DNA of 64,000 nt from Escherichia phage anhysbys. Positions 1 through 64,000 of this stretch are shown here, one piece after another. A program made the translations under genes and the position numbers. The stretch lies in sequence record NC_052656.1, one strand, 5' to 3'. The notes under the pieces are model-generated. The model was given only the letters and a program-made list of their open reading frames with translations, did not search any database and was not told the origin of the DNA. Each line of letters opens with the position of its first letter. Positions within the stretch are counted from its first letter, which is position 1.

Positions 1-310
1 CACCTTTACGGAAGGGAATATAATGTCCCAATGTGAATGCCTTATTGTTCTTTAAACGTCCAGCTAAATTAAGATTAACAATAAGACTACGAAACACGTA
101 GTATTGATAAAGATTGTCAACAGTATATACAGAGTAGTATGCTCTAAGTGCATTATCTCTACTAAGATTACCAACATCCAAACTGCACCAGTTTAAATTA
201 CTTGGATCGTAGTTGTGATTATCAATCCATTCTTCTCTTTCCTCAAATTCTGCATTAACAGCAGACTGCCCTGCTGTAGATACAAAAAGAGAATTTGCAT
301 CAAAGAACAT
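1..310 (-). CDS. hypothetical protein, C-terminus beyond window edge
   Basis: ATG at 308-310 (minus) after GGGGGAG-like RBS; frame open to position 1 (MFFDANSLFVSTAGQ...). Confidence 0.5.
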   Translation of the reverse strand, partial: MFFDANSLFVSTAGQSAVNAEFEEREEWIDNHNYDPSNLNWCSLDVGNLSRDNALRAYYSVYTVDNLYQYYVFRSLIVNLNLAGRLKNNKAFTLGHYIPFRKG

Positions 311-325
311 ACTCACTCCCCCTTT

Positions 326-736
326 TTAGTTTACATCGTTTAGAGCATTACCAATCTTTAAGATAATAACATCATTAAGAGCTTCTTCTCCATTAAGACC
401 AGAGAAAGCAGGAGTAACGAAAGTTACCATATAATAATGGTCTTCTTGTAGGATTGCGATAACGCCGTCTAGTTTAACATCTCCTGTGAAACGAAAAACT
501 TTCAACTTTTGTTCTAAAGGAAGATCTCCTTCAACATTTAAAACCATATCTCCGACACCAAACTTTTCTGCCCCGATGTAGATGTAAGCTTGGTCCTCTT
601 TTTTATGATAATACAATGTTGCTTGTTTGTCTTGTAGTGTTGTGATACCAAACACATCTACATCAATAATATTTTTCAAAAATTCTCCTCCCAAATCCAA
701 TAATTGTCTACATAAGTGGGATGCCTTTTGTCCCAC
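326..736 (-). CDS. hypothetical protein
   Basis: ORF track 136 aa; start uncertain (ATG at 736 overlaps upstream gene by 61 nt; in-frame TTG near 683 follows GGAGGAG). Confidence 0.55.
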   Translation of the reverse strand: MGQKASHLCRQLLDLGGEFLKNIIDVDVFGITTLQDKQATLYYHKKEDQAYIYIGAEKFGVGDMVLNVEGDLPLEQKLKVFRFTGDVKLDGVIAILQEDHYYMVTFVTPAFSGLNGEEALNDVIILKIGNALNDVN

Positions 737-1044
737 TCTTTTCTAGCCCAAGCTACGGCTGCTACCAATACATCTCCATGACAAGGTTGAGGTGAGCAGA
801 AGCAAACTAAATCTTTCCCTTCTAACTCTAATAAATCTTCAAGAGTGATCTTACCACAACGAATTTGCTCCCACAACCACTCTTTATACCTTTGTATGGT
901 TGATCCTCGTGGTTCATCATCTTTTAACTTAAAAGGATTTGCAAACTTAGAGGCTTTTAGTCCCATATGTGGCATTGCTCTACCAATATAAACAGCACTC
1001 TCTGGGATTGTTTTGCCTAAATGGTAAAAGTTTAATACCTTCAT
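676..1044 (-). CDS. hypothetical protein with Cys/His motif (CFCSPQPCHGD)
   Basis: ORF track 122 aa; co-oriented tight packing. Confidence 0.55.
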   Translation of the reverse strand: MKVLNFYHLGKTIPESAVYIGRAMPHMGLKASKFANPFKLKDDEPRGSTIQRYKEWLWEQIRCGKITLEDLLELEGKDLVCFCSPQPCHGDVLVAAVAWARKEWDKRHPTYVDNYWIWEENF

Positions 1045-1045
1045 A

Positions 1046-1408
1046 TTAACCTAAACACATACGTGCGATCAGACCCTGGATAAGTTTATCTGCTTCTTCG
1101 CGATCATAGTCGGTATCTTCTATACCACCATCTTCGTCACGATAAACTTTACCTTCCAGGTACCCAGCATCGATCAAACCAATAATCAAATCGAACTGCC
1201 AGCAAGAGTTACCGAAAGGGCGTTTTCCACTGAAATTATCTTCTTCTTCCCAAAGCGTAGAGAGCAGTCGTCTGAAATATTCACGCACAGTAACAGTGCC
1301 AAGATCATCGTCTTCAAAAACAACATCTAAAGCATCTGGTTCAGCTTTCTCTACAACAGGCACATAACGTTGACCATTAATAACAACATCTACGATTGTT
1401 TCTCTCAT
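1046..1408 (-). CDS. hypothetical acidic protein
   Basis: ORF track 120 aa; 4-nt overlap with downstream gene. Confidence 0.55.
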   Translation of the reverse strand: MRETIVDVVINGQRYVPVVEKAEPDALDVVFEDDDLGTVTVREYFRRLLSTLWEEEDNFSGKRPFGNSCWQFDLIIGLIDAGYLEGKVYRDEDGGIEDTDYDREEADKLIQGLIARMCLG

Positions 1409-1767
1409 TTTTCCTCCTTTTTGTATTCAATGAACATATCTGCATAGTAAGCTTTACGTTCTTCAAATTTAGCAGGGTTTACCACAATGAACAAAACCTT
1501 TCTGTTGTCTTGTGGTTCTTTGACTGTAATATATAAATCTTTTGTGCAATAGAAACCTGTGGCTTTGTAAGCGTCACCCCAATTATCCACTCCACGATCT
1601 ATACGATCAAACTTGCAGTTATACTTTTTATCATCCACCTGGTAGACAGCTTCACCACCATACCAAGTGAAGAATTGGCTACCTTCCACCCCAATCTTGA
1701 AACCATCACGGGCGGCTGTAGCATTGGTGGCAATCATCAACATCAGGACACAAAGTAGCCTTTTCAT
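1405..1767 (-). CDS. putative secreted protein
   Basis: ORF track 120 aa; N-terminal signal-peptide-like MKRLLCVLMLMIATNATA. Confidence 0.6.
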   Translation of the reverse strand: MKRLLCVLMLMIATNATAARDGFKIGVEGSQFFTWYGGEAVYQVDDKKYNCKFDRIDRGVDNWGDAYKATGFYCTKDLYITVKEPQDNRKVLFIVVNPAKFEERKAYYADMFIEYKKEEK

Positions 1768-2073
1768 TTAGAATTCCTCTTCAGTCTTCTGTCGGTTTTT
1801 GAAGAATACTACGTCATACACCTCTCCGTAACCATCATTTACACAGAACATAATAAAACGATCATCTTCTGCTGTTGGTGCGCGATGTTCAAGTTCAAAA
1901 CTTTCAATAAAACCGCGTGAATTTACGTAGTAGATTTCATCCTCACCAGAGAACATCCAATCCCTGTCTATCAGATAGAAAGCTAAACTCACAGGCGACA
2001 ACTCATCCTTCACAGAATCATTGTACAGCATGTGGGCTGCAACTGCCAAACTTAAAGTCGTATTGTGCTGCAT
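1768..2073 (-). CDS. hypothetical protein (tandem paralog 1)
   Basis: ORF track 101 aa; shares LSLAV..H..Y...VKD...P and YELE(H/Y)RAP..EDD..IM(F/Y).VN.G.GE...VVF with next gene. Confidence 0.55.
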   Translation of the reverse strand: MQHNTTLSLAVAAHMLYNDSVKDELSPVSLAFYLIDRDWMFSGEDEIYYVNSRGFIESFELEHRAPTAEDDRFIMFCVNDGYGEVYDVVFFKNRQKTEEEF

Positions 2074-2384
2074 TACATCTCCTCGTCGGACTTCAAGGCT
2101 TTAGAGAATACTACATTAAACGTTTCACCGCAACCATTATTAACATAATACATGATGTGATTGTCATCTTCGTCTACAGGCGCACGATACTCCAGTTCAT
2201 AACTGTATAAATTAGAGTCACTTGTGCAACCCTGTGGATACCAAAAGTAAAGTTCACCACAAGATTCTACCCACTTAAGACCAGTTCTATCTTCAAACAC
2301 CAATGTAGAAGGATTTTCTGAATCTTTCACAGCTTCTTCATACTGTTGATGTACCATGACTGCTAATGATAATGTACTCATCAC
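2073..2384 (-). CDS. hypothetical protein (tandem paralog 2)
   Basis: ORF track 103 aa; paralog of 1768-2073. Confidence 0.55.
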   Translation of the reverse strand: MMSTLSLAVMVHQQYEEAVKDSENPSTLVFEDRTGLKWVESCGELYFWYPQGCTSDSNLYSYELEYRAPVDEDDNHIMYYVNNGCGETFNVVFSKALKSDEEM

Positions 2385-2584
2385 GCCTCCAAATAGTGTT
2401 TACAAATGACAAAACGCCATGTTTGTTTATAATAGTCTCTTTTTTCAAGAGCCTCTTTGTAAGAGGGTATACGTTGCGACAGAAGCATCCATTCACAATC
2501 TGCACCCATTCTTCCATAAAGCGCGTAACGGATGTTACTTTGTTTATCTCCCATAAATGCCTCCTTAATCTTGTTTACAAGCAT
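2381..2584 (-). CDS. hypothetical protein
   Basis: ORF track 67 aa; ATGA overlap with neighbour. Confidence 0.45.
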   Translation of the reverse strand: MLVNKIKEAFMGDKQSNIRYALYGRMGADCEWMLLSQRIPSYKEALEKRDYYKQTWRFVICKHYLEA

Positions 2585-2597
2585 ACCCTCTAATTAG

Positions 2598-2795
2598 TTA
2601 CACTTTTTCCCAAGTACCAAAAGCACAGGAAGGGTAGATTCCAACTTGAGGGTTTCCGTTATCATCTTTGAAAGTAAAACTGTTGTTGTCTTTATCAAGA
2701 ACTGTAGAATAAATCTTACCAACAGTAACGCAGTTGGAAGCTTGACCCAGTTCAGTGAGAGTAAGACATTTCATTTTCTGTTTCTTTGTAGCCAT
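2598..2795 (-). CDS. hypothetical protein
   Basis: ORF track 65 aa. Confidence 0.5.
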   Translation of the reverse strand: MATKKQKMKCLTLTELGQASNCVTVGKIYSTVLDKDNNSFTFKDDNGNPQVGIYPSCAFGTWEKV

Positions 2796-2877
2796 TTATA
2801 AAATCTCCTTAGTAAGTGAATCTTTATTCTACACAAAGAGCTTTGCACATGTCAAGTAACTCTTTGTCAGATTAGTC

Positions 2878-3147
2878 TTAATGATTAGTGATGTTGATGA
2901 CAATCTTAGTTTCAACCTTAGCCCAACAGTAATCTGCTTCATTAAAACGACTAGTCACAATGTATTCTCCTGCACGAGAACCTGTTAAGCACACTGCACC
3001 TGTATCTGTAGCTAAGTAGTAGTCCCGTTCTTGTTCACTTACTTCTGAATCGTAGTAGTAGAAAACAGACATAGGTTCAATTTCAGATAAACGGTATAAC
3101 TTTGGAACAGGGGATTTCTCGATAAACTCAACAGAAGTTTTACTCAT
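2878..3147 (-). CDS. hypothetical protein
   Basis: ORF track 89 aa. Confidence 0.5.
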   Translation of the reverse strand: MSKTSVEFIEKSPVPKLYRLSEIEPMSVFYYYDSEVSEQERDYYLATDTGAVCLTGSRAGEYIVTSRFNEADYCWAKVETKIVINITNH

Positions 3148-3380
3148 TTGTTTTCTCCTAGATCTAAACTAATTAAGAAGTCACGAAGGATGATCATTTG
3201 TTCTGTAGACAATGATAGTACACCTTCTCCATAAATATCACCAGACCATTCAGCAGTTAGATCTAGTGTACCAGTACCAGGAAACCAATCAACAGTGATC
3301 TGATTACCATTAGAGTCAGGTAATATTTCACTGACTAACATAACACACTCTCCTATTATTGTTCTTGATCTTACGATCAT
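3144..3380 (-). CDS. hypothetical protein
   Basis: ORF track 78 aa; preceded on minus strand by conserved 60-bp element. Confidence 0.5.
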   Translation of the reverse strand: MIVRSRTIIGECVMLVSEILPDSNGNQITVDWFPGTGTLDLTAEWSGDIYGEGVLSLSTEQMIILRDFLISLDLGENK

Positions 3381-3454
3381 CTACCGATAAGAACAAGTAC
3401 TTAAATCTCTGTTCTTCGAACATCTAACGATAGAGATTAATCTATTACATAATC

Positions 3455-3514
3455 TATACTCGCTATCGCTCGACCCTTCGGGGTTAGGGTAGCATATTTT
3501 TTGAAAAAAGTCAA
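3455..3514. repeat. conserved ~60-bp intergenic element, copy 1
   Basis: TACTCGCTATCGCTCG-(hairpin)-TTAGGGTAGCATATTTTTTGAAAAAAGTCAA. Confidence 0.55.
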
Positions 3515-3517
3515 CAC

Positions 3518-3835
3518 TTATTTTTTGGTAAGTAGATAAATCAATTGTTCACCTGCTTCTGGTGCATATAGTGCTTTAGTATCGAAGTCAAAGAAGTGAG
3601 TGACTCCTGTTACTTTGGATGCATGAATAGATAATCGTGCAAGCTTAAGCAGATTATCCATTTCCGCAATCTTTGCACGAAATACTGCACGTGTAGCGTC
3701 AAAAGCTGCATGTGGCATGTATTTACGATTTAGACTACTACGCTTAAATTTACGATAATCTGCAATGATCCTGTTACGTTCTTTGTTCAAATGTTTTACC
3801 AGTGCAGTATATACATGTGGTTCTTTGTTAGCCAT
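3518..3835 (-). CDS. hypothetical basic protein
   Basis: ORF track frame; start refined to MANKEPHVY (AAGAGGAG RBS), overlapping stop of upstream gene. Confidence 0.55.
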   Translation of the reverse strand: MANKEPHVYTALVKHLNKERNRIIADYRKFKRSSLNRKYMPHAAFDATRAVFRAKIAEMDNLLKLARLSIHASKVTGVTHFFDFDTKALYAPEAGEQLIYLLTKK

Positions 3836-4040
3836 TGTTAATCTCCTCTTCATATGTTGGTAGTGCATGGTATGCGATCACAGGTGCCAAGTCAAAATAA
3901 AAATGACCATTGATAACAGCTATCGTGCCATTGCGTGTTTTGTTAACTTCACAGAATCCCTTCTTGCCGTTTGCCATGATTACAAGCCACTCTCCGATAG
4001 GAACATCCTCGGTACCAGATACTTTAATCCATCCACTCAC
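3828..4040 (-). CDS. hypothetical protein
   Basis: ORF track 70 aa. Confidence 0.5.
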   Translation of the reverse strand: MSGWIKVSGTEDVPIGEWLVIMANGKKGFCEVNKTRNGTIAVINGHFYFDLAPVIAYHALPTYEEEINNG

Positions 4041-4297
4041 TTTACTTCCCCTTTGTAATCGGACACTATACCAGGTCTTACTTTTGCCTTAAGATGTTTC
4101 AACTCTGCCATAGGAGTTGCCACTTGTATAAGGTTAATAATTTCAACCTCGTAGATAGTATACTCATAACCCGCATACTTCCCGATGGAATGTAGGTATT
4201 TGATAGCATGTTCAGGCGAATCTGCTTCAACATACCCCAAATCTTTTGTAGTGCGGCCTTCACAGTCGCCTTCTGTAGTTACGTGATAAAGTGTCAT
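4037..4297 (-). CDS. hypothetical protein
   Basis: ORF track 86 aa. Confidence 0.5.
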   Translation of the reverse strand: MTLYHVTTEGDCEGRTTKDLGYVEADSPEHAIKYLHSIGKYAGYEYTIYEVEIINLIQVATPMAELKHLKAKVRPGIVSDYKGEVK

Positions 4298-4443
4298 AAA
4301 ACCTCCTCATAGTAAGGTAAAGCCTTGATCAGTTGTTCTGAAGTGCCATTTTGCACCCACGTAACACCCTTGTCAAGAGAAACATACCCTTTCTTATTGA
4401 TAAATTTACGGAGACAACCAGTGAACTTGTTTTTGTAGATCAT
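4294..4443 (-). CDS. small hypothetical protein (~49 aa)
   Basis: Own translation MIYKNKFTGCLRKFINKKGYVSLDKG...; fills gap between co-oriented genes with start/stop overlaps. Confidence 0.35.
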   Translation of the reverse strand: MIYKNKFTGCLRKFINKKGYVSLDKGVTWVQNGTSEQLIKALPYYEEVL

Positions 4444-4883
4444 TTCTTCTTTCCTTTCTTTAATTTGTTGTGACCTTTACCCTTATAAAGCTTGTGATTA
4501 CGAGTAGACGGGTTATTTTGGTTCTCCAGTCGGCTAACAGGTGTATTCCAAAGGTTTCCTGCTACAAAAGATGCTGCCACAAGTTCTTCCAGGTATACAA
4601 AATCCAAAGCAGGTATCTTTGTTTCCCTCATCTCGCGTTCTACATTAGACAACACGCCTTCTTCCTTACTGTCTTCTTTTTCAATTACAGACCAACCCTC
4701 TTCCTGCCAAGCTTCCCCTCTGAACCAAGTTTCCATGTTATAACCTTGTTCGTCGAGAATAACACCATCTCGCATCTCAAACCATTCACCACCACAAAAA
4801 TGGTGGTGCTCAACACGTCTACCTTCCTTCATTGCTTCTTTAGCTTCGGGCCAAGTCAGTTTGATGTTTTGGATGTTTTGCAT
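4440..4883 (-). CDS. hypothetical protein
   Basis: ORF track 147 aa; first gene of minus block at divergent region. Confidence 0.55.
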   Translation of the reverse strand: MQNIQNIKLTWPEAKEAMKEGRRVEHHHFCGGEWFEMRDGVILDEQGYNMETWFRGEAWQEEGWSVIEKEDSKEEGVLSNVEREMRETKIPALDFVYLEELVAASFVAGNLWNTPVSRLENQNNPSTRNHKLYKGKGHNKLKKGKKK

Positions 4884-4997
4884 TTGTTTTCTCCTTTTGT
4901 TTGGTAGGAGTTGATCTTAACAAGATTAAAAAGTATGTCAATACTTGATCTGAAATTATTTTCAGGTATCATGTATGAACATTAACAAGAGAGGTAG

Positions 4998-5291
4998 ATG
5001 ATGAACATTACTTTAGCAACTAAGAATATTTCTGAAACAATTAACGGTTTTGGTGTGATTGTAGCCTTGCACGGTAACAATGAGAAATGGTTGGCTTCTT
5101 TTGAAGAGGATCGTCAACACAACATTATTTTAGATGCCCCTATAAAAGTTATGCATATCGTTGGTGAAAGCAAAGTGCTCACTTCCTCCCGTTCAAAAGA
5201 ACAAATTACAAATGAATTAGTAAAACTGCTTGACAATGTTCTTAACATGTTTGATAATGCACCCATCGATACAAAACGTGTCTTAATGTGA
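4998..5291 (+). CDS. hypothetical protein
   Basis: ORF track 97 aa; GAGAGG RBS. Confidence 0.55.
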   Translation: MMNITLATKNISETINGFGVIVALHGNNEKWLASFEEDRQHNIILDAPIKVMHIVGESKVLTSSRSKEQITNELVKLLDNVLNMFDNAPIDTKRVLM

Positions 5292-5303
5292 GAGGAGAAC
5301 AAA

Positions 5304-5591
5304 ATGTACTATTCACAAGACGAAGTAGCAAACATTAAACTGGCAGTGGGCGATCTTATTGTGTCACCTAACTACTATTGGGATAACACAGATTTGGTTG
5401 AAGTAGTAACCTATGTTGGAGTTGAAGGTATTGTGCTCTACACATTAGGTGGAGGTGTTGTTGGGGAAATGGAACGTTATACGACAACGAAGAAACTGGT
5501 AAGCTCTTATCACATGTTTTTACACCAAGGTTCGGAAGAGTATACAGCTTTCTTGTTGAAATTAGATGCAGATCGGGAGAAGGCACGATGA
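5304..5591 (+). CDS. hypothetical protein
   Basis: ORF track 95 aa. Confidence 0.55.
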   Translation: MYYSQDEVANIKLAVGDLIVSPNYYWDNTDLVEVVTYVGVEGIVLYTLGGGVVGEMERYTTTKKLVSSYHMFLHQGSEEYTAFLLKLDADREKAR

Positions 5592-5944
5592 AAATTGTAC
5601 ACGATGAAATTCAAATAGAAGAAAGTGACCTGATGGATTTGGATGCAGCTTTGGGGAAGGTAATCTATGCAGGAATTAAAGCCTTCCGTGAGAAGGCAAA
5701 CAATAGCACGTTTGTCATGATCCCCACTAAACTGATGCGTGTTTTGTATCCAAATAGAAGTGCGCCGTATACAGATGAAGAAGAGGAGACAGGTAGAAGA
5801 GAGTGGTTAAATATTTTAGAAAAGATGGAGAATGCTTTTATTGATAGTGGTAATCCAGAAATCGTGTATGCTGAAGATCAAAGGAAGGCACGATTAGAAG
5901 GCCGTCTTTTATTCGCTAGTTATTTTGATAATCTTTGGAGCTAA
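5588..5944 (+). CDS. hypothetical protein
   Basis: ORF track 118 aa; ATGA overlap. Confidence 0.55.
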   Translation: MKIVHDEIQIEESDLMDLDAALGKVIYAGIKAFREKANNSTFVMIPTKLMRVLYPNRSAPYTDEEEETGRREWLNILEKMENAFIDSGNPEIVYAEDQRKARLEGRLLFASYFDNLWS

Positions 5945-5946
5945 AT

Positions 5947-6123
5947 ATGTCTGAATTCTTCACAATGGCTTTCTTAGGGATCTATTTGATTATTAGTGCT
6001 GTTGGCTTAATCATGTCTCTAATAGAGGAAATGGGAATTAAGTGGAATTGTGTATTCGGTATAGCTCTTATGCTCACTCCAGTTTGGATTTACATTTGCA
6101 AATCGGTTGAACTAATTGGTTAA
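5947..6123 (+). CDS. small hydrophobic (membrane) protein
   Basis: Track frame 5935-6123; start refined to MSEFFTMAFLGIYLIISAVG. Confidence 0.5.
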   Translation: MSEFFTMAFLGIYLIISAVGLIMSLIEEMGIKWNCVFGIALMLTPVWIYICKSVELIG

Positions 6124-6133
6124 TGGAGGTAAT

Positions 6134-6472
6134 ATGTTTAGTAAAGAAATGAGAGAGGTGATCGCTACTCTGGTAGTTGATCATGGTGTTGAAGTTGAGC
6201 GTCACGTTTGGAAAGATGAGCCTCCTTTCTTTGATTTGGCATCACGGGCTAAAAGTCACATGTATCTCCTTGAAGATGATAAGGATTTTATTCTGCGTAT
6301 GCGTTATGATCGAGAGTTTAGAATTCCTCTTGACACAGATCCTGATGATGTAGTATTGTGGTTGGCAGAGCATTTCGCATTTAACGCTCTACATGGAAGA
6401 AGTTTTGGTAATGAACGTTGGGATACCATTTGTCGTAAACATAATATTGAACCAGAATACGGGAGTATGTAA
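6134..6472 (+). CDS. hypothetical protein
   Basis: Track frame; start refined to MFSKEM after GGAGG RBS. Confidence 0.55.
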   Translation: MFSKEMREVIATLVVDHGVEVERHVWKDEPPFFDLASRAKSHMYLLEDDKDFILRMRYDREFRIPLDTDPDDVVLWLAEHFAFNALHGRSFGNERWDTICRKHNIEPEYGSM

Positions 6473-6723
6473 TGTTAAGCGTTAAGCCTAAGATGATCAG
6501 TGAAGACCAGAAAGATTTCATTTACAAGTGTGGACGAATCTGGAGAGAGTATACCAAGGGTAACGAGGTCGTGGTGGTTACTGAACACCAGATTGAAATC
6601 TCTGATCTTTTCGGTGATTATTTGCAAGTGATCAAATTAGGCATTGACAGAGGTTTGGTGCAGGTGTTAACATTATCCCAAGTTGAAGCAGAACACTTAG
6701 ACAAAATCATTGTCGAGTTCTAA
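6472..6723 (+). CDS. hypothetical protein
   Basis: ORF track 83 aa. Confidence 0.5.
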   Translation: MLSVKPKMISEDQKDFIYKCGRIWREYTKGNEVVVVTEHQIEISDLFGDYLQVIKLGIDRGLVQVLTLSQVEAEHLDKIIVEF

Positions 6724-6736
6724 GAGGAGAAAGAAT

Positions 6737-6901
6737 ATGATCTCTTTAGAATCAATAGCTTTTAAGAAAGGGTATACCGCAGGGTTCAAGTTTGGTATGT
6801 TTAATAAAGTAAATCCATATTGTCCAAAGACACACAAAAAGGAATTCGAAGAATGGGAAGATGGATTTTCTAAAGGCTATCAGGCAAAAGGTTGGTTGTA
6901 A
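6737..6901 (+). CDS. hypothetical protein
   Basis: Track frame; start refined to MISLESIAF after AAGAGGAG. Confidence 0.45.
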   Translation: MISLESIAFKKGYTAGFKFGMFNKVNPYCPKTHKKEFEEWEDGFSKGYQAKGWL

Positions 6902-6910
6902 GGAGAGAAT

Positions 6911-7075
6911 ATGATTTTAAACTTCATCATCAACTTGTGTTTGACATTGGGATTACTCTGTGCAATAGTATCCCCTCTGGTTGGTGAATATTGTTCTGAA
7001 CTGGCGATGTTTATAGTTCTTGGTGCGGCTATTGCTAATATGTTTGTCGCTGCGATTTGTATGTTGTGGGAATAG
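6911..7075 (+). CDS. small hydrophobic (membrane) protein (~54 aa)
   Basis: Own translation MILNFIINLCLTLGLLCAIVSPLVGEYCSELAMFIVLGAAIANMF...; AGGAGAG RBS. Confidence 0.4.
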   Translation: MILNFIINLCLTLGLLCAIVSPLVGEYCSELAMFIVLGAAIANMFVAAICMLWE

Positions 7076-7086
7076 GAGGGAAGTTT

Positions 7087-7443
7087 ATGAAAAAACTAAT
7101 CTTAGCCACATTGCTGGCTACCGTAAGCTTCACCACTTACGCTCAAAAATTTGTAGCAGTTAAAACGGATATTGGTAAAGATGTTGTGATCACAGGCAAC
7201 AAATTTTACTATACACCTGGAAATGGTGTTCTGGAAGAGTGCCAAGATGTTGAGGCATATACAGGAAAAGAAGATAACACGGAACGTCCTTTTTATTCGA
7301 TTATAGCTACTTGCAAAAATGAAATAGTAGCTATTAAACAATACAAAGATGCCCCTGGAGGAGAATACTTGTTAGTCAAGAATATTAAGAGTGAAAAAAC
7401 TGCAAAGTTTACAGTAATTATTTTAAAAGGAGAAACGTTCTAA
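7087..7443 (+). CDS. putative secreted protein
   Basis: Track frame; start refined to MKKLILATLLATVSFTTYAQ (signal peptide) after AGGAGGG. Confidence 0.6.
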   Translation: MKKLILATLLATVSFTTYAQKFVAVKTDIGKDVVITGNKFYYTPGNGVLEECQDVEAYTGKEDNTERPFYSIIATCKNEIVAIKQYKDAPGGEYLLVKNIKSEKTAKFTVIILKGETF

Positions 7444-8582
7444 TGAAATACACTATTTTTGGAGATGTAGCTGTTGTAAATAAGGAATATGGCGTTGAAG
7501 CTAATAAACTTCCTGCTGGAGTTTGGGTTGTCAACTGCGATCCGCACGGTAACTACTCTTTAGTGCGTGGCGAAAGTTTCTCTCTTCCGAACACTCTTTA
7601 TGGGGAAACTAAAGATCGCGCCGCACATGTTATTAAAACATTTGCTCGTCGTAGTAAAGAAGGTAAAAATACTGGGGTGTTACTGACAGGGACAAAGGGC
7701 AGTGGTAAGACGATGTTAGCTAAACTGATTAGCATGTCCCTAATGTCCACAGAAGGTTTAGGTATTCCAACCATTTTGGTGACACAGCCTTACACAGATG
7801 CTGGATTCTTAGAATTTATGAGTAAAATTACAGATCGTGCTGTTGTTTTATTTGACGAATTTGATAAAGTGTACGCTAAGAAAGAAGATCAGGAAGCACT
7901 GTTGACCTTGTTGGATGGAACAGGAAGTGGGAATAAACTTTACATCCTAACTAAAAATAGTGGTTATATCTCGGAATATTTTGTAAACCGTCCTAGTCGT
8001 ATCTATTATAGTTTCAATTACGATAAACTGTCTAGTGAAACTATGTTAGATTACTTGGATAAGAACTTGGTAAATAAAAAACACGTAGATAACTTCCAAC
8101 GTTTATGGGATGTTAGCACAGAGTTGTCTTTCGATGTTATTCAAGGTATTGTAGAAGAATTGAATTTCTATCCAAAAATGACTTTTAAAGAATGTCTTGA
8201 AATGATGGGTATTTCTTTAGGCAACGATGCTAAATGGAATGTGGCTTCTATCGTAGCTAATGGCAAAACCTTGAAGGTGAATTGGATCAATAACTGGCAC
8301 GACTTCACCCCTACTAAGTTTTTGTCGGGTGCTTGTTCCCTGAACATATATCTGCAAAGCTTGAAAGATGATGAAGTGGAAGCAATGGAAACCAACAGTT
8401 ATGTTATCCTGGATGAAGATGGTGATCCACATATTGATCTATGTGCAACTGCTGATGGTCTAACTTGTGATCTGATTGAAGGTGGTAAGATTCTGGTGAT
8501 GAGCACCACACCAGGAAACACTCTGCGAGTGGTACTGGAGCCTGTAACACAACGTTCCACCACACTGGGTAGCGTGTTCTAA
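7443..8582 (+). CDS. AAA+/P-loop ATPase
   Basis: Walker A GTKGSGKT, Walker B-like VVLFDEFDK; 379 aa. Confidence 0.7.
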   Translation: MKYTIFGDVAVVNKEYGVEANKLPAGVWVVNCDPHGNYSLVRGESFSLPNTLYGETKDRAAHVIKTFARRSKEGKNTGVLLTGTKGSGKTMLAKLISMSLMSTEGLGIPTILVTQPYTDAGFLEFMSKITDRAVVLFDEFDKVYAKKEDQEALLTLLDGTGSGNKLYILTKNSGYISEYFVNRPSRIYYSFNYDKLSSETMLDYLDKNLVNKKHVDNFQRLWDVSTELSFDVIQGIVEELNFYPKMTFKECLEMMGISLGNDAKWNVASIVANGKTLKVNWINNWHDFTPTKFLSGACSLNIYLQSLKDDEVEAMETNSYVILDEDGDPHIDLCATADGLTCDLIEGGKILVMSTTPGNTLRVVLEPVTQRSTTLGSVF

Positions 8583-8587
8583 TAAAG

Positions 8588-8612
8588 ATGCCCCACAAGG
8601 GGCATTTCTTAT
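8588..8612 (+). terminator. rho-independent terminator-like hairpin
   Basis: GATGCCCC-ACAA-GGGGCATT then TCTTAT, after ATPase gene. Confidence 0.5.
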
Positions 8613-8623
8613 AGGATGAAATC

Positions 8624-9832
8624 ATGAGTAAAGCTAAAAGTTGGGAAGAATATAAAGCAGAATGCGAGATCATAGCTCTCTCTAAAGGATATAAAATTTT
8701 AGGCCATAAAGAATGGAAAGGGTGTGAGACTAAACTCCTGATAGAATGTCCTGTGCACGGTGTATGGGATACTTGTAAAATAGCTAACTTTAAAAGTGGG
8801 AAGTCTTGCCCTTCTTGTGGTGAATTAACAAAAAGGGAGAAGAGAACGAAGAGCAGGGAGGACCAAGAGAAAGAGTGTGAAGAAGAAGCGTTAAAAAGAG
8901 GTTGGCGCTTCTTGGGTATCTACGGAGAATGGCTCAAAGCTAAAAAGACACGAGTAATCTTACGTTGTGACAGGGGTCACGAGTTTAACACATCTACCAT
9001 AGACAACTTTAAGAATAATAAACAAGGTTGTCCAGTTTGTCGTTTAGAGGATATAGGTAAACACCATAAGCTTTCAGACGATCAGCACATACAAGATTTC
9101 ATGCGTACGGGTGTGTTTCCCGAAGGCACTACCTTCACTAATACAGGGGAAAGAGCTGGGAGGAGCGAAATACTTTGGAGTGTATTTTGCCCTATCTGTG
9201 CTATAGATGAGTTTTCCAAAGCTGGGGTAGGAACGGGATATTTTATCGGTAGAGGTAGTTCATTAAAACAGGGTATGCGCCCTTGTCGTTGTTCTGCCAG
9301 TTACAAATATTCTGAAGAAGAGATGACATTTAGAGCAAAAAGTGACGTAGAACGTAGAGGGTACGTGTGGTTGGGGTGGATCGGGAAAGCTTCTATACTT
9401 GGGGATTTTGAATATGGTTGCAAGGATCATGGGAAACATGTGTGTAGTGCTAATAATTGGTTAAATAAGGGGTGTGGTTGCCCTGGTTGTGCAGGTATGA
9501 ATCAACAACAAGCCTACATTAATTATATTTACGATGAGCAAGATATTATCTGTGCACTGAAGTTTGGTATTGCTAATAATAGTGATCGCCGTATCAAAGA
9601 ACAAAATAGTCGTAATGTGTTTACTATGAAACAGAACCAAGTGTGGCACTTCCCTACTGTGAAGCAATGCAAAGATGCAGAGAAGCGTTGTAAACGTGTC
9701 CTTAACACGGAAGCGGTGAGCAAATATGCTATGCCAGATGGCTACACAGAAACAGTAGAGTTATCTTGCATGGCCTCAATACAAAACATTTATAAACTTT
9801 ATGGTGGAATATTACAGGAGGAAACATGTTAG
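8624..9832 (+). CDS. cysteine-rich zinc-ribbon repeat protein with C-terminal GIY-YIG-like segment
   Basis: Repeated C..HG...CP.CG / C.RGHEF...CPVCR modules; C-terminal YINYIYDEQD ... FGIANNSDRR resembles GIY / YIG+Arg motifs. Confidence 0.6.
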   Translation: MSKAKSWEEYKAECEIIALSKGYKILGHKEWKGCETKLLIECPVHGVWDTCKIANFKSGKSCPSCGELTKREKRTKSREDQEKECEEEALKRGWRFLGIYGEWLKAKKTRVILRCDRGHEFNTSTIDNFKNNKQGCPVCRLEDIGKHHKLSDDQHIQDFMRTGVFPEGTTFTNTGERAGRSEILWSVFCPICAIDEFSKAGVGTGYFIGRGSSLKQGMRPCRCSASYKYSEEEMTFRAKSDVERRGYVWLGWIGKASILGDFEYGCKDHGKHVCSANNWLNKGCGCPGCAGMNQQQAYINYIYDEQDIICALKFGIANNSDRRIKEQNSRNVFTMKQNQVWHFPTVKQCKDAEKRCKRVLNTEAVSKYAMPDGYTETVELSCMASIQNIYKLYGGILQEETC

Positions 9833-10191
9833 TTGACGTTCAAATTATGCGCAACGAAAGAATGGACTTCTTTGAAGCAGTAGAGAAACATCTGATTCGA
9901 TGGGACTATGAATTTGTTCCTGCTGGATGTGGACCAGTAGAGCATTTAGCGGAAGACGATGATGTATACATGATCATTCGTCAAGTGTACCAGACAGACC
10001 AGTGTGAAGAAACTCCTGAACTAATTTTGTTTGAGTGCAAAGATCTTGCAAAATATTTTGACTATGGCGGAAAAGAGGGTCATAATCTCTCCAGATACAA
10101 TAAACGTCTACTTATCTTAGACTACATGCGGAACAACAAACACAAACTCATCGACGCAGACGCAGTTTATGGCTACTGGTGGATGGATTAA
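9826..10191 (+). CDS. hypothetical protein
   Basis: ORF track 121 aa. Confidence 0.55.
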   Translation: MLVDVQIMRNERMDFFEAVEKHLIRWDYEFVPAGCGPVEHLAEDDDVYMIIRQVYQTDQCEETPELILFECKDLAKYFDYGGKEGHNLSRYNKRLLILDYMRNNKHKLIDADAVYGYWWMD

Positions 10192-10204
10192 CAAAGGAGA
10201 AACT

Positions 10205-10393
10205 ATGGCACGTTTAGCAGATAACCCTGTATTCTACCCCGTTCTTGATCTTTATGATGAATTGACATATGTTGTGGAGCGGTATAATTACAATGAAGAC
10301 CTCTTGGAGACAAACCTTAAAGTAGTTCTGATGAAAGCCTATCAGCAAGGGCAACGTGAAATTTTGGAGAGTATGAAAAATGCGAATAACTGA
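10205..10393 (+). CDS. hypothetical protein
   Basis: Track frame; start refined to MARLADNP after AAAGGAG. Confidence 0.5.
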   Translation: MARLADNPVFYPVLDLYDELTYVVERYNYNEDLLETNLKVVLMKAYQQGQREILESMKNANN

Positions 10394-10922
10394 TGAATAT
10401 GTATTCTTCTTTTCACATAAAGATGTGTTTAGTAATTGGTATATTGCACCCTTTACAGAAACCGAACCAGGTTACAATCAGACATTTAATTGTGTCGAAC
10501 AATACATGATGTGGCGTAAAGCTTTGCTTTTTAATGATCACAACACTGCACAGGCTATTCTGACTCATAGTTTGATACGGAAAGATGAGAAGATCCAAGC
10601 TTATTACAAACGTATGGGTAGGGCAGTGTCAGATTTTGATAACAACGTATGGGAAGAGAACCGTGAGCGTATTGTTATGCGAGGTTTATGCTTGAAATAT
10701 GTACAGAATCCAGATTTGTATGCAGACTTACACCTTTACCAATACAAAACGTTTGTTGAAGCAAGTCCTTACGATAAGGTTTACGGTATTGGAATGGGAA
10801 TGTATGAACCAGGGGTGCTAAATCCGGTCAACTGGAAAGGGCAAAATCTTTTAGGTAAATATCATAACAAACTGATCGAAATACTTTTCCCAGACAAAAT
10901 ACCGCAGAGACGATATTTGTGA
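10380..10922 (+). CDS. NADAR-domain (YbiA-like) protein
   Basis: FSN(W/F), CVEQYMMWRKA, MGR, Y(D/G)IGMG and LLGKYH.. blocks align with E. coli YbiA family from memory. Confidence 0.75.
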   Translation: MRITDEYVFFFSHKDVFSNWYIAPFTETEPGYNQTFNCVEQYMMWRKALLFNDHNTAQAILTHSLIRKDEKIQAYYKRMGRAVSDFDNNVWEENRERIVMRGLCLKYVQNPDLYADLHLYQYKTFVEASPYDKVYGIGMGMYEPGVLNPVNWKGQNLLGKYHNKLIEILFPDKIPQRRYL

Positions 10923-10976
10923 TATTTTAACTTTTTTCATTTTTAGAACAAAGGCGTCACTTTGTAGCACAGAAAT

Positions 10977-11012
10977 AAGGCTCCTACAGCACCGTAGAGA
11001 GCCTATTATTTT
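10977..11012 (+). terminator. rho-independent terminator
   Basis: AGGCTCCTAC...GTAGAGAGCCT stem then ATTATTTT, after NADAR gene. Confidence 0.55.
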
Positions 11013-11166
11013 GTCCTATACAAACCCTTGTCTTTTTCAGTTTGCATCACTAGGATTCGATCTGAGTGGGTTCCTGAAGGTCTGCCAATAAGATTAAAGG
11101 TTATCTCAAATTCCCATTACCTATTATCTCAAAAATCCCTCAAATTATTTAAACTTTTTAAGAATT

Positions 11167-11212
11167 TACAAAAGTGAAAGTTGAAAACCAAAATTTAAAG
11201 TTTAGGAAAATT
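11167..11212 (+). repeat. AT-rich ~45-bp direct repeat, copy 1
   Basis: TTACAAAAGTGAAAGTTGAAAACCAAAATTTAAAGTTTAGGAAAATT. Confidence 0.6.
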
Positions 11213-11303
11213 ATCTTAAAATGTTAGATACAAAACAAAACTCAAAAGTCAAGGAAAATTTTAAAAATTTTGCGCGCCCACAGTATTTAAAGTTTTTTTG
11301 CTT

Positions 11304-11350
11304 TTACAAAAATGAAAGTACAAAAGCAAAATTTAAAGTTTACAAAAATT
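11304..11350 (+). repeat. AT-rich ~45-bp direct repeat, copy 2
   Basis: TTACAAAAATGAAAGTACAAAAGCAAAATTTAAAGTTTACAAAAATT. Confidence 0.6.
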
Positions 11351-11389
11351 TATGCAGATGGGGATGAGAAGAGTTCTCATGTGGAAATG

Positions 11390-11470
11390 CAAATGATAAT
11401 GATTCGCATTTAGGTTTATAAATGAGAATGATTCTTATTTAATAAAGTAAATGATAATCATTCTCATTTA
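11390..11470 (+). promoter_or_regulatory. three tandem Fur-box-like 21-bp palindromic sites
   Basis: AAATGATAATGATTCGCATTT / AAATGAGAATGATTCTTATTT / AAATGATAATCATTCTCATTT, about 30 bp apart. Confidence 0.5.
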
Positions 11471-11727
11471 GAGAATGACGCGCAGGGGCGGTGTTTGTCT
11501 CGCGCTCCCGTGTCCCCTCGCCATGTAATAAGAATAACAGATCCAACCAGGAAAGCAAGCGATTATTTTATCTTTACATTTCTTTACGAATATATAGCGC
11601 CCAGCCTACCGGCGATCAACCTTCCAACCAGTGCCCCTGGTATGTTAGCCCCGCCTTTACGCCGTGGGGTGGCGCTTCCTCTTCTGTATGTAAAACAGTA
11701 TAAGCCCTATCCCTGGGCTTGTCAAGA

Positions 11728-11994
11728 TTATTTTTTGTTTTCTTGCCAGGTCAGGACACCTAGCCAAAAATGAATATCACCTTTTCCCCAATGTGGTATA
11801 TTGCTTTCTTTCCCACCTTCACGCGCCCAGGTAAAACCGCCCGTGTAACTTTGTAATTGATAACTATCCTCGACCTTATAATCTGATAGGTTGAGAACGG
11901 TTTCAACCTTTAAGCCCGTTGCGCTTGCTACCTGGTGTACCGTGCCGCCTTGCCAGCCCAATGAGTGCATAAGGTGTAATGTAGTAGTTGTCAT
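11728..11994 (-). CDS. hypothetical protein in GC-rich island (doubtful)
   Basis: ORF track 88 aa; atypical GC-rich composition; isolated on minus strand. Confidence 0.25.
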   Translation of the reverse strand: MTTTTLHLMHSLGWQGGTVHQVASATGLKVETVLNLSDYKVEDSYQLQSYTGGFTWAREGGKESNIPHWGKGDIHFWLGVLTWQENKK

Positions 11995-12104
11995 GGTATC
12001 GCCCTTTCTTTGTTGTGCGCCCTGGTTGGCGCGGTAGAAAGATGATAGCCTTTTCCTTTATATATAGCAAGCAAAAAGAAAATAAAAAAGATTGAAAAAG
12101 TGGT

Positions 12105-12132
12105 TGACGTTCCTCACCTGGTAGCGTAGTAT
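12105..12132 (+). promoter_or_regulatory. candidate promoter for first gene of plus array
   Basis: TTGACG-16-TAGTAT; ~130 nt leader to ATG 12268. Confidence 0.4.
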
Positions 12133-12267
12133 TCATCTTGTCGAGGGGGGCGCGGCACAACGACAATAAACAACAGGAGGGCGCAATGTAGGACGGGCAA
12201 AGGTGAGGATCTCCATAATCCACCGTCAACCAACAAAAAACATCATTCATCACCTGGAGTTAAAATC

Positions 12268-12465
12268 ATGGCAACATTGCACATAGTAGCGAAAGCAGGA
12301 CAAATCAGCGTCGTGGTAAACGGTTTTACTGAGTTCAGTCATCCCCAGGATGATCATGAAACGGTTTTATCTTTCATTGATTCCCTGTTAGAAATGGGAG
12401 TCATTACAGAAGACCAGCACGCTACAAAGTGCAAGCGCGTTAATCAAATTGCAGGGATAGAATAA
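12268..12465 (+). CDS. hypothetical protein
   Basis: ORF track 65 aa; GGAG RBS; first gene of plus array. Confidence 0.5.
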   Translation: MATLHIVAKAGQISVVVNGFTEFSHPQDDHETVLSFIDSLLEMGVITEDQHATKCKRVNQIAGIE

Positions 12466-12471
12466 AAAGTA

Positions 12472-12530
12472 TTGACAACAAACAACAACCTGATAAGATG
12501 TATCACATAGGGCGGGAAGTGGTTTCCCGC
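12472..12530 (+). promoter_or_regulatory. promoter + 5' stem-loop cassette (PeSL-like)
   Basis: TTGACA, -10 TAAGAT, then GCGGGAA-GTGGT-TTCCCGC hairpin before gene 12556. Confidence 0.6.
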
Positions 12531-12555
12531 TCGTAACAGAAGAGAGATTATCATC

Positions 12556-12828
12556 ATGGCATCATATAGCGCAACAATGATCGTAGCTGGCACAACTGGT
12601 AAACCTATGAGCGGTGGCGGATCTTTCGCTAATATCAACATTGACGGGCGTTTATCCCTGGACGCAGCGATCACCGTGGCGCGGGAAACATTTAAGAAAG
12701 AATGTAAATTCAATAAACAAGATTATCTCGGTTTCGCTATTGAAAAAACCGCGCGTTTTGTTGATTATAAAAGCCCAAAAATGGTTGATACTACACTAAA
12801 AGCGCAAGATGTAGCGTTTTTGCTTTAA
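12556..12828 (+). CDS. hypothetical protein
   Basis: ORF track 90 aa; preceded by promoter/stem-loop cassette. Confidence 0.6.
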   Translation: MASYSATMIVAGTTGKPMSGGGSFANINIDGRLSLDAAITVARETFKKECKFNKQDYLGFAIEKTARFVDYKSPKMVDTTLKAQDVAFLL

Positions 12829-12831
12829 GGC

Positions 12832-12886
12832 TTGACATTAACGAATAATTTGTTAATATGTTACATAAAGCGGGAATAGTTCCCGC
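12832..12886 (+). promoter_or_regulatory. promoter + 5' stem-loop cassette
   Basis: TTGACA, TTAATAT, GCGGGAA-TAG-TTCCCGC. Confidence 0.6.
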
Positions 12887-12904
12887 TATTTGTAAGGTGG
12901 TAGA

Positions 12905-13162
12905 ATGTTTTACATCAAATTAAAAGGTCACGTGATCGCGTTCAAAGATAACGCTTTTTACAGATTAGCAAAATATGCGTTAATACATCCCCACTATGTT
13001 TATATAAGGGGGCGTGATGAAATAAATATCTTTGATCAAACAACATGCGAGAACATCGAGATCCGCAAGGTTGGCGTACGTGATTATCGTACATCTTTCT
13101 ACCCTTGCAAGGATTCAGCAAGTCTTTTTAAAGTATGCCAATTGTTGAAAAAAGGTGGTTAA
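12905..13162 (+). CDS. hypothetical protein
   Basis: ORF track 85 aa; cassette upstream. Confidence 0.55.
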   Translation: MFYIKLKGHVIAFKDNAFYRLAKYALIHPHYVYIRGRDEINIFDQTTCENIEIRKVGVRDYRTSFYPCKDSASLFKVCQLLKKGG

Positions 13163-13721
13163 TATGGGCCGCGAATATGTGATCCAGTCTTGGGTAAAAC
13201 ATGAAGCAGATGATCCGCGCATCGTTCCCGATCATCTTATCGATGAATCCACGGGATATAGCGGTGAGCAAATAGGTAACAGATTAGCACGTAGTAACGG
13301 CAACGTAAAAGCGCGTTATGTGCGCCCTGGTTGGCTGGCAAATGGTAACGCTGATTTATCCAGTGCGGAAGATGCGAGCGACGGCGCGAAAGATAATCCT
13401 TTGTACAAAATTGATCCGGCTTTTCGTGTCCTGGATGAATACCCCAGCAAGATAGCGGCGCTTGATGAAGCTCTGGAAAGTAAGCGCATCACCTGGACCG
13501 CTTACAACATGGCAAAAAACGTACTTGATGGTAAATTGATTCAAGCCGAAAGAAAATTAGCCAAAATTGCAGCCATAGCCCAGGAGGAAGACGAGGAGAC
13601 AACGGAAGAGGAAGAGTACGAAGAGATCCCGCCGTTGTTGTGTGTTGATGCTTTTCCTGATTATCAGCCGACAGAGGAAGAAAAAAGGATCGCACTAGAA
13701 AACTTTGAAAATAGTCTTTGA
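13155..13721 (+). CDS. hypothetical protein with acidic C-terminus
   Basis: ORF track 188 aa. Confidence 0.6.
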   Translation: MVNMGREYVIQSWVKHEADDPRIVPDHLIDESTGYSGEQIGNRLARSNGNVKARYVRPGWLANGNADLSSAEDASDGAKDNPLYKIDPAFRVLDEYPSKIAALDEALESKRITWTAYNMAKNVLDGKLIQAERKLAKIAAIAQEEDEETTEEEEYEEIPPLLCVDAFPDYQPTEEEKRIALENFENSL

Positions 13722-13775
13722 CATATCGCCGCCACTGGCATAATATTTACCACGTAGGGCGGCAATGGTGCCGCT
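13718..13775 (+). promoter_or_regulatory. promoter + 5' stem-loop cassette
   Basis: TTGACA, CATAAT, GGCGGCA-ATGG-TGCCGC. Confidence 0.6.
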
Positions 13776-13783
13776 CATAGTGA

Positions 13784-13879
13784 AATTATGCAAGAGGTTT
13801 ACAATGATTAATAAAGAAAATAGCTTGACGGTTGGAACGATTAACGCTATCATTTTCGCCGTTCCATTTTGGGTTGTAG
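13784..13879 (+). CDS. tiny hydrophobic protein (~31 aa)
   Basis: Own translation MINKENSLTVGTINAIIFAVPFWVVVAAIIF; sits between two cassettes. Confidence 0.4.
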
Positions 13880-13887
13880 TAGCGGCT

Positions 13888-13949
13888 ATTATTTTCTAAA
13901 AAATATTCTTGACAACGTTTTTTAATCTGATAAGATGTATCACATAGGG
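13888..13949 (+). promoter_or_regulatory. promoter + 5' stem-loop cassette
   Basis: TTGACA, TAAGAT, GGCGGCGGAA-TAC-TTCCCCGCC. Confidence 0.6.
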
Positions 13950-13989
13950 CGGCGGAATACTTCCCCGCCAAAACAAAAAGGGTAACACA

Positions 13990-14352
13990 ATGAGCAAGCA
14001 AATTAATACTATCATGTTTAATCTGGTATCTTTCCGCGACGATATGAAAAATTTACCACGTGAAACGGTTGATATTCATGTTTCAGCTTATCGCGCCCTT
14101 ATTGACATGTTACCGCTAAAACGTGATCAATATGCCGCTAACACGATGCTTAATGCTATGCTTAAAAAGATGATTCAAACGGATCTCACCCTAGCGTATG
14201 AGTATCAAGGGCGCTTATATGCAACTTATAACAAGGCGGTACCTGGTCTGGGAAGTACCGAAGAGTTGCACGGCTTAAACCTGGATCAAAACACTTGGGA
14301 TAGTATGCGCCGCGTTATGGTATGGGCCGAAAGCGGTAAAATTTACGAATAA
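13990..14352 (+). CDS. hypothetical protein
   Basis: ORF track 120 aa; cassette upstream. Confidence 0.6.
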   Translation: MSKQINTIMFNLVSFRDDMKNLPRETVDIHVSAYRALIDMLPLKRDQYAANTMLNAMLKKMIQTDLTLAYEYQGRLYATYNKAVPGLGSTEELHGLNLDQNTWDSMRRVMVWAESGKIYE

Positions 14353-14358
14353 AAACGG

Positions 14359-14417
14359 TTGACACTGTTTAAACTTCTGGTATAGTTTACCACATAGGGC
14401 GGGAAGTGGTTTCCCGC
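14359..14417 (+). promoter_or_regulatory. promoter + 5' stem-loop cassette
   Basis: TTGACA, TATAGT, GCGGGAA-GTGGT-TTCCCGC. Confidence 0.6.
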
Positions 14418-14440
14418 CAACAATGAAAAAGGTTATCATC

Positions 14441-14806
14441 ATGGCTATTAATATTAATGTTTCCGCTTATGCTACCCTGGCTGCCACGGCTAAAATTGAA
14501 TTGTCCAGCATTGAGGCGGTGCACATTAGCGCCCGTCGCTGGTTTCAACAGTCTTACGGTAACACATATTTTTCTTTAATGGTTGACGTTGAGATCGGCG
14601 GTAAACTGATCGAGGTGGTTAACGTTCCGTTTCAATATGGCTATGGTGATCATTTTGATACCGTCGCCCTGGAAGAATTTAGCAAGGTTATTAATATGGA
14701 AGGTAAAGAGTTTTCACGCGGCGCGTATCTTTCCCGTTTTTGCCGTGACAATGGGATCACTGTATACAGTCATGCGAGCGATGTTAAACGTAAAAAAGAT
14801 TTATAA
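14441..14806 (+). CDS. hypothetical protein
   Basis: Track frame 14423-14806; start refined to MAININ (pattern ..ATCATCATGGC shared with other array genes). Confidence 0.6.
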   Translation: MAININVSAYATLAATAKIELSSIEAVHISARRWFQQSYGNTYFSLMVDVEIGGKLIEVVNVPFQYGYGDHFDTVALEEFSKVINMEGKEFSRGAYLSRFCRDNGITVYSHASDVKRKKDL

Positions 14807-14813
14807 AAAGCAT

Positions 14814-14872
14814 TGACAGCACGAATAAAAAGAGTAAACTGTATTACATAGAGAGCGGGAACACTTCCCGCC
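14814..14872 (+). promoter_or_regulatory. promoter + 5' stem-loop cassette
   Basis: TTGACA, TAAACT, GCGGGAA-CAC-TTCCCGC. Confidence 0.6.
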
Positions 14873-14895
14873 TCACTGAAAAAGAGAGAAAAATC

Positions 14896-15135
14896 ATGGC
14901 TAAATCTAAAATGTACAACGGTCACAAAAACAAAACTCATTGGAATGTAAACCTTTGGATTAATAACGATGAATCGTTATACCGGTTGGCCCAAGATTTT
15001 ATTAACGCTAATGCTAATCGTAATGATGCGGCGCGGGATATGATGCTTTTTCTGGAACAAACTGGACAAGATAAAACGCCAGACGGTTTCAAATATAGCA
15101 CTACTGCGATCCGTGCCGCGATGGTTGGAATGTAA
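14896..15135 (+). CDS. hypothetical protein
   Basis: ORF track 79 aa; cassette upstream. Confidence 0.6.
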   Translation: MAKSKMYNGHKNKTHWNVNLWINNDESLYRLAQDFINANANRNDAARDMMLFLEQTGQDKTPDGFKYSTTAIRAAMVGM

Positions 15136-15144
15136 TAAAAACAG

Positions 15145-15203
15145 TTGACAACGTTTAAAATTAGTGTAAGATGTATCACATAGGGCGGGAAGTGGTTTCC
15201 CGC
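15145..15203 (+). promoter_or_regulatory. promoter + 5' stem-loop cassette
   Basis: TTGACA, TAAGAT, GCGGGAA-GTGGT-TTCCCGC (same as 12472 copy). Confidence 0.6.
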
Positions 15204-15225
15204 CAAAACAGAGAGATTAAAGATT

Positions 15226-15453
15226 ATGGCTATCAATATTGTTCGCGTATCTGGCACCGTTGGCACTTCCCAGGTCATTGCCGTTGTAACAAACAAAAAG
15301 ATTAATGATGTATGTGAGATCTTGAATAAGTGGGCTGTTGCTAATTTTGGGGAATATGCAAGCGTTGAGTACATCGAATCCTACCAGGTGCCAACCATCA
15401 GCCTAACCGATCTCAACGTTGATCGCCTGTTATGCCTGGACGAATTAATCTGA
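15226..15453 (+). CDS. hypothetical protein
   Basis: ORF track 75 aa; cassette upstream. Confidence 0.6.
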   Translation: MAINIVRVSGTVGTSQVIAVVTNKKINDVCEILNKWAVANFGEYASVEYIESYQVPTISLTDLNVDRLLCLDELI

Positions 15454-15462
15454 AAAAGATTG

Positions 15463-15519
15463 TTGACACCGGAAAGAAAAAGAGTAAACTGTATTACGTA
15501 GGGCGGCAATGGTGCCGCT
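15463..15519 (+). promoter_or_regulatory. promoter + 5' stem-loop cassette
   Basis: TTGACA, TAAACT, GGCGGCA-ATGG-TGCCGC. Confidence 0.6.
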
Positions 15520-15543
15520 CACAACAGAAGAGAGATTATTACG

Positions 15544-15759
15544 ATGGCCAATATCCGCACACTGTTAAAAAATGCAAGTCAAGTTTTATTTTCAGATGAC
15601 GAGTATTTCAATAAAGACATTACAGGCGTAAAAAATCTTAAAGATGTAAAGGATGTGATAGGTATTCGCGGATCTTTACGTAAAGGTGACTACTACGGCA
15701 ATAAAGTACAATATAAATTAAATCAGTCTTATGATTTTACTTTGACAATTATTTCATAA
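15544..15759 (+). CDS. hypothetical protein
   Basis: ORF track 71 aa; cassette upstream. Confidence 0.55.
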   Translation: MANIRTLLKNASQVLFSDDEYFNKDITGVKNLKDVKDVIGIRGSLRKGDYYGNKVQYKLNQSYDFTLTIIS

Positions 15760-15764
15760 AACCG

Positions 15765-15827
15765 CTTGCAATCTTAATAAAATAAAGTAAACTGTATTAC
15801 ATCAAGGCGGCGGAATGGTCCACCGCC
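15765..15827 (+). promoter_or_regulatory. promoter + 5' stem-loop cassette
   Basis: CTTGCA, TAAACT, GGCGGCGGA-ATGG-TCCACCGCC. Confidence 0.55.
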
Positions 15828-15851
15828 TAACAAAGAGAAGAGGAAAACACC

Positions 15852-16019
15852 ATGATCACTTTCGCTACCCGTGAAGCCGCTCGCAACGTTGCCCGTAAAG
15901 TTAACGCCGCCAACCTGGGCGCTACGTTTAAAGCACCTGTAAAAGATGAATCAGGAAAATGGATCTTCCCTGGTCTGCGTCACGCTGATAAGCTAGGCAC
16001 TTTAAGCCTTAAAAAATAA
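15852..16019 (+). CDS. small hypothetical protein (~55 aa)
   Basis: Own translation MITFATREAARNVARKVNAANLG...; cassette upstream; shares 5' leader and first codons with 16094 gene. Confidence 0.45.
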   Translation: MITFATREAARNVARKVNAANLGATFKAPVKDESGKWIFPGLRHADKLGTLSLKK

Positions 16020-16022
16020 TCG

Positions 16023-16059
16023 TTGACTTTTCGTTATAGCGCCTTATAATGGGCGCTAT
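16023..16059 (+). promoter_or_regulatory. near-consensus sigma70 promoter with -10 inside a palindrome
   Basis: TTGACT-16-TATAAT; inverted repeat ATAGCGCC-TTATAATG-GGCGCTAT encloses -10. Confidence 0.6.
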
Positions 16060-16093
16060 AGAGAAGAGAAACCACTACTGACAAGGAAACACC

Positions 16094-16315
16094 ATGATCA
16101 CTTTCGCTATTGTCGCCGTTGTTGCTGGTCAAGTTTACGTAAACGATACATTCACCACAGAAGACAAGGCCGCAGGAGATATAACCGCCGTTTACAACGA
16201 GTGCAAGGCAGTAGAAAGGATGTTAGCGCCTTGTATGTTAATGAGTGAACGCCAGGACGGGATAACAGTGTTTACTAACATTGAGACAGGGTACCAAATG
16301 GTAGTAACAAAATAA
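16094..16315 (+). CDS. hypothetical protein
   Basis: ORF track 73 aa; TTGACT-16-TATAAT promoter upstream. Confidence 0.55.
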   Translation: MITFAIVAVVAGQVYVNDTFTTEDKAAGDITAVYNECKAVERMLAPCMLMSERQDGITVFTNIETGYQMVVTK

Positions 16316-16318
16316 AGC

Positions 16319-16375
16319 TTGACACGGATTTAATTTTCAGTAAACTGTTACACGTAGGGCGGGAATAGTTCCCGC
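16319..16375 (+). promoter_or_regulatory. promoter + 5' stem-loop cassette
   Basis: TTGACA, TAAACT, GCGGGAA-TAG-TTCCCGC. Confidence 0.6.
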
Positions 16376-16393
16376 TAAAAAGAGAGAAAAACC

Positions 16394-16747
16394 ATGAAAG
16401 CACAAAATGCAATTAAAGAGTACATCCTTGCCGCTATCGATTTTAATGATTACGGTATTACAACCGAAAAAGAGAAGATCGCGGAATTGATGCGCCGTTT
16501 TAATTCCGAGTACTGGTACCCTGATAACCAATCACGTTTTAATTATAGTATTGTTAAAGCACTTGCATCATGGTTACAAGGTTTGCCATCAGATATTAAT
16601 ATCGCTTTCGAATATTGGGAAATTGATCGCTTGTTAACATCCTGGGGATACATTAAAGAGAATAGCAGCGATGATAAAATCCAACGAGAAAGGGAAAATT
16701 ATTGGCTTTATATTGCAGGCGTGATCCTTGCTTGCTCTTATGAATGA
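16394..16747 (+). CDS. hypothetical protein
   Basis: ORF track 117 aa; cassette upstream. Confidence 0.6.
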   Translation: MKAQNAIKEYILAAIDFNDYGITTEKEKIAELMRRFNSEYWYPDNQSRFNYSIVKALASWLQGLPSDINIAFEYWEIDRLLTSWGYIKENSSDDKIQRERENYWLYIAGVILACSYE

Positions 16748-16753
16748 TAAACC

Positions 16754-16807
16754 TTGACAATTTTACAAAACAGTTTAAATTAATAATATAGCGGCAATGG
16801 TGCCGCT
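16754..16807 (+). promoter_or_regulatory. promoter + 5' stem-loop cassette
   Basis: TTGACA, TAATAA/AATATA, GCGGCA-ATGG-TGCCGC. Confidence 0.55.
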
Positions 16808-16826
16808 CATATAAAGAGGAAACAAA

Positions 16827-16973
16827 ATGAATACATCTAATCGCGCAGAAAAAATCCAATCTTCCAAGATCCGCAAGGCCTGGAACGAGGAAGTGATCCG
16901 CAAAGGCGACAAGCGCAATAAAACAAAGCGCGGGAAGAGTGACAAATATAATTGGATGGATTTAGAGGATTAA
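16827..16973 (+). CDS. small basic protein (~48 aa)
   Basis: Own translation MNTSNRAEKIQSSKIRKAWNEEVIRKGDKRNKTKRGK...; cassette upstream, terminator downstream. Confidence 0.45.
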   Translation: MNTSNRAEKIQSSKIRKAWNEEVIRKGDKRNKTKRGKSDKYNWMDLED

Positions 16974-16979
16974 CATAAC

Positions 16980-17007
16980 AAGGGCGCACCAAGCGCCCTT
17001 TCTTTTT
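16980..17007 (+). terminator. rho-independent terminator
   Basis: AAGGGCGC-ACCA-AGCGCCCTT + TCTTTTT. Confidence 0.7.
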
Positions 17008-17028
17008 ACATGTAGAGGATAAACAAAG

Positions 17029-17214
17029 ATGACTTTAAGCGAGCTTAAAACAGCCTACAACGCAACGTTAAAAATAGCCGTGCGTTACCGTGATGCGTAC
17101 GGTTTTATCGCGCAGGGCGTGATCCTGGGCTTTTCTGACGATGGTTTGATCTATGTTGATGCACATTATAACAAGGTAAAACCTGAAAACGTCATTAGCA
17201 TAAAATATCTTTAA
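17029..17214 (+). CDS. hypothetical protein
   Basis: ORF track 61 aa. Confidence 0.5.
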   Translation: MTLSELKTAYNATLKIAVRYRDAYGFIAQGVILGFSDDGLIYVDAHYNKVKPENVISIKYL

Positions 17215-17220
17215 AAGTGG

Positions 17221-17280
17221 TTGACACCATAACCGGACCTGTTAAACTGTATTACATCAGGCGGGGAATAGTTCCCCACC
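17221..17280 (+). promoter_or_regulatory. promoter + 5' stem-loop cassette
   Basis: TTGACA, TAAACT, GCGGGGAA-TAG-TTCCCCAC. Confidence 0.6.
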
Positions 17281-17299
17281 ATACAAAAAGGTAAATATT

Positions 17300-17506
17300 A
17301 TGATCACCGCAAAACAAGAGAAAATCATTATCGACGTTGCAGCCGTTGCCGCTATTGCTATTATTGGATCTTATTATGATACCCGTTTCCCGTCGGCTAT
17401 GCATGAGATCGCCGCCGTTGCATCAGTTGGCGTACTGTTTTACGTTGGTAAACGCTATTTATCACCAATGATTAACAAGCTGACACCGTGGAAAAATAAA
17501 GGTTGA
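17300..17506 (+). CDS. small membrane protein
   Basis: ORF track 68 aa; hydrophobic IIIDVAAVAAIAIIGSYY / AAVASVGVLFYVG. Confidence 0.55.
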   Translation: MITAKQEKIIIDVAAVAAIAIIGSYYDTRFPSAMHEIAAVASVGVLFYVGKRYLSPMINKLTPWKNKG

Positions 17507-17557
17507 TCCTGTTTTATATTGTGTTATAGTTATCGTGTAGGGCGGCAATGGTGCCGC
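17503..17557 (+). promoter_or_regulatory. promoter + 5' stem-loop cassette
   Basis: TTGATC, TATAGT, GGCGGCA-ATGG-TGCCGC. Confidence 0.55.
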
Positions 17558-17577
17558 GCCCCTTTGAGGATGCAATC

Positions 17578-17862
17578 ATGAGTAAAGCTAACACCGTGCT
17601 AATGTTTTCCCTGATTAATGATCCCGCTTACTTGTCCAACATGACGCAGGAGGGTAACACATTAACGGCAACATTCACCAATAAGCTTGACCGGGTGATC
17701 ATCATCTCACTGAAAACAGTTAGTAAAGGCTTTTACTCGTTAGCTTATCATTGGATCACCGATACCGATGAGACAAGCCAGGACTATAGCGCCCCTTTCC
17801 CTGAATCAATGGCACGGGAGATCATCGCCGCCGTTGTAAATGATGGTTTGTTTACTGCATAA
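17578..17862 (+). CDS. hypothetical protein
   Basis: Track frame; start refined to MSKANTVLMF downstream of cassette. Confidence 0.6.
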   Translation: MSKANTVLMFSLINDPAYLSNMTQEGNTLTATFTNKLDRVIIISLKTVSKGFYSLAYHWITDTDETSQDYSAPFPESMAREIIAAVVNDGLFTA

Positions 17863-17880
17863 AATAATTTAGAAAAAGGC

Positions 17881-17937
17881 TTGCAATCATTTTGAGATAG
17901 TGTATATTTAATTCATAGGGCGGCGGGAATAGTTCCC
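17881..17937 (+). promoter_or_regulatory. promoter + 5' stem-loop cassette
   Basis: TTGCAA, TATATT, GGGAA-TAG-TTCCC. Confidence 0.55.
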
Positions 17938-17960
17938 AAAGCAAACGAGAGGATTACACG

Positions 17961-18080
17961 ATGAGCAAGTACACAGTAGAATACACGGTAGAAAATCCGG
18001 CAGTATCCGAAGGTAAAAAGATGACATTTGCCATCAGTATAATCGCTTTCGTTGTCACTATCTTATCAATCATCTTATAA
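17961..18080 (+). CDS. tiny membrane protein (~39 aa)
   Basis: Own translation MSKYTVEYTVENPAVSEGKKMTFAISIIAFVVTILSIIL; cassette upstream. Confidence 0.4.
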   Translation: MSKYTVEYTVENPAVSEGKKMTFAISIIAFVVTILSIIL

Positions 18081-18090
18081 GGTGCACACC

Positions 18091-18252
18091 ATGAAAACAA
18101 CAGATATTATCAAAGAGATCGCCCATGCCGCTGGCGTTGAGATCGAGGAAGTGATCGCGCTCAATCTTACAGAAAACGATCTGCGCAACTATGAAGCGGA
18201 AAGCGTGAAAGCAAGCGGCGCGGTCCTGGTATATGATCCGGCTAACAAGTAA
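18091..18252 (+). CDS. hypothetical protein
   Basis: Track frame 18052-18252; start refined to MKTTDIIKE after AAGGTG. Confidence 0.5.
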   Translation: MKTTDIIKEIAHAAGVEIEEVIALNLTENDLRNYEAESVKASGAVLVYDPANK

Positions 18253-18261
18253 GGGGATAAC

Positions 18262-18372
18262 ATGAATCCGAAAGATATGCAAGCATGGAAAGGGTACGAC
18301 GATCTAAGCGCCTTGCGCAATAAGTCAAGCCGTAACCTTAGACGGTTGGAAGCAAAGAAAAAGAAAAAATAG
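18262..18372 (+). CDS. tiny basic protein (~36 aa)
   Basis: Own translation MNPKDMQAWKGYDDLSALRNKSSRNLRRLEAKKKKK; AAGGGGA RBS. Confidence 0.35.
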   Translation: MNPKDMQAWKGYDDLSALRNKSSRNLRRLEAKKKKK

Positions 18373-18373
18373 T

Positions 18374-18430
18374 TTGACAAGTCCGCCTAGTCTGATAATA
18401 TGTATCTTGTAGGGCGGCAATGGTGCCGCT
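18374..18430 (+). promoter_or_regulatory. promoter + 5' stem-loop cassette
   Basis: TTGACA, TAATAT, GGCGGCA-ATGG-TGCCGC. Confidence 0.6.
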
Positions 18431-18450
18431 CACAAGAAGAGAGAAAAATC

Positions 18451-18735
18451 ATGAAAATCACAAAAAGCCTAACTAATTATGCAGCACGTCGCGGATTATG
18501 TTTAACCGTTGAAAACTTAGGGAAAGAAGACTTTTTGTGTTTTTGGGAGCTTGAAAATGATTGCGAGTGGATGTTTTCTTATTCTATCTGCGAAGATCAA
18601 AACGGTTGTTTGTTAACCTGGCGCGGTAATATCTATTTACCGGAAGAAATTAAAGAAGAGTTACCAGGTACGATCATGACAGAGAGACAGCTTAAGGAAA
18701 TGATTAATTTTGTAGGGCAAAACATTAAAAAATAA
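18451..18735 (+). CDS. hypothetical protein
   Basis: Track frame; start refined to MKITKSL downstream of cassette. Confidence 0.6.
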   Translation: MKITKSLTNYAARRGLCLTVENLGKEDFLCFWELENDCEWMFSYSICEDQNGCLLTWRGNIYLPEEIKEELPGTIMTERQLKEMINFVGQNIKK

Positions 18736-18736
18736 T

Positions 18737-18797
18737 TTGACAGCACGCAAACAACGTAGTAAAGTTTACCACATAGGGCGGCGGAATGGTCCACCGC
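18737..18797 (+). promoter_or_regulatory. promoter + 5' stem-loop cassette
   Basis: TTGACA, TAAAGT, GGCGGCGGA-ATGG-TCCACCGC. Confidence 0.55.
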
Positions 18798-18820
18798 TCA
18801 CAACAGAAGAGAAACAAATC

Positions 18821-18991
18821 ATGATCCCGACTATGTTTTATGTATCGCGCAAAGGTCACAATATTTTTTGGTCTGAAGATTTAAATGAAGCTATGACGTT
18901 TGCCCGTGATCGTGTTGCTATCGGTGGCGTTAACATCACCGTAACCGATGAAAATGGCATTGAATACTATAACGGCGACGATGAAGAATAA
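18821..18991 (+). CDS. hypothetical protein
   Basis: Track frame; start refined to MIPTMFYVSRKG downstream of cassette. Confidence 0.5.
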   Translation: MIPTMFYVSRKGHNIFWSEDLNEAMTFARDRVAIGGVNITVTDENGIEYYNGDDEE

Positions 18992-19038
18992 TTAATGAGG
19001 CGGGGGAGTATTCCCCGCCGTCAATAAAGAGGTAAATC

Positions 19039-19308
19039 ATGAAAATATCATTGGACGTTGCAATCAAGGCCATCGAATCCGGTTACATCCTGGTAAAAGA
19101 TGATAAGGCTAAAATAGTGCATCATGTTAACAAGGAAACAGGCGAAAGCATGATCACATATAAAGCCGCCTACTTTCTCCAATCAGTAGCAGATCCGCGC
19201 GTACAACGCCAGGTTATGGCGGCTATTGCTAAAAAATTATGTGCTTTACAGGGTACAAGTTTTAACGAGATCGCCCCGTGTTTTGAGTGGTCAAGCTTGA
19301 AAAAATAA
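19039..19308 (+). CDS. hypothetical protein
   Basis: ORF track 89 aa; GC hairpin upstream. Confidence 0.55.
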   Translation: MKISLDVAIKAIESGYILVKDDKAKIVHHVNKETGESMITYKAAYFLQSVADPRVQRQVMAAIAKKLCALQGTSFNEIAPCFEWSSLKK

Positions 19309-19309
19309 T

Positions 19310-19370
19310 TTGACAACAATTATAAATCGGGTAGAATGTATTTCGTAGGGCGGGGCAATAAAGCAACGCC
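19310..19370 (+). promoter_or_regulatory. promoter + degenerate 5' stem-loop cassette
   Basis: TTGACA-16-TAGAAT; GGGCG...CGCCC weaker stem. Confidence 0.5.
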
Positions 19371-19389
19371 CATTAATGAGGGTAGAATC

Positions 19390-19494
19390 ATGTTAGAGAA
19401 AATTTTCACGGTTGTAATAGTGGGCCTGGCGTTATCGGTTGGAGTGGTTGCAACTATGGCTAACATGATCCTATCTTCCCACGGTATCGGTTAA
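19390..19494 (+). CDS. tiny membrane protein (~34 aa)
   Basis: Own translation MLEKIFTVVIVGLALSVGVVATMANMILSSHGIG; cassette upstream. Confidence 0.35.
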   Translation: MLEKIFTVVIVGLALSVGVVATMANMILSSHGIG

Positions 19495-19504
19495 GGTGAA
19501 ACAA

Positions 19505-19720
19505 ATGATCACGAACAAAACAGGCAAAACGGAATTTTTACGCGGCTTACAAGTTGGTAAGCCTGAGATCTGGCATTGCACGAAGTCCGCGCATAATGAA
19601 ATGAAAGATTTTACCGCTACTTTACAACGTGTTAAAATATCTATCACACAGAAAAAAGCCTTGTTAGTAGTAGAAAACGAGATCCCGCAAACTATTATTA
19701 TTGTCGAGCGTACAGCATGA
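19505..19720 (+). CDS. hypothetical protein
   Basis: Track frame 19496-19720 (GTG) ; ATG at 19505 preferred. Confidence 0.5.
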   Translation: MITNKTGKTEFLRGLQVGKPEIWHCTKSAHNEMKDFTATLQRVKISITQKKALLVVENEIPQTIIIVERTA

Positions 19721-20103
19721 AAACAGAAATCATTATTGAAATCATCAACGGCTATAAAGAAGCCTTTATTTTTGCTGAATCAGCAAGGGATCATGAAGGT
19801 AATTTTATTGATAACTTAGACGATTATGATTTTTCTCCTAGCGCGGATCAACGGATCGCACAGGATGTAACAGCCTTTATTAATGCTAATCTTGCCGCTA
19901 TCTCTGAGGCAATGAGCGACGGCGCAACAGCCAACCAGATCGGGAATGATTTACATTTTACCCGTAACGGTCACGGCGTAGGCTTTTGGGATCGCCCTGA
20001 AATATACACCACTAACACGGCGAACCGCCTAACCAATGCAGCTAAGTTTATGCCGAACGTGTCGGCTTACGTTGGTGAAGATAATTTTATTTATATTGAA
20101 TAA
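19717..20103 (+). CDS. hypothetical protein
   Basis: ORF track 128 aa; ATGA overlap. Confidence 0.6.
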   Translation: MKTEIIIEIINGYKEAFIFAESARDHEGNFIDNLDDYDFSPSADQRIAQDVTAFINANLAAISEAMSDGATANQIGNDLHFTRNGHGVGFWDRPEIYTTNTANRLTNAAKFMPNVSAYVGEDNFIYIE

Positions 20104-20109
20104 AAAGTA

Positions 20110-20166
20110 TTGACACAGATCGCCAGTGTGCTAATATTTACCACGTAGGGCGGCAATGGTGCCGCT
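20110..20166 (+). promoter_or_regulatory. promoter + 5' stem-loop cassette
   Basis: TTGACA-16-TAATAT, GGCGGCA-ATGG-TGCCGC. Confidence 0.6.
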
Positions 20167-20187
20167 CCCCGAAAAAGGTAAAACATT

Positions 20188-20379
20188 ATGAAAACTATCA
20201 GCTACCTGGAATCGAATAACATGTTTTTTGCGCCCGTTGATGAAATCATCGAAGCATTAAACAACGAGGAAGGGATCAATGGTTTATCTTATAGCCAGCT
20301 TTTAGGAATGGTTGCAGCAAATGAGGAGCTTGCTTACTATGTTGAAAATTTTGATGAAGCTGTAATCTTTACAAAATAA
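20188..20379 (+). CDS. hypothetical acidic protein
   Basis: ORF track 63 aa; cassette upstream. Confidence 0.55.
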   Translation: MKTISYLESNNMFFAPVDEIIEALNNEEGINGLSYSQLLGMVAANEELAYYVENFDEAVIFTK

Positions 20380-20382
20380 TCC

Positions 20383-20439
20383 TTGATCTAATCTCTCAGA
20401 TAACTTATATTTAATGCGTAGGGCGGCAATGGTGCCGCC
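20383..20439 (+). promoter_or_regulatory. promoter + 5' stem-loop cassette
   Basis: TTGATC, TATATT, GGCGGCA-ATGG-TGCCGCC. Confidence 0.55.
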
Positions 20440-20457
20440 GATAATGAGGAAAACAAA

Positions 20458-20757
20458 ATGGAAACTATCGCTATTGTTACCGTAGAAAAACTGGTTGTTG
20501 GTGATGTATTCGCGTTAATGGTGCCTAACAGCAGCAAGCTGGGCGCTTATGAAGTAATGGATCATAAAAATGAATCATTTGGCGACGGTTGCACAATGGC
20601 GGTAAAATCTTTAAAGGATGGAATCATCCGCCAGGCTAACTGGCACAAAGGGAATCAAGTCGGTTTAATATCAGCTAATTTCTTGCCAGAAGAGCAAACA
20701 TTAGATCAACTATCAGGCGGTAAGACGTTAGCCGAACTACTGGAAACAGCGATCTAA
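20458..20757 (+). CDS. hypothetical protein
   Basis: ORF track 99 aa; cassette upstream. Confidence 0.6.
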   Translation: METIAIVTVEKLVVGDVFALMVPNSSKLGAYEVMDHKNESFGDGCTMAVKSLKDGIIRQANWHKGNQVGLISANFLPEEQTLDQLSGGKTLAELLETAI

Positions 20758-20810
20758 TCGACAAGGGGCGGCAACGCCCCCATTAAACGCAATAGGAAGA
20801 GGATAGACAC

Positions 20811-21095
20811 ATGAAAAAGATGATCGCAGTAGTTGCCCTGGTTGTTGGTATTAACGCGCCTGTAATGGCGAAAGAGTTGCCAGAATCCATCACGTTAACC
20901 GATATTAACGCAGTGAATCGGATCGGTGTTAATTATCGCCTATGCCTTGCCGCTAAAACTTTCCAGGACGGCACAACAGAGTACTACGGATTCGAGGGTA
21001 TCCGCTGCGGTGAGCTTTCACGCGACCTTAAGGAAGATCCAGACCTTGAGGCCATACCGATGACCGTAAACGGTAAAGCCCACGTAAACCGCTAA
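20811..21095 (+). CDS. putative secreted protein
   Basis: ORF track 94 aa; signal-peptide-like MKKMIAVVALVVGINAPVMA. Confidence 0.6.
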   Translation: MKKMIAVVALVVGINAPVMAKELPESITLTDINAVNRIGVNYRLCLAAKTFQDGTTEYYGFEGIRCGELSRDLKEDPDLEAIPMTVNGKAHVNR

Positions 21096-21097
21096 CC

Positions 21098-21232
21098 ATG
21101 AGAAAGGTAATCATCACAATGGGGATCGTAGTAGCAACGCTGGCGCTTATCCCTTTCATGGTTGAATATGTGCTGATTAATGTTGTCCTGGTAGTCAGTG
21201 ACCTATTGGAAACGGTTGGCACCTGGTTTTAA
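21098..21232 (+). CDS. tiny membrane protein (~44 aa)
   Basis: Own translation MRKVIITMGIVVATLALIPFMVEYVLINVVLVVSDLLETVGTWF. Confidence 0.4.
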   Translation: MRKVIITMGIVVATLALIPFMVEYVLINVVLVVSDLLETVGTWF

Positions 21233-21405
21233 GATAATAAATAGGGCTTGCAATAGTCCTATTTTTTGTTATACTTATTGAACGGGCGGCACCTGGGAGC
21301 AGGGGAAGATAATCACCGGAAGACCCCGCTATATATTGATAACTAACGCCTATCAAACAACAAAACATCAAAGGAACAAACTATCAAATCTTTACAATTC
21401 TACCT

Positions 21406-21467
21406 ATTGACACCGGATCACGCTTACATTATTATTTATCACGTAGGGCGAGCAATACAGCAAGCCC
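21406..21467 (+). promoter_or_regulatory. promoter + degenerate 5' stem-loop cassette
   Basis: TTGACA, ATTATT, GGGCGAGCAA...GCAAGCCC imperfect stem. Confidence 0.45.
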
Positions 21468-21484
21468 ACAAAGAGGAAAAGAAG

Positions 21485-21853
21485 ATGAGCAAATCAGCAA
21501 TTAAAGCAGTTGAAAAAGCGCAAGAAGTGATCGCAACGTCTACCACTGGCGCAAAGGTTAATCTGATCGGTTATCTGACAGATGAAACTATCCGTAAAAA
21601 TTGGCGTAATGCTGATTTACTGGCTTGCTTATTGATTAATAGTGTCGCTAATGCTTTCCAGTGTGAAACAGCCGAGAGCCTGGAGGAAAACTTGTTTGAT
21701 AATATGGATCAAGCCATTGAAACCTATATACAATCAAACCTGGATAGCTGGAACAGTAAAACATGGCCAGACAGTTTACGCGATACAACTGATCAACTGA
21801 TCCGCCTTGCCGTGATGGTTGAACGCGATAACGTTTACAACAGCACAAAGTAA
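21485..21853 (+). CDS. hypothetical protein
   Basis: Track frame; start refined to MSKSAIKAVEKAQ after AAGAGGAAAAG; terminator downstream. Confidence 0.6.
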   Translation: MSKSAIKAVEKAQEVIATSTTGAKVNLIGYLTDETIRKNWRNADLLACLLINSVANAFQCETAESLEENLFDNMDQAIETYIQSNLDSWNSKTWPDSLRDTTDQLIRLAVMVERDNVYNSTK

Positions 21854-21861
21854 GATTATAC

Positions 21862-21890
21862 AAGGGGCGCACCAAGCGCCCTTTCTTTTT
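21862..21890 (+). terminator. rho-independent terminator (same sequence as 16980 copy)
   Basis: AAGGGGCGC-ACCA-AGCGCCCTT + TCTTTTT at end of plus array. Confidence 0.7.
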
Positions 21891-22097
21891 GCCCGAACAA
21901 TGTTGATAGCTTTCGCCTATGAAAAACCGACACAGAACAAAATTGAATAAATCGCGGTATCGAGCTAATCAACCATTAAACGAATAACCATACCTCCCAG
22001 GGTAACAGGCTGTTAGAGAGCCATTTATAGCGGTTAAAATCGATCAACAACCAACAACAAACCATCAAAAACACCCTTTTACCTCCTTTCTAGTGCA

Positions 22098-22539
22098 ATG
22101 ATAACCATTATCATCTACCCATGATTATCTATGCAATATAAGCGCATAATTATAATGTTGATAATAGTTCGCAACAACTAACCAACAAACAACATAAAAC
22201 AAGAAGCAAACTAATCATAATCAAAGGAATAATAGCAAGATGATTGATAACGACAAACAATCAAACCATGATGAATACTAAGCAAGATAACGATAACACG
22301 ACAAAACAACCAACTAACGAACAATAACAAACGAAACCATTAAAATAATAACTATTGCCATAATAGTGACTGAATGAAATCATTACAAAACGAATCATTC
22401 CCAGGATCATCATTAGCACGCTATGCCGGACACATAGCGAGCTAATAATAAGCCAACTACACCCCAACAATCATAACCATCGGTGATGGTTATTTCTTGT
22501 TACTGCGTAGCTTGCAATAATTGCAAGCGTAATTACGCT
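22098..22539. repeat. cluster of perfect palindromes in ORF-free region
   Basis: ATGATAACCATTATCAT (22098), ATAACCATCGGTGATGGTTAT (22474), GCTTGCAATAATTGCAAGC (22510), AGCGTAATTACGCT (22526). Confidence 0.5.
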
Positions 22540-22732
22540 TACACTTATTGCGCTGGCTTATTATTAGCATTATATGTAATTACCAAGATCATAACATTAA
22601 CGCAATAACAATAATCATTGTAATGGTTACAATATGAAATCATTGGCAAGATGAATAATTGCACGTAGCAACATGAGCGAATAGCGACAGGTTGCATAGT
22701 GTGCACATAATAGAATAAAAGTCAATAATTTT

Positions 22733-22855
22733 GGGGGCGAAATGTTACCGCCACAGGCGGGAATGTTGAGCACTAAGAAAAGAGATAAACCTTAATCATG
22801 GGGGCGTAAATATCCGCAGGATTGCCAACGGCGATCCGGTAGGATGTTGAGCATC
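22733..22855 (+). repeat. two tandem related units beginning TGGGGGCG and ending GATGTTGAGCA
   Basis: Unit 1 ~22733-22775, unit 2 ~22799-22855; internal GC stems. Confidence 0.4.
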
Positions 22856-22923
22856 TTCTCTTAAACGTAAATAAAATCAGAAAATTCTTGATTTATTTTA
22901 GTTTTTATGTTAATAAACGTTTA

Positions 22924-22950
22924 AATAATAATCATTCTCATATGAATAAT
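22924..22950 (+). promoter_or_regulatory. Fur-box-like site
   Basis: AATAATAATCATTCTCATATGAATAAT. Confidence 0.4.
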
Positions 22951-23101
22951 AGTCTGCTTGTCATGAGCGGGATTAGTTGACATTGTTCCGTCATATGATG
23001 AGGTTGCCAACCTATTGATAAATAAGTGTTTGTGTGATTTATAATCAAGTGGCCCACCTTGTCGCTATGTTGGCATGAGCCTTGCATAAGTCATTGAATA
23101 C

Positions 23102-23130
23102 GAATGATAATTATTCTCATTCGCATGATA
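23102..23130 (+). promoter_or_regulatory. Fur-box-like site
   Basis: GAATGATAATTATTCTCATTCGCATGATA. Confidence 0.4.
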
Positions 23131-23462
23131 TTTGGGAATTGTCGCTGCGTGGACCTGACGGCCCGAAAATTCGCGTTAAGCACTTCTTACGTATGCGCCA
23201 TGATTTTTGCCATATGATATTGATTCTATTAGATATTCTTGCCATGATTGCCATGAAACAGGGTGTCCCGAAATAATCTCTCCCCGTAGATATTTTGGGT
23301 TACTTTTTATACAAGAGTGGGGTGTCAAAAATAATCGATATATATGGGATAATTGATAGGAATCCCCTATGGTAATTCGATTGTAATTGCCGAAGATTGA
23401 TCGTATGATGTTGGTGATTGATGATTGCCATGAAAGATGGCTAACGATGAGAGGAGATTGTC

Positions 23463-23807
23463 ATGCAAGAGAGTAAAAATGTTCCGTTAAGTAGTTTACG
23501 TCTAATGAAGTTTTACAAAGCTTGGCTTGCTGGTGAGGTAGAAGGTCACACAACGAGTGGTTTGTGCATATGTTTGATTAAGTATGTGGAGGGAACATAT
23601 CCTGATGAACTGTTACCTCGTCTACAACAAGAGATGAAATCCCAGTTTATTGGTGCAGGACTAGATTACAATTTTCCGTTTAATGAAGGTGGTTATGAGG
23701 AATACACCTTCGAACATAAAAAACATATTTGCCATAAAAACAAACATCGTATACAATGGGTGTTAGATAGAATTCAGGATTATGAAGGAGAGAAAAATGA
23801 CAAATAA
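23463..23807 (+). CDS. FY-WL/GLC/WVKDR family protein, paralog 1
   Basis: ORF track 114 aa; family motifs FYKAWL, SGLCICL, QFIGAGLDYNFPFN, RIQWVLDRI. Confidence 0.65.
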   Translation: MQESKNVPLSSLRLMKFYKAWLAGEVEGHTTSGLCICLIKYVEGTYPDELLPRLQQEMKSQFIGAGLDYNFPFNEGGYEEYTFEHKKHICHKNKHRIQWVLDRIQDYEGEKNDK

Positions 23808-24165
23808 TATTCCGTTGAGCAGTGCAGCATTGCTTCGCTTCTACAAAGCATGGATTGCCAACTATCCTGCAATGAATCGCACAACGAGTGGCTTATGTGG
23901 TTGTCTGGTAGATTATGTAGATGATTTTGTTGGTGAGACAACTAGAGAAGAAGATAGAAGATGGCGGGATAGTTTGTTAGACCGTTTGAAATATGAAATG
24001 AGGAAACAATTTACATGTGCAGGGCTGGACTACAATCTTCCGTTCAATGCAGATTGCATGGATTACCTTTCAGAGTGTATAAACTTGGCGTGTCATACCA
24101 ACACGTTACGTCTTCAATGGGTGAAAGATCGCATTGAAGATGCAAATAATGCTTGCATTGAATAA
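23797..24165 (+). CDS. FY-WL/GLC/WVKDR family protein, paralog 2
   Basis: Track frame; start refined to MTNNIPLSS; FYKAWI, SGLCGCL, LDYNLPFN, RLQWVKDRI. Confidence 0.65.
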   Translation: MTNNIPLSSAALLRFYKAWIANYPAMNRTTSGLCGCLVDYVDDFVGETTREEDRRWRDSLLDRLKYEMRKQFTCAGLDYNLPFNADCMDYLSECINLACHTNTLRLQWVKDRIEDANNACIE

Positions 24166-24223
24166 AAATGTCTGTATAGTGGTTTGCATACCGCGCATAA
24201 CAAATAGCCAATGAGGAGATGAA

Positions 24224-24445
24224 ATGAAGAATTTGAAAACTGTCACAATGTTCTTGACTGATCCTACACGTGTGCAAGCACTGGCTAAAGCCAGCCGTGT
24301 AGCTGTAGAATTCCAAAACTTTAAGCCGTCCGTTGTGACAGGCAGTGAAACGTGTGTTATCGATTTCATTAACGAATACTTCCGAGGGAATCCGGTTAGT
24401 CGTTACTTCATTAAAAACTTGAAGGATGTGGAGCAGGTACAATGA
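24224..24445 (+). CDS. hypothetical protein
   Basis: ORF track 73 aa. Confidence 0.5.
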   Translation: MKNLKTVTMFLTDPTRVQALAKASRVAVEFQNFKPSVVTGSETCVIDFINEYFRGNPVSRYFIKNLKDVEQVQ

Positions 24446-24681
24446 TCCTTCCAGTAGATAATGAGATAGCTATGAATGTTCTGGATACAGAATACTTCTA
24501 CAATCACTACTCTGAGACAGAGTGGATGAACACGCAAACTCTAAAAGAGAAGACGCAAGCTTTGATTAAGTGTGATCGCTACTTGCAACGTGCCGAGGAA
24601 GATAATATAACATTAGCATCTCGCGCACGACGCGTTTCCATTTTCAATAAAATGTTAGCATTATGGGGAGGTAGAAAATGA
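24442..24681 (+). CDS. hypothetical protein
   Basis: ORF track 79 aa. Confidence 0.5.
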   Translation: MILPVDNEIAMNVLDTEYFYNHYSETEWMNTQTLKEKTQALIKCDRYLQRAEEDNITLASRARRVSIFNKMLALWGGRK

Positions 24682-25139
24682 GACAATTCACTATACTGGC
24701 AGCTTATGTGCAATGTGTTCACGATTATGTTAGTGCTCATACAGGTGTGCTGGAAGTTACCAGTAAAATTGAAGGTAATATGGGTACTGTCTGTGTGCAA
24801 CATACTTTATCCAATGTGCCGTTTAAAGTGTTCACTGTTGTAGCTGCCGATTACAATCGCGTAGATGTGCGTTTCTTGGATCGTAATTTTCGTAACGCAC
24901 TAGATAATATCGAAGATTATCTTCCCGTGAAACCTTTGTCATTTCCACCGAGTCGTGCAAATAATGTAGTGACAAATCTTAATGAAAGAAATGTGGCTAT
25001 GCACAAAAAAGTCCGTCAATTGAAAATGCTGATGGAAATGCAAGAAGAGATTGAAAAAGAACTAAAAGAAGATTTTGGTATGCTTCCAAAAGACGCTTTG
25101 AAATGGTATGATGAACTAGGAGGAGAAAGCTATGAATAA
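24678..25139 (+). CDS. hypothetical protein
   Basis: ORF track 153 aa. Confidence 0.55.
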   Translation: MRQFTILAAYVQCVHDYVSAHTGVLEVTSKIEGNMGTVCVQHTLSNVPFKVFTVVAADYNRVDVRFLDRNFRNALDNIEDYLPVKPLSFPPSRANNVVTNLNERNVAMHKKVRQLKMLMEMQEEIEKELKEDFGMLPKDALKWYDELGGESYE

Positions 25140-25326
25140 AGGAACTACTGTATATTTAGTGACTAAGAATACCCCAGGTTGGAGCCAATGCAGCACTGTT
25201 CCTTACAAGATCTGTGCAACATTAGAACTAGCACAACGTGCAGAAGCAGAAGTTGATGCTATGCGATACAGCTACGGTGAAATCATTCCTTTTACTCTTG
25301 AACAAGAAGGAGCACATCATGTTTAA
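25132..25326 (+). CDS. hypothetical protein
   Basis: ORF track 64 aa. Confidence 0.5.
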   Translation: MNKGTTVYLVTKNTPGWSQCSTVPYKICATLELAQRAEAEVDAMRYSYGEIIPFTLEQEGAHHV

Positions 25327-25774
25327 AGTAGGGTTTACTTATAAATTCAAAAGTGTTGTTGACCAAGGAGCTATGGCAACACAGGACAAAGCAAATATTG
25401 CTGTTTGCCAAGCAATTGGAAACGAAGTTTTCAAAGTTATGAATACAGATGATAAGTATGGTCATGTTCTTGAGTTTTATATCAATGGTACCCTCTATAC
25501 AGCAGGTGTTACCCCAGGGTTTAATTCGTATACTTATTTGATTGATAACGAAGAATTTAAATATTTTGAAGAAGTAAAGGAGGAAACAATGGGTAAAGCA
25601 GAACCACAATGGCATGTTGTGATCGTAGGATCAGAGTGTGTAGATGTTTGTTCTAGTTTTGAAAAAGCTTCTGAAGTCGCTACAAAAGCTAAGAAGGATT
25701 ATCCGTCGAAGACGGTTGAGATTTACGCTCGTGTTGCAGTAGCAAACGCCACAATCACTATTGATAAGGAGTAA
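25319..25774 (+). CDS. hypothetical protein (MFK-family tandem paralog 1)
   Basis: Track frame; start refined to MFKVGFTYKFKS; C-terminal region similar to next gene. Confidence 0.55.
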   Translation: MFKVGFTYKFKSVVDQGAMATQDKANIAVCQAIGNEVFKVMNTDDKYGHVLEFYINGTLYTAGVTPGFNSYTYLIDNEEFKYFEEVKEETMGKAEPQWHVVIVGSECVDVCSSFEKASEVATKAKKDYPSKTVEIYARVAVANATITIDKE

Positions 25775-25779
25775 AGCCA

Positions 25780-26235
25780 ATGTTCAAAGAAGGTCATGTC
25801 TACCGTTTCCAGGATGAAGATTATATGCGATTATATTCTACCTTTGATAACAGTATGGCTGCTATCATTGGAGAGAATTTTTTCGAGGTGTTGAGCACTG
25901 ATGCAAATGGTAATATCTTGTCAATTGTTGTGATAGGGAGAGACGGTATTATCACTGCTAGTGATGGGGATCGTTACATAATCAATTCTGCTCATATAGA
26001 TTATTTTGTTGACGGTGGTATTCGTGGTAGTCGTGGAAAACCCCAAGAAGAACCTGTTGATACAACAAAAGAAGAGTGGTATGTTGTAATGACTGATGAC
26101 ACCTGTATTTCTGGATTTGAAAGTTATGAAGAAGCTTTGAAAGAAGCAGCAGAGCATAAAATGGCTAATCCTACAGAAGAGGTTGAAGTTTATAAACGTT
26201 TGGTTGTTGCTACCATCGGCGTATCTTTTGTTTAA
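25780..26235 (+). CDS. hypothetical protein (MFK-family tandem paralog 2)
   Basis: ORF track 151 aa; MFKEGHVYRFQD; C-terminal ..W(H/Y)VV..(S/D)...(F/S)..(A/E)...A....(D/N)P...VE(I/V)Y.R. Confidence 0.55.
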   Translation: MFKEGHVYRFQDEDYMRLYSTFDNSMAAIIGENFFEVLSTDANGNILSIVVIGRDGIITASDGDRYIINSAHIDYFVDGGIRGSRGKPQEEPVDTTKEEWYVVMTDDTCISGFESYEEALKEAAEHKMANPTEEVEVYKRLVVATIGVSFV

Positions 26236-26247
26236 AAGGGGAATGTT

Positions 26248-26685
26248 ATGTTTAAAGTTAATGCTGTTTACTGTTTCAAAAGTAAAGCTGCCTGTGAAGC
26301 TTTCTCTATGATCTCTGATGAAAATTTCAAAATGGCAGCTTTGATTGAAGGGTCTTGTTTCCGCGTCGAAGATGTTAGTGAATCAGGTTCTGTTTGCTCA
26401 TTGACTTTATTGGACAGCGGGGATATTATTGAAGCTGGACAGTATCCGTTCAGAAGTTGGGAGATATTGTTAGCTCGCGGAGAGCGTAACTTTTTTATGT
26501 GCGTGTCTGCGGGGGAAGTTGTGAAAGAAACTAAGGATGTTTCTGTTTACAATTCTGAATTTATAAGTTATAGTGAGTATCAACATCTGGAAGGCATTGT
26601 TGGTCACTTGTTATCTCTGATTGACATTGAATGTGACTTGCCTGAATCATTGAAAGAAGAGTTGAAAGCATTAGATCTGCTGTAA
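26248..26685 (+). CDS. hypothetical protein (MFK-family tandem paralog 3)
   Basis: ORF track 145 aa; MFKVNAVYCFKS. Confidence 0.55.
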   Translation: MFKVNAVYCFKSKAACEAFSMISDENFKMAALIEGSCFRVEDVSESGSVCSLTLLDSGDIIEAGQYPFRSWEILLARGERNFFMCVSAGEVVKETKDVSVYNSEFISYSEYQHLEGIVGHLLSLIDIECDLPESLKEELKALDLL

Positions 26686-26712
26686 TGTTTGACACAACGA
26701 AAGGAGAATAAG

Positions 26713-27012
26713 ATGAATCTGACTGAACAGTTACGCCGTATTGCAAAAGAAGCTTCCTTCAACTTCCCTGTTGAAGAAGTGATCGAGACATGTTTTGCTG
26801 AAGCACGAGCGGGAAACTCTTCAAGAAATTTCACACCATCTGATTTTGGTTTGGATAATTCTCCTACTCATCCAGGGGAAATCTACAATCAGGTGAAGTG
26901 GATGGATGAAGCAGTAGCAATTCTTCGTGAGCGTGGGCTTATTGTTTATAAAGAAATGGATCTGAACGGGGCATACGAGTGGATCACTATTGATTGGTCC
27001 GAGGTGAAATGA
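26713..27012 (+). CDS. hypothetical protein
   Basis: Track frame; start refined to MNLTEQLRR after AAAGGAG. Confidence 0.55.
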   Translation: MNLTEQLRRIAKEASFNFPVEEVIETCFAEARAGNSSRNFTPSDFGLDNSPTHPGEIYNQVKWMDEAVAILRERGLIVYKEMDLNGAYEWITIDWSEVK

Positions 27013-27245
27013 TGAAAGGTAACAAGATGAAAGTTAATCAAGTGCCGAGCGCATACACTTTGTGGCTTGCGCGAGCGTTACACCAGACGATCAAAAACCC
27101 TAAGAAGCCAATGAAGAGCGGGAAGAAGTTTATGTCTAAGGGCAAAACAACCTTTGGCTTCACTCGTATGTCTGTTAAGATGAAAAGACTGGGGTACAAG
27201 CCAAACTACGCTCGTTACCCTTCTGAATACAACTGGTTTGACTAA
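27009..27245 (+). CDS. hypothetical basic protein
   Basis: Track frame; Lys/Arg-rich. Confidence 0.5.
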   Translation: MMKGNKMKVNQVPSAYTLWLARALHQTIKNPKKPMKSGKKFMSKGKTTFGFTRMSVKMKRLGYKPNYARYPSEYNWFD

Positions 27246-27257
27246 AAGGAGAAAGCA

Positions 27258-27731
27258 ATGGCAGGTTTGAAACTGGAGATGTTGACAAAGCAAGAATTTG
27301 TTCCCGAACACGGTGAAACTTACATTGCTTTCTTGATTAGTGATTTTTATGGGGATTTAGAGTATGTTGAACTGGAATGTGAGTTTCACTACCAAATGAT
27401 TGACGCAGAAACTGGTCATTGTCTGGGTACGTCTGCGGTGTATAATGGTGATAATGGCATTCCTTTTCATACCCCAATGAGGTACGAAGCGAAAAACCGA
27501 TTCAAACTTCTCACAGAAGAAGAAAAAGAGACATATAAATATCACGAAGAGGAGGATCAACGCTTCTGGTGGGAGAAAACTTGGTTCCTGTCTGATCGCC
27601 GTAATCTTCAGATTCACCCAGAAGAACTGGATGAAATGTCTATTGGCATTATGAAGAAGAAAGACTTCATGTTCCAGGTGAGAGAAGCTAATAAGCTCCG
27701 TATTGCAATTAAAGAGGAGAACAAAACATGA
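27258..27731 (+). CDS. hypothetical protein
   Basis: ORF track 157 aa; AAGGAG RBS. Confidence 0.55.
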   Translation: MAGLKLEMLTKQEFVPEHGETYIAFLISDFYGDLEYVELECEFHYQMIDAETGHCLGTSAVYNGDNGIPFHTPMRYEAKNRFKLLTEEEKETYKYHEEEDQRFWWEKTWFLSDRRNLQIHPEELDEMSIGIMKKKDFMFQVREANKLRIAIKEENKT

Positions 27732-28012
27732 AAACATCTATTCGCGTAAAACATGATCCAAACAGCAGTTACCCATACGCGGATGTTGAACGTCATGAAG
27801 GAGACTATTACACCATAAAACGTAAAGTCCCAACTGATACAGGGTTTAACTTTGATGTTATTGCGCTGGATGATCAAGGTGTTGATAATCTGGTGAACGC
27901 ATTACTCGCATTGAAGGAAGTACGACATGAAAATCAGACTAAAGGTAAAGTGGCTTTCGATTCTTGTGATCGTTTAGCCGAAGAGATTGCCGAATGGCGT
28001 GACACTAACTAA
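27728..28012 (+). CDS. hypothetical protein
   Basis: ORF track 94 aa. Confidence 0.55.
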   Translation: MKTSIRVKHDPNSSYPYADVERHEGDYYTIKRKVPTDTGFNFDVIALDDQGVDNLVNALLALKEVRHENQTKGKVAFDSCDRLAEEIAEWRDTN

Positions 28013-28027
28013 AACAGGAGAAAGATT

Positions 28028-28204
28028 ATGGCTACTTTTCAACAACTGAAAGATGTTTCACGTTTAGTAAGAAAAATCCGAGAAGCAGACGCTGCTGTGC
28101 GGAATGCACTAACGCCAGCAGAGCGTGAAGATCTTGAAGAGGAGGTGAAAACAGCCGAGAATGCTTTTGCTGTGTATCTTGCAACACTGCATACAGGAGG
28201 TTAA
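28028..28204 (+). CDS. small hypothetical protein (~58 aa)
   Basis: Own translation MATFQQLKDVSRLVRKIREADAAVRNALTPAERED...; AGGAGAAAG RBS; fills gap. Confidence 0.4.
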   Translation: MATFQQLKDVSRLVRKIREADAAVRNALTPAEREDLEEEVKTAENAFAVYLATLHTGG

Positions 28205-28519
28205 ATGTCAGAGGAACTTAAAGAATTTTATCAGGCATATCATAACTGGCTATTAGCTGGTGCTCCAGATAATAATCCTTTCTGGCATGATAAAGGATTA
28301 TGTAGTTGTCTCTACCTTTGGACTGGTGGTTACGATGATCTAAATTATGAAATGCAAATGCAATTTCGAGAAGCAGGGTTGTCTGAAGAATACCCGTTTG
28401 ATGACGGAGACTGGTTTAAATATGATTTTGCACAAAGAAACGGGCTATTGCATTTGAATGCTGCCCGTATAAAATGGGTAAAAGATCATGCTACACAGGA
28501 GGATGTGCAATGCCAATAG
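28205..28519 (+). CDS. FY-WL/GLC/WVKDR family protein, paralog 3
   Basis: ORF track 104 aa; FYQAYHNWLLAGAP, KGLCSCL, RIKWVKDH. Confidence 0.65.
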   Translation: MSEELKEFYQAYHNWLLAGAPDNNPFWHDKGLCSCLYLWTGGYDDLNYEMQMQFREAGLSEEYPFDDGDWFKYDFAQRNGLLHLNAARIKWVKDHATQEDVQCQ

Positions 28520-28710
28520 TGTTTAGTTTCTTGGTAATTGTTATGGTTGTTCTTTTCGCAGCATGGCTTTGGGATTTTGACCCAGGAGCAGCGCAGCAAA
28601 GAGCTACAGACTGGAAAGAACAATGTATTGTGCTCAAACATGAACGAAATGCGGAGAAATTTCTTGACCTGGAGTGTGATCGCCTTGTAAGATACAAGCA
28701 AGATAAATAA
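28510..28710 (+). CDS. small membrane protein
   Basis: Track frame; start refined to MPIVFSFLVIVMVVLFAAWLW. Confidence 0.45.
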   Translation: MPIVFSFLVIVMVVLFAAWLWDFDPGAAQQRATDWKEQCIVLKHERNAEKFLDLECDRLVRYKQDK

Positions 28711-28724
28711 CTTTGAGGTGCAAA

Positions 28725-28913
28725 ATGGTAATTGAGATTAAACTTGAATATGCTGGCGCTGTTGCTCTGATCGCACAAATGCTTGGAGCAAAGATTGAAG
28801 AAGTGTATATCAATGCCTGGAGCGTAGAGATTGATGTTCCTATGGACAACATTGCTAATCGCTTGCTGGTGGCAGAGTGTGAACGCACCAACATAATCTA
28901 CAAAGGAGCATAA
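28725..28913 (+). CDS. hypothetical protein
   Basis: Track frame; start refined to MVIEIKLEY. Confidence 0.45.
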   Translation: MVIEIKLEYAGAVALIAQMLGAKIEEVYINAWSVEIDVPMDNIANRLLVAECERTNIIYKGA

Positions 28914-28914
28914 T

Positions 28915-29136
28915 ATGAAAATTAGAGTTTGTGATGTATTGGGTTATGTTGGTTTTGAGAATGTTCAGATTCCTTTTGTTGTTGAAGCACATCTTGTTAG
29001 CGATGACATGACAACATTCTTTGTTACGATAGAAGAAATGTCCAAAGTTGAGGGATGGGAGTGGTTTGAAGAAGATGTTTGGGAAGGTTGTGATTACGTA
29101 TTTTTCTCTGATGAAGTGAATGTTCTTTCGGAGTAG
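28915..29136 (+). CDS. hypothetical acidic protein
   Basis: ORF track 73 aa. Confidence 0.5.
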   Translation: MKIRVCDVLGYVGFENVQIPFVVEAHLVSDDMTTFFVTIEEMSKVEGWEWFEEDVWEGCDYVFFSDEVNVLSE

Positions 29137-29138
29137 GT

Positions 29139-29345
29139 ATGTCTTGTTTTACAAAAGCAGTATCCATATGTAAGAAACAGTATGAAAGTGACTACGGAAT
29201 ATTTAATATTCCAGTGGATCATACGGAGTATTGTTCATGTGGTGGCAGAATGAAGAAAACAGTGATTTATGCGGATAATGGAGATGAACTTGTTCCGGTT
29301 ATGGTTTGCAAAGCTTGTCATTCTGTTAAAACATTAAAAGCGTAA
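29139..29345 (+). CDS. small zinc-ribbon protein
   Basis: ORF track 68 aa; C..C ... CSCGG ... CKAC. Confidence 0.5.
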   Translation: MSCFTKAVSICKKQYESDYGIFNIPVDHTEYCSCGGRMKKTVIYADNGDELVPVMVCKACHSVKTLKA

Positions 29346-29440
29346 GGAGTCGGGACACCCGACGATTGGAGCTAAAAATTTTGCGTACAACCCTTTCCGC
29401 CCAACAGGGGCGCGTCGGGTAAATAAAGAGGAGAGTTTAT

Positions 29441-29839
29441 ATGAAAAAGATCATCGTAGGTTTATTGTTACTCATTGCGTCACTTGGAACAGCAAATGCG
29501 TCTCAAGTTTATGAGTGTGTGTCAGATGTGGTTGTTAAAAATCTGAAAGGTGAAGTGATTTCTGGTCCTAAGAAAATGGCTTCTGTTGTCATTAATAAAG
29601 ATAACTCCTTTATCCTTAAAAATTCAGGTGGTGCTTTGATGAGTGGCATTCTGCAATACACAGGAGAAAAAAGTAAAGATGGTAGTGCTATGTACGGTTC
29701 GCAACAGTTTATTGGCACTACTGAAGTTGTGATGATGCGCACAGAGTATCGAGACACTTTAGCTTGGTTTGCATTTCTAAAAAATGATAAAACAATAACG
29801 AATGTTCTTACTCTAGAAGCTGATTGTACGCAACGATAA
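29441..29839 (+). CDS. putative secreted protein
   Basis: ORF track 132 aa; signal peptide MKKIIVGLLLLIASLGTANA; AGGAGAG RBS. Confidence 0.6.
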   Translation: MKKIIVGLLLLIASLGTANASQVYECVSDVVVKNLKGEVISGPKKMASVVINKDNSFILKNSGGALMSGILQYTGEKSKDGSAMYGSQQFIGTTEVVMMRTEYRDTLAWFAFLKNDKTITNVLTLEADCTQR

Positions 29840-29849
29840 GGGGGTATTT

Positions 29850-30296
29850 ATGACTAAAGTGCGACATTATGCTGTAAACTGCAATGATGTTTGGCGTTTG
29901 TGTCCTGATGATCCGACAGAAGGCACATTTGTAAAATATGAGGATTATAAAGAGTTATCGGATGCTGTGATCGCATTGTTAACTGATATCCGTTCACGTT
30001 ATCCAGGACAAGATTTCACTTGCCCTCACATCAAACTTCTTGCTTGTCTGGTAGAAGATGAGAAAGAAGTGGAAGATGGCTTCAAGCGTGTAGAGTATCA
30101 AGGTGAAACTTTAGATGTTCCTGAATTTGTTAATTATATTGCAACAGACTCGGATGGTGATCGTTATGGTTACAGCCATAAGCCAGAGATTCCTGATTGG
30201 ATTCCCGCTTGGCGTATTTCCGTTAGTACCGGAGACTATATCTTCCTTGGCGTAGGTAGTAGTAAGGATTGGCGTTTCTCTTTGACAGAGGTTTAA
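29850..30296 (+). CDS. hypothetical protein
   Basis: ORF track 148 aa. Confidence 0.55.
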   Translation: MTKVRHYAVNCNDVWRLCPDDPTEGTFVKYEDYKELSDAVIALLTDIRSRYPGQDFTCPHIKLLACLVEDEKEVEDGFKRVEYQGETLDVPEFVNYIATDSDGDRYGYSHKPEIPDWIPAWRISVSTGDYIFLGVGSSKDWRFSLTEV

Positions 30297-30300
30297 TAAT

Positions 30301-30564
30301 ATGAAAGAGACATTGCCAGCAGCATACCGTTTGAATGATGAGCGTATTTGGGAGTGGACCGACGTTTCTTGTTTTTACCCTGAGATAGTTCAATATTGGC
30401 GAGCGAAAGGGTGTGTTGTAGTTATCAACCCTTGTGGACCAGTAGATGAAGATTGCTTGTATCTCGATGGAAAGTGGCACAGTTATTGTCGCTGGCCTTT
30501 TGAGTGGATGTGTAAAGAAGATCTCCCAGAGGGTTGGGAGTATCCAAAAGCAAATAGGAGATAA
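30301..30564 (+). CDS. hypothetical protein
   Basis: ORF track 87 aa. Confidence 0.5.
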   Translation: MKETLPAAYRLNDERIWEWTDVSCFYPEIVQYWRAKGCVVVINPCGPVDEDCLYLDGKWHSYCRWPFEWMCKEDLPEGWEYPKANRR

Positions 30565-30565
30565 T

Positions 30566-30928
30566 ATGTCTAAAGATTTTGTTGAAGTATTTGTCAAAGA
30601 TGAAGAAACTGGTTTAGGCACGGGTTTCATTTGTGAAGAAACTTTTAAGCGTGAACAAGAAAAAGCCATTCTTATGCACCGCTATGATCATGCATTAGAA
30701 CAATGGAAAAATGCAGAACAAAAATGCAAAAACCTTTACGCAGAAAATAGAAAACTACAAGATCAAATGGAGTTGTTAGCTATCAGTTTACGATCTCTCA
30801 TTTTGGCTGTAGAAGATGGTTTTAAAAATCCAGATGGTTTTCCTGTGAGCGATATTGAACATGATTTGTATCTTGCTCGTGGTGCTTACTTTTATGTTAA
30901 ACAGAAGCCTGTAGAAGGAGAGAAATGA
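30566..30928 (+). CDS. hypothetical protein
   Basis: Track frame 30446-30928; start refined to MSKDFVEVF after AGGAGA. Confidence 0.55.
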   Translation: MSKDFVEVFVKDEETGLGTGFICEETFKREQEKAILMHRYDHALEQWKNAEQKCKNLYAENRKLQDQMELLAISLRSLILAVEDGFKNPDGFPVSDIEHDLYLARGAYFYVKQKPVEGEK

Positions 30929-31125
30929 TGGAAGAAAAACTGGAACGTATTATCGAGTTAGCCATGTCTATTGGCTACGACGATTGTTTTCTCCAAACTA
31001 TTGGAGAAACACAGAACGATTACGACTCTTGGGTGAAAGAGTTGGAAGAACTCAAAACTTCCTTGATTGCTGACTTTGCTTACGCAGAGAATAAAGCAGA
31101 TCGTTACAACTATCTGTGTCGATAA
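30925..31125 (+). CDS. hypothetical protein
   Basis: ORF track 66 aa. Confidence 0.5.
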   Translation: MMEEKLERIIELAMSIGYDDCFLQTIGETQNDYDSWVKELEELKTSLIADFAYAENKADRYNYLCR

Positions 31126-31187
31126 GCCTTGACATTTATTTTATGTATGGTATACATACATTATCAACGTGAGAAAGGTGGTGTAAT

Positions 31188-31460
31188 ATGAATAAAGATC
31201 GGTTTCTTTCTTTAGTCGCGGAAGCGCCTTTTGATGTTCTTGGGGTGAGATTATGGAAAGACAGAAACTATGGGTTAGATGTTCAAACATATTCTCTTTG
31301 GTTGGTTGGGGAGCACAGCTTAGATGAAAGCTTGTGCATGGGTAGGGATTCTCGTTCCCTTTGTTTAAAGTTTAGAAGCTTAGAACGCGCAAACAAAGAG
31401 CAAGAAAAACTAACGAGGTGGCTAAATGAAAACAAGCGCAGGGTTGATGGAGTTTTATAA
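31188..31460 (+). CDS. hypothetical protein
   Basis: ORF track 90 aa; TTGACA promoter-like upstream. Confidence 0.5.
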   Translation: MNKDRFLSLVAEAPFDVLGVRLWKDRNYGLDVQTYSLWLVGEHSLDESLCMGRDSRSLCLKFRSLERANKEQEKLTRWLNENKRRVDGVL

Positions 31461-31752
31461 AATTTATCTAGCATGGATTGATGTTGGTGCTCCTGATGGT
31501 AAACCTTTTCGGCGAGATTGCGGTTTGTGTGCCAACTTGTTCGATTATGTGCACGCAGATGGCTACAATCTCCTTATAACAACCTTGTCAGACGAAATGC
31601 ACTCACAGTTCTACTACAAAGGGTTGAGTCAACAACTCCCTTTCAATGAGAACTACGATGCATATGTCTTAGAATCAGATGCAGAGGTATGTCACCTGAA
31701 CGTGGACAGGATTAATTGGGTAAGAGATCGTATTGCAGAGGAGGATGAATAA
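31426..31752 (+). CDS. FY-WL/GLC/WVKDR family protein, paralog 4
   Basis: ORF track 108 aa; FYKIYLAWIDVGAPDGKPF, CGLCANL, RINWVRDRI. Confidence 0.65.
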   Translation: MKTSAGLMEFYKIYLAWIDVGAPDGKPFRRDCGLCANLFDYVHADGYNLLITTLSDEMHSQFYYKGLSQQLPFNENYDAYVLESDAEVCHLNVDRINWVRDRIAEEDE

Positions 31753-31979
31753 TGTCGGATTATAACTGGTATGAACTTGAGGCTGTTTGTCAGTTTTATG
31801 ACTCAATAGTTCTGCGTGATCCAATCTGTCAAGAATTGAGTCGCCGTGCAAGTGCATTGGCAATCAATGTTAAAGTGCACGATTGGAACGCAGATCTGGA
31901 AAAAGAATTGGAATTCCTTTTGGAAACAACCTGTGTCTTCCATAAAGTGTTCCCTGAATGGTTTGAGATGGAGGAATAA
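31752..31979 (+). CDS. hypothetical protein
   Basis: ORF track 75 aa. Confidence 0.5.
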   Translation: MSDYNWYELEAVCQFYDSIVLRDPICQELSRRASALAINVKVHDWNADLEKELEFLLETTCVFHKVFPEWFEMEE

Positions 31980-31981
31980 GC

Positions 31982-32194
31982 ATGTGGATTGTCCGTCTTA
32001 AGTATGATGGCAAGTTTCCGTGGGAGAAAGATGTTTGTGCCTGTGATTCAGCAGCACATGCCAAAGCAGCGGGTCAGGCAGTAGTTGACATGTATAACAA
32101 CACCCCCTTTGATCCAGAAATGGCAGGTGTTACAATGAGCATGTTCACTTACTATTCTTTTGAGGTTTACTATCACGAAGGAGAGTGGAAATGA
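31982..32194 (+). CDS. hypothetical protein
   Basis: ORF track 70 aa. Confidence 0.5.
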   Translation: MWIVRLKYDGKFPWEKDVCACDSAAHAKAAGQAVVDMYNNTPFDPEMAGVTMSMFTYYSFEVYYHEGEWK

Positions 32195-32511
32195 GCGAAG
32201 AGCTATTAACATTTTACCGCACGTATTTGGCATGGTTGGAAGCTGGTGCTCCTGAAGGTGAACCGTTCACCCGTTGCACAGGTTTGTGCACGAACCTCTA
32301 TGATTTTTACGACATAGGAGAAAGCGAACGATACGAACCTGTACTGGATGAAATGCATGAGCAGTTCTACCTCAAAGGTTTGGTTATGGTGTTGCCTTTC
32401 AACAGTAATTTTGGAAAGTACACCTTAGAAGCGGAAAAAGGCCGTTGTCATTTGAATGTGGATCGTGTGAACTGGGTAAAAGAACGTGTAGCAGAAGAAA
32501 TAATTGGTTGA
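32191..32511 (+). CDS. FY-WL/GLC/WVKDR family protein, paralog 5
   Basis: Track frame; FYRTYLAWLEAGAPEGEPF, TGLCTNL, RVNWVKERV; closest to paralog 4. Confidence 0.65.
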   Translation: MSEELLTFYRTYLAWLEAGAPEGEPFTRCTGLCTNLYDFYDIGESERYEPVLDEMHEQFYLKGLVMVLPFNSNFGKYTLEAEKGRCHLNVDRVNWVKERVAEEIIG

Positions 32512-32565
32512 CAGAAGGATCTGTCTTTGTCATAATCGTCTCATCGAAACAGAGAGGAGAAAATC

Positions 32566-32979
32566 ATGAAAAAGTTTATTTGCACCCGTTCCACTAACAG
32601 TGATATCCTTGTAGGTAAAGTTATCAAAGGAGAACTCTTCCATGCAAACGGTAAGAAATATATTCTGCTGAAAGATTCTTTCAACGGGGAATATCCGCGC
32701 TGCACTTTCTTCAATTACAATACTCCATTTGCTTTAGAAGGAGATGCTTGGGACTGGGCTGAACTTCATCCTTGTTGTGAGGAAGAAGAATCTATGTTCT
32801 TAGGTTTAAACGTTTACCGTGTAGATTACACCATGTGCGGAGCGGAATATTCTGTTCGCGTAGAAGCCGAATCCAAACTACAAGCACCTTTCAAGGCGGG
32901 ATTGACTTTGGGTCATTGTTTGGCAAACATTGAAGATGTTGTGATCCAAAGAGTTGTTTTAGAGAAAGAGGCTATTTGA
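32566..32979 (+). CDS. hypothetical protein
   Basis: ORF track 137 aa; GAGAGGAG RBS. Confidence 0.55.
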   Translation: MKKFICTRSTNSDILVGKVIKGELFHANGKKYILLKDSFNGEYPRCTFFNYNTPFALEGDAWDWAELHPCCEEEESMFLGLNVYRVDYTMCGAEYSVRVEAESKLQAPFKAGLTLGHCLANIEDVVIQRVVLEKEAI

Positions 32980-33031
32980 CAGAAGACGGTACAATATTTA
33001 AAATATAAAGATTAACCACAAAGGAGAGAAT

Positions 33032-33331
33032 ATGCAAGTTGAAGACCTGATCCACATTCTGAATAAAGCTAAAGAGAAGGGTGCTATCAAAGACTGGAAA
33101 CGTGAAACAAGTGAAGATTTATCTCATTGTTGCCGAGAATTTTACATCGAAGGTATTGCTGACGATCATTATACTATTGAATGGTATATCAACTTAATGA
33201 CTCTTAAGCACGGTTCATTTGAGGTTTGGTTTGATGATATTGATGTAAATGGTTTCCATCCTGGCTATAAAATCGCTATGCAGTTATCTTATCGTAGAGA
33301 AGTTGTAGCACATTTGGGTTTACATAACTAA
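33032..33331 (+). CDS. hypothetical protein
   Basis: ORF track 99 aa. Confidence 0.55.
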   Translation: MQVEDLIHILNKAKEKGAIKDWKRETSEDLSHCCREFYIEGIADDHYTIEWYINLMTLKHGSFEVWFDDIDVNGFHPGYKIAMQLSYRREVVAHLGLHN

Positions 33332-33341
33332 GGAGAAAAGA

Positions 33342-33665
33342 ATGCAAGCAGTTGTTAACGAAGCTATTATGAACTTATCCTTCTTGTTAGCTGGTTTAGG
33401 AGGTGTTCTCATAGGTTTGGCTCTTATCTGGTGTATTCGTCGATTAATCGGGTACCGACAAAAAGGTGTTTCATGTTTTGTATCTTACAATTTTACAACT
33501 GCTTACAGCAATGAGGTTGGATCTGGCAATGCTCAAGCATTTTTACCAACATATCCTCCTACGGTGGAAGATATTCGAAACTTGGAAGTAGAACTTATGG
33601 GACTAGGTGATAACTATACATCTCTAGTTATTCAAAATATTTTTCGACTAAAACAGGGGGCGTGA
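33342..33665 (+). CDS. membrane protein
   Basis: ORF track 107 aa; hydrophobic LSFLLAGLGGVLIGLALIWCI. Confidence 0.5.
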   Translation: MQAVVNEAIMNLSFLLAGLGGVLIGLALIWCIRRLIGYRQKGVSCFVSYNFTTAYSNEVGSGNAQAFLPTYPPTVEDIRNLEVELMGLGDNYTSLVIQNIFRLKQGA

Positions 33666-33878
33666 ATGAAGGTATATTACCCTCATCCGTTTGATCCTAA
33701 AAACAAAGCCGTAATTCTTCGTCAGTGGCAACGGGTTTGTCGTACTAAATGTCCAATCAATAGCCCACACAATGTAGACAAGGACTATCTTGGGACATTT
33801 GTTGAATACACTTACATAGACAAAAACAAGCGTAAACAACATGTCGAGGAATACTGCTTAAGAGTAGAATGGCTGTAA
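33666..33878 (+). CDS. hypothetical protein
   Basis: ORF track 70 aa. Confidence 0.5.
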   Translation: MKVYYPHPFDPKNKAVILRQWQRVCRTKCPINSPHNVDKDYLGTFVEYTYIDKNKRKQHVEEYCLRVEWL

Positions 33879-33948
33879 ATAATAAATACCTTGACAAGTG
33901 TTTATTCATTTTGTAAAGTGAGAATACAGCAATGGTTTAGGAGTGGTT

Positions 33949-34620
33949 ATGAAAAAGTTTGTTGTTTACAGTCGTCTTTCTAAACAGAAAAAAGGCGAGG
34001 CACAATATGGTATGGAGAGCCAAGAGAACGATATCCGTTACTTCTTAGACTCTGTGCCTGATGCGGAAGTTATTGGTCAATTTTCTGAATACTATTCGGG
34101 TAAGGGCGATTGGAAGCAACGTAAGGAACTGGTTAAAGCGGTTGAAATGTGTAAAGCTACCGGAGCAACTTTATTGGTAGCTAAAGTTGACCGCTTGGGT
34201 CGTAACAACGCCTCCGTAGCAACTCTTCTAGAAATGATTGATGTTAAGATAGCCATTATGCCAGATGCAGATAAAATGGTTATACAGCTTCTGTCTGTTC
34301 TGGCTGAACAAGAGGTTAGAGGTATTGCTGATCGTATTAAAAAGGGTCTTGCTGTAGCAAAAAGCAAAGGTGTTTTATTAGGCAGTGCTAATCCTAAAAC
34401 TGCCGCTGCACGTAGAAAAGGAAAAATGGAATACAACTCTGTTAAAGCAGACGCTTTTGCAGAGACATTTCGTGAACGTTTGGAGATCCTGAGAGATTTA
34501 AATACACCTTACAAAACTATTGCTGAAAAATTCAATAGTAAGAAAATAGCAACAGCACGTGGTGGTAAATGGGATGCTAAGACTGTTTCTCGTTTGTGTG
34601 CCAGACTGAACATTAAATAG
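33949..34620 (+). CDS. serine recombinase (resolvase/invertase family)
   Basis: N-terminal VYSRLS (catalytic Ser context), LLVAKVDRLGRN, E.R.I..RIKKGL..AK; C-terminal ARGGKWDAKTVSRL; own TTGACA promoter upstream. Confidence 0.7.
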   Translation: MKKFVVYSRLSKQKKGEAQYGMESQENDIRYFLDSVPDAEVIGQFSEYYSGKGDWKQRKELVKAVEMCKATGATLLVAKVDRLGRNNASVATLLEMIDVKIAIMPDADKMVIQLLSVLAEQEVRGIADRIKKGLAVAKSKGVLLGSANPKTAAARRKGKMEYNSVKADAFAETFRERLEILRDLNTPYKTIAEKFNSKKIATARGGKWDAKTVSRLCARLNIK

Positions 34621-34628
34621 GAGAGGAT

Positions 34629-35051
34629 ATGAAACAAGAAAATGAATCTGTAGATCACTTAATCATGCTGTCAGCCCTTTTTGCAGGATGGGACGTATTT
34701 TTTGAAAATTTGTTCAATTCTGCTACAGATGGTTCCGATTTTATGCGCCAATTTAAACGACGAACTGTTGAGGACTATACCTTCTATTCAGGTCTGATTG
34801 AAAAAGGTTACGAAGATACAAATACAACACTCACCATTAAAGTTTTAGATGTGATGTTTAGTGTTATAGATGCTATCGACGAAAGTCTTCCGATCCTAGA
34901 CAATTGTAATACGAAAGCCTATGTTTACAAAATAGCTCGTGCTTATGTGTCTGCAAACAGTTGTCTTCTTTCCACCCAGATTGCCGTGAACAATCTTGCC
35001 AACTTGTTTGATGAAGGAGAAACTTTTTATGACAATCGATTTGAAGTGTAA
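34629..35051 (+). CDS. hypothetical protein
   Basis: ORF track 140 aa. Confidence 0.55.
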   Translation: MKQENESVDHLIMLSALFAGWDVFFENLFNSATDGSDFMRQFKRRTVEDYTFYSGLIEKGYEDTNTTLTIKVLDVMFSVIDAIDESLPILDNCNTKAYVYKIARAYVSANSCLLSTQIAVNNLANLFDEGETFYDNRFEV

Positions 35052-35394
35052 GAGGATTCTTTTAGATTTCTATAATAATTGGTTAGAACACCTCCGTCTC
35101 TTTCCAAGAGAAAGTGGTTACGCTGATGTTGGCTTATGCCGAGGTCTGCGTATGTATATAAGCGATGAATTTCGGGCAGAGCATTCTTTAGCATATTCTG
35201 TTTATGGTATGCAATTAGCCAGTTTTGAAAACGCTGGCTTAGATACAACTTTCCCATTTAACACAGCAAAATCTTTTGAGCAAGAGTGTAAGGAAAAACG
35301 TTGTATGTTTAATGAAAAACGTGTACAGTGGGTTAAGGATCGAGTTAAACAACTGGAACAAGAGTTGGATTTCTTTTATGACGAGGCAGAATAA
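35029..35394 (+). CDS. FY-WL/GLC/WVKDR family protein, paralog 6
   Basis: Track frame; LLDFYNNWL, VGLCRGL, FENAGLDTTFPFN, RVQWVKDRV. Confidence 0.6.
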   Translation: MTIDLKCKRILLDFYNNWLEHLRLFPRESGYADVGLCRGLRMYISDEFRAEHSLAYSVYGMQLASFENAGLDTTFPFNTAKSFEQECKEKRCMFNEKRVQWVKDRVKQLEQELDFFYDEAE

Positions 35395-35666
35395 TGGATA
35401 GACAAACCTTAAAAACAATGGCAGATGCTACTAATTCTCCGTACTTTGAAAAAGTAAGTAAATTGGTAGCTCAAGCCGCAGAGGAAGGATATTATAACAT
35501 AAACATCCACAACCCAAGTCTTATACTAGAAATGCCAAGTGATAAAAAGATACAAGAGAGTATCTGTGAAGGTATTGTTAGTTACTGGCGCGAGCGTGGG
35601 TGTGGTGCAAACATGGCTTTAGACAGTGCAAACATTGTAAGATATATAAATATTTCTTGGGGGTGA
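35394..35666 (+). CDS. hypothetical protein
   Basis: ORF track 90 aa. Confidence 0.5.
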   Translation: MDRQTLKTMADATNSPYFEKVSKLVAQAAEEGYYNINIHNPSLILEMPSDKKIQESICEGIVSYWRERGCGANMALDSANIVRYINISWG

Positions 35667-35670
35667 TTTT

Positions 35671-36282
35671 ATGATTCAATGCACTCATATCCAAATTACT
35701 TGGAGAGATGAACTTTACCATTTGGGACAATTTACTGTAGGGGAAACATACCCTATCATTAAACATAATCCTAACATCGCAAACTTTGACAGGATGGTTC
35801 TTGTTGAGGACGATCTAGGTCAAACTTATTCTTTAGATCTAAAATATCCGTTTTCTTACGGCTACGATTGGATCGTTACTTTTGAAGACGCGGAGGAAAA
35901 TAAAACAATGAACGAAAAAAATTCTTGGTATTATCGTTGCGAACTGCCGCCAGTAGGTGAAAAGGTTATCTTTGTTCCCGATTTGGAAAGATATTCTTGG
36001 GATAGTTCTTATTCTGTTCCTAAAGAAGGCACCGAAGTTGAAGTTATTGCACATCGCACAACTTCGCATGGTAACGACGTAGCAGTTGTTTTCTGGGATG
36101 ATGAAGGTGCTGCTTGTGCAGGTGGCTTTGTTGCAGGTAATTTTGAACCCCTGCCAGATCCTCTGAAGGAGGCAATTTTAGGCGTAGCTTCTTTTGGACT
36201 CTCTTACACGTCTGCACAAGAGATTGTAGAAGGTATTTTAAACGGTACCGTTCCAAACGAAATTTTCAAACAGATTAAATAA
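35671..36282 (+). CDS. hypothetical protein
   Basis: ORF track 203 aa; hairpin/terminator downstream. Confidence 0.6.
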   Translation: MIQCTHIQITWRDELYHLGQFTVGETYPIIKHNPNIANFDRMVLVEDDLGQTYSLDLKYPFSYGYDWIVTFEDAEENKTMNEKNSWYYRCELPPVGEKVIFVPDLERYSWDSSYSVPKEGTEVEVIAHRTTSHGNDVAVVFWDDEGAACAGGFVAGNFEPLPDPLKEAILGVASFGLSYTSAQEIVEGILNGTVPNEIFKQIK

Positions 36283-36287
36283 CAGTT

Positions 36288-36312
36288 GCACCCCGTTCTT
36301 CGGGGTGTTATT
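36288..36312 (+). terminator. terminator-like hairpin
   Basis: CACCCCG-TTCTT-CGGGGTG + TTATTGTAT. Confidence 0.45.
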
Positions 36313-36333
36313 GTATACGTAAAGGAGGAGATA

Positions 36334-36672
36334 ATGTATTACACTGAAGACTACATACTGTATAACTTTTTTAAAGGCTGGTTGGAATGGGCGGAAAAAG
36401 CTCCTGTTGGAGATTGTGTTTTTCCTTGGGACTCTCGTCAAGGTTTGTGTCGTTGTTTGGAAGACTGGCTTATAACCACAAGCTACAACTCAGAAACTAA
36501 GAAATCTACATCACAAAGGTTAAAAATTTTATTTGAAGAAGATGGTTTAGATCCAATTTATCCTTTCGGTGAGGAAAGTTTCCACAATGGTCTTTTCCTT
36601 GGCACTCAACATTATGATAAAGATCGTGTAGATTGGGTAAAAGAAAAGGTAGCACAGTATGAATGGGGTTAA
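36334..36672 (+). CDS. FY-WL/GLC/WVKDR family protein, paralog 7
   Basis: Track frame; start refined after AAAGGAGGAG; FFKGWLEWAEKAP, QGLCRCL, RVDWVKEKV. Confidence 0.6.
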   Translation: MYYTEDYILYNFFKGWLEWAEKAPVGDCVFPWDSRQGLCRCLEDWLITTSYNSETKKSTSQRLKILFEEDGLDPIYPFGEESFHNGLFLGTQHYDKDRVDWVKEKVAQYEWG

Positions 36673-36862
36673 GAATTATCACCGCTGGTTACAAAGCTAT
36701 CTTAAGAAATGTGAACTTGGTGTTCCAGGTTATACTTACGACACAGACGAGATCCTTGATGAAATGGAAGTTTGGTTTAAAGAACCTCGTGAGCTATTGG
36801 CAAATATTCTAATGGCTTGGGATGGTACGGCACAAAGCATCGAAGGGGGTAGAAATGAGTAA
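36659..36862 (+). CDS. hypothetical protein
   Basis: ORF track 67 aa. Confidence 0.45.
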   Translation: MNGVKNYHRWLQSYLKKCELGVPGYTYDTDEILDEMEVWFKEPRELLANILMAWDGTAQSIEGGRNE

Positions 36863-36989
36863 GAAATTGTTTAATATTCGTGAGAATCGTGATGGATCGT
36901 TCTCTGTAGTCAATGAATTTAACGTTTCGGTTGGGACTTTTATTACTAAACGTCAAGCAGAACAAGTAAGAGATACTTTAAACAAGTAA
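36855..36989 (+). CDS. small hypothetical protein (~44 aa)
   Basis: Own translation MSKKLFNIRENRDGSFSVVNEFNVSVGTFITKRQAEQVRDTLNK. Confidence 0.35.
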   Translation: MSKKLFNIRENRDGSFSVVNEFNVSVGTFITKRQAEQVRDTLNK

Positions 36990-37006
36990 ATTTTTAAGGG
37001 GGACTT

Positions 37007-37426
37007 ATGTTAGGTAAGATCAAAGCTTTTTTCAAACGTATTGTTGAAGGAAGTCCAACAGAAGGTGCATTAGGAAGATCTCTAACAGGAGAACCACTTG
37101 CCATAATTTCTATCAGTCGGCATGGCGGATATTCCATTCGACAAACACCTTTAGGTATAAAAGGTAGTATGCTTTCTTGGACAATATCTCAAGTTGGTGA
37201 TAACAGACTTGCAGCTATAGCATTGCTTCGTGGGGAGTATGACTATTGTTTATCAGCATCTTGTAAAAAGCACCTCATAGAGCACATTAGAGACAGAGTA
37301 GAAAGAGAAGGCGGATACTTCTTCGAAACTAAGAGAAACGAACAAGGAACTCTTGACTTCACTAAGGTTTACTGGGACAATCATACTCGTCAAACTGTTG
37401 AACAACTTCTGGAGGAAAGATGTTAA
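37007..37426 (+). CDS. hypothetical protein
   Basis: ORF track 139 aa; AAGGGGGA RBS. Confidence 0.55.
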   Translation: MLGKIKAFFKRIVEGSPTEGALGRSLTGEPLAIISISRHGGYSIRQTPLGIKGSMLSWTISQVGDNRLAAIALLRGEYDYCLSASCKKHLIEHIRDRVEREGGYFFETKRNEQGTLDFTKVYWDNHTRQTVEQLLEERC

Positions 37427-37629
37427 AAGCTTTTGCTGTATACTCTACTGTAGGATTCTTTTATTGGATTATAGTTATTGTCGGATGTTGGTTAGGTTCT
37501 TGTGTTGTGATGGGAGAATGGTTAACATACAACGTATTTGAATGGGATGTAGTTTGTAGATCATTACTTGTTATATGGACTGCTATTGTTTGTTGGACAA
37601 CTGTTAGTCTAACATTGGATCTATACTGA
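37420..37629 (+). CDS. small membrane protein
   Basis: ORF track 69 aa; hydrophobic, Trp/Cys-rich. Confidence 0.5.
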   Translation: MLKAFAVYSTVGFFYWIIVIVGCWLGSCVVMGEWLTYNVFEWDVVCRSLLVIWTAIVCWTTVSLTLDLY

Positions 37630-37730
37630 TTAATAGATGGTAGATAGATGATCATAGTTTATCTACCTTCACTTACGTTTCATACCTCACTATCGTGAGT
37701 AACATGAAACATTATTATATAGAAATCTAC

Positions 37731-37788
37731 TACTCGCTATCGCTCGTAAACATATGTTTAGGGTACCATATTTTTTTGAAAAAGTCAA
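37731..37788. repeat. conserved ~60-bp intergenic element, copy 2
   Basis: TACTCGCTATCGCTCG-(AAACATATGTTT palindrome)-TTAGGGTACCATATTTTTTTGAAAAAGTCAA. Confidence 0.55.
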
Positions 37789-37797
37789 TGCTGATTC

Positions 37798-37889
37798 ACC
37801 TATCAATTATCTGTTTAAGATAAGTCTTACCTATCAATCTAACTCTTAACTAGTATTGCACCTATAGTAAGATTATTCCTATGGTTATT
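37798..37889 (+). repeat. iteron-like ACCTAT(C/A) repeats (4 copies)
   Basis: CACCTATCAATTA, TACCTATCAATCTA, CACCTATAGTAAG, TCCTATGGTTATT. Confidence 0.45.
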
Positions 37890-37989
37890 AACCCTCTTCT
37901 TCTATAGAATGTAATTAGATCCTTGACAAACTCACAAAACTTGTGTTACATTGTGTCTCACAGGTGAATAATACCGAACAGGAGGAAGA

Positions 37990-38205
37990 ATGAGTTCCAA
38001 TTTTCTATACAAAGCAAAAGATTCACGAGATGGAGAGAAACATTGGTGGTTGATCACAGGAGATGGTGTTATCATCCTACCGTGGGACGGAGAGACAAAA
38101 GTTCAAATACTGGAGAAAGTAAAAGGTGTTAGTTTTAATGTTAGTCATGACATAACAACTTTCAAAGCTTTTGCAATGAATCCCAGTCTTGTTGCTGAAT
38201 GGTAA
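37990..38205 (+). CDS. hypothetical protein
   Basis: ORF track 71 aa; TTGACA promoter and AGGAGGAAG RBS upstream. Confidence 0.5.
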   Translation: MSSNFLYKAKDSRDGEKHWWLITGDGVIILPWDGETKVQILEKVKGVSFNVSHDITTFKAFAMNPSLVAEW

Positions 38206-38218
38206 TCCAGGAGAAAAT

Positions 38219-38437
38219 ATGACTAAAATGTATGCAGCCGTTGATAAGCTGGATGGGTCTGATTCTGTTTTTATTTTGAATAAAATGGGTGTCTTAGTTT
38301 ATGCCCGAACTTCTCAAAACATAGAGCACCAAGTGGAAGCAGCACAAATTTTAGAGCAAATAACCCCTCCATACCTATACTCAAATGTTGAGCGTTTTAA
38401 CGATGCACTTGGTTTGACGTTAATAGCGGAATGGTAA
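38219..38437 (+). CDS. hypothetical protein
   Basis: Track frame 38189-38437; start refined to MTKMYAAV after CAGGAGAAAA. Confidence 0.5.
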   Translation: MTKMYAAVDKLDGSDSVFILNKMGVLVYARTSQNIEHQVEAAQILEQITPPYLYSNVERFNDALGLTLIAEW

Positions 38438-38439
38438 TA

Positions 38440-38637
38440 ATGGCGAAAATGTTGAAAATTGATAATGTCGTAACAATCACTACGTCTATACCTTGTCCTC
38501 CTATGCCTTGCCCCTATTGTGGTGGTGCAGGATATGTTATGGCGGATGTAGGTCAAATTTACGAGTGTAACCCGTGCAAAACCACAGGTTATATCCAAAT
38601 AGAATCAGAGGAGAAACACTATGAGCCAAAACGCTAA
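38440..38637 (+). CDS. small zinc-ribbon protein
   Basis: Track frame; CPPMPCPYCGG ... CNPCKTTG. Confidence 0.45.
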   Translation: MAKMLKIDNVVTITTSIPCPPMPCPYCGGAGYVMADVGQIYECNPCKTTGYIQIESEEKHYEPKR

Positions 38638-39070
38638 AGAAAAAGAAGTAATCACGGTAATCCGTCAGATGGAAGGTGCCGAAAACAATGCTTTTGTTAC
38701 TAAGATTCTTCTTAATATCTTTGAAGATGTTATTTTAAACAACCCTGGTCATAAAGATTATCAGTATGATGTTATGATGGGTGCTTTACTTGAGATTAAC
38801 AAAAACACTTTTGCTGAATATGAGCAACACATGCTTTTACCAGAGGAAGATCAGGATTATTTGTTATCTGGTGCTTTAAGTGCACAAGAAAATTTCTACC
38901 ACGTTCTTAATATGGCTTATGCAGATGAACTTGCTGTTTCCCTTGAAGAGCGGATTCAAATGGTTCGTGACGTAATGAATGAACAAATCCAAGAAGTTGA
39001 AGACTTGGTAGCAGAACCTTTAGCAGAAATTCGTGCAGCTATTGAAAAACAAAAAGGAACTCAATCATGA
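38621..39070 (+). CDS. hypothetical protein
   Basis: ORF track 149 aa. Confidence 0.55.
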   Translation: MSQNAKEKEVITVIRQMEGAENNAFVTKILLNIFEDVILNNPGHKDYQYDVMMGALLEINKNTFAEYEQHMLLPEEDQDYLLSGALSAQENFYHVLNMAYADELAVSLEERIQMVRDVMNEQIQEVEDLVAEPLAEIRAAIEKQKGTQS

Positions 39071-39234
39071 TGCAAGTAGGTGATGTGGTTTGTCTTAAAG
39101 GTGCAAACAAACAAATGACAGTAATAGAAAGTTATGGTGAATCTTGTAAAGTAACTTGGTTCGATGAAAACGGGGAATTGCAACACGCCATATTCGATCA
39201 AAAAGCTTTGAGGAAGGTTGAAGAAAAAGAATGA
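39067..39234 (+). CDS. small hypothetical protein (~55 aa)
   Basis: Own translation MMQVGDVVCLKGANKQMTVIESYGESCKVTWFDENGELQHAIF... Confidence 0.4.
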   Translation: MMQVGDVVCLKGANKQMTVIESYGESCKVTWFDENGELQHAIFDQKALRKVEEKE

Positions 39235-39494
39235 GCCATCCGTCAATATTTTTCTGTTTTGTAGATCTTGAAAACGAGTCTTTAATCGTTGATAGTGAGG
39301 GTTACTTCACTTATTGGGAATCCGAGCACGAAACTATAAGTGTAGTGAAAGAAATTATGCAAACCAATCCAAGCCTACCAGCGCATAAGTACGGTATTGC
39401 AAAAGTGTTTGTTACTAAAACAGAGTACACAAAAGAGCGAAGCACTTTGTACCATAATATTGAAGTGATTCACTATTTCAAAGATGTTATTTAG
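39231..39494 (+). CDS. hypothetical protein
   Basis: ORF track 87 aa. Confidence 0.5.
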   Translation: MSHPSIFFCFVDLENESLIVDSEGYFTYWESEHETISVVKEIMQTNPSLPAHKYGIAKVFVTKTEYTKERSTLYHNIEVIHYFKDVI

Positions 39495-39502
39495 GAGGTT
39501 AT

Positions 39503-40111
39503 ATGGAAGAGAAGATTTGGGATGGTAAAGATCCTTTAGAAGTTGGACACGTAGCGCGTGTCAAAAAATCTACTACAGGTCCTGGTTTTTCTGGTTTGTA
39601 TCATATACCAGAAGAAGGTCAGCACGTTACAATTTTGGCTCGTGACAAACAAAACGGAGCAACGCCTGTGTGGATTGTTCGTTGGTATGACAAAGATCTT
39701 AACATTTGCTTGTCACCTATTATGGCTCATTTGCTGGAAGCCCCTTGCTCTGAAGAAGCTCTAATTTTTGTTTCGGCTTTTCAGAAAGCCACAGGTTTAA
39801 CATTAGATGCAAAAGATGTGCAAAAAGCATTTGACATTATTCAGGAAGACAACGATACTACATCTAACGACGAACTGGTTGAAGTTACAATCTTATCTTC
39901 AGCAGATATCCGAGAGATTGATAATTGTGATTTTCCAATCACATTTAAAATGTCGCAGAAAGACATGCAGTCATCTGGAAGTTGTTTTGGTATACCTCGT
40001 TGGTTTTTTGATTCTATCAAAAATTCTACTACAGAGGGATCAGACTATGATCAAGATGACGTGCTTTGGTTCTTAAAAAACCGAGAGATTGTTCTCTCAC
40101 CACTTAAATAA
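39503..40111 (+). CDS. hypothetical protein
   Basis: ORF track 202 aa; AGGAGG RBS. Confidence 0.6.
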   Translation: MEEKIWDGKDPLEVGHVARVKKSTTGPGFSGLYHIPEEGQHVTILARDKQNGATPVWIVRWYDKDLNICLSPIMAHLLEAPCSEEALIFVSAFQKATGLTLDAKDVQKAFDIIQEDNDTTSNDELVEVTILSSADIREIDNCDFPITFKMSQKDMQSSGSCFGIPRWFFDSIKNSTTEGSDYDQDDVLWFLKNREIVLSPLK

Positions 40112-40121
40112 GGAGAAATAA

Positions 40122-40223
40122 TGGTTTCATTTATCGTAGGTGTAGTTGTAGGCTATCTTATTAACAAATATCAAGACGTTATCACGGCAAAAGTAAAAGA
40201 CATTTTAGACTCATCTAAATAAT
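40122..40223 (+). CDS. tiny membrane protein (~33 aa)
   Basis: Own translation MVSFIVGVVVGYLINKYQDVITAKVKDILDSSK; AAGGAGA RBS. Confidence 0.3.
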
Positions 40224-40274
40224 CTATCAAAGCTGCATCTTCAATAGGTGCAGCCTTTTAAAAGGAGATATGGC

Positions 40275-40448
40275 ATGACTAAACGCACTGATTTTAAATG
40301 TATGCATTGTGGGAAATCTTTTGGGGATCATCAAGCTCGCACATTCAACTGTCCACGTAAAGGTCGCGGAAATTTTAAAGGTTTTAATCCCGCACATGTT
40401 TATTCTCCAGATTACGATAAGCCAGAAGAAGAAAAATTTGTTATTTAA
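40275..40448 (+). CDS. small zinc-ribbon protein
   Basis: Track frame 40248-40448; start refined to MTKRTDFKCMHCGKSFGDHQARTFNCPRKG. Confidence 0.5.
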   Translation: MTKRTDFKCMHCGKSFGDHQARTFNCPRKGRGNFKGFNPAHVYSPDYDKPEEEKFVI

Positions 40449-40460
40449 TAAGGAGGTCAT

Positions 40461-40742
40461 ATGGAACTCGTTCAAGAATTGTATAATGCTTTAGGAGCAA
40501 AAGGAAAAGATTGGCCCGAACATGCGCTTATTGCTATAAGAGACTCCGATGGTGAGATTAAGTTTTCAAGCGTAAGTAAAGAGCACATCGTAGAAACAAA
40601 ACTGGGTATTTACATGCGTGGAACTTATTGCTTATTCAACACCAGAATGGTAGAAGCCCCTGTTATCGAGGATGGAACAAAAGATTGCCCCACAATCGTA
40701 ACAAAATCTGAATATGAGAAGTTTTTCTACGCTAAGGCTTGA
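40461..40742 (+). CDS. hypothetical protein
   Basis: ORF track 93 aa; AAGGAGG RBS. Confidence 0.55.
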   Translation: MELVQELYNALGAKGKDWPEHALIAIRDSDGEIKFSSVSKEHIVETKLGIYMRGTYCLFNTRMVEAPVIEDGTKDCPTIVTKSEYEKFFYAKA

Positions 40743-40782
40743 CACAGAAACAATACTATAGGATAGTGATCCTATCGTAGCA

Positions 40783-40806
40783 ATAGAACCCGCTTCGGCG
40801 GGTTTT
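40783..40806 (+). terminator. rho-independent terminator
   Basis: AACCCGC-TTCG-GCGGGTT + TTTTCAT. Confidence 0.65.
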
Positions 40807-40833
40807 TTCATATCTGTAGCAATAGGAGGTCGT

Positions 40834-41064
40834 GTGTTAAATAAAATCGAAGAAGGTTGTATGGCATTTTTGGTAGATAACCCGTTTCCCTTTATGGTTA
40901 AGGTCCATGTAGGAGAGTATTTAGGTTATGACGAATGGGATTGTAGTATCAATAGTGAAATGCACCACTACCAACCAACAATACTTAAGACGGATCAAAT
41001 GGCGCGTATTACAGTAGAGGATGAATTGATCATTGAGTTATACGAGAGAGCACTACACAAGTAA
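40834..41064 (+). CDS. hypothetical protein
   Basis: ORF track 76 aa (GTG start after AGGAGG; alternative ATG ~40861). Confidence 0.45.
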   Translation: MLNKIEEGCMAFLVDNPFPFMVKVHVGEYLGYDEWDCSINSEMHHYQPTILKTDQMARITVEDELIIELYERALHK

Positions 41065-41107
41065 GCTAGAACCCACCTAAATCGAACAGAGACGCTCTAA
41101 AATAGAA

Positions 41108-41139
41108 AAGGCACCCACTTGGGTGCCTTTGTTTTATTC
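41108..41139. terminator. bidirectional terminator between convergent blocks
   Basis: AAAGGCACCCA-CTT-GGGTGCCTTT flanked by T-runs on both strands. Confidence 0.65.
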
Positions 41140-41406
41140 TTCGTTAGATTGCGTCTCAGACGCGTTAAATTCGGTTTCAGTACAACTTGCTAAGTAACTT
41201 ATATTTTGCATCACTACAACTACAGGTGTTTGAAGTTTATCTTCTAGCCCCGCAGCCACTTGAGCCAAGGCATTATCAATATTTGATTTCCTAACGCCTG
41301 TTCCATGTCCTGTTGCCAAGTAAAGATTACCTTCCCCTTTTTGTGTAGCATTGGCAAAGTAGTAAACGTAATGTGCAAGGTAGTAATCACGGATTTCTTC
41401 AGTCAT
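41134..41406 (-). CDS. hypothetical protein
   Basis: ORF track 90 aa; AGGAGAA RBS; last gene before bidirectional terminator. Confidence 0.55.
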   Translation of the reverse strand: MTEEIRDYYLAHYVYYFANATQKGEGNLYLATGHGTGVRKSNIDNALAQVAAGLEDKLQTPVVVVMQNISYLASCTETEFNASETQSNEE

Positions 41407-41424
41407 TTTATTCTCCTAATAAGA

Positions 41425-41442
41425 AAGGGGCCGAAGCCCCTT
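41425..41442 (-). other. intercistronic CUUCGG-type hairpin
   Basis: Minus-strand AAGGGGC-UUCG-GCCCCUU between Sir2 gene and 41134 gene. Confidence 0.55.
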
Positions 41443-41449
41443 GAGTGGT

Positions 41450-42265
41450 TTATTTGTTTAAGTGGTCTTCGACCATTTTAATGAAACCTTCATTGCTGAA
41501 GGCTGTTGCAGCTTTTTCTCGGTAAACAAAAACTCCACGATCTTCATAGAGAAGTGTTTCTTCGTAATTAACTCCAGGGTTAACTACAACCATTTTTGTA
41601 CCCATACTAAGTGCAGGAAATAATTCCCAATTAAAATTGATAATTTGGTTTGAACATCCTACTACTACAACCAAATCTTGCATGGTCAAAGTATCGAACA
41701 AGTGAGCCATATCTGCATACAAAGGTGCAGCCTCACCAAAAAATACAACATTAGGCTTCACCCAGTTATAATCATCTATGTTTATACTATTGTAACCAAT
41801 ATCTACCAGTGTTTTGTAATCTCCAGGATGCATACGGTAAACTACTTCAGGAAGATAGCCGTGTACGTGAATAACAGAATCTCTGTCTACACCTGCTCGC
41901 TCTAGTAGATCATCAACGTTTGTTGTCAAGTTTACTATTTGGTTAGGATATTCCTTAAACCACTTTGCTATTTGAATATGTGCAGCATTAGGTTGTACAT
42001 CTTTAAGCTCAACACGTCTTTTGTTATAAAATTCGTGTGTTTTGGCATACAAATCCATACCGTTCTCGTCTACACCACCGACCACTGGAAGATCTGGAGA
42101 TGTTCTAACACGATAACCTGCTTGGAAAGCTCCAATATCGCAGACCTCTTCTAAATCATATTCTTCCCATAAAGCACGACCACTATCTGTGTCTGTTCTA
42201 AATGTTCGAATCCCACTGTCTGCACTTAAACCTGCACCGCTTACAAAAATCACTCGTCTTGGCAT
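41450..42265 (-). CDS. SIR2-family NAD-dependent protein
   Basis: N-terminal VIFVSGAGLSADSGIRTFR resembles sirtuin GAG(I/L)S..GIP.FR NAD-binding motif; 271 aa. Confidence 0.7.
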   Translation of the reverse strand: MPRRVIFVSGAGLSADSGIRTFRTDTDSGRALWEEYDLEEVCDIGAFQAGYRVRTSPDLPVVGGVDENGMDLYAKTHEFYNKRRVELKDVQPNAAHIQIAKWFKEYPNQIVNLTTNVDDLLERAGVDRDSVIHVHGYLPEVVYRMHPGDYKTLVDIGYNSINIDDYNWVKPNVVFFGEAAPLYADMAHLFDTLTMQDLVVVVGCSNQIINFNWELFPALSMGTKMVVVNPGVNYEETLLYEDRGVFVYREKAATAFSNEGFIKMVEDHLNK

Positions 42266-42735
42266 TCTTCCTCCTCAAATGGATCATAAGAATTGTACTC
42301 GTAAGTATCATCTTCTGAAAATTCTACTTCGAAATAAATATCAAACTCTGCAAACAGACGTAGGATGTTAGACATGCTGTAATAATTATCGTAGGCAGAT
42401 TCAGCTTCATAGTAAACATAAAGCAAATGGTTAGCCTTATCATCTTCCAAATATTTCCCGTCTGCATACGCATAGTCTGCATATGCTTTACCTGCATCTT
42501 CCACAAGAGAACGATCAAGCAGAGTAGGAAATGGTTTCTCTTTTTCTTTTAGTTTGCTCACTAACCAATGTGCAATATCATTCCATTCTGCATCCATACC
42601 ACTAAAGCAACTTGCTTCTTCTCCAAAAGAAGCTTCTCCTAAATCGCCACTAATACGAATAACATTAGATGAATTATAGCCACACGTTTCACAATCAGAG
42701 TAACTATTATGCACATTGACATTTACTTGAAACAT
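42250..42735 (-). CDS. hypothetical acidic protein
   Basis: ORF track 161 aa; overlaps Sir2 start by 16 nt. Confidence 0.55.
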   Translation of the reverse strand: MFQVNVNVHNSYSDCETCGYNSSNVIRISGDLGEASFGEEASCFSGMDAEWNDIAHWLVSKLKEKEKPFPTLLDRSLVEDAGKAYADYAYADGKYLEDDKANHLLYVYYEAESAYDNYYSMSNILRLFAEFDIYFEVEFSEDDTYEYNSYDPFEEEECQDE

Positions 42736-42793
42736 ATTCCCTCCTATAAAAGAAAAGCCCCCTGAAACAGGAGGCTTTGTTCAGATGCTGGCA

Positions 42794-43447
42794 CTATACC
42801 AGACTTTGTAGGTATTTGTCAAGGGCTTCTTGATCGCCTTGACAAACATAGCAACGGAAGTCTTGAGCCGAAGGTTGTTTATTTTCATCCCAGTCCCAAT
42901 AAACATTACCCTTATAACGTGAACCAGGAAACTCAAAAGAGGCTGTATGTGTAATGTATCCTGGGCCACCAGTGAAATCACAGAATGAGAATTGGGGGTA
43001 TGCCGCCTTTACTGCCTCAATAAACCAAGCTTTACGATCTAAAGCTTCATTGATGCTATACGCATGTCTCTCCATTTCTTCCCACGTTTTCCAGACACTT
43101 CTCTCATCAGGAGAAAAGACAAGCCATTCTGGAAGGTATAGAGTGTCATAGTAATCATCATATTCGATCTCGGAGGCGCACGAAGCTGACTCCTCCAGTT
43201 TTGAGTAATCAAAAGCAGAATATACCCACCAACCATCTTCCAGTAACGCTTTGATAGGGACGAAGCCTTTATCAGCATATTGATCGAATTGTTTGACACG
43301 GTGGCTTGTGCAGTCTTCAAACTCACATTCTAAACGATATGCACCTTTTCGACGAGCCTCAAGACCGTGTGTACTGAAAATAACAACACTTCCTTCACCA
43401 TCATTACGATCTACTTGATAAGCAACCACTGGTTTTGAATTTGACAT
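42794..43447 (-). CDS. hypothetical protein
   Basis: ORF track 217 aa. Confidence 0.6.
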   Translation of the reverse strand: MSNSKPVVAYQVDRNDGEGSVVIFSTHGLEARRKGAYRLECEFEDCTSHRVKQFDQYADKGFVPIKALLEDGWWVYSAFDYSKLEESASCASEIEYDDYYDTLYLPEWLVFSPDERSVWKTWEEMERHAYSINEALDRKAWFIEAVKAAYPQFSFCDFTGGPGYITHTASFEFPGSRYKGNVYWDWDENKQPSAQDFRCYVCQGDQEALDKYLQSLV

Positions 43448-44130
43448 TATTTCTCCTTATCTAGAAGATTGTTAGACAAAAACACTGCACGAGCAAAACC
43501 ACGTGCGGTTAGTGATCTAAGTTGTTTTGTTTTTGCACTAGCTCCACCTAAGCTTTTCCAACCCCAGAAGCAGCCTATATGATCTACTGGTTTCTTAACT
43601 GGTTGAACAAAACCATTGCCGTGCCAAATACAAGTTTTCTTTGTATACCCATCACGGGTAGGCATTTTAGGATGAAAGCTTCCTTCCTCTTCAAACAAAT
43701 ACCCACCATACTCATAAGGATCAAAGTAAAAATCGGGTTTACGCCATAAGGTTGAAAGTTTACCTACTGGGTTCTCAATCATCCAAGGAACATTATATTT
43801 GTTACCCAAAGCTTCCACTACACGAATATTAGCTAAAGCTTCATCCAATTCCTCTGTGCTGCGTTCGTGTTTGCTACCACTACCTGCTAACATAGTGCAA
43901 GGTGGAAATCCAAAAATAATATCGGGTTTAGGTATCCCATGATCTTCAGGGTTGAATGTAGAATCTATCCAGGCATTCACATAGGTTATGTTTGGGTGCT
44001 CCATCCTAACCTCGTATTTACCGTGATCCCCTTCATCAGCGTTTACACAAAAACACTTGTGACCTGCTTCGGCATAACGTAACACCATGATCCCAGATCC
44101 GTCAAACATAGACAAAACTGTTTTACTCAT
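43447..44130 (-). CDS. C5-cytosine methyltransferase-like protein
   Basis: Start refined to MSKTVLSMFDGSG (motif I-like F.G.G), FGFPPCT (PC motif IV-like), IENPVG (ENV motif VI-like); short for a complete MTase. Confidence 0.5.
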   Translation of the reverse strand: MSKTVLSMFDGSGIMVLRYAEAGHKCFCVNADEGDHGKYEVRMEHPNITYVNAWIDSTFNPEDHGIPKPDIIFGFPPCTMLAGSGSKHERSTEELDEALANIRVVEALGNKYNVPWMIENPVGKLSTLWRKPDFYFDPYEYGGYLFEEEGSFHPKMPTRDGYTKKTCIWHGNGFVQPVKKPVDHIGCFWGWKSLGGASAKTKQLRSLTARGFARAVFLSNNLLDKEK

Positions 44131-44536
44131 TACCCCTCCATTCAAGACAAGCCATAACTTTACGCCAATCACTTTCTGTAAGAAAAATCTCGTTTGCTTT
44201 CTTCCACAAATCTAAATCGTGAAGGGTTGGAATACGATATGTTAGTTCACAGAATCTATGCTCTTCTTCTGTAATATAACCAAAATGCAGAGCCACATCG
44301 TGAAACCAACACCAACCATGCATCTCTCGAACAACATGGTCATGTTGAGACATTATTTTATGCCGTAAACCTAACCAACAAGGAACAGATACTTTAGTAG
44401 TCTTTAATCTGTGATCAACAGTATTAGAGTATTCAATAATAGCTGTCAGTTTCAATCGTGCTTTTTCTAAATCCTCATGCGTCACTTTGAAATAACTTTC
44501 TGAAAGATATCCACACATATTAATAACCTCCTTCAA
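44123..44536 (-). CDS. hypothetical protein
   Basis: ORF track 137 aa. Confidence 0.55.
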   Translation of the reverse strand: MKEVINMCGYLSESYFKVTHEDLEKARLKLTAIIEYSNTVDHRLKTTKVSVPCWLGLRHKIMSQHDHVVREMHGWCWFHDVALHFGYITEEEHRFCELTYRIPTLHDLDLWKKANEIFLTESDWRKVMACLEWRGNE

Positions 44537-45461
44537 AAGGCTTTACTACATGTTGATTAGCTTTAAAACGTTCAACATAGTCGTTTTCGCCCATGTTTTC
44601 ATATAGCTTAATAACAACATAAAAGTTTTCCCAAGCATATTCCCTAAACCAACCACTAGTGATGGATGTGCAGACTTTAGATAAAGCCATTATAAAACTT
44701 TGCTTAGGGGTTGGACCTCCGATCTCTCCACCGAAAGGAATTTGTGAACGTTCCAAAGCCAAAACACACGCTTCTTCATAAACACCTAACAGGCGCACAT
44801 GTTTTGGTTGAGCAAAAAACTTTTCTTTGCTGGTCATAACTTCACTTCCATCTTTCATATAAGATTTATATGCTGGGGCATCCATTACCGCGATTGCTTC
44901 ATGGATAGAATCATGATCATAAACATACGGAACCTCATCACCTTTAAAAAAGTCTTTACTTTTTACGTTTAAGTTCGGATGAGAGTAAGTGTATGTTTCT
45001 TTCTCACGCAACTCATAAATACTCTTAAGATTTTCTGGGATCTTTGCGCCAAGTGACCGCATGAAATGAATATCTTTCATAGTTTTAAAGAAGTGAGGAC
45101 TATCCTTTTTAAAACGATGACTCATTTTAAGAAGGTAGAGCACATCTAAAGGAGCAACAACATGTCCAGCATAAGTTCGACGAACATCATCAGAATCTTC
45201 ACAATAACTAATCAAAGCTTCTGTGCTATCTCCTTGAGAAGCAATATCGTATTCCAAATGTGCACCAGCTATCATTTTGACATGGCCTTTGTTCCCTTTA
45301 CGTTCTACAAGTTCAACAAACTCATCTTGAGAGAACATTTTTGATAATTCTTCCCACTCTTGTTCTGTACACAGGTAATCTAAATCTACACAAGGGCGAT
45401 ACAAGTCTTTTCCCATGTCCATAGCATGAATTTGTAATGCACGGCTACCAATTAACACCAT
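44520..45461 (-). CDS. hypothetical protein (possible nucleotidyltransferase-like N-terminus)
   Basis: ORF track 313 aa; N-terminal LIGSRAL...DMGKD...DLDYL loosely resembles GS..D.D motif; TTGACA-17-TAAACT promoter upstream. Confidence 0.55.
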   Translation of the reverse strand: MVLIGSRALQIHAMDMGKDLYRPCVDLDYLCTEQEWEELSKMFSQDEFVELVERKGNKGHVKMIAGAHLEYDIASQGDSTEALISYCEDSDDVRRTYAGHVVAPLDVLYLLKMSHRFKKDSPHFFKTMKDIHFMRSLGAKIPENLKSIYELREKETYTYSHPNLNVKSKDFFKGDEVPYVYDHDSIHEAIAVMDAPAYKSYMKDGSEVMTSKEKFFAQPKHVRLLGVYEEACVLALERSQIPFGGEIGGPTPKQSFIMALSKVCTSITSGWFREYAWENFYVVIKLYENMGENDYVERFKANQHVVKPFEGGY

Positions 45462-45474
45462 AATATTTCTCCTC

Positions 45475-45520
45475 TATTGGTTGATAGGTTAAGTTTATCA
45501 AGCTTCCAGATTCCTGTCAA
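45475..45520 (-). promoter_or_regulatory. candidate promoter (minus strand)
   Basis: Reverse complement TTGACA-17-TAAACT upstream of gene 44520-45461. Confidence 0.45.
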
Positions 45521-45524
45521 TAAA

Positions 45525-45544
45525 AAACCCGCCGAAGCGGGTTA
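45525..45544 (-). terminator. rho-independent terminator (minus strand)
   Basis: Minus-strand AACCCGC-TTCG-GCGGGTT + TTTTTATT. Confidence 0.6.
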
Positions 45545-45551
45545 TTATTTA

Positions 45552-45824
45552 CTAACACATTGAGGAAGAAGAGATCCAAACACCTCTTGTGGTTAAACCA
45601 TTTTCATCCAACTCTACACCATAATCTTCACAAATGAAATCAATATAGTGATCTGCGGCTGGCGTTCCTGTAGGGTAATAAGTTTCTCCGTTACCGTAGT
45701 CACCTATCCAAGCTTGTTCCTGAAACTGTTCACAAAGTTCTTCAATTTCCTTACGAAACTTTCTTTGTGCTTGTTCCATCTCTTTAACTTTCTTTTTTAT
45801 CAGCAGTTCGCCTTCAGACTCCAC
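45552..45824 (-). CDS. small acidic protein with C-terminal GVWISSSSMC
   Basis: ORF track 90 aa; terminator hairpin downstream. Confidence 0.55.
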   Translation of the reverse strand: MESEGELLIKKKVKEMEQAQRKFRKEIEELCEQFQEQAWIGDYGNGETYYPTGTPAADHYIDFICEDYGVELDENGLTTRGVWISSSSMC

Positions 45825-45833
45825 AATCTCTCC

Positions 45834-46052
45834 TTAACAGCTACTACTGTGCCAAACGCCTTGAGAATTAACGACGAAACCATCATCACCTTCACCATAA
45901 CAAGAAGAGGATTGCCAATCTTCAAAACAGATTGCGTCATTTTCTAAACTAAGACCAAAACCAGCATCTTCAGCTTCTTTTGTAAGTTCGTCCACTAAAG
46001 CCATAATAGCTTGGGCTTTTTCAGTTAATTCTTCAACATTACGATCACTCAT
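45834..46052 (-). CDS. small acidic protein with C-terminal GVWHSSSC
   Basis: Track frame 45834-46094; start refined to MSDRNVEEL after AGAGGAGAAA. Confidence 0.5.
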   Translation of the reverse strand: MSDRNVEELTEKAQAIMALVDELTKEAEDAGFGLSLENDAICFEDWQSSSCYGEGDDGFVVNSQGVWHSSSC

Positions 46053-46360
46053 TAGTATTTCTCCTCTGGTTGGAAAACTGAACGACAGGCCCACATAGAA
46101 GCTTCTTTCAACTTAGTCTTTGCTATTGAAATTTGGTCAAGGCGGGTGGATATATTGGTAGACTCTTCCAAATCTTCACAATCATCCAGTTCAGCCCACA
46201 ATTCAGACATTAGAGCATCAAAGATTAATCCTAATCGAACTTCAGCATCTTTAATAGCATTCACTTTACCAATTTTGTCATCGGTATGCGGTTTATAACC
46301 TTTGATATCTTCGATTCCCACTTTACCTCCTATTAACAACTTAAAGAAGATGGATGCCAA
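46052..46360 (-). CDS. hypothetical protein
   Basis: ORF track 102 aa. Confidence 0.5.
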   Translation of the reverse strand: MASIFFKLLIGGKVGIEDIKGYKPHTDDKIGKVNAIKDAEVRLGLIFDALMSELWAELDDCEDLEESTNISTRLDQISIAKTKLKEASMWACRSVFQPEEKY

Positions 46361-46530
46361 TTTGTTCCAGTATTCTCATTTTCATCTTCTGGATCATAAT
46401 AACCTCCCATCCCATATTCAGGGGAGAAACTGAAACCTTCACCAGTCTCGTCTGCTAACTGTTCTGCTTCCGCTAAAGCCTCATAAGCTGCTTTTACGGC
46501 TTCTTCTACTGTTTTAAACTTGGTCGTCAT
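46333..46530 (-). CDS. small acidic protein with C-terminal NWHPSSLSC
   Basis: ORF track 65 aa. Confidence 0.5.
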   Translation of the reverse strand: MTTKFKTVEEAVKAAYEALAEAEQLADETGEGFSFSPEYGMGGYYDPEDENENTGTNWHPSSLSC

Positions 46531-46804
46531 AAAATTTCTCCTCTCCTAAAGACATGTTGACATGAAATGCACGATATGTAAATTCGTTGTCCGTTGTGTT
46601 TGAATAAAACTCAAATTGAACAACACCGTCTTGAGAAGACAGATACATGCCAATTTGAACTGTTCCTTCTGGTACCAGGTAAGCATACTCTGGACGTAGT
46701 GTTACATTGTAAAAATAAAGTTCCCCAACACCCATTTCATCCCAAGCTTCCCAAGCGGTAACGAAGTTACTTTCAAAACTTGTTACTGATCCGAACTCTG
46801 CCAT
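46514..46804 (-). CDS. hypothetical protein
   Basis: ORF track 96 aa. Confidence 0.55.
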   Translation of the reverse strand: MAEFGSVTSFESNFVTAWEAWDEMGVGELYFYNVTLRPEYAYLVPEGTVQIGMYLSSQDGVVQFEFYSNTTDNEFTYRAFHVNMSLGEEKFYDDQV

Positions 46805-47295
46805 AAAACCTCCTCAATCTTGTAGTTTGACTCCATCTCCAACACATTTCCACGAACGTCTCTCCGAAGAAAGGCATAAGCTTTATTAGGTATTGTAGAC
46901 TCATATTTAACCATATCTGGCACAGCAAAAGATACTACTACTCCTGCTGGGCTTCTGTCAAGAGCCTTATTAATATTTCTAAGGATATCGTTAGCCAAAA
47001 TTTCTGCCAATTCTCCAAGAACGGTTTCGGTTATATCTTTATATCCCATTAAGTATTTGTTGATATCTTTCATCTCTGTATTGTTCAGAGTATAATCCAA
47101 AGGATAGAAATTCAAAGCGGAGTCACTTTTATGTGTCCACATGAAATGCACCCGATCCGAGCAGAATCGTAACCCTCTTTGAAGAATATCTTCTACAACA
47201 GGCAGAATTTCTTTTGTCACATCATTAACCATGTTGTAATCTAAGATTTCTGCCAAGTTTGTTCTTTGTTCACCACGTTTACGTTTAGGAATCAC
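46783..47295 (-). CDS. hypothetical protein
   Basis: ORF track 170 aa. Confidence 0.55.
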   Translation of the reverse strand: MIPKRKRGEQRTNLAEILDYNMVNDVTKEILPVVEDILQRGLRFCSDRVHFMWTHKSDSALNFYPLDYTLNNTEMKDINKYLMGYKDITETVLGELAEILANDILRNINKALDRSPAGVVVSFAVPDMVKYESTIPNKAYAFLRRDVRGNVLEMESNYKIEEVLWQSSDQ

Positions 47296-47890
47296 TTGTT
47301 ATTGCCCTCATTACCAAAGGTCGTAGAAAATCGTAAATCTCTTGTTTTGTTTTCCCACGAATGTTTAAACAAGGAACATTATTGGCTTTAGCTATCTTCC
47401 AAGCCGTAGCTGTTCCACCTTTTGCATCTCCATGTTTATCAGTATTAGCACAAGCCAACAAGAAACATGATGGAGCAGGATTCTCCAAATCTCTACCTAA
47501 CACTTGATGCACATTACGTTGGTGCAATTTTCTAGCACCCTGCTTAAGCTTTTCATAGGCTGGGTGAACATCTTTGATCCATTGCACAGAGATAGCATAG
47601 TTCATTGTATCTGGTTTTGCAAGAACAATAACATCCCCTGGAATCTGATTACCTTTGAAATTTTCCCAAGGAACATAAATCTCCTTGTTAGTAGGATTTT
47701 CAGACTCTTGGACACCTGTTTCAAAAGCAGAATCACTACCCTCTGCCTTCCCAGACCTTAATTTAAACCCAAGGTTTGAAAGCCATTTCCCTATGCCTAC
47801 CATCAAAGCCCACTCTTCTTCGGATATGTCTCTACTTCCAACTCCCGTATAGAACAGTTCTGCCATAATCACCTCAACAAGTAATTTCAA
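47285..47890 (-). CDS. DprA/Smf-like Rossmann-fold protein
   Basis: TGVGSRDIS..., RSGKAEGSDSAFETG, GGTATAWKIAKANNVPCLNI resemble DprA/SLOG-type nucleotide-binding fold (by eye). Confidence 0.5.
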   Translation of the reverse strand: MKLLVEVIMAELFYTGVGSRDISEEEWALMVGIGKWLSNLGFKLRSGKAEGSDSAFETGVQESENPTNKEIYVPWENFKGNQIPGDVIVLAKPDTMNYAISVQWIKDVHPAYEKLKQGARKLHQRNVHQVLGRDLENPAPSCFLLACANTDKHGDAKGGTATAWKIAKANNVPCLNIRGKTKQEIYDFLRPLVMRAITSDS

Positions 47891-48182
47891 AAGGTGTATA
47901 GGGTTCCGTATTTCTCATGATCCAAGGACTGCTAGGATTGCTCGGATCATAAGGGCCAAAAGGTTTTATGGTAGGTTGTGTTTCTTTCTTCTGAATCTCT
48001 TCAAAAATACGACGAAGTTCAGAATATTCTTGATCCACCATAAGATTCGGTGCATCTGATTCTACAGCTTGCAGGTTATCTTCCTTAAGAACAATCTCAC
48101 GAACAAGATTAACATCTTCTGTTTCTAAGATAACTTCTTTACGGATATTACCTACACTTTGAATAATTGTAATCTTATACAT
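47874..48182 (-). CDS. hypothetical protein
   Basis: ORF track 102 aa. Confidence 0.5.
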   Translation of the reverse strand: MYKITIIQSVGNIRKEVILETEDVNLVREIVLKEDNLQAVESDAPNLMVDQEYSELRRIFEEIQKKETQPTIKPFGPYDPSNPSSPWIMRNTEPYTPFEITC

Positions 48183-48925
48183 TAATCCTCCTCAAGAGTT
48201 GAATAAAATTGAAGACCACCGTCCATATCGAAATAAGCAAATGTTAAGTTATTATTGAACACAGATCCAGTATCCATATAAACACGATTCGCATTGATAA
48301 TAGGTGTTTTTACATAAGAGTGTCCATGAAACACATAATCCACACCCATCACAACAGGAAGTTTCATTCCCTCTTTAGCACAATCCACCATATCTCTGTC
48401 CCACATAAGTGCTTCAGCAAAACGGTTTTCCTGTGTTTTTGTCATCTTCGAAGTGTATTCTGGAATATCTGTTACAGGGAGATATTCCAAAGAAGACGGA
48501 TACCCACCATGAATAAACGCAAGTTTCATGCCTCTGTAGTTAACAATGAGAACAACAGGTAAATCTTCTGTCATCATTGCTAAGGCTGTAGCTCCTTCTT
48601 CACCACATTCTTCAAAGACCGTATATCCTCCATTTTGATACCAACACTCGTAGTAGCTACGATCTCCTTCCAGCATACCTTTAATCATCATGTCTTCATG
48701 ATTGCCACGAATAGCGTAGCGATTGTGTTTACGAGTAAATTCTAAAACACAACGAAAATTTTGCTTTCCACGGTCAGTAAGATCTCCTAGAGATACAACC
48801 ACATCTGTATCTCGGATACCTAACTTTGCCTTTCCTTTTTCATACAAATTATAACAACCGTGTAGATCTCCAATTATAAAAAGATCTTGATCGCTTTTAA
48901 CAGTAATTTCTCTGTGTATGATCAC
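48182..48925 (-). CDS. Ser/Thr protein phosphatase (calcineurin-like metallophosphoesterase)
   Basis: GDLHGC, GDLTDRG, GNHE signature motifs in order. Confidence 0.8.
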   Translation of the reverse strand: MIIHREITVKSDQDLFIIGDLHGCYNLYEKGKAKLGIRDTDVVVSLGDLTDRGKQNFRCVLEFTRKHNRYAIRGNHEDMMIKGMLEGDRSYYECWYQNGGYTVFEECGEEGATALAMMTEDLPVVLIVNYRGMKLAFIHGGYPSSLEYLPVTDIPEYTSKMTKTQENRFAEALMWDRDMVDCAKEGMKLPVVMGVDYVFHGHSYVKTPIINANRVYMDTGSVFNNNLTFAYFDMDGGLQFYSTLEED

Positions 48926-49251
48926 TTATCCTCCTCAAAATCTAAGAAAATAAAAATATTCACCTTTCCTTCAATCTCTTGTTCTAAAACAAGATCGGCA
49001 AATTCTGCATAAGCTTTCTCTTCAACTTTTTCAATATGTTCTGCGGCATCTTTAAAAGGCGTATCCCCATCCACCTTTACTAATAAGAAAAGAGATCGCA
49101 TTTCGACGTTTTTACTGTTACGAGGAAGGAAATCTACAGCTTCAACAATTCTCCAACCCAAATAGCCAGGGGTTTTATGAATCTCCCCTAAATACTTTTC
49201 TAAGATTTTACGACCCTCGTCGATAAGGGCTTGTTCTGTAGTAATTTCCAT
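48922..49251 (-). CDS. hypothetical protein
   Basis: ORF track 109 aa. Confidence 0.55.
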   Translation of the reverse strand: MEITTEQALIDEGRKILEKYLGEIHKTPGYLGWRIVEAVDFLPRNSKNVEMRSLFLLVKVDGDTPFKDAAEHIEKVEEKAYAEFADLVLEQEIEGKVNIFIFLDFEEDK

Positions 49252-49261
49252 TCCTTCCTCC

Positions 49262-49852
49262 TCAAATTATTAACGAAACCGCATGACTAAATCTTGGTTC
49301 AGATATAACCTCTGCTACAGTCACATATGTATCGTGCAGCCAAAAAGATTCTACTCTACAAACACAAATACCGTTGATAATGAAATCTACACAGGCTTTA
49401 TTATTTTCGCACACTTGTTGACTATAAACAACCCCTAAAGAGTCATAAAGTGATCTCACTGTTGCTACCATTTCATCTGTTTCGTCTTCCTGTGAAACAA
49501 AGAAAACGAATACAGACAAGTTATTAGCGAAAGTATTGCTATTCTCTACTTCAACCGACTTACAAGGTAAAAAGGAGTAATATTTACCGTTAGGTATCAA
49601 TTTCGCCTCAACCTGGTTAAGTATGCTTTGAGATGGTTTTGTTACATAAAAAAGATTTTCTGTTGGGTTTTCAACATTGCTCCTTACTATGCAACGAGTG
49701 GGGTTCGAAGGATCAAAAACATGATCGAAATCGACACACACAGGTAAGTTAACAACTTTAAACTTTTTGCTAAGAATGCTTACTGCTGTAAAAATCAAAC
49801 CAGCATTTATTTTGCCAGTGAAAGTTGAACGCATAACTACTCCTCGGATCAT
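49262..49852 (-). CDS. hypothetical protein
   Basis: ORF track 196 aa. Confidence 0.55.
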   Translation of the reverse strand: MIRGVVMRSTFTGKINAGLIFTAVSILSKKFKVVNLPVCVDFDHVFDPSNPTRCIVRSNVENPTENLFYVTKPSQSILNQVEAKLIPNGKYYSFLPCKSVEVENSNTFANNLSVFVFFVSQEDETDEMVATVRSLYDSLGVVYSQQVCENNKACVDFIINGICVCRVESFWLHDTYVTVAEVISEPRFSHAVSLII

Positions 49853-50043
49853 TCTACCAAAGAGAATTCCGCCTCTTCTAGGTAGATTACAGACCTTGTT
49901 GCATGATATTTAACGCTCCAGAAATTACCTTCGCGCCGTAAAAGTATCTCATTCACATCAAGATTGCTTAGAAAAACCATATAACTTAAAGCTTGTTGAC
50001 GCGTTGAGAATTGTTTCTCTAAAAGTTCTTCTCCGCTCTGCAT
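49849..50043 (-). CDS. hypothetical protein
   Basis: ORF track 64 aa. Confidence 0.5.
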   Translation of the reverse strand: MQSGEELLEKQFSTRQQALSYMVFLSNLDVNEILLRREGNFWSVKYHATRSVIYLEEAEFSLVE

Positions 50044-50089
50044 AATCCCTCCTTAAAAATACTCCCTCCGAAAAGGGAGTATAAGTATA

Positions 50090-50293
50090 TCACGTAGTTG
50101 TTATGTTGTCTTCTTGGATACTAGAATCCACTTCTGCAAACATATCTTCTGCACTGTAATTATTTCCAGTCCAGCGTGATAAAAGGATAGCACCAATCTC
50201 TTTTGCATGAGATTCGGACTCCGCATAAACGTTAGTCCCAGTGTCACCTTTTTTCTTTTCATGTGCATAAATGCAGTAATAATTGTAAGCCAT
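50090..50293 (-). CDS. hypothetical protein
   Basis: ORF track 67 aa. Confidence 0.5.
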   Translation of the reverse strand: MAYNYYCIYAHEKKKGDTGTNVYAESESHAKEIGAILLSRWTGNNYSAEDMFAEVDSSIQEDNITTT

Positions 50294-50529
50294 TAATCTT
50301 CCCAGTCATTGCCCTCGGTAGAGTGAACTAAAGCTCGCACGATACCACCGTAATCTACTGCCTGATTTGCAGCATGTTCGGCATAAACTTCAATGGCTTT
50401 TTTGAAGAAAAGAGCAGTAGCTGCTTCAATATTATCCATTTCGCCATCTACGTCAGTAGAAAGTGAAAGGTTGAGGCTTTCATCTACTTCATCAAAATCA
50501 ATAGCCACTGTCATAATTAGTTTACCCAT
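50293..50529 (-). CDS. hypothetical acidic protein
   Basis: ORF track 78 aa. Confidence 0.5.
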   Translation of the reverse strand: MGKLIMTVAIDFDEVDESLNLSLSTDVDGEMDNIEAATALFFKKAIEVYAEHAANQAVDYGGIVRALVHSTEGNDWED

Positions 50530-50541
50530 AGTTCACACTCC

Positions 50542-51051
50542 TTAAACAAAATAAAATGGTTGAGAGAGGCCCAAACGATTCTTTGGGTCGTATACATACC
50601 AAGCGTATGCTGTTTTATCTGTTCCACCTGCAACAAACGAAGGCCGTTCTGAAAGGACTATAAGGTTTGTTGGTGGATTCTTTTGATGGAACTCTCGTCG
50701 TTTCTTTGACTCCAAGAAGCCCAACCGAAGAAGATAAATACAAACATCCGCCTCTTTTAAGCTCTTTTCCAAGAACTCCATTGCTAACTTAAATGGAGGA
50801 TTTGTGATTATAATGTCGGGACGATTTTCCCATTCATGACTAAAATAATCTTTACCTTCTTCAAGTTCGCAATATTCTGAACCTTCAGGAAAATGGCGAT
50901 AAATCGCTTCAGCTTCACCTCTGCAAGGTTCTGCAAAAACCCAACCTTCTTCCTTTAGATTTTTGAAATCTATAACACTAAACAAACTATTGATTGCTTT
51001 TTGCGGTGTCGGATAATAATCGCTCGTTGGGCGATCATAATCTAATGCCAT
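50542..51051 (-). CDS. putative DNA N6-adenine/N4-cytosine methyltransferase (small, NPPF motif)
   Basis: IIITNPPF catalytic tetrapeptide; YYPTP near N-terminus; 169 aa. Confidence 0.55.
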   Translation of the reverse strand: MALDYDRPTSDYYPTPQKAINSLFSVIDFKNLKEEGWVFAEPCRGEAEAIYRHFPEGSEYCELEEGKDYFSHEWENRPDIIITNPPFKLAMEFLEKSLKEADVCIYLLRLGFLESKKRREFHQKNPPTNLIVLSERPSFVAGGTDKTAYAWYVYDPKNRLGLSQPFYFV

Positions 51052-51469
51052 CTAAAATCTCCTCTTTTGTAATATTATCCAACTCTTTAAAGGATGAAAT
51101 CTCGTTTAATAATCCTATTTGATCAGCTTCTAGAGGATAAGTGTTTTTATCTGTTTTTCTAGACAGAATATCTTCAACAAACTTATCAATAGCCAAAGAA
51201 GAATCATAAAATTTTAAAAGTTGGTAATCCATAGGAGATATTTTGTCATCTCTTAGAAATATTTCTAACATGTTTTCAGGAGTATCATGGTTTAGTTTAT
51301 GTTCACCAAAAATATTAACTTCGTAAACATCTTTGCCAAACCAACGTTTCTTCTTTTCAACAGTATAGGTTTTTTCCACCAGACCATCTAAACAGTTTCT
51401 TGCCCTCTTACATGTTTGACGGTAAGAGTGGATAGCGCCTTCAACAAACTTAGCAGGAACTTGTAACAT
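51035..51469 (-). CDS. hypothetical protein
   Basis: ORF track 144 aa. Confidence 0.55.
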   Translation of the reverse strand: MLQVPAKFVEGAIHSYRQTCKRARNCLDGLVEKTYTVEKKKRWFGKDVYEVNIFGEHKLNHDTPENMLEIFLRDDKISPMDYQLLKFYDSSLAIDKFVEDILSRKTDKNTYPLEADQIGLLNEISSFKELDNITKEEILDGIRL

Positions 51470-51493
51470 TATTAATCTCCTATGTTTAAGAAA

Positions 51494-51509
51494 TGCCCCC
51501 GAAGGGGCA
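51494..51509 (-). other. intercistronic CUUCGG-type hairpin
   Basis: Minus-strand UGCCCC-UUCG-GGGGCA after HslV-like gene. Confidence 0.5.
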
Positions 51510-51514
51510 GTTTG

Positions 51515-52207
51515 TTAAATAGCGGTTCCTTCGAAATCCGCCACATTTACGAGATTAATATTTTCAGATTTAGAAGTCAAGTTGTTTTCTGCAACAGATT
51601 TTTCTTCAGTATCCGCCTCGTTACCTGCCACGTTACGAGGTTCTTCTTCACCGTAGGGATTACCGAATTTCAAAAGATTGATCAATTCTTCTTTGGAGAA
51701 GTTTTCTAAATCATCATCTGTTAATTCAATAATCTCGTCTTGTTCTTCAATAAATGTTTCACCACCAGAAAAAGCATCTCGCTTTTTAGCTACTTCCATA
51801 GCCTGTTCTGGTGTTGCTCCTGCATCAAGAGCAGCTAAAGCAAAGTCTGACCCGCTTCCTACCGCATAATATTCTTCATCAATCGGATATGCACGTGTTG
51901 GGTTGTTACCTTCGTGCAGGAAAATACGTCCGTCTGGATGAACAACAAGTGCAATAAACTCTTCATCTTCTTTATCTGGATCAGAGTGAATCATCAAACC
52001 AGGGACAGCATCACGTGCTGCTTCGCACTGTAGATTTTGTTCAAACCATTGAAAGAAAGAAAGCACGGAGGTCAGACGACCAGCACCACCTACAAGGTAA
52101 TCTCCAATTTTTCGGACCTTTTTGAAATTAATAGAATCTACACGTCCACCAAAAGTTACCTTACCGTCACTCAAAATCTTATTTTTGGTCGCAATAATTG
52201 TCGTCAC
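51515..52207 (-). CDS. HslV-like N-terminal-threonine peptidase with acidic C-terminal extension
   Basis: MTTIIATKNK (Thr after Met), KKVRKIGDYLVGGAG, YAVGSGSDFALAALDAG match HslV/ClpQ blocks from memory. Confidence 0.65.
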   Translation of the reverse strand: MTTIIATKNKILSDGKVTFGGRVDSINFKKVRKIGDYLVGGAGRLTSVLSFFQWFEQNLQCEAARDAVPGLMIHSDPDKEDEEFIALVVHPDGRIFLHEGNNPTRAYPIDEEYYAVGSGSDFALAALDAGATPEQAMEVAKKRDAFSGGETFIEEQDEIIELTDDDLENFSKEELINLLKFGNPYGEEEPRNVAGNEADTEEKSVAENNLTSKSENINLVNVADFEGTAI

Positions 52208-52710
52208 TATTCTTCCTCCTCTGTTAATGTTTTAAGAACCGCTTTCCCGCCATTCACATATTTGCAGATGTATTCTATCGCACGTAGTGTCTCTTTGTCA
52301 ACAAAAATTTGATCAGACGTTGCGAGCGGGTTATTAAGAAGATCACTGCAATCACGAACAAGCAGTGCTTTCTTATTAAACAAATTACTTAAGAACAGTA
52401 ACTTCGCCTCTTCTTCTGTTATGTGCAGAAGGCTAGGATCGGAGCCAGCTATTCCTATTATACAATCAAACAAGCTTTCTTTACTATCAGAAAGTTCTTG
52501 AAAATGGTTTAAAAGCCAATCTTCTCCTAGACACCAACATTTAAACATTTCCAGTTTATCTCGGAGGGTCATATTCTCTAAAGTAAGAGCAATCTCTTTT
52601 TCAATATGGTTTACACAAATTTGACGAAATTCGTTAGGTTTTACGAGTCCCGTTTGATAGCACTCATCTATACCGCTTCTTCCGATAGCTATTGTTGCTA
52701 CACCCATCAA
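52207..52710 (-). CDS. hypothetical protein
   Basis: ORF track 167 aa; ATGA-coupled upstream of HslV-like gene. Confidence 0.55.
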   Translation of the reverse strand: MMGVATIAIGRSGIDECYQTGLVKPNEFRQICVNHIEKEIALTLENMTLRDKLEMFKCWCLGEDWLLNHFQELSDSKESLFDCIIGIAGSDPSLLHITEEEAKLLFLSNLFNKKALLVRDCSDLLNNPLATSDQIFVDKETLRAIEYICKYVNGGKAVLKTLTEEEE

Positions 52711-52742
52711 TCCTCCTTATAAATGGCTTCCCTGCCACATTA

Positions 52743-53501
52743 TTAAATAAACACTTCAGTAATCAGTTTAGACAAACGTCCACGTTTATTATCGTCCGTT
52801 GTCAGTTCAACATATCCAATAAAATCTACAATTGGCTCACGAACACCTTCTTCATTCTCTGGATATAAAAGTTCCAAAATTTGATGCAGACCATTGCTAC
52901 GTTTTTTAATTGCATATGTCTGGCGAACATCGCCTAATACAATAACATGCGTATTAATACCTGCACGTTCAATAAGAAGTTTAAGTGTTTCTGTTGACAT
53001 AAGTTGTGCTTCGTCAATAATGACGATTGTATTATCCAGGGTAGCCCCCAACAAATAGTTAGGAATATTCAATTCGATCTTACCTGATCCAATATCGTTT
53101 TCCAATTTGTTGGCTGTCATGAATTGCTGGAAAATACGTTTTGTAGATTCATAGTGTGCTGCTAGTTTATCTGTTTTATCCCCAGACAAGAAACCAATCT
53201 GGTCATCTCCGACTTCAGTAGGGTTCTTGATAAAAAGTAGTTTACGGAAGTCTCCTGAACGAAGCATCTGCAAAGCTTTCCATAAAGCAACAGAGGTTTT
53301 ACCAGTCCCTGCCGGAGCATTTACAACAGTCAGATCATTCCAAATCATGCTTTGAACAATCTTATTTTGGTCCCCTTCAGGCATAAATTCATCTAAACGG
53401 TAATCGTCATTACCTACCGCTTTTGCTGCATAACGGCTTTCAATCTTTGCTGAATTAGCCAGTTTCTGCCGTTGTGTTTTAGCTGCGGTTTTATTTCCCA
53501 T
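52743..53501 (-). CDS. phoH: PhoH-like ATPase
   Basis: Walker A NAPAGTGKTS; Walker B VIIDEAQ; start refined to MGNKTAAKT (AAAGGAG RBS) to clear hairpin and lysozyme. Confidence 0.8.
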   Translation of the reverse strand: MGNKTAAKTQRQKLANSAKIESRYAAKAVGNDDYRLDEFMPEGDQNKIVQSMIWNDLTVVNAPAGTGKTSVALWKALQMLRSGDFRKLLFIKNPTEVGDDQIGFLSGDKTDKLAAHYESTKRIFQQFMTANKLENDIGSGKIELNIPNYLLGATLDNTIVIIDEAQLMSTETLKLLIERAGINTHVIVLGDVRQTYAIKKRSNGLHQILELLYPENEEGVREPIVDFIGYVELTTDDNKRGRLSKLITEVFI

Positions 53502-53518
53502 AGTAGCACTCCTTTTAG

Positions 53519-53536
53519 AAGGGGCCGAAGCCCCTT
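53519..53536 (-). other. intercistronic CUUCGG-type hairpin
   Basis: Minus-strand AAGGGGC-UUCG-GCCCCUU between lysozyme and phoH. Confidence 0.55.
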
Positions 53537-53538
53537 TA

Positions 53539-54039
53539 TTAGTTGTAAGCATCTAAAGTTCCAGAAGTCAGAACTTTAATTACTCGTTCAGCACGGTTTG
53601 GCGTCTGGCTATACCATCGGCTTTTACGCATGTTTTTACCTGCTTGAGTATAATATGCATTGCTGATTAAAGTCAAGCTATTTTGAAACCCTTCAGCACC
53701 TTTTAACCCCAACTGGAAAACCATGTTGATTATTCCCAATTTACGAGTATCACTAACCTTATCATAGATTGGTGATAAGATAGTACTGTTTTTTATGTCT
53801 CTCTTCACTTTTGCAACATCGTCAGCAAAGATTTGACGGGCTTCTTTTTCTGTGATAACTCCATTAGTCTTACGACCAAGAAGATTATCTAAGATTTGAA
53901 TAGCCTTTGCTTTATCTTTTATTTTAGTCAGAAGGTGTCCTATGCCGACTGTCCAATAACCAAGATGGTCTTGATAAACAGTAAGCTTCAGTCCTTCATC
54001 GACTCGTAGCATATCAAACTCATCTACTACTTTAGCCAT
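53539..54039 (-). CDS. T4-type lysozyme (endolysin)
   Basis: MLRVDEGLKLTVYQDHLGYWTVGIGHLLTK ... INMVFQLG ... KSRWYSQTPNRAERVI closely parallels T4 gene e. Confidence 0.9.
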   Translation of the reverse strand: MAKVVDEFDMLRVDEGLKLTVYQDHLGYWTVGIGHLLTKIKDKAKAIQILDNLLGRKTNGVITEKEARQIFADDVAKVKRDIKNSTILSPIYDKVSDTRKLGIINMVFQLGLKGAEGFQNSLTLISNAYYTQAGKNMRKSRWYSQTPNRAERVIKVLTSGTLDAYN

Positions 54040-54046
54040 TTACTTC

Positions 54047-54196
54047 CTACTCGTCGTCTCCTACTCCGTGATCCAACTCGTTAAACAACAGATGTTCTGG
54101 AGAAGTTTCACGTTTTGGTTTCGTTTTCTTTATGTTGGACTTCAGCTCATTTGCCAAAGCACGAGAAAAGATCTTACGTTTCTGTTTACTTTTCAT
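54047..54196 (-). CDS. small basic protein (~49 aa)
   Basis: Own translation MKSKQKRKIFSRALANELKSNIKKTKPKRETSPEHLLFNELDH... Confidence 0.35.
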   Translation of the reverse strand: MKSKQKRKIFSRALANELKSNIKKTKPKRETSPEHLLFNELDHGVGDDE

Positions 54197-54201
54197 AATT
54201 G

Positions 54202-54462
54202 TTACTCCGCAATTTGAGCCATGAGATCACGCAGTTCGGTAAAACCGCCTACGTATGTTACCTCCCCGTTCACTTCAGACAGAATTTGTGGAAATGTGCG
54301 TGGAGGAACTCCGGTAAGATCAACAACTGTTTTAGTCATTGATTCTAAATCATAGTCTTGATCAAGACTTAAATATTCAAACTGTTTATTGCGCATGGTT
54401 AATAGTTGTTTTGACATTTCGCAAAATTGACAGTTAGGTTTACCAAAAATTACAAATTCCAT
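54202..54462 (-). CDS. glutaredoxin/NrdH-like redoxin
   Basis: CQFC active site near N-terminus (FGKPNCQFCEMSK); 86 aa; adjacent to nrdAB. Confidence 0.75.
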   Translation of the reverse strand: MEFVIFGKPNCQFCEMSKQLLTMRNKQFEYLSLDQDYDLESMTKTVVDLTGVPPRTFPQILSEVNGEVTYVGGFTELRDLMAQIAE

Positions 54463-55304
54463 TACCTCTCCTTATTAAGTAATACTGCTAAAGACTGTTC
54501 AATACCTTTATTTAAATCTGATTTTGTAAGATAGTGACTGGTTACTAATTGTGACTTCACCGGACGTGCTGCTGGAGCATTATAGGTTGAAGCTGATACC
54601 GCCGATATCTTAACAGGTTCTGGCATCTGTGTCAAGATCTTTTCCGCAAACTCCGCCCAAGAAATAAAATGGCTTCCTGCAAAATGGTAAGTCTTAACAG
54701 ACCTTGACCAACCTGTTTTTAATACTTCAAAAATAGCTTCTGCTAAATCTGGAGCATATGTTGGACAAGAGAACTGATCAGCAACAACAATAAAATCACG
54801 TTGTCCATCATTATAGCGAGACAACATGGTTTTTAGAAAGTTATTTCCAAATTCGCTATATACCGAGGCTGTTCGAATAATATATGCATTTGGGTTAACT
54901 CCTCGCACCATTTTTTCACCGAGTTCTTTCGTATACCCATAATTGTTTATTGGGTTAGGTGTAGTATCTTCAAAAATAGGATGAGAATAATTAAAAATAT
55001 AATCTGTAGAAATATGCACAAAATCAATTTTAAGTTTGCTGCACACTGCCGCAATATTTGCAGGTCCATACGCATTAACAGCCAAAGCAGTAGCAAAATC
55101 ATGTTCTGCTTTATCTACAGCCGTATAAGCAGCGCAGTTAATAACACCGTCTACATAATCTTCAACAATAGCGTTTCGCACAGCTTCAAAATTTGTAATA
55201 TCTACACGTTCTTTAGGATAAATTAAAGATACATTCGAAGGAACCACTTTACGTAAAGCTTGTCCCAGTTGTCCATTACCACCTAATACCAGATATGTTA
55301 GCAT
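54462..55304 (-). CDS. rmlD: dTDP-4-dehydrorhamnose reductase-like (RmlD family)
   Basis: N-terminal Rossmann LVLGGNGQLGQAL; 280 aa; overlaps rmlC by 7 nt. Confidence 0.75.
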   Translation of the reverse strand: MLTYLVLGGNGQLGQALRKVVPSNVSLIYPKERVDITNFEAVRNAIVEDYVDGVINCAAYTAVDKAEHDFATALAVNAYGPANIAAVCSKLKIDFVHISTDYIFNYSHPIFEDTTPNPINNYGYTKELGEKMVRGVNPNAYIIRTASVYSEFGNNFLKTMLSRYNDGQRDFIVVADQFSCPTYAPDLAEAIFEVLKTGWSRSVKTYHFAGSHFISWAEFAEKILTQMPEPVKISAVSASTYNAPAARPVKSQLVTSHYLTKSDLNKGIEQSLAVLLNKER

Positions 55305-55864
55305 ACACCCTCACTACGTAGCTGTTGAAAAGATTTAGCCATTGCATCTTTTGTTGATAAAATAGGTTTAAAATCTTCATCAAAAATCATATCAAAGCCC
55401 CAATCGATCCCTATATCAGGATCATCCCAACGTAAACTTTGTTCACTAGAAGGGTCGTATGGAGTTGTGCATTTGTATTCAAAGATAGCATCCATACTCA
55501 AAACTATAAAACCGTGTGCCAAACCAGGTGGAAGCCAAAACTGCGTATGGTGTCGTGCACGAAGAACAACACCGTCCCAAGCACCGTAAGTTGGACTATC
55601 TTTACGTAAATCTACAGCGAAATCCAATACTTCTCCACTTACACAACGAACAAGCTTACCTTGCGGGTTGTTTGTTTGGAAGTGCATTCCTCGCAAAACA
55701 CCGAAGTTTGATTTAGACATGTTATCTTGAACGAAAGTTTGTCTACCAATAATATCTTCGTATTTTTGTTCATTGTATGTTTCTAAAAAGAAACCACGAT
55801 CATCTTTATAAACGTCTGGTTTGATAATTACCGCACCTTCAATTTTTGTTTTTTCTACTTTCAT
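55298..55864 (-). CDS. rmlC: dTDP-4-dehydrorhamnose 3,5-epimerase (RmlC cupin)
   Basis: DDRGFFLETY, LRGMHFQ, KLVRCVSGEVLDFAVDLRKDSPTYG, PPGLAHGF match RmlC. Confidence 0.85.
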   Translation of the reverse strand: MKVEKTKIEGAVIIKPDVYKDDRGFFLETYNEQKYEDIIGRQTFVQDNMSKSNFGVLRGMHFQTNNPQGKLVRCVSGEVLDFAVDLRKDSPTYGAWDGVVLRARHHTQFWLPPGLAHGFIVLSMDAIFEYKCTTPYDPSSEQSLRWDDPDIGIDWGFDMIFDEDFKPILSTKDAMAKSFQQLRSEGVC

Positions 55865-55873
55865 TTTCTCTCC

Positions 55874-56200
55874 TTACCAGACATGTTGAGAAATAATAGT
55901 TTCCGTTTTAATGTTATATTTTTCAAGTAGCTCTGCATAGGCTTCTTTTGCATTCTCATTTAATTGCTCAAGATCTACAGCTACGCTTCCTTCTCCGCCT
56001 TCTAAATAAATACCATATATGCAATAAGACTCATCAGCATCGTAGAAAGGAGAGATGCGACTTAAGTCCAGACCTTCTTGTAAGAACCAGTTAAAATCTC
56101 CGTCAAATTCTTCTTCAATTCTAGGATCTTCTCCTACAGCCTCTTCCCACTTATTAAAAGGTGCACCCTGTAACATACGCCATTCGATATCAATACCCAT
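55874..56200 (-). CDS. hypothetical acidic protein
   Basis: ORF track 108 aa. Confidence 0.55.
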   Translation of the reverse strand: MGIDIEWRMLQGAPFNKWEEAVGEDPRIEEEFDGDFNWFLQEGLDLSRISPFYDADESYCIYGIYLEGGEGSVAVDLEQLNENAKEAYAELLEKYNIKTETIISQHVW

Positions 56201-56354
56201 TTTTCATCTCCTCCTCTTCTTGAGCAGCTTTAATAATTGCTTCATAAATATCGTAAGCAATGCCTCCACAACATCTAGCTTCGAAAGCTATTGCTTCTGC
56301 AATGTGGTCTGTTAATTCTCGTGGAATTCGGACATACTCTTTTTCACTCTCCAT
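56190..56354 (-). CDS. small hypothetical protein (~54 aa)
   Basis: Own translation MESEKEYVRIPRELTDHIAEAIAFEARCCGG...; GGAGG RBS. Confidence 0.35.
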   Translation of the reverse strand: MESEKEYVRIPRELTDHIAEAIAFEARCCGGIAYDIYEAIIKAAQEEEEMKNGY

Positions 56355-56496
56355 CTTCTACCTCCGACCCTGCTTTTTCAAATACTACTACTCGTCCTTC
56401 ACCATGACAATTCAGGCAAGGAAATGTTACCATAATTTCCACTTCCATCTGTCCAGTCCCACCACACACAGGACAAAAAATAAGTTTTTCAGCCAT
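56344..56496 (-). CDS. small zinc-ribbon protein (~50 aa)
   Basis: Own translation MAEKLIFCPVCGGTGQMEVEIMVTFPCLNCHGEGRVVVFEKAG...; AGGAGGAA RBS. Confidence 0.4.
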   Translation of the reverse strand: MAEKLIFCPVCGGTGQMEVEIMVTFPCLNCHGEGRVVVFEKAGSEVEDGE

Positions 56497-56705
56497 TATT
56501 CCTCCTTAATTATTTCAAACTTGGCAACACCATTTACAATAATATGACCACAAGACATAACTCCTAGCCAAGGATCGCCGTTTTTCTTCAGGCGTTTACC
56601 GAATACATCACAAAAACCATTCTTCATTTCGGAGGCTTCATAAGAAGCCCCTTTGTCAAAAACGTCTTTGAATGTGTCGATTATACCAACACATCTCAAA
56701 ATCAT
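56496..56705 (-). CDS. hypothetical protein
   Basis: ORF track 69 aa; immediately downstream of nrdB. Confidence 0.5.
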   Translation of the reverse strand: MILRCVGIIDTFKDVFDKGASYEASEMKNGFCDVFGKRLKKNGDPWLGVMSCGHIIVNGVAKFEIIKEE

Positions 56706-57790
56706 TAGAAGTCAAGCTCCTCATCATCAGAGAGATCTTTGTTAGCTGAATTCAATTTGTAATTAGTTAACTGAATCTCTTGGGCTGCTGACTGAATCAA
56801 ATCAGGATTCAACCATTTTTCCATCCAAGCTAAAGGACTATGTTTAGGTGCTTTAAACTTGGCTTTCATTTTCAATCGACGATAAATAGGAGCAGCATTG
56901 AAATAAACCCACTGTTTAGACAATTCGGCGTTAAGACCTACAATAAAACGACCTTCACTAAACAGGTAGTCACACCACTGTTCCTCTTGTTCAACAACAG
57001 TGTCGAGGATCAAAGTCAACTCTTCAATATTGTCTTCGTAAATTTTACGCCAAATTGGGTCATGCATCAATGCATCAATTACAGCATAATCCATCTTAAC
57101 ATGCAAGATTTCATCTAGCATAATTTTCTGGATCAGCTTACAAGCCCCAACAAACAATTGTTGTTCTGCCATAGCAAAAGTAGCAGAGAAGGAAGATATA
57201 AACTGAATACCTTCTAATCCAATCAGGGCTACCATCCCTTTAAGAATCAGCAATCGAAGTTCATCGTTAGCTTCAATCAATCCTAGAGCATACTTATGAC
57301 CAGCTTCTTCCAACTGACCCATGATATCAGCAATGATACCCATACGATTGAAAATTTTATCATTAATCATAATCTGATTGATGACTTCAATTGGATCTGG
57401 AGTACATTGACGGATTATTTCAGAATACGTTAACGCATGGAGAACTTCCATTTCACTCTGCTTCATCATCATAGCACAGGCTTCATTGTTACTCAAGAAT
57501 GGAGAGAACAAAGTGATGATTGATTTTGCAAGAGAATCATTTTCCCATTGGAACGATAAGTTTTTAATCATAACATCATAGTTGTTTTTAGAACAAGCTA
57601 CGAAATCTTTACGTGTCTGATCCAAGTTAACTTCGTTTTCATCCCAATCTTGTGCTTTTTGAAGTTTGTAGAGTTTGTGCATTTCTGGATAAGTTACGTT
57701 AACAGAATCAAAGATCCCTAATTGCTCCCCCAAAAATACTGGATATTTTCCTGTTTTGTAAACTTCGTTGTGTAAATTAATTGCTGCCAT
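56705..57790 (-). CDS. nrdB: ribonucleotide reductase class Ia beta subunit
   Basis: Di-iron/tyrosyl radical blocks EMEVLHALTYSE and DEILHVKMDY; 361 aa. Confidence 0.9.
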   Translation of the reverse strand: MAAINLHNEVYKTGKYPVFLGEQLGIFDSVNVTYPEMHKLYKLQKAQDWDENEVNLDQTRKDFVACSKNNYDVMIKNLSFQWENDSLAKSIITLFSPFLSNNEACAMMMKQSEMEVLHALTYSEIIRQCTPDPIEVINQIMINDKIFNRMGIIADIMGQLEEAGHKYALGLIEANDELRLLILKGMVALIGLEGIQFISSFSATFAMAEQQLFVGACKLIQKIMLDEILHVKMDYAVIDALMHDPIWRKIYEDNIEELTLILDTVVEQEEQWCDYLFSEGRFIVGLNAELSKQWVYFNAAPIYRRLKMKAKFKAPKHSPLAWMEKWLNPDLIQSAAQEIQLTNYKLNSANKDLSDDEELDF

Positions 57791-57810
57791 TTAAAATTCT
57801 CCTCAATAAA

Positions 57811-57827
57811 AAGGGGCCGAAGCCCCT
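57811..57827 (-). other. intercistronic CUUCGG-type hairpin
   Basis: Minus-strand AGGGGC-UUCG-GCCCCU + UUUUUAUU between nrdA and nrdB. Confidence 0.6.
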
Positions 57828-57834
57828 AGTTTCA

Positions 57835-60075
57835 TCACATCTTGCAAGCTTCACAACCACCATCAGAATCTTCTTGTGCTAAAGAGTCTGCTGATTTTGT
57901 TCTACTATTAAGGTAATACAACGACTTACCACCCAGTCTAGCAAAATTCAGAATAAACTGCATCTCAGCTTTCACTGATAAACGTCCACCTACCAATTTA
58001 GAATAATCTAGCCAAGAATCACAAGAAATTCCTTGGTCCGTAAACTTGGTAAAGATACCATACATTTCTGCAAGGTCTTTAGCAGGAGTGTCCCAGGCGG
58101 ACTGGTAGAACATTTTCAGTTTTTCGTAGTCTGGAACAATAAATAATACACTACCTTTCTGACTTTGTTTATACATAATAGTATCACGAACAGGATACAG
58201 AGAGTTAGTAGTATTGCTTACCAAACTGCTGGACTCATTAGGTGCGATAGCAGCCAAGACACTGTTACGGATACCACCTTGTTCAATGATTTCAGCACGT
58301 AAGCCTTCCCAATCCATTTTAAGATCAAAATTACCGATACTATCTACTGTTTTAGCATAAGTGTCAATTGGTAGCCAACCTTGAGGCCATTTGGTCTTAT
58401 CGATCCATTCCGCATTACCTTTTTCCTTAGCCAGACGCAGAGAGGCTTTTGCCAACCAAAAGTAATGACGTTCTGCAAGTTCATGCATTAATTTTTTAGC
58501 ATAAGCATCTGAATAATTTACAAAATTACTTGCCAAGTAATGTGCTAAGTTTGTAATACCTACACCAATAGATCTACGTGCTTTAGCAGTTATTTCGTTA
58601 TGTTTAAATGGATAATCCATTGTTTCAATAACGTTGTCAATTGTCAATACAGTGTAGTATGCAACATCCTCATATTCTTCAGGTAAGACACGACCAGCAA
58701 CAATAGAAGATAAGAAGCATAAAGCCAATTCTTGATCTTCTGTATTCTCACCAGTAAAGAGATCCGGCATACTGTGGAAAGCTTTAGTTGGTAAGAAGAT
58801 CTCTTGACACAGGTTTGATTGATACACCGTATCCAGGAAAGGTGTATGGTTGTTAACGTTGTCCGCAAAGAACATGTAAATACGTCCTGTTTCTGCACGT
58901 TGAACAATAATCTCTGTCAGAAGATCACGAGCCTTAACAAATTTTTTCTTAATGCGACGACGGCTTACTTTGTCATAAACTGCATCAAACTCTTCTTCAC
59001 TTTTATACAAAGCTTCATAAAGTTCAGGAGCATCATCACAACTAACTAACATCCAATCTTCGTTTTTTGCTGCTCGACGCAAGAACGAACGGTTAACAAC
59101 AATAGAATAATCCAGTTTGTCTACTCGTTTATCTATAGGTGTTGTTGGATTCTTCAGTCGAATCAGATCGTCGAAGTCTGGTTCAAGTATGGTAAAGGTA
59201 ACTGTAGCACTACCTCCACGGCTTGCTTGCTTCGAAGCTCCAACACTATCTTCCATCCATTTCAGATACGGAAGAAGACCACCATGAATAATACGATTAT
59301 TCTTAACACCTTGACCTGTGGCACGAGTTTGAAGATTAACACCAATACCTGCGTTATTCAACGTATACTCATGAGCTAAGTAATTAGCAATGGCTAAAGA
59401 CTCTGCTGTGTCATCTGCACGGAATAAACAACAAGACGCACTTCCTTTGATTGGAGTTCGTAGAGTTGTCAGATATGGTGATGGCAGATTAATCTTAAGA
59501 TCGCTAACATAAGTATACAGTTTTTTAATATCTTCTATACGGCGTTCTTTTGGTTGGATCTCCATAACCTTCATTGCGATACCAATGAAAAGAAACTGTG
59601 GAGACTCATGCACCACATCGTTTACTGCATCTCGGATAAGATATTTATCCACCATCTGACGTAAAACAGAATAGCCATAAGTTAGATTTTTATTATGCTT
59701 TACAATCTTACCAATTTCTTTGATCTCTTCATCAGTATAATCCATTTTAGCCCAATGTCCACGTTCTACCATATCATGATAAAAGGTATTCAGTGAAGGG
59801 ATACTGTGGTATCCCCCATGAGCCTGTTTGTAAATCATACCCAGAAGAAGTCTTCCTGCCATATCACTGTAAGCTTGTGTTTTCTTGTCAATACACGCTG
59901 CAATCATTGCTTTATGCAGATCACGTGTAGACACACCGTCATAACACCGCTTCACAGCTTCTAATTCAATTTCAGACCAGTTTAGTTTACCTGCTGCAAA
60001 TTCAGACCACTTGCGAAGTTTTTCTGGATTAAACTCCTCTATCTTACCGTTAGATTTAGTTACAAAACGAATCAA
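57835..60075 (-). CDS. nrdA: ribonucleotide reductase class Ia alpha subunit
   Basis: 746 aa; N-terminal ATP-cone-like region, C-terminal Cys pair; paired with nrdB. Confidence 0.9.
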   Translation of the reverse strand: MIRFVTKSNGKIEEFNPEKLRKWSEFAAGKLNWSEIELEAVKRCYDGVSTRDLHKAMIAACIDKKTQAYSDMAGRLLLGMIYKQAHGGYHSIPSLNTFYHDMVERGHWAKMDYTDEEIKEIGKIVKHNKNLTYGYSVLRQMVDKYLIRDAVNDVVHESPQFLFIGIAMKVMEIQPKERRIEDIKKLYTYVSDLKINLPSPYLTTLRTPIKGSASCCLFRADDTAESLAIANYLAHEYTLNNAGIGVNLQTRATGQGVKNNRIIHGGLLPYLKWMEDSVGASKQASRGGSATVTFTILEPDFDDLIRLKNPTTPIDKRVDKLDYSIVVNRSFLRRAAKNEDWMLVSCDDAPELYEALYKSEEEFDAVYDKVSRRRIKKKFVKARDLLTEIIVQRAETGRIYMFFADNVNNHTPFLDTVYQSNLCQEIFLPTKAFHSMPDLFTGENTEDQELALCFLSSIVAGRVLPEEYEDVAYYTVLTIDNVIETMDYPFKHNEITAKARRSIGVGITNLAHYLASNFVNYSDAYAKKLMHELAERHYFWLAKASLRLAKEKGNAEWIDKTKWPQGWLPIDTYAKTVDSIGNFDLKMDWEGLRAEIIEQGGIRNSVLAAIAPNESSSLVSNTTNSLYPVRDTIMYKQSQKGSVLFIVPDYEKLKMFYQSAWDTPAKDLAEMYGIFTKFTDQGISCDSWLDYSKLVGGRLSVKAEMQFILNFARLGGKSLYYLNSRTKSADSLAQEDSDGGCEACKM

Positions 60076-60091
60076 CTTCTCCTCCCTATTA

Positions 60092-60346
60092 TTAATGCAT
60101 ATTCAAAACATCTACATCATAACCGAACTTCATTTCATTAAAAAGTCCATTAGCATATAGAAAACCTTCAAAATGAGTTATGTCATCAAACCCTTTTGCT
60201 TTTGCTCGACGGTCTGCTTCTTGTCTTTTAGGAGATAAACGTTTTGAAGTGTCTAGAATTACAGTTACATTACAACCAACAGTTTCATCAAAATAGACTT
60301 CGATTTCACAGCCTTCATATTTATTATCAGTCATTGTCCCTCTCAT
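60092..60346 (-). CDS. hypothetical protein
   Basis: ORF track 84 aa. Confidence 0.55.
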   Translation of the reverse strand: MRGTMTDNKYEGCEIEVYFDETVGCNVTVILDTSKRLSPKRQEADRRAKAKGFDDITHFEGFLYANGLFNEMKFGYDVDVLNMH

Positions 60347-60753
60347 TGATTAGTATCATCTGCTTTCGCAGGATCATAAGAGTTACCGAAATCATCCATC
60401 TTAATATGTGACGCACCCCAACCTGTAAATTCTTCATCACCAAAATGAAAAATATCGTTTTCTTGATAGATTCGTTTAAAACCACAATTAGGTGAAACAG
60501 GGAAAGTGAAAAGCGTTGTATTTGCAAACACTACTCGCTTATCGTTATTGCTTCGGATATTCACATTACGCTCAACAGAATAGTGTGAATCTTCAGCCAT
60601 ACCCAGCATTACAAGCGACGCTCTAATAACAGCATTTTGTTTCTCGTGTGGGATATTGCCATTGTGTTTATTTGATTCTAGTTTCCAGATAGGGGTAGAC
60701 ATTACAGTAGACATGCTTACGGTAGCCCAAGTTGTAGTATTTACTAATGACAT
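60343..60753 (-). CDS. hypothetical protein
   Basis: Track frame 60343-60786; start refined to MSLVNTTTWA after GAAGGAGAAAA. Confidence 0.55.
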   Translation of the reverse strand: MSLVNTTTWATVSMSTVMSTPIWKLESNKHNGNIPHEKQNAVIRASLVMLGMAEDSHYSVERNVNIRSNNDKRVVFANTTLFTFPVSPNCGFKRIYQENDIFHFGDEEFTGWGASHIKMDDFGNSYDPAKADDTNQ

Positions 60754-60851
60754 ATTTTCTCCTTCATTTTGAATGGGAGGACTCACCTCCTCCCAGTATT
60801 GTGCTATATTATACTAAAACTAATACTAAAGTCAATAATTATTTAAACAGA

Positions 60852-61850
60852 TCACCATTTAGTATGATTTGTTAAAAGTTGACGATGTTGAATCCAGCCT
60901 TTGAAATTGCCAGACCAAAACTTACCATTACGATCTACATGGGTAATACCTGGTTCCCAAGAGTTAAAATCCCAAGGAGCATTGATAAACAAATCTTCAA
61001 AACAGTTCTCCCCATATTGTTCGCATGTTTCTTGCATTGGGGTGGCTTGATGTTCAAACGGAGAAGCATGAACCTTGCGCCCAGTCAGCAAACGACCATA
61101 GATATCTAAAGCTTTATCTTTAGTTGCATTCAAACGACGATAGCTAACCTGTGCACAACACGAAGCTGAAATAGCTTTGGCTTCTTCCAAAGTAAGCACA
61201 ACAACTTCTCCAGATTCATCTTGAACATAGTATCCACCAAAAACAAAATGATCGTCACCTTCTGTGCCAATATTATCATAGAAATGGTCTACATAAGGTG
61301 TGTGCCATTGCCCTGGTTTCAGCACTTCTGGTGTAGATTCTTCATACTCTTTGTGCATCTCTTTAGCCAAAGCTTCGATAGTAGGATCGGCTTCTTTGTC
61401 ATCACGTAGCCACCAGAAATTTTCATATTCTGTTGCTGTCAGAACTGTTTTAATTCGTTGGAAAGGTTCCAGAAGACGGTTTGCAACTTGTTTGTGGTAC
61501 CCTGCCAAAGAGAATTCTTCTGCAAAACGTGCTGCACTAAGCGCGGCAAGATCCCACCACTCTTGAGCAGTATAACCTGCATCAATAAGAGCATCATGGT
61601 CAACACCTTTGTCCTGCATACCAGGTTGGTTAGCCCCAAAACGATAAGGACGAGCAGGCTGATTTCGAACCATTTCGATCAGTGTTTTAACAGGTATAGC
61701 ACGGCTAGAAGCAGCATTACGACTGAACAGGCGGTGAGTCATCAGTTCTGAATGAATAATACGTGGATATTCAAGTTCGAAAGTTACAATCTCTTTTCCG
61801 TCTTCAGTGATGGAATGCGCAATAATACTAGCCGAAATCTGTTTTGTCAT
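60852..61850 (-). CDS. thyX: flavin-dependent thymidylate synthase-like (ThyX family)
   Basis: HRLFSRNAASSRA fits ThyX HR.FS....S.R signature; 332 aa, longer than typical. Confidence 0.7.
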   Translation of the reverse strand: MTKQISASIIAHSITEDGKEIVTFELEYPRIIHSELMTHRLFSRNAASSRAIPVKTLIEMVRNQPARPYRFGANQPGMQDKGVDHDALIDAGYTAQEWWDLAALSAARFAEEFSLAGYHKQVANRLLEPFQRIKTVLTATEYENFWWLRDDKEADPTIEALAKEMHKEYEESTPEVLKPGQWHTPYVDHFYDNIGTEGDDHFVFGGYYVQDESGEVVVLTLEEAKAISASCCAQVSYRRLNATKDKALDIYGRLLTGRKVHASPFEHQATPMQETCEQYGENCFEDLFINAPWDFNSWEPGITHVDRNGKFWSGNFKGWIQHRQLLTNHTKW

Positions 61851-61859
61851 TTTTTCTCC

Positions 61860-62468
61860 TTAGTTTTTAAAATTGTTCAAAGTGTTAAAAACATCCAAAC
61901 ATGTTAGCCACTGATCTTCTAAACCTGTGATCACAACATTTGGTTTTTTCTTTAGTTCTTCTAGATGGTTATCTTTATAAGGCGTATTAAAATATATTTT
62001 AACCACTTCATCTGGAAAATATAGTAGGTTATCAGCCCTGTCATCTATTGCTATATCACAAGGCAATAAGTATTTTTCTTTCGTAGCAAAAAAGCCGTTG
62101 CCAGATCCTTTGCTAAAATCAATCGTATCTAATGTTCTTAAAACATGCTTATGTTTAGAACTTAAGTGACCACCTTTTGTCACACTTGCGATCAAAAGAT
62201 TGCTACCTTTCCTTGAAACATACTTTAAGAAATCTGGCATACCTGGAACAAAACCCATTGTATCATAGAGATGAGGATTATCCAGAAATCCGTAAGGATC
62301 TATATTGAACTCCTCCCTGAAACCAGGAAAGTAGTTGGTAAGATCATAGTCTGCATTTTTTGTGAATGTGTCTATCTTAACACCAAGTCCACTAATCTTA
62401 TTCAACCATTCTAACCAAGCAACATCTAATGGAGCCACAACTAAATCCCAATCACATACTATCTGCAT
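61860..62468 (-). CDS. HAD-superfamily hydrolase (possible 5'-nucleotidase)
   Basis: N-terminal DWDLV fits HAD motif I D.D.(T/V); later IASVTKGG and IAIDDRADN. Confidence 0.55.
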   Translation of the reverse strand: MQIVCDWDLVVAPLDVAWLEWLNKISGLGVKIDTFTKNADYDLTNYFPGFREEFNIDPYGFLDNPHLYDTMGFVPGMPDFLKYVSRKGSNLLIASVTKGGHLSSKHKHVLRTLDTIDFSKGSGNGFFATKEKYLLPCDIAIDDRADNLLYFPDEVVKIYFNTPYKDNHLEELKKKPNVVITGLEDQWLTCLDVFNTLNNFKN

Positions 62469-62504
62469 AAAACCTCCTCTCTCTTTTAGTATAGTTATCT
62501 TATA

Positions 62505-63080
62505 CTAACTTTCAATTTCCTGCAATAGGATTTTGACTATTTGTTTACGGCGTTTTGCTACTGTGCTTTCAGGTTCTATTTTACGCTTCTTCAGCCATGC
62601 TTTATCTTTCTTAGCTCTGCACAAAGCTATCGCTTCTTTTTCAGCTTTCGCTTCTTCAAAAGATATACCTTGTTTATCTGCATAAGCAAGAATAGAGTTG
62701 CACAATTTACAAACCATTCGCAAATCTTCTTCTTTCACATAGATTAAACGGAAAACAAAAAGAGGAATATCATCAAAACATTGAAGTTGTTTTGCTGCGT
62801 GAATATGATCCACTTGGAAGTCTTTCATTCCTCCTCTATGTCCACATATTTCGCACTCACAATTCCAAACTTGTTTTGGTTTTCCAGTTTTCTTGTCTAT
62901 CATCACATTGCCGTCTTTATCTACTCGATCAACTTTAAAACGCCTTGCATTGATAACCTTAATTTTATTAGGGTGTCTCATCCATGCTTTTCTAAAACAT
63001 CCCCTAAGATAAGTATAAAATTCAGCTTGTGTTTTCCAGGGTGTTCCTTCACCCCACATTATTTTTGGTTCACCTGCCAA
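62505..63080 (-). CDS. HNH endonuclease (likely free-standing homing endonuclease)
   Basis: CECEICGH ... QVDHIHA ... CKLCNSILA; flanked by terminator and own promoter region. Confidence 0.75.
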   Translation of the reverse strand: MAGEPKIMWGEGTPWKTQAEFYTYLRGCFRKAWMRHPNKIKVINARRFKVDRVDKDGNVMIDKKTGKPKQVWNCECEICGHRGGMKDFQVDHIHAAKQLQCFDDIPLFVFRLIYVKEEDLRMVCKLCNSILAYADKQGISFEEAKAEKEAIALCRAKKDKAWLKKRKIEPESTVAKRRKQIVKILLQEIES

Positions 63081-63138
63081 TATTGCTCACCTTTTTAGCT
63101 GTATATTCCCCTGGTGGGATATTGTGTTTAAAAAACAA

Positions 63139-63175
63139 AAGGCGGTCTAACCCCGCCTTGCACATTGTTTCTGGA
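63139..63175 (-). terminator. rho-independent terminator (minus strand)
   Basis: Minus-strand AAGGCGGGG-TTAGA-CCGCCTT + TTGTTTTTT between 63248 gene and HNH gene. Confidence 0.55.
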
Positions 63176-63247
63176 ATAGTCAAAGTTAGTAAAAGTTTAT
63201 CACCTTTTCGGTTGAATATTTTATAAACTTCTCCTGCTCCATATTGT

Positions 63248-63649
63248 TTAGTATTGCTCGCCACTAATACGTTCCTTAAGTTGTTTAATAGCTTCGATTG
63301 CATCTACATAAGAAGAGTTATACATGTGTTTCAGTGCTACTCGTACTAAAGGATCTTTTGTGAAGAAATCAATAAGAAGCATAGCTTGATCATGTTTAGC
63401 TGCATTTGTCATAGATGGATAATTTTCACGAACCATATACGTGTTATTTTGCATAAGGGTTCTTTCTAGTTCAATACAATGAATAGCTTTATCTAGGTTA
63501 ATCTGACGTTCACCTTTAATACGTGTTGCGTATTTTGCCAATTTGCAAAAACAAGGTGTGCCACCAACCAAATAAGCTAGTTCAATAGGTTGCATTGCCA
63601 TTTTTGTGTAGTGATCACCGTCAACCTGATTATCAAAAGCATTAGACAT
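63248..63649 (-). CDS. hypothetical protein
   Basis: ORF track 133 aa; terminator hairpin downstream. Confidence 0.55.
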   Translation of the reverse strand: MSNAFDNQVDGDHYTKMAMQPIELAYLVGGTPCFCKLAKYATRIKGERQINLDKAIHCIELERTLMQNNTYMVRENYPSMTNAAKHDQAMLLIDFFTKDPLVRVALKHMYNSSYVDAIEAIKQLKERISGEQY

Positions 63650-63869
63650 AATTTTCCTCCTGAATTCCTACTGCGCCTTCTTCTGGGTAATCTGTATAAT
63701 AAGCTACCCTACCTTGATAGATAACATCACCATCATCATTGTAGATTGCTGTATCTTCTTGAATTGTTATTTCAACGTCAAGTAAATCTGGGTCTTTCTC
63801 GATGGTATAGTTTAAACCTAACATTTCAAACAGTTCGAAAATTTCGTTACCTGTTAATGTAATGCTCAT
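63642..63869 (-). CDS. hypothetical protein
   Basis: Track frame 63642-63914; start refined to MSITLTGNEIF after AAAGGAGGAAA. Confidence 0.5.
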   Translation of the reverse strand: MSITLTGNEIFELFEMLGLNYTIEKDPDLLDVEITIQEDTAIYNDDGDVIYQGRVAYYTDYPEEGAVGIQEENYV

Positions 63870-63896
63870 ATTTCCTCCTTTTATTGTGGTTAGCAG

Positions 63897-63925
63897 AGTA
63901 TACACTAATATCAAATTTTTGTCAA
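63897..63925 (-). promoter_or_regulatory. near-consensus sigma70 promoter (minus strand)
   Basis: Reverse complement reads TTGACA-17-TATACT; drives gene starting ~63869. Confidence 0.6.
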
Positions 63926-63938
63926 TAAAAAAGGGAGC

Positions 63939-63957
63939 AATAAGCTCCCTGATTATT
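63939..63957 (-). terminator. rho-independent terminator (minus strand)
   Basis: Minus-strand GGGAGC-TTATT-GCTCCC + TTTTTTATT upstream of promoter 63897-63925. Confidence 0.55.
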
Positions 63958-64000
63958 AGATTCCAATAATAGTTGCTGCTCGTTTATCTTTGGATCTGGT

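What the first reader, a model, noticed from the sequence alone, without database searches (positions are those of the whole stretch)
10923..12267. Second ORF-poor region with AT-rich 45-bp direct repeats and an atypical GC-rich island
Two near-identical 45-bp AT-rich direct repeats (11167 and 11304) precede the Fur-like sites. From about 11470 to 12260 the composition switches to markedly GC-rich, unlike the rest of the window, and holds only doubtful ORFs (11728-11994 minus; Pro-rich plus-strand frames). The GC island could be a structured RNA, a horizontally acquired fragment or a recombination scar.
Basis: seen in the sequence. Interest (0 to 1): 0.6.

Follow-up and report, generated by a model that had tools for sequence, protein, structure and literature searches.

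The report
Conserved phage RNA and Fur-box control region
This gene-poor stretch of a phAPEC8-like E. coli phage is a control region conserved across two phage subfamilies, made of AT-rich repeats, a row of binding sites for the host iron regulator Fur, two promoters driving a structured non-coding RNA, and one small real gene; nobody has annotated or explained it.

Summary
11100-11470 is the most AT-rich 370 bp of the window (24.8% GC). 11470-12260 is its most GC-rich 790 bp (47% against 38.8%). The repeats at 11167 and 11305 match at 39 of 45 positions.

The "GC island" has three parts. (1) 11475-11725 is non-coding and conserved into Vequintavirinae at about 70-76%. On the minus strand it carries two sigma-70 promoters (P1, P2), a roughly 87-nt two-hairpin element "B" with a covarying pair, and a GC hairpin that abuts the Fur-box array. 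(2) 11728-11994 is a real 88-aa gene, with homologs down to 43% identity and dN/dS of 0.24-0.39. (3) 12139-12267 is a long 5' leader that some relatives replace with a short one.

There is no Rfam hit and no E. coli match, and codon GC lies within the phage's range. Horizontal acquisition and a recombination scar are therefore not supported.

My proposed mechanism is inferred, not shown. Early leftward transcription from P1 and P2 would be stopped by the hairpin and by Fe-Fur bound to the array, insulating the AT-rich repeats. T5-like phages carry related Fur-like palindrome arrays. I found no paper describing this module.

The parts
10978..11012 (.). Hairpin AGGCTC/GAGCCT with inner CTAC/GTAG, followed by a T-run on the plus strand and a U-rich tail on the minus strand. 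Probably a bidirectional terminator that closes the upstream NADAR-gene operon and bounds the module on the left.
   Evidence: Read directly from the sequence. The simple terminator scan did not list it. Conserved in Phapecoctavirus relatives.
11141..11350 (+). AT-rich repeat block. Two 72-nt copies (11141-11212 and 11279-11350, 82% identical) flank a degenerate middle unit, giving a period of about 69 bp. The motif WATTTAAASTTTW occurs exactly four times, all in the same orientation (11146, 11192, 11284, 11330).
   Evidence: The three-unit pattern is kept in Justusliebigvirus alia and in Klebsiella phage KP13-26. This is the lowest-GC stretch of the window.
11364..11480 (.). Array of four Fur-operator-like palindromes at 29-bp spacing: 11364-11380 (weak), 11392-11410, 11421-11439 and 11450-11468. 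A GAATGA half-site at 11473-11478 abuts the GC hairpin.
   Evidence: 6 sites in the window against 0.2 expected; best site 16 of 19 to GATAATGATAATCATTATC, consensus from PMC4506495. The last box is the best-conserved feature measured across 32 relatives (0.93 majority fraction).
11475..11524 (-). GC-rich hairpin HP-A at the 5' end of the predicted P2 transcript. The outer stem is AUGGCG/CGUCAU, the inner stems vary between clades, and the apical loop is conserved (GAGACAAWCACC).
   Evidence: All 23 distinct variants fold as hairpins (-8 to -22 kcal/mol). The outer stem is 90.6% paired on the minus strand against 76.6% on the plus strand. Pair 198-242 is G-U in 25 sequences and G-C in 7, which would read A-C on the plus strand.
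11531..11558 (-). Promoter P2: TTGCTT, 16-nt spacer, TATTCT. Relatives have TTGCAA-17-TATATT or TTGATC-16-TATTAT.
   Evidence: 19 of 32 sequences pass a strict sigma-70 match at the same column; the window's own TATTCT is a weaker form that the scan does not list. (hexamers 0.77-0.82 conserved against 0.63 for the spacer).
11571..11590 (+). Two TCTTTACA direct repeats 11 bp apart, just upstream of the P2 -35 element. Possibly an upstream or activator site.
   Evidence: Unique in the window. Majority fraction 0.90 across relatives.
11604..11690 (-). Element B, a two-hairpin RNA immediately downstream of P1. It has a purine-rich 5' tail, hairpin H1 (CGCC-ACCCCAC-GGCG) and a long irregular hairpin H2/H3 with a variable tip. 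It contains a 28-nt invariant core.
   Evidence: 96.3% of cells paired; pair 49-71 is A-U in 15 sequences and G-C in 15; covariance model R1 finds one copy per phage, 63-107 bits; an invariant G-U that would be C-A on the plus strand. Two contigs replace the tip with GC-UUCG-GC.
11697..11725 (-). Promoter P1: TTGACA, 17-nt spacer, TATACT (11 of 12 matches). Its spacer holds the terminator hairpin of the 88-aa gene (11702-11720).
   Evidence: Conserved at the same column in 31 of 32 relatives with a variable spacer. In L018 an HNH endonuclease gene sits downstream of P1 and B in the same orientation.
11728..11994 (-). Real 88-aa gene (phrog_19316, function unknown). The N-terminal 36 residues are nearly invariant and the C-terminal half is variable.
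   Evidence: dN/dS 0.24-0.39. (AlphaFold2 pLDDT 95.8, all-alpha). (no fold relative in the PDB).
12042..12070 (-). Promoter-like site TTGCTA-17-TATCAT for the 88-aa gene, with an A/T-rich upstream tract.
   Evidence: Conserved in relatives.
12104..12267 (+). Promoter TTGACG-17-TAGTAT and a GC-rich 5' leader of about 125 nt for the 65-aa gene at 12268. The leader is replaced by a short hairpin leader of about 40 nt in nepoznato and ESCO13.
   Evidence: hits covering 90% of the query in two pieces.

Best explanation
The stretch is a conserved, mostly non-coding control module in the early region of phAPEC8-like and rV5-like myoviruses. It is not foreign DNA.

Read right to left on the minus strand, it contains:
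- a real 88-aa gene (11994 to 11728) with its own promoter and terminator;
- host-type promoter P1, which transcribes a roughly 87-nt two-hairpin RNA element B (11690 to 11604);
- two TTTACA repeats and a second promoter, P2, whose transcript starts with the GC-rich hairpin HP-A (11524 to 11475);
- directly behind that hairpin, four Fur-operator-like palindromes (11480 to 11364);
- three AT-rich repeat units of about 69 bp (11350 to 11141), closed by a hairpin terminator (10978-11012).

The GC island is the sum of the RNA elements, the small gene and a GC-rich mRNA leader.

Shown: the conservation, the promoters and their orientation, the fold and its strand bias, the statistics of the Fur-like sites, and the coding status of the gene.

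Inferred: host RNA polymerase fires leftwards from P1 and P2 early in infection. HP-A and Fe-Fur bound to the array then act together as a terminator and roadblock. This keeps transcription out of the AT-rich repeats, a cis-acting DNA element, when iron is plentiful, and lets it through when Fur leaves the DNA. B would act as a structured RNA, either in cis on that transcription or in trans.
For: Cross-subfamily DNA conservation is confined to window positions 11383-11694, while the flanking genes do not align.

P1 is present in 31 of 32 sequences and P2 in 19 of 32 at fixed alignment columns. No plus-strand promoter is conserved. The hexamers are better conserved than the spacers.

For the B fold, 96.3% of cells are paired and 0 of 500 shuffles reach the observed covariation score. 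Sliding the 3' partners drops pairing to 19-46%.

Strand evidence: cells that form standard pairs only on the minus strand number 30 against 0 for B and 37 against 10 for the HP-A outer stem. Two contigs carry a UUCG tetraloop replacement that reads correctly only on the minus strand.

An HNH endonuclease gene has inserted downstream of P1 and B in the sense orientation in L018.

Fur-like 19-mers occur 6 times against 0.2 expected, and the best site matches the consensus at 16 of 19 positions.

The unit of promoter or incoming transcription, then GC hairpin, then Fur box recurs. It is duplicated in tandem in rV5. In a T5-like phage it sits behind minus-strand genes.

The 88-aa gene has 21 homologs and dN/dS of 0.24-0.39.
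Against: No expression data exist for any of these RNAs.

Single-sequence folding is no more stable than shuffled sequence (z = -0.27 and +0.43). Comparing minus- and plus-strand energies alone does not decide the strand.

Most B helices are invariant. Only three pairs covary, and two of those do so in only two sequences. The constraint could therefore act on DNA or on protein binding rather than on RNA structure.

HP-A lacks a proper U-tract, so it may not terminate on its own.

The Fur boxes lie downstream of the conserved promoters rather than over them, which is not the classical mode of Fur repression. Fur binding has not been tested.

Nothing is known to lie left of the array that needs protecting.
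Confidence: 0.45

Rival explanations
1. A trans-acting small regulatory RNA locus. P1 would make an RNA of about 215 nt (B through HP-A) and P2 a hairpin RNA of about 55 nt. Their conserved single-stranded parts (the purine-rich 5' tail, the ACCCCAC loop and the GAGACAAWCACC loop) would base-pair with host or phage mRNAs or bind a host protein. The Fur boxes would be an unrelated neighbour or would merely define the 3' end.
For: The promoters, the fold and the conserved loops are all consistent with this. The 28-nt invariant core exceeds what the structure alone needs.
Against: There is no Rfam match at E <= 1 and no canonical U-tailed terminator. The HP-A loop complement is not enriched elsewhere in the window (11 matches against 8.4 expected). 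This reading does not explain why hairpin and Fur box stay adjacent in three phage groups.
Confidence: 0.2
2. A transcription-activated or RNA-primed origin of replication. The AT-rich 69-bp repeats would be iterons and an unwinding element. P1 and P2 would supply the activating or priming transcript, as at T4 oriF, the T7 primary origin and ColE1.
For: The repeats occupy the lowest-GC 370 bp of the 64 kb and are same-orientation repeats. The promoters point at them. The repeat pattern is conserved across genera. The rV5 authors could not locate an origin (PMC3606486).
Against: There are no DnaA boxes here. The related T5 region is reported not to be the origin; T5 origins map near the genome centre (10.1101/866236). 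No initiator protein has been linked to the repeats and no replication data exist.
Confidence: 0.15
3. A DNA-only platform for host factors. The Fur boxes, and in T5 the DnaA boxes, would recruit host proteins to the incoming genome for anchoring, protection or titration. The RNA-like conservation would be incidental to protein binding sites.
For: The Fur boxes are the best-conserved elements (0.93). T5-like phages carry about eight of them beside DnaA boxes in the first-injected DNA.
Against: This does not explain the covarying pair, the compensatory replacements of the hairpin tip, the G-U strand bias or the conserved promoters.
Confidence: 0.1
4. A horizontally acquired fragment or a recombination scar.
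For: This is the highest-GC stretch of the window. The 12139-12267 leader is present or absent among close relatives. The 88-aa gene exists as two alleles about 68% identical inside flanks that are 94-98% identical.
Against: No E. coli genome matched. The region is syntenic and conserved in more than 140 phages and into a second subfamily. The gene's GC of 44.6% and GC3 of 41.6% lie inside the range of the phage's long ORFs.
Confidence: 0.03

Closest known systems
Bacteriophage T5 'Repeat Region 3', the injection-stop (iss) untranslated region of the terminal repeat (Davison 2020, bioRxiv 10.1101/866236)
   Same: Both are large conserved ORF-free regions that combine arrays of direct repeats with a run of AT-rich palindromes. 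BLAST links the palindromes to this window's Fur-like boxes (query 482-576). Both regions are more conserved than the neighbouring genes.
   Different: The T5 region lies in the terminal repeat of a siphovirus and carries paired DnaA boxes and GTCGGATTYGCACA repeats. It has no element B (R1 finds nothing in L023). The paper does not identify the palindromes as Fur boxes. Two-step injection is not known for phAPEC8-like phages.
Fur operators of the enterobacterial iron regulon (consensus GATAATGATAATCATTATC) and the Fur-repressed sRNA RyhB
   Same: The palindromes have the right length, symmetry and sequence (up to 16 of 19). They sit next to a small structured RNA gene.
   Different: The boxes lie about 50 nt downstream of the conserved promoter rather than over its -35 and -10 elements. 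There are four in phase at 29 bp. The RNA has no similarity to RyhB or to any Rfam family.
Transcription-dependent phage and plasmid origins (T4 oriF/oriG, the T7 primary origin, ColE1 RNA II); from established knowledge
   Same: The layout matches: one or more promoters, then a transcript, then an AT-rich, repeat-bearing region downstream.
   Different: No replication evidence exists and no primer-processing signals were identified. Fur boxes are interposed between promoter and AT-rich region.
HK022 put RNAs (cis-acting two-hairpin antiterminator RNAs just downstream of early promoters); from established knowledge
   Same: B is a two-hairpin RNA of about 70 nt that begins about 15 nt after an early host-type promoter and is followed by a terminator-like hairpin.
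   Different: There is no sequence relationship and no test of antitermination. The resemblance is one of architecture only.

Membership tests
Fur box (Fe-Fur operator) | Match to the 19-bp consensus GATAATGATAATCATTATC and its dyad symmetry | tested here: met
   Site 11447-11465 matches at 16 of 19; five further overlapping registers match at 13-14 of 19. Six sites at >=13 of 19 lie in 11100-11480, against 0.56 in shuffles. The phage consensus AATGAKAATSATTMTCATT occurs 6 times against 0.2 expected.
Fur box (Fe-Fur operator) | Overlaps the -35/-10 of the promoter it represses | tested here: not met
   No conserved promoter lies inside the array. The conserved promoters P1 and P2 lie 50-250 nt to the right and fire towards it.
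Fur box (Fe-Fur operator) | Binding by Fur in a metal-dependent manner | not testable with these tools
   Requires gel shift, footprinting or ChIP.
Any described RNA family (Rfam 15) | Covariance-model match | tested here: not met
   No match at E <= 1 in 9000-14000 on either strand. No tRNA or tmRNA was found.
Structured non-coding RNA (generic) | Non-coding: no conserved reading frame | tested here: met
   1-nt indels among relatives that are 96-98% identical, and 5-8-nt indels between subfamilies. The plus-strand ORFs have no Pfam or PHROG hits.
Structured non-coding RNA (generic) | Base pairs maintained by compensatory change | tested here: inconclusive
   One pair covaries strongly (A-U in 15, G-C in 15) and two more do so in two sequences. 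Eleven of the 19 pairs never vary. The hairpin tip is replaced by other stems, including a UUCG tetraloop. The HP-A stems differ between clades but cannot be placed in one register.
Structured non-coding RNA (generic) | Own promoter and terminator; transcript detected | tested here: inconclusive
   The promoters are conserved. The candidate terminator HP-A lacks a U-tract. No transcript data are available.
Replication origin | AT-rich unwinding region with iterated repeats | tested here: met
Replication origin | DnaA boxes, or mapped initiator binding or initiation | tested here: not met
   No TTATNCACA in the region.
Protein-coding gene (ORF 11728-11994) | Homologs across divergent genomes with purifying selection | tested here: met
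   phrog_19316, E = 1.5e-52. 21 homologs at 43-99% identity. dN/dS 0.24-0.39. Confident fold prediction.
Horizontally acquired island | Atypical codon composition, a donor match, or patchy distribution | tested here: not met
   GC3 of 41.6% is within the 22-43% range of the phage's long ORFs. No E. coli match. Present in all close relatives.

The most novel reading that the evidence does not exclude
Virulent enterobacterial phages of three lineages (phAPEC8-like, rV5-like and T5-like) carry a dedicated iron-sensing switch. An array of host-Fur operators sits directly behind a GC hairpin and acts as a conditional roadblock on early non-coding transcription. This would couple a cis-acting repeat element, whether an origin, an injection or anchoring site, or an antisense control, to the iron status of the host. 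Element B would be a new cis-acting RNA, put-like or primer-like, that decides which transcripts pass.
Probability: 0.2. Interest if true: 0.8.

Novelty: new variant of a known kind. Interest (0 to 1): 0.6.

Why it matters
More than 140 sequenced phages carry this block, many of them candidates for therapy against E. coli, Klebsiella, Salmonella and Cronobacter. It is left blank in annotations or covered by spurious "hypothetical protein" calls. Across subfamilies it is the best-conserved DNA in its neighbourhood, so it is probably important for the phage.

If host Fur really binds it, these strictly lytic phages read the host's iron state. That would bear on how they perform in iron-limited infection sites. 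It would also give a testable identity to the unexplained palindromes of the classical T5 injection-stop region. Element B would be a new phage RNA family.

Tried and rejected
- Rfam scan at a permissive threshold: nothing. tRNA and tmRNA scan: nothing.
- BLAST of the GC island against 5,426 E. coli genomes: nothing.
- Pfam on all candidate ORFs: only the upstream NADAR gene hits.
- Single-sequence folding z-scores are not significant on either strand. Energy differences between strands are too small to decide the strand. RNAalifold on the full 283-column MAFFT alignment recovers only parts of the fold.
- A Fur-repressed plus-strand promoter (TTGAAT-18-CAGAAT) over the last box was considered and rejected. 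The critical -11 A is missing in about 40% of relatives (CTGAAT, CGGAAT), and no plus-strand promoter is conserved.
- DnaA boxes are absent.
- Targets of the HP-A loop within the window are at chance level.
- Six completed literature searches for Fur boxes or small RNAs in these phages found no description of the module.
- Genome-terminus or pac-site reading: record start points are arbitrary and gave no signal, so I did not pursue it.

Full report
**Identity of the window and check of the observation.** The region is 93-98% identical to many Phapecoctavirus (phAPEC8-like, Stephanstirmvirinae) genomes, and 64 records cover at least 80% of it. The compositional contrast is real and extreme for this window. 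11100-11470 has 24.8% GC, the lowest of all 370-bp stretches. 11470-12260 has 47.0% GC, the single highest 790-bp stretch, against a window mean of 38.8%. The repeats match at 39 of 45 positions with an offset of 138; shuffles of the same AT-rich DNA reach at most 30. They are part of a longer 72-nt repeat at 82% identity with a 29-nt sub-repeat. The Fur-like palindromes form an array at 29-bp spacing.

**The minus-strand ORF is a gene.** ORF 11728-11994 matches phrog_19316 over its full length (E = 1.5e-52). It has 21 homologs at 43-99% identity in a 5.8-billion-protein database, including one in Serratia phage Kashira. The alignment shows an almost invariant N-terminal 36 residues and a variable C-terminal half. 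Pairwise dN/dS against seven orthologs is 0.24-0.39.
- The gene has a plausible promoter (12070..12042), a ribosome-binding site, and a hairpin terminator directly after its stop codon (11720..11702).
- AlphaFold2 gives a confident all-helical model (pLDDT 95.8). It has no significant relative among solved structures, so the function stays unknown.
- Its GC (44.6%) and GC3 (41.6%) lie at the upper end of the range of 26 long ORFs of the window, but inside it.
- Phages whose flanks are 94-98% identical to the window carry an allele only about 68% identical in protein. The gene is a mosaic hot spot, not a foreign insert.

**The left third of the island is conserved non-coding DNA.** A sensitive BLASTN shows that window positions 11383-11694 alone match rV5-like Vequintavirinae at 69-76% identity. 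The matches include Cronobacter CR3 and GAP31, Klebsiella BIS47 and KB57, Pectobacterium POP15 and Salmonella GEC_vB_MG. They fall mostly in stretches annotated as empty. Exact-pattern scans of viral, metagenome and genome collections added 30 more loci, nearly all from contigs of 140-153 kb. Alignments contain indels that are not multiples of three, including 1-nt indels between phages 96-98% identical. The plus-strand ORFs of 70 and 92 aa have no family hits. Rfam gives nothing at E <= 1, and no E. coli genome matches.

**Anatomy of the conserved block.** Two sigma-70-type promoters lie on the minus strand.
- P1 (TTGACA-17-TATACT, 11725..11697) is found at the same alignment column in 31 of 32 sequences.
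- P2 (TTGCTT-16-TATTCT here, 11558..11531) is found in 19 of 32 under strict criteria.
- No plus-strand promoter is conserved. In both promoters the hexamers are better conserved (0.77-0.82) than the spacers (0.63).

Element B (11690 to 11604) follows P1. It folds in every sequence into the same two hairpins. On the alignment 96.3% of cells pair, against 19-46% when the partners are slid. One pair is A-U in 15 sequences and G-C in 15, including between close relatives, and two further pairs flip in two sequences. Two contigs replace the hairpin tip with GC-UUCG-GC, a tetraloop only when read on the minus strand. An invariant G-U in B would be C-A on the plus strand. In the outer stem of HP-A, 37 cells pair only on the minus strand against 10 only on the plus strand.

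P2's transcript would begin with HP-A (11524 to 11475). Its stems differ between clades while the loop GAGACAAWCACC is kept. In one IMG/VR phage an HNH endonuclease gene (phrog_953, E = 7.6e-79) has inserted beside B, downstream of P1 and in the sense orientation, with its own Shine-Dalgarno sequence. That fits an active leftward P1 whose transcript runs beyond B.

Caveats: most helices never vary, single-sequence stability is unremarkable, and no transcript data exist.

**Fur boxes and repeats.** The consensus Fur box is GATAATGATAATCATTATC (PMC4506495). The best site here matches at 16 of 19. Six registers at >=13 of 19 lie in 11100-11480, against 0.56 in shuffles. The phage's own palindrome consensus occurs six times in 64 kb against 0.2 expected. 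The last box abuts HP-A in nearly all relatives and is the best-conserved feature measured (0.93).
- rV5 carries the unit of Fur box, GC hairpin and minus-strand -10 element twice in tandem, and lacks B.
- A T5-like phage has about eight such palindromes beside perfect DnaA boxes and nine short repeats, plus a further GC hairpin and Fur box behind minus-strand genes.
- This is T5's Repeat Region 3, the injection-stop region. Its palindromes are described as unexplained, and its DnaA boxes are argued not to be an origin (10.1101/866236).
- The AT-rich repeats keep a three-unit pattern of about 69 bp in three Stephanstirmvirinae lineages. Vequintavirinae have different, GATC-bearing repeats in the same place.

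**The right third.** 11995-12135 holds diverging promoters for the 88-aa gene and for the 65-aa gene at 12268. 12139-12267 is a long GC-rich leader. Nepoznato and ESCO13 replace it with a short hairpin leader of the type seen before neighbouring early genes.

**Interpretation.** The island is a composite of native, conserved elements. I favour a cis-regulatory reading. Early leftward transcription from P1 and P2 meets HP-A and a Fur-occupied array, which together insulate the repeat block in iron-replete cells. The steps after promoter recognition are inference.

Rivals are a trans-acting small RNA, a transcription-activated origin, and a DNA-only platform for host factors. Horizontal transfer and a recombination scar are essentially excluded. 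I found no publication describing this module. The rV5 genome paper only marks a "non-coding" box and reports that the origin could not be located.

Noticed in passing
window 21950-23460: Another ORF-poor stretch of about 1.5 kb (no ORF of 70 aa or more) carries three more Fur-box-like sites, at 22097, 22924 and 23103. By eye, the one at 23103 overlaps a plus-strand promoter, TTGCAT-18-GATAAT, in the classical Fur-repression layout, upstream of the gene at 23463.
   Followed up: partly
L018:6290-7040 (IMG/VR contig of 145,759 bp): An HNH homing-endonuclease gene (197 aa, phrog_953) is inserted next to element B, duplicating CTACCGGCGAT. It separates B from P2 and HP-A by about 840 bp. A weak second B-like match lies at 6300-6385 (E = 0.0095).
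   Followed up: partly
window 11728-11994, compared with L001, L002 and L006: The 88-aa gene exists as two alleles about 68% identical in protein among phages whose flanking DNA is 94-98% identical. All the divergence lies in residues 37-75.
   Followed up: partly
window 10380-10922: The upstream 180-aa gene is a NADAR-domain protein (PF08719, E = 1.8e-35). Several GenBank records label the gene under the match 'GTP cyclohydrolase II', and one labels a gene here 'putative capsid protein'. These look like annotation errors.
   Followed up: no
L005:2038-2316 (phage rV5, ORF 198): The annotated 92-aa ORF 198 of rV5 lies over the tandem Fur-box, hairpin and promoter units. It is probably not a gene.
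   Followed up: no
L023:1200-1830 and 2020-2090 (T5-like phage HildyBeyeler): About eight Fur-box-like palindromes lie between nine GTCGGATTYGCACA repeats and three perfect DnaA boxes (TTATCCACA). A separate GC hairpin plus Fur box sits right behind the stop codon of a minus-strand gene. The literature on the T5 injection-stop region does not call these Fur boxes.
   Followed up: partly
window 11571-11590: TCTTTACAtTTCTTTACgAA: two TTTACA half-sites one helical turn apart, 90% conserved across subfamilies. From memory it resembles tandem OmpR-type sites. This was not tested.
   Followed up: no
window 12175-12190 and 12472-12555: The long leader contains a strong Shine-Dalgarno sequence followed by ATG-TAG, a start-stop mini-ORF. 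Neighbouring early genes share a cassette of promoter, CACATAGGGCGG...CCGCTC hairpin and Shine-Dalgarno sequence, which seems to serve as a recombination joint between phages.
   Followed up: no
hit list: Records named as Acinetobacter or Campylobacter phages are 70-95% identical to this coliphage region. The host labels are likely wrong or reflect contamination.
   Followed up: no

Follow-up and report, generated by a model that had tools for sequence, protein, structure and literature searches.

Do the tandem palindromes at 11391-11469 belong to the host ferric uptake regulator (Fur) or to a repressor of the phage's own, and what would they do in a virulent phage? The window (the whole 64-kb stretch of DNA analysed) comes from a Phapecoctavirus (Stephanstirmvirinae), whose relatives have genomes of ~150 kb. 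Between 10400 and 13400 it shares 96-97% identity with many Phapecoctavirus genomes, among them those of Klebsiella phage ZCKP1 and Escherichia phage phAPEC8. Rightward genes end at 10922. They are followed by a first non-coding stretch (10922-12268), which contains one small leftward ORF, and by a rightward array of small early genes (12268-21853, plus strand). After a second non-coding stretch (21853-23463) comes another rightward array, and the two plus-strand arrays start at about 12226 and 23381, respectively. The promoters driving the early array form a repeated family of host type (TTGACA-N17-TAAGAT or TAAACT), and each is followed by a conserved hairpin.

GC skew in the window tracks the direction of transcription and gives no origin signal. 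Searches against Rfam retrieved no match at the gathering threshold in the whole window and, around the site, only noise at E values up to 10. ARAGORN detected no tRNA genes, either in the window or in L007, so that the tRNA-Met and tRNA-Ile genes annotated over the Fur boxes in OY978796.1 are unsupported.

Fur-box likeness of the palindromes

Five palindromes had been pointed out in an earlier note, and all five were found at the places given there, each 21 bp long. Cluster 1 comprises box 1 (AAATGATAATGATTCGCATTT, 11391..11411), which scores 21.3 bits with an E. coli-derived matrix, box 2 (AAATGAGAATGATTCTTATTT, 11420..11440, 21.0 bits), which starts exactly 29 bp past the start of box 1, and box 3 (AAATGATAATCATTCTCATTT, 11449..11469, 24.4 bits). 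Box 3 keeps the exact 29-bp period, is the top site of the window and has a single mismatch to TGATAATNATTATCA. The array is closed by a Fur half-site, GAATGAC (11473..11479), a place where GAATGAC, GAATAAC or GAATAGC is kept in all aligned lineages. Cluster 2 is located in and just ahead of the terminal repeat. Its members within the repeat are box 4 (AAATAATAATCATTCTCATAT, 22923..22943, 20.3 bits) and box 5 (GAATGATAATTATTCTCATTC, 23102..23122, 23.9 bits). The third member, a sixth box that the earlier note had not listed (AATGATAACCATTATCATC, 22097..22115, 18.8 bits), was found in the 1-kb non-coding stretch ahead of the terminal repeat and is kept in the close relative Schickermooser.

A repeat finder that is blind to any consensus placed boxes 1-5 in one family (D7), with spacings of 29, 29, 11474 and 179 bp. 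For the 21-mer consensus with at most three mismatches, the chance expectation from dinucleotide shuffles was 0.01. The 7-1-7 Fur consensus retrieved eight matches with at most two mismatches, against 0.95 expected. Mismatches to TGATAATNATTATCA number one to three per box, box 2 having three and thus lying beyond the two-mismatch search. The boxes conform to the inverted repeat typical of Fur boxes in its 19-bp 9-1-9 (or 7-1-7) form, AATGATAATNATTATCATT. They also show the hexamer register, in the form of two pairs offset by 6 bp (11386/11392 and 23097/23103): box 1 has a shifted partner at 11386-11404 (14.5 bits) and box 5 has one at 23097 (13.1 bits). E. coli Fur sites have an overlapping-dimer architecture (PMC2189734). 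The 6-bp partners agree with this architecture, and so does an additional GATAAT hexamer present at box 5 in phages phiWec188 and phiWec179 (GATAATGATAATTATTCTC).

The matrix was built from nine Fur-controlled promoter regions of E. coli K-12 (fepA-fes, fepD-entS, fepB-entC, fhuA, cirA, ryhB, fecI, fecA and fiu). Expectation-maximisation on these regions alone, started at each possible seed and using no phage sequence, yielded a 19-bp palindromic motif that corresponded to the 9-1-9 form given above. When the 64-kb window was scanned with this matrix, boxes 3, 5, 1, 2 and 4 occupied ranks 1-5, the site at 22097 was sixth, and the shifted partners at 11386 and 23097 were seventh and eighth. Five sites reached 20 bits or more, against a mean of 0.015 per dinucleotide shuffle (n=200), and the best score in a shuffled window averaged 13.3 bits. 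The earlier note had named shuffled AT-rich sequence as the background that a Fur matrix would have to beat, and scores of 20.3-24.4 bits are far beyond it. The native training sites scored between 9 and 22.5 bits, and boxes 1-5 match or surpass the best of them. Box 4 is identical to the E. coli ryhB Fur box (AATAATAATCATTCTCATT) at 18 of 19 positions.

The reverse comparison used a motif learned, unseeded and unsymmetrised, from nine non-coding phage segments picked by position alone. This phage-only motif, AATGAGAATCATTCTCATT, correlates with the E. coli motif at r = 0.92 in register and at no more than 0.46 in other registers. In a 25-kb E. coli ent-fep stretch, its six top matches all fell in three Fur-regulated intergenic regions. 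In each of five other E. coli loci the top match was the known Fur operator region, ryhB scoring highest. The operators recovered in this way were those of fepA-fes, fepD-entS, fepB-entC, fhuA, cirA, ryhB, fecI and fiu.

Two other regulators with comparable sites were set aside by an informal comparison: the Zur box agrees at 13 of 21 positions and has an unlike centre, and the ARG box has unlike spacing. A hairpin or cruciform reading of the palindromes was also rejected. Their folding is weak (0 to -2.4 kcal/mol), and the left and right arms are unlike each other in the two clearest cases, boxes 1 and 2; both observations argue for duplex sites of a symmetric protein dimer rather than hairpins.

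The E. coli-only matrix and the phage-only motif both support the likeness to Fur boxes that the earlier note had seen. Judged by sequence, the sites show every computable feature of a Fur box except overlap with a promoter. It is well supported on these grounds that they represent genuine operators of the host Fur, and we use the label 'Fur box' accordingly for them. Fur very probably binds at these boxes.

The non-coding surroundings of the boxes

Cluster 1 (11391-11479) forms the end of a conserved leftward module, located in the gap between convergent transcription units. The module opens with P2 and a conserved block, continues with a CpxR-type box ahead of P1, and passes through a GC-rich leader to the Fur boxes and the iteron-like repeats beyond them. 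Upstream of P2, a leftward ORF of 88 amino acids (11728..11994, minus strand) is annotated in most relatives and matches phrog_19316 (E = 1.5e-52), which has no assigned function. P2 is a leftward promoter (11697..11725, minus strand; TTGACA-17-TATACT) with 11 of 12 consensus positions. A P2-type promoter, scoring 9-12 out of 12, lies 24-28 nt from the conserved block in 21 loci.

The conserved block (11588..11690, minus strand), which includes GTTAGCCCCGCCTTTNCGCCGTGGGG on the plus strand, is a candidate small RNA transcribed from P2. All Stephanstirmvirinae, Mydovirus and Certrevirus loci carry it, as do 15 IMG/VR contigs. In the fold of the block alignment one pair covaries (A-U to G-C) and the loop of one hairpin varies, and folding of 11470-11745 gave z = -2.2 for the plus strand and -0.7 for the minus strand. 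These signs of a structured RNA from P2 are weak, suggestive at most.

Just upstream of P1, a CpxR-type box (11573..11587, minus strand) reads GTAAA-N5-GTAAA, which we take to be the CpxR consensus. It is the sole exact match in the window, which on its own is not significant. In 20 of the 21 loci the two pentamers are invariant and the N5 is variable. An indel of 9-10 bp between this box and the -35 in Stephanstirmvirinae corresponds to roughly one helical turn. P1 (11531..11558, minus strand) reads TTGCTT-16-TATTCT here and TTGCAA-17-TATATT in Vequintavirinae-type loci; in this phage it is weak, with 7 of 12 consensus positions. In both P1 and P2 the hexamers are kept in place and the GC-rich spacers vary. 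Transcripts from P1 would start near 11524, which would put the Fur boxes at about +55 to +135. The GC-rich leader (11480..11522, minus strand; core CGGTGNTTGTCTC) lies between P1 and the Fur boxes and is conserved at the DNA level across subfamilies, with no convincing covariation among the aligned loci.

On the far side of the Fur boxes there are two iteron-like AT-rich direct repeats of 72 nt (11141-11212 and 11279-11350; family D8, 82% identical), followed by the 3' end of the convergent rightward operon. At the equivalent place, Vequintavirinae carry three or four different direct repeats of ~40 bp. One ORF called within the module, phAPEC8_00257 (11495-11773), was rejected as a gene. The region was treated as non-coding because the ORF starts with TTG, overlaps the conserved module, is broken by a frameshift in Schickermooser and is not called in other phages, being absent from the CR9 annotation. 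No conserved -35/-10 pair of a rightward promoter was found within the cluster 1 Fur array. The earlier note had placed this array upstream of the plus-strand early genes, which is true only loosely: the repeated family has its first early promoter at ~12473, and the leftward transcription module lies in between.

The conserved block was retrieved in 21 loci, from Phapecoctavirus, Justusliebigvirus, Mydovirus, Certrevirus and IMG/VR contigs. Nineteen of these carry one to five Fur boxes, the nearest lying 185-198 bp from GTTAGCCCCGCCTTTNCGCCGTGGGG. In the other two, the nearest Fur box is at -235 and -929, and in the latter locus the intervening sequence is clearly unrelated. The DNA to the right of box 3 is GC-rich and its nucleotide conservation extends well beyond the genus, the module and the Fur boxes being found at a fixed spacing in both Stephanstirmvirinae and Vequintavirinae. 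The Vequintavirus rV5 has two tandem copies of a Fur box followed by a GC-rich hairpin, and lacks the exact block. Lineages differ in how many boxes they carry (1-5), in how far apart these are (23-38 bp) and in their precise sequence, yet the motif stays, which indicates selection for binding itself.

Boxes 4 and 5 of cluster 2 lie in the direct terminal repeat (22850..23178, 329 bp), which is the physical end of the genome. In the Schickermooser record the first 329 bp equal the last 329 bp and map to 22850-23178 of the window, and many database records begin at 22850. A terminal repeat of 328 bp has been reported (Korf et al. 2019). Box 4 is 75 bp from one boundary of the repeat, and box 5 is 57 bp from the other. 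Among relatives that are ~70% identical, invariant columns make up 95% of box 4, 79% of box 5 and 48-59% of the remaining repeat; the lower value of box 5 is due to the hexamer insertion. The sole other strongly conserved block in the repeat alignment is the 55 bp around the terminus. Two promoter-like sequences in the repeat, TTGACA at 22977 and TTGATA-19-TATAAT at 23015-23045, are not conserved in phiWec188 or phiWec179.

The homologue of cluster 1 aside, the remaining ~96 kb of Schickermooser contains no site of at least 13 bits. The strong Fur boxes of this 151-kb genome are therefore all confined to two non-coding places. Matches to the DnaA box (TTATCCACA, at most one mismatch) were not enriched in the window (22 matches, 20 expected), and the match at 22156 is the only one to adjoin a Fur cluster.

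When the 91-bp cluster was used as a blastn query, 503 phage records were matched. The array-bearing phages belong to the unrelated groups Stephanstirmvirinae, Vequintavirinae and Demerecviridae, the matched T5-like Demerecviridae including phages of Escherichia, Salmonella, Klebsiella, Shigella, Erwinia and Vibrio. In T5, whose genome was scanned to the left of 11.5 kb, sites of 19.3-24.6 bits occur at 9552-9715, an interval covered by both the left terminal repeat and the annotated injection-stop feature (NC_005859 iss). They are flanked by paired DnaA boxes, by a T-run hairpin adjoining the major nick at 9748/9749 and then by a repeated tgtcggatttgcaca unit. This unit is found beside the arrays of T5-like phages, which also contain 6-bp offset pairs, and the arrays of NBEco001 and S130 are larger than that of T5. 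The palindromes and repeats of T5 have been described as highly conserved and of unknown function, with no mention of Fur (Davison, bioRxiv 10.1101/866236). In the literature searched, we found neither a published link between Fur and these phages nor a transcriptome for them. Since the motif is common to unrelated phages, a shared host factor is the simplest explanation.

Possible roles of the boxes

In our preferred reading, the phage may use its Fur boxes as cis elements of two large non-coding hubs, with a roadblock as the mechanism. Each box, a 9-1-9 inverted repeat, would bind one Fe2+-Fur dimer, and some would offer a second site 6 bp off. Fur would fill these very strong sites once the DNA enters an iron-replete cell, and the bound array would act as a nucleoprotein barrier against host RNA polymerase that has started at P1 or P2. 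This block would also stop read-through over the terminal repeat or the concatemer junction. Whatever is located past it would become iron-dependent, including an AT-rich repeat region that may be an origin and transcription running antisense into the upstream operon.

This reading is favoured by the conservation of P1 and P2 as promoters aimed at the boxes. However, the boxes are clear of the -35 and -10 of any conserved promoter, unlike the usual geometry of Fur repression, and for this reason we regard a roadblock as a real possibility that falls short of probable. P1 is weak in this phage, and the boxes of the terminal repeat have no conserved promoter over or beside them. The near-consensus strength of the sites also speaks against this reading, since it suggests selection for permanent occupancy over graded iron sensing. 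Moreover, an intrinsic terminator could provide insulation independently of host iron status, and the T5 arrays are in a region without a known regulated gene. That the boxes affect phage physiology in any way is a tentative proposition.

Alternatively, Fur could be an architectural host factor in a cis-acting DNA function other than transcription, one shared with the injection-stop region of T5-like phages. At least three unrelated virulent lineages (T5-like, rV5-like and phAPEC8-like) would then have fixed Fur-box arrays for a DNA transaction, for instance to arrest or ratchet the entry of DNA, to process its ends or to fire an origin. Fur could mark the boundaries of the terminal repeat or assist their processing in packaging, hold or ratchet the incoming DNA end, or organise an origin through the iteron-like repeats. 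Boxes 4 and 5 are near-symmetric with respect to the repeat boundaries, and the T5-like arrays occupy a terminal repeat and injection stop signal beside DnaA boxes, direct repeats and the 9748/9749 nick. Cluster 1 adjoins iteron-like repeats fed by two promoters, as in transcription-activated origins, and near-consensus site strength agrees with permanent occupancy. Nevertheless, cluster 1 sits 11.7 kb from the genome end, the window has neither an enrichment of DnaA boxes nor an origin signal in its GC skew, and two-step DNA transfer is not known in the phAPEC8-like group. No case of Fur acting in packaging, DNA entry or replication is known to us, and we consider an architectural role somewhat unlikely.

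The sites might also be operators of another protein that shares the specificity of Fur, encoded by the phage or by the host. Three tandem palindromes with 8-bp spacers look like a phage operator array, most early proteins have no known function, and T5 has a pre-early DNA-binding protein, A2. Furthermore, the phage half-sites favour TGAGAAT (G 0.50-0.55) and those of the host TGATAAT (G 0.17). Yet TGAGAAT half-sites also occur in strong native Fur boxes (ryhB, fhuA and fecI), and the motif is not private to one lineage, being spread over three unrelated groups and 503 phage records; such a protein would need to have emerged in phages that are unrelated. No Fur homologue was found in any of these phage families, the Phapecoctavirus genome contains no homologue of A2, A1 or other T5 pre-early proteins, and the ten proteins neighbouring the site gave no match to a DNA-binding domain. 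Fur would in any case compete at sites of 20-24 bits. The phage-encoded repressor that the earlier note offered as its alternative is disfavoured by the same spread of the motif and lack of Fur or A2 homologues, and we consider an operator of another protein improbable.

A Fur sink, the principle of the Fur titration assay, would turn the six to eight very strong sites per genome copy into a means of titrating Fur, so as to derepress host iron uptake, RyhB and related genes and feed phage metabolism. The sites surpass most native ones, are off promoters and are multiple, with two doubled by the terminal repeat, and the phage encodes components of an iron-dependent anaerobic ribonucleotide reductase (NrdD and NrdG). 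A cell contains ~5,000-10,000 Fur molecules, which the sites on about 100 genome copies could approach. However, such titration would come late in infection, and a sink needs no fixed position, whereas the boxes hold a constant distance to the module and the genome ends across subfamilies. T5 degrades host DNA within minutes, which would make derepression of host genes pointless for that phage. We give titration a slim chance.

Finally, repression by Fur of the rightward early promoter arrays, by which early transcription would follow host iron status as the earlier note had proposed, is highly improbable: the boxes do look like real Fur boxes and are in non-coding regions ahead of the two plus-strand arrays (~12226 and ~23381), but none covers the -35/-10 of a rightward early promoter, the nearest rightward promoters are about 760-1000 bp from cluster 1, ~300-460 bp from box 4 and ~130-280 bp from box 5, cluster 1 is separated from the early array by a leftward ORF and two leftward promoters, and more than 15 further early promoters of the repeated family have no Fur box.

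Significance and comparison with known systems

The Fur boxes previously known from phage genomes all switch iron-related cargo genes carried by prophages. Here, predicted Fur sites stronger than the native ones form arrays in the terminal repeat and in a conserved module of strictly lytic phages, with no iron gene nearby. If Fur binds them, infection by these phages would be tied to the iron status of the host. This link would matter because therapy and biocontrol cocktails often contain phAPEC8-, rV5- and T5-like phages and infection sites are iron-limited. In addition, some of the unexplained palindromes in the T5 injection-stop region gain a concrete candidate identity. Were the architectural role to hold, the palindromes of the T5 injection stop signal would be Fur sites, with a bearing on two-step DNA transfer. 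The conserved non-coding module of rV5- and phAPEC8-like phages, with its candidate Fur and CpxR-type sites, had been annotated as a spurious ORF or as tRNAs.

The operators OR1-OR3 of lambda are tandem sites of a phage repressor. Like arrays of that type, cluster 1 has three tandem palindromes of ~20 bp with short spacers. In contrast to them, it carries a host Fur motif that is common to unrelated families, overlaps no divergent promoters and has no cognate repressor among the proteins screened. A closer parallel in placement is offered by IHF at the cos and attP sites of lambda and by DnaA boxes at phage and plasmid origins, where conserved consensus sites for an abundant host protein likewise occur in non-coding DNA near ends or iteron-like repeats. 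Unlike these proteins, Fur has no documented role of such kind, and its DNA binding is iron-dependent.

Among temperate phages, stx1 of Stx1 phages is a cargo gene controlled by a Fur box. The same holds for sitABCD on lambdoid phages, an iron-related cargo (PMC6969025). These cases share with ours a host Fur box on a phage genome. However, they involve a single box over a cargo promoter expressed from the prophage, whereas the phages studied here are strictly virulent, carry no iron cargo and have their boxes in non-coding regions acting, if at all, in cis.

The Fur operators of E. coli (ryhB, fhuA, fecI and entC-fepB) have the same 19-bp 9-1-9 form as the phage boxes, and both include overlapping partners shifted by 6 bp. 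In contrast to the E. coli operators, which lie over the -35/-10 of iron-uptake or iron-sparing genes, the phage boxes are found in the non-coding hubs of a virulent phage. They are also separate, 23-38 bp apart, and nearer to the consensus than most host sites.

Repeat Region 3 of T5, with its injection stop signal, belongs to a phage whose proteins are unrelated to those of Phapecoctavirus. Its terminal repeat is 10.2 kb long, compared with 329 bp here, and its array stands beside a nick and paired DnaA boxes, which Davison places within large inverted repeats, whereas the boxes of this phage have no paired DnaA boxes next to them. Nevertheless, both phages carry the same motif in a large untranslated region linked to the terminal repeat, with direct repeats alongside, and the two arrays are similar enough to be matched directly by blastn.

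Leftward promoters and doubtful annotations around the first Fur-box cluster

The module that ends in the first cluster of Fur boxes (predicted sites for host Fur) carries two conserved host-type promoters, P2 (TTGACA-17-TATACT) and P1 (TTGCTT-16-TATTCT). Both are directed leftward, on the minus strand within 11531-11725, and flank a block kept at the DNA level across subfamilies. Upstream of P1 lies a perfect CpxR-type box (GTAAA-N5-GTAAA, 11573-11587, minus strand), whose distance to the P1 -35 element differs between the two subfamilies by a 9-10-bp indel. The P1/P2 region may encode a small RNA or serve as an origin activated by transcription.

Several annotations over or near this region are doubtful. 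The plus-strand ORF phAPEC8_00257 (11495-11773), which has a TTG start, overlaps the conserved non-coding module and is probably not a gene; a frameshift splits it in the relative Schickermooser, and several relatives have no call for it. In the Klebsiella Mydovirus OY978796.1, the record places a tRNA-Met and a tRNA-Ile straight over the Fur boxes and the GC-rich leader (10891-11044, corresponding to 2504-2657 of the locus extracted from it, L007). This annotation looks wrong, because ARAGORN detected no tRNA in the whole of that locus. The plus-strand product of 10380-10922 has a NADAR domain (PF08719 in Pfam, E = 1.8e-35), and the label 'GTP cyclohydrolase II' that it bears in several database records looks like a mis-annotation.

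Repeated elements of the rightward arrays

An early promoter cassette is repeated in about fifteen copies between 12459 and 20457. Each copy consists of AAAAA-TTGACA-N17-TAAGAT or TAAACT, and no more than 10 nt further on the 5' leader contains a conserved GC hairpin, GGGCGGGAAGTGGTTTCCCGCC or GGGCGGCAATGGTGCCGCC. This hairpin, shared by the early transcripts, may act in their processing or stability or bind a protein. In the second rightward array, a 33-nt segment (GATCGTGTGAACTGGGTAAAAGAA...GCA) occurs six times between 26887 and 39025, each time in a separate ORF, which suggests a family of paralogous genes. Both of the first two genes past the terminal repeat (23463-24165) match phrog_2510.

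The terminal repeat and the stretch before it

Relatives that are about 70% identical strongly conserve the sequence around each end of the 329-bp terminal repeat: ATGTTGAGCA..TTCTCTTAAACGTAAAT at the left (22843-22897) and GAAAATTCGCGTTAAGCA at the right (23160-23185). These sequences are probably terminase recognition or cutting sites. The database records of ESCO5 and ESCO37 begin precisely with Fur box 5, at 23103, rather than at a repeat boundary. Between the terminator of the last early gene and the terminal repeat lies a stretch of about 1 kb (21890-22850) with no ORF of at least 100 aa. Its plus strand is rich in A and C, and CAACAA-type runs and short palindromes are numerous. The sixth Fur box, at 22097, falls in this stretch, as does one DnaA-like box, at 22156.

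Fur-box layouts in other phages

Two Klebsiella Mydovirus-type contigs (L019 and L029) also have Fur boxes, such as AATAATAATGATTCTCATT (22.4 bits), in another non-coding region, which lies rightward of the first-cluster module at a distance of about 9.8-10.4 kb. As the spacing between the two regions is similar to that in the window, the two-cluster layout is conserved outside Stephanstirmvirinae. Several near-identical records of Phapecoctavirus or Vequintavirinae type carry Campylobacter or Acinetobacter phage names (e.g. B15, A141 and ABPW7), host labels that look doubtful given 95-97% identity to coliphages.

Predicted consensus Fur-box arrays, scoring up to 24.6 bits, were also found in T5 and T5-like phages. 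Fur is absent from the published account of these palindromes (bioRxiv 10.1101/866236). The arrays lie within the terminal repeat and the annotated injection stop signal: that of T5 at 9552-9715 of NC_005859.1 (4053-4216 of locus L016), and those of two T5-like loci at 2966-3160 and 3497 (L002) and at 2966-3185 and 3520 (L003). On one side they have paired DnaA boxes, and on the other a hairpin that resembles a terminator, located at the major nick.
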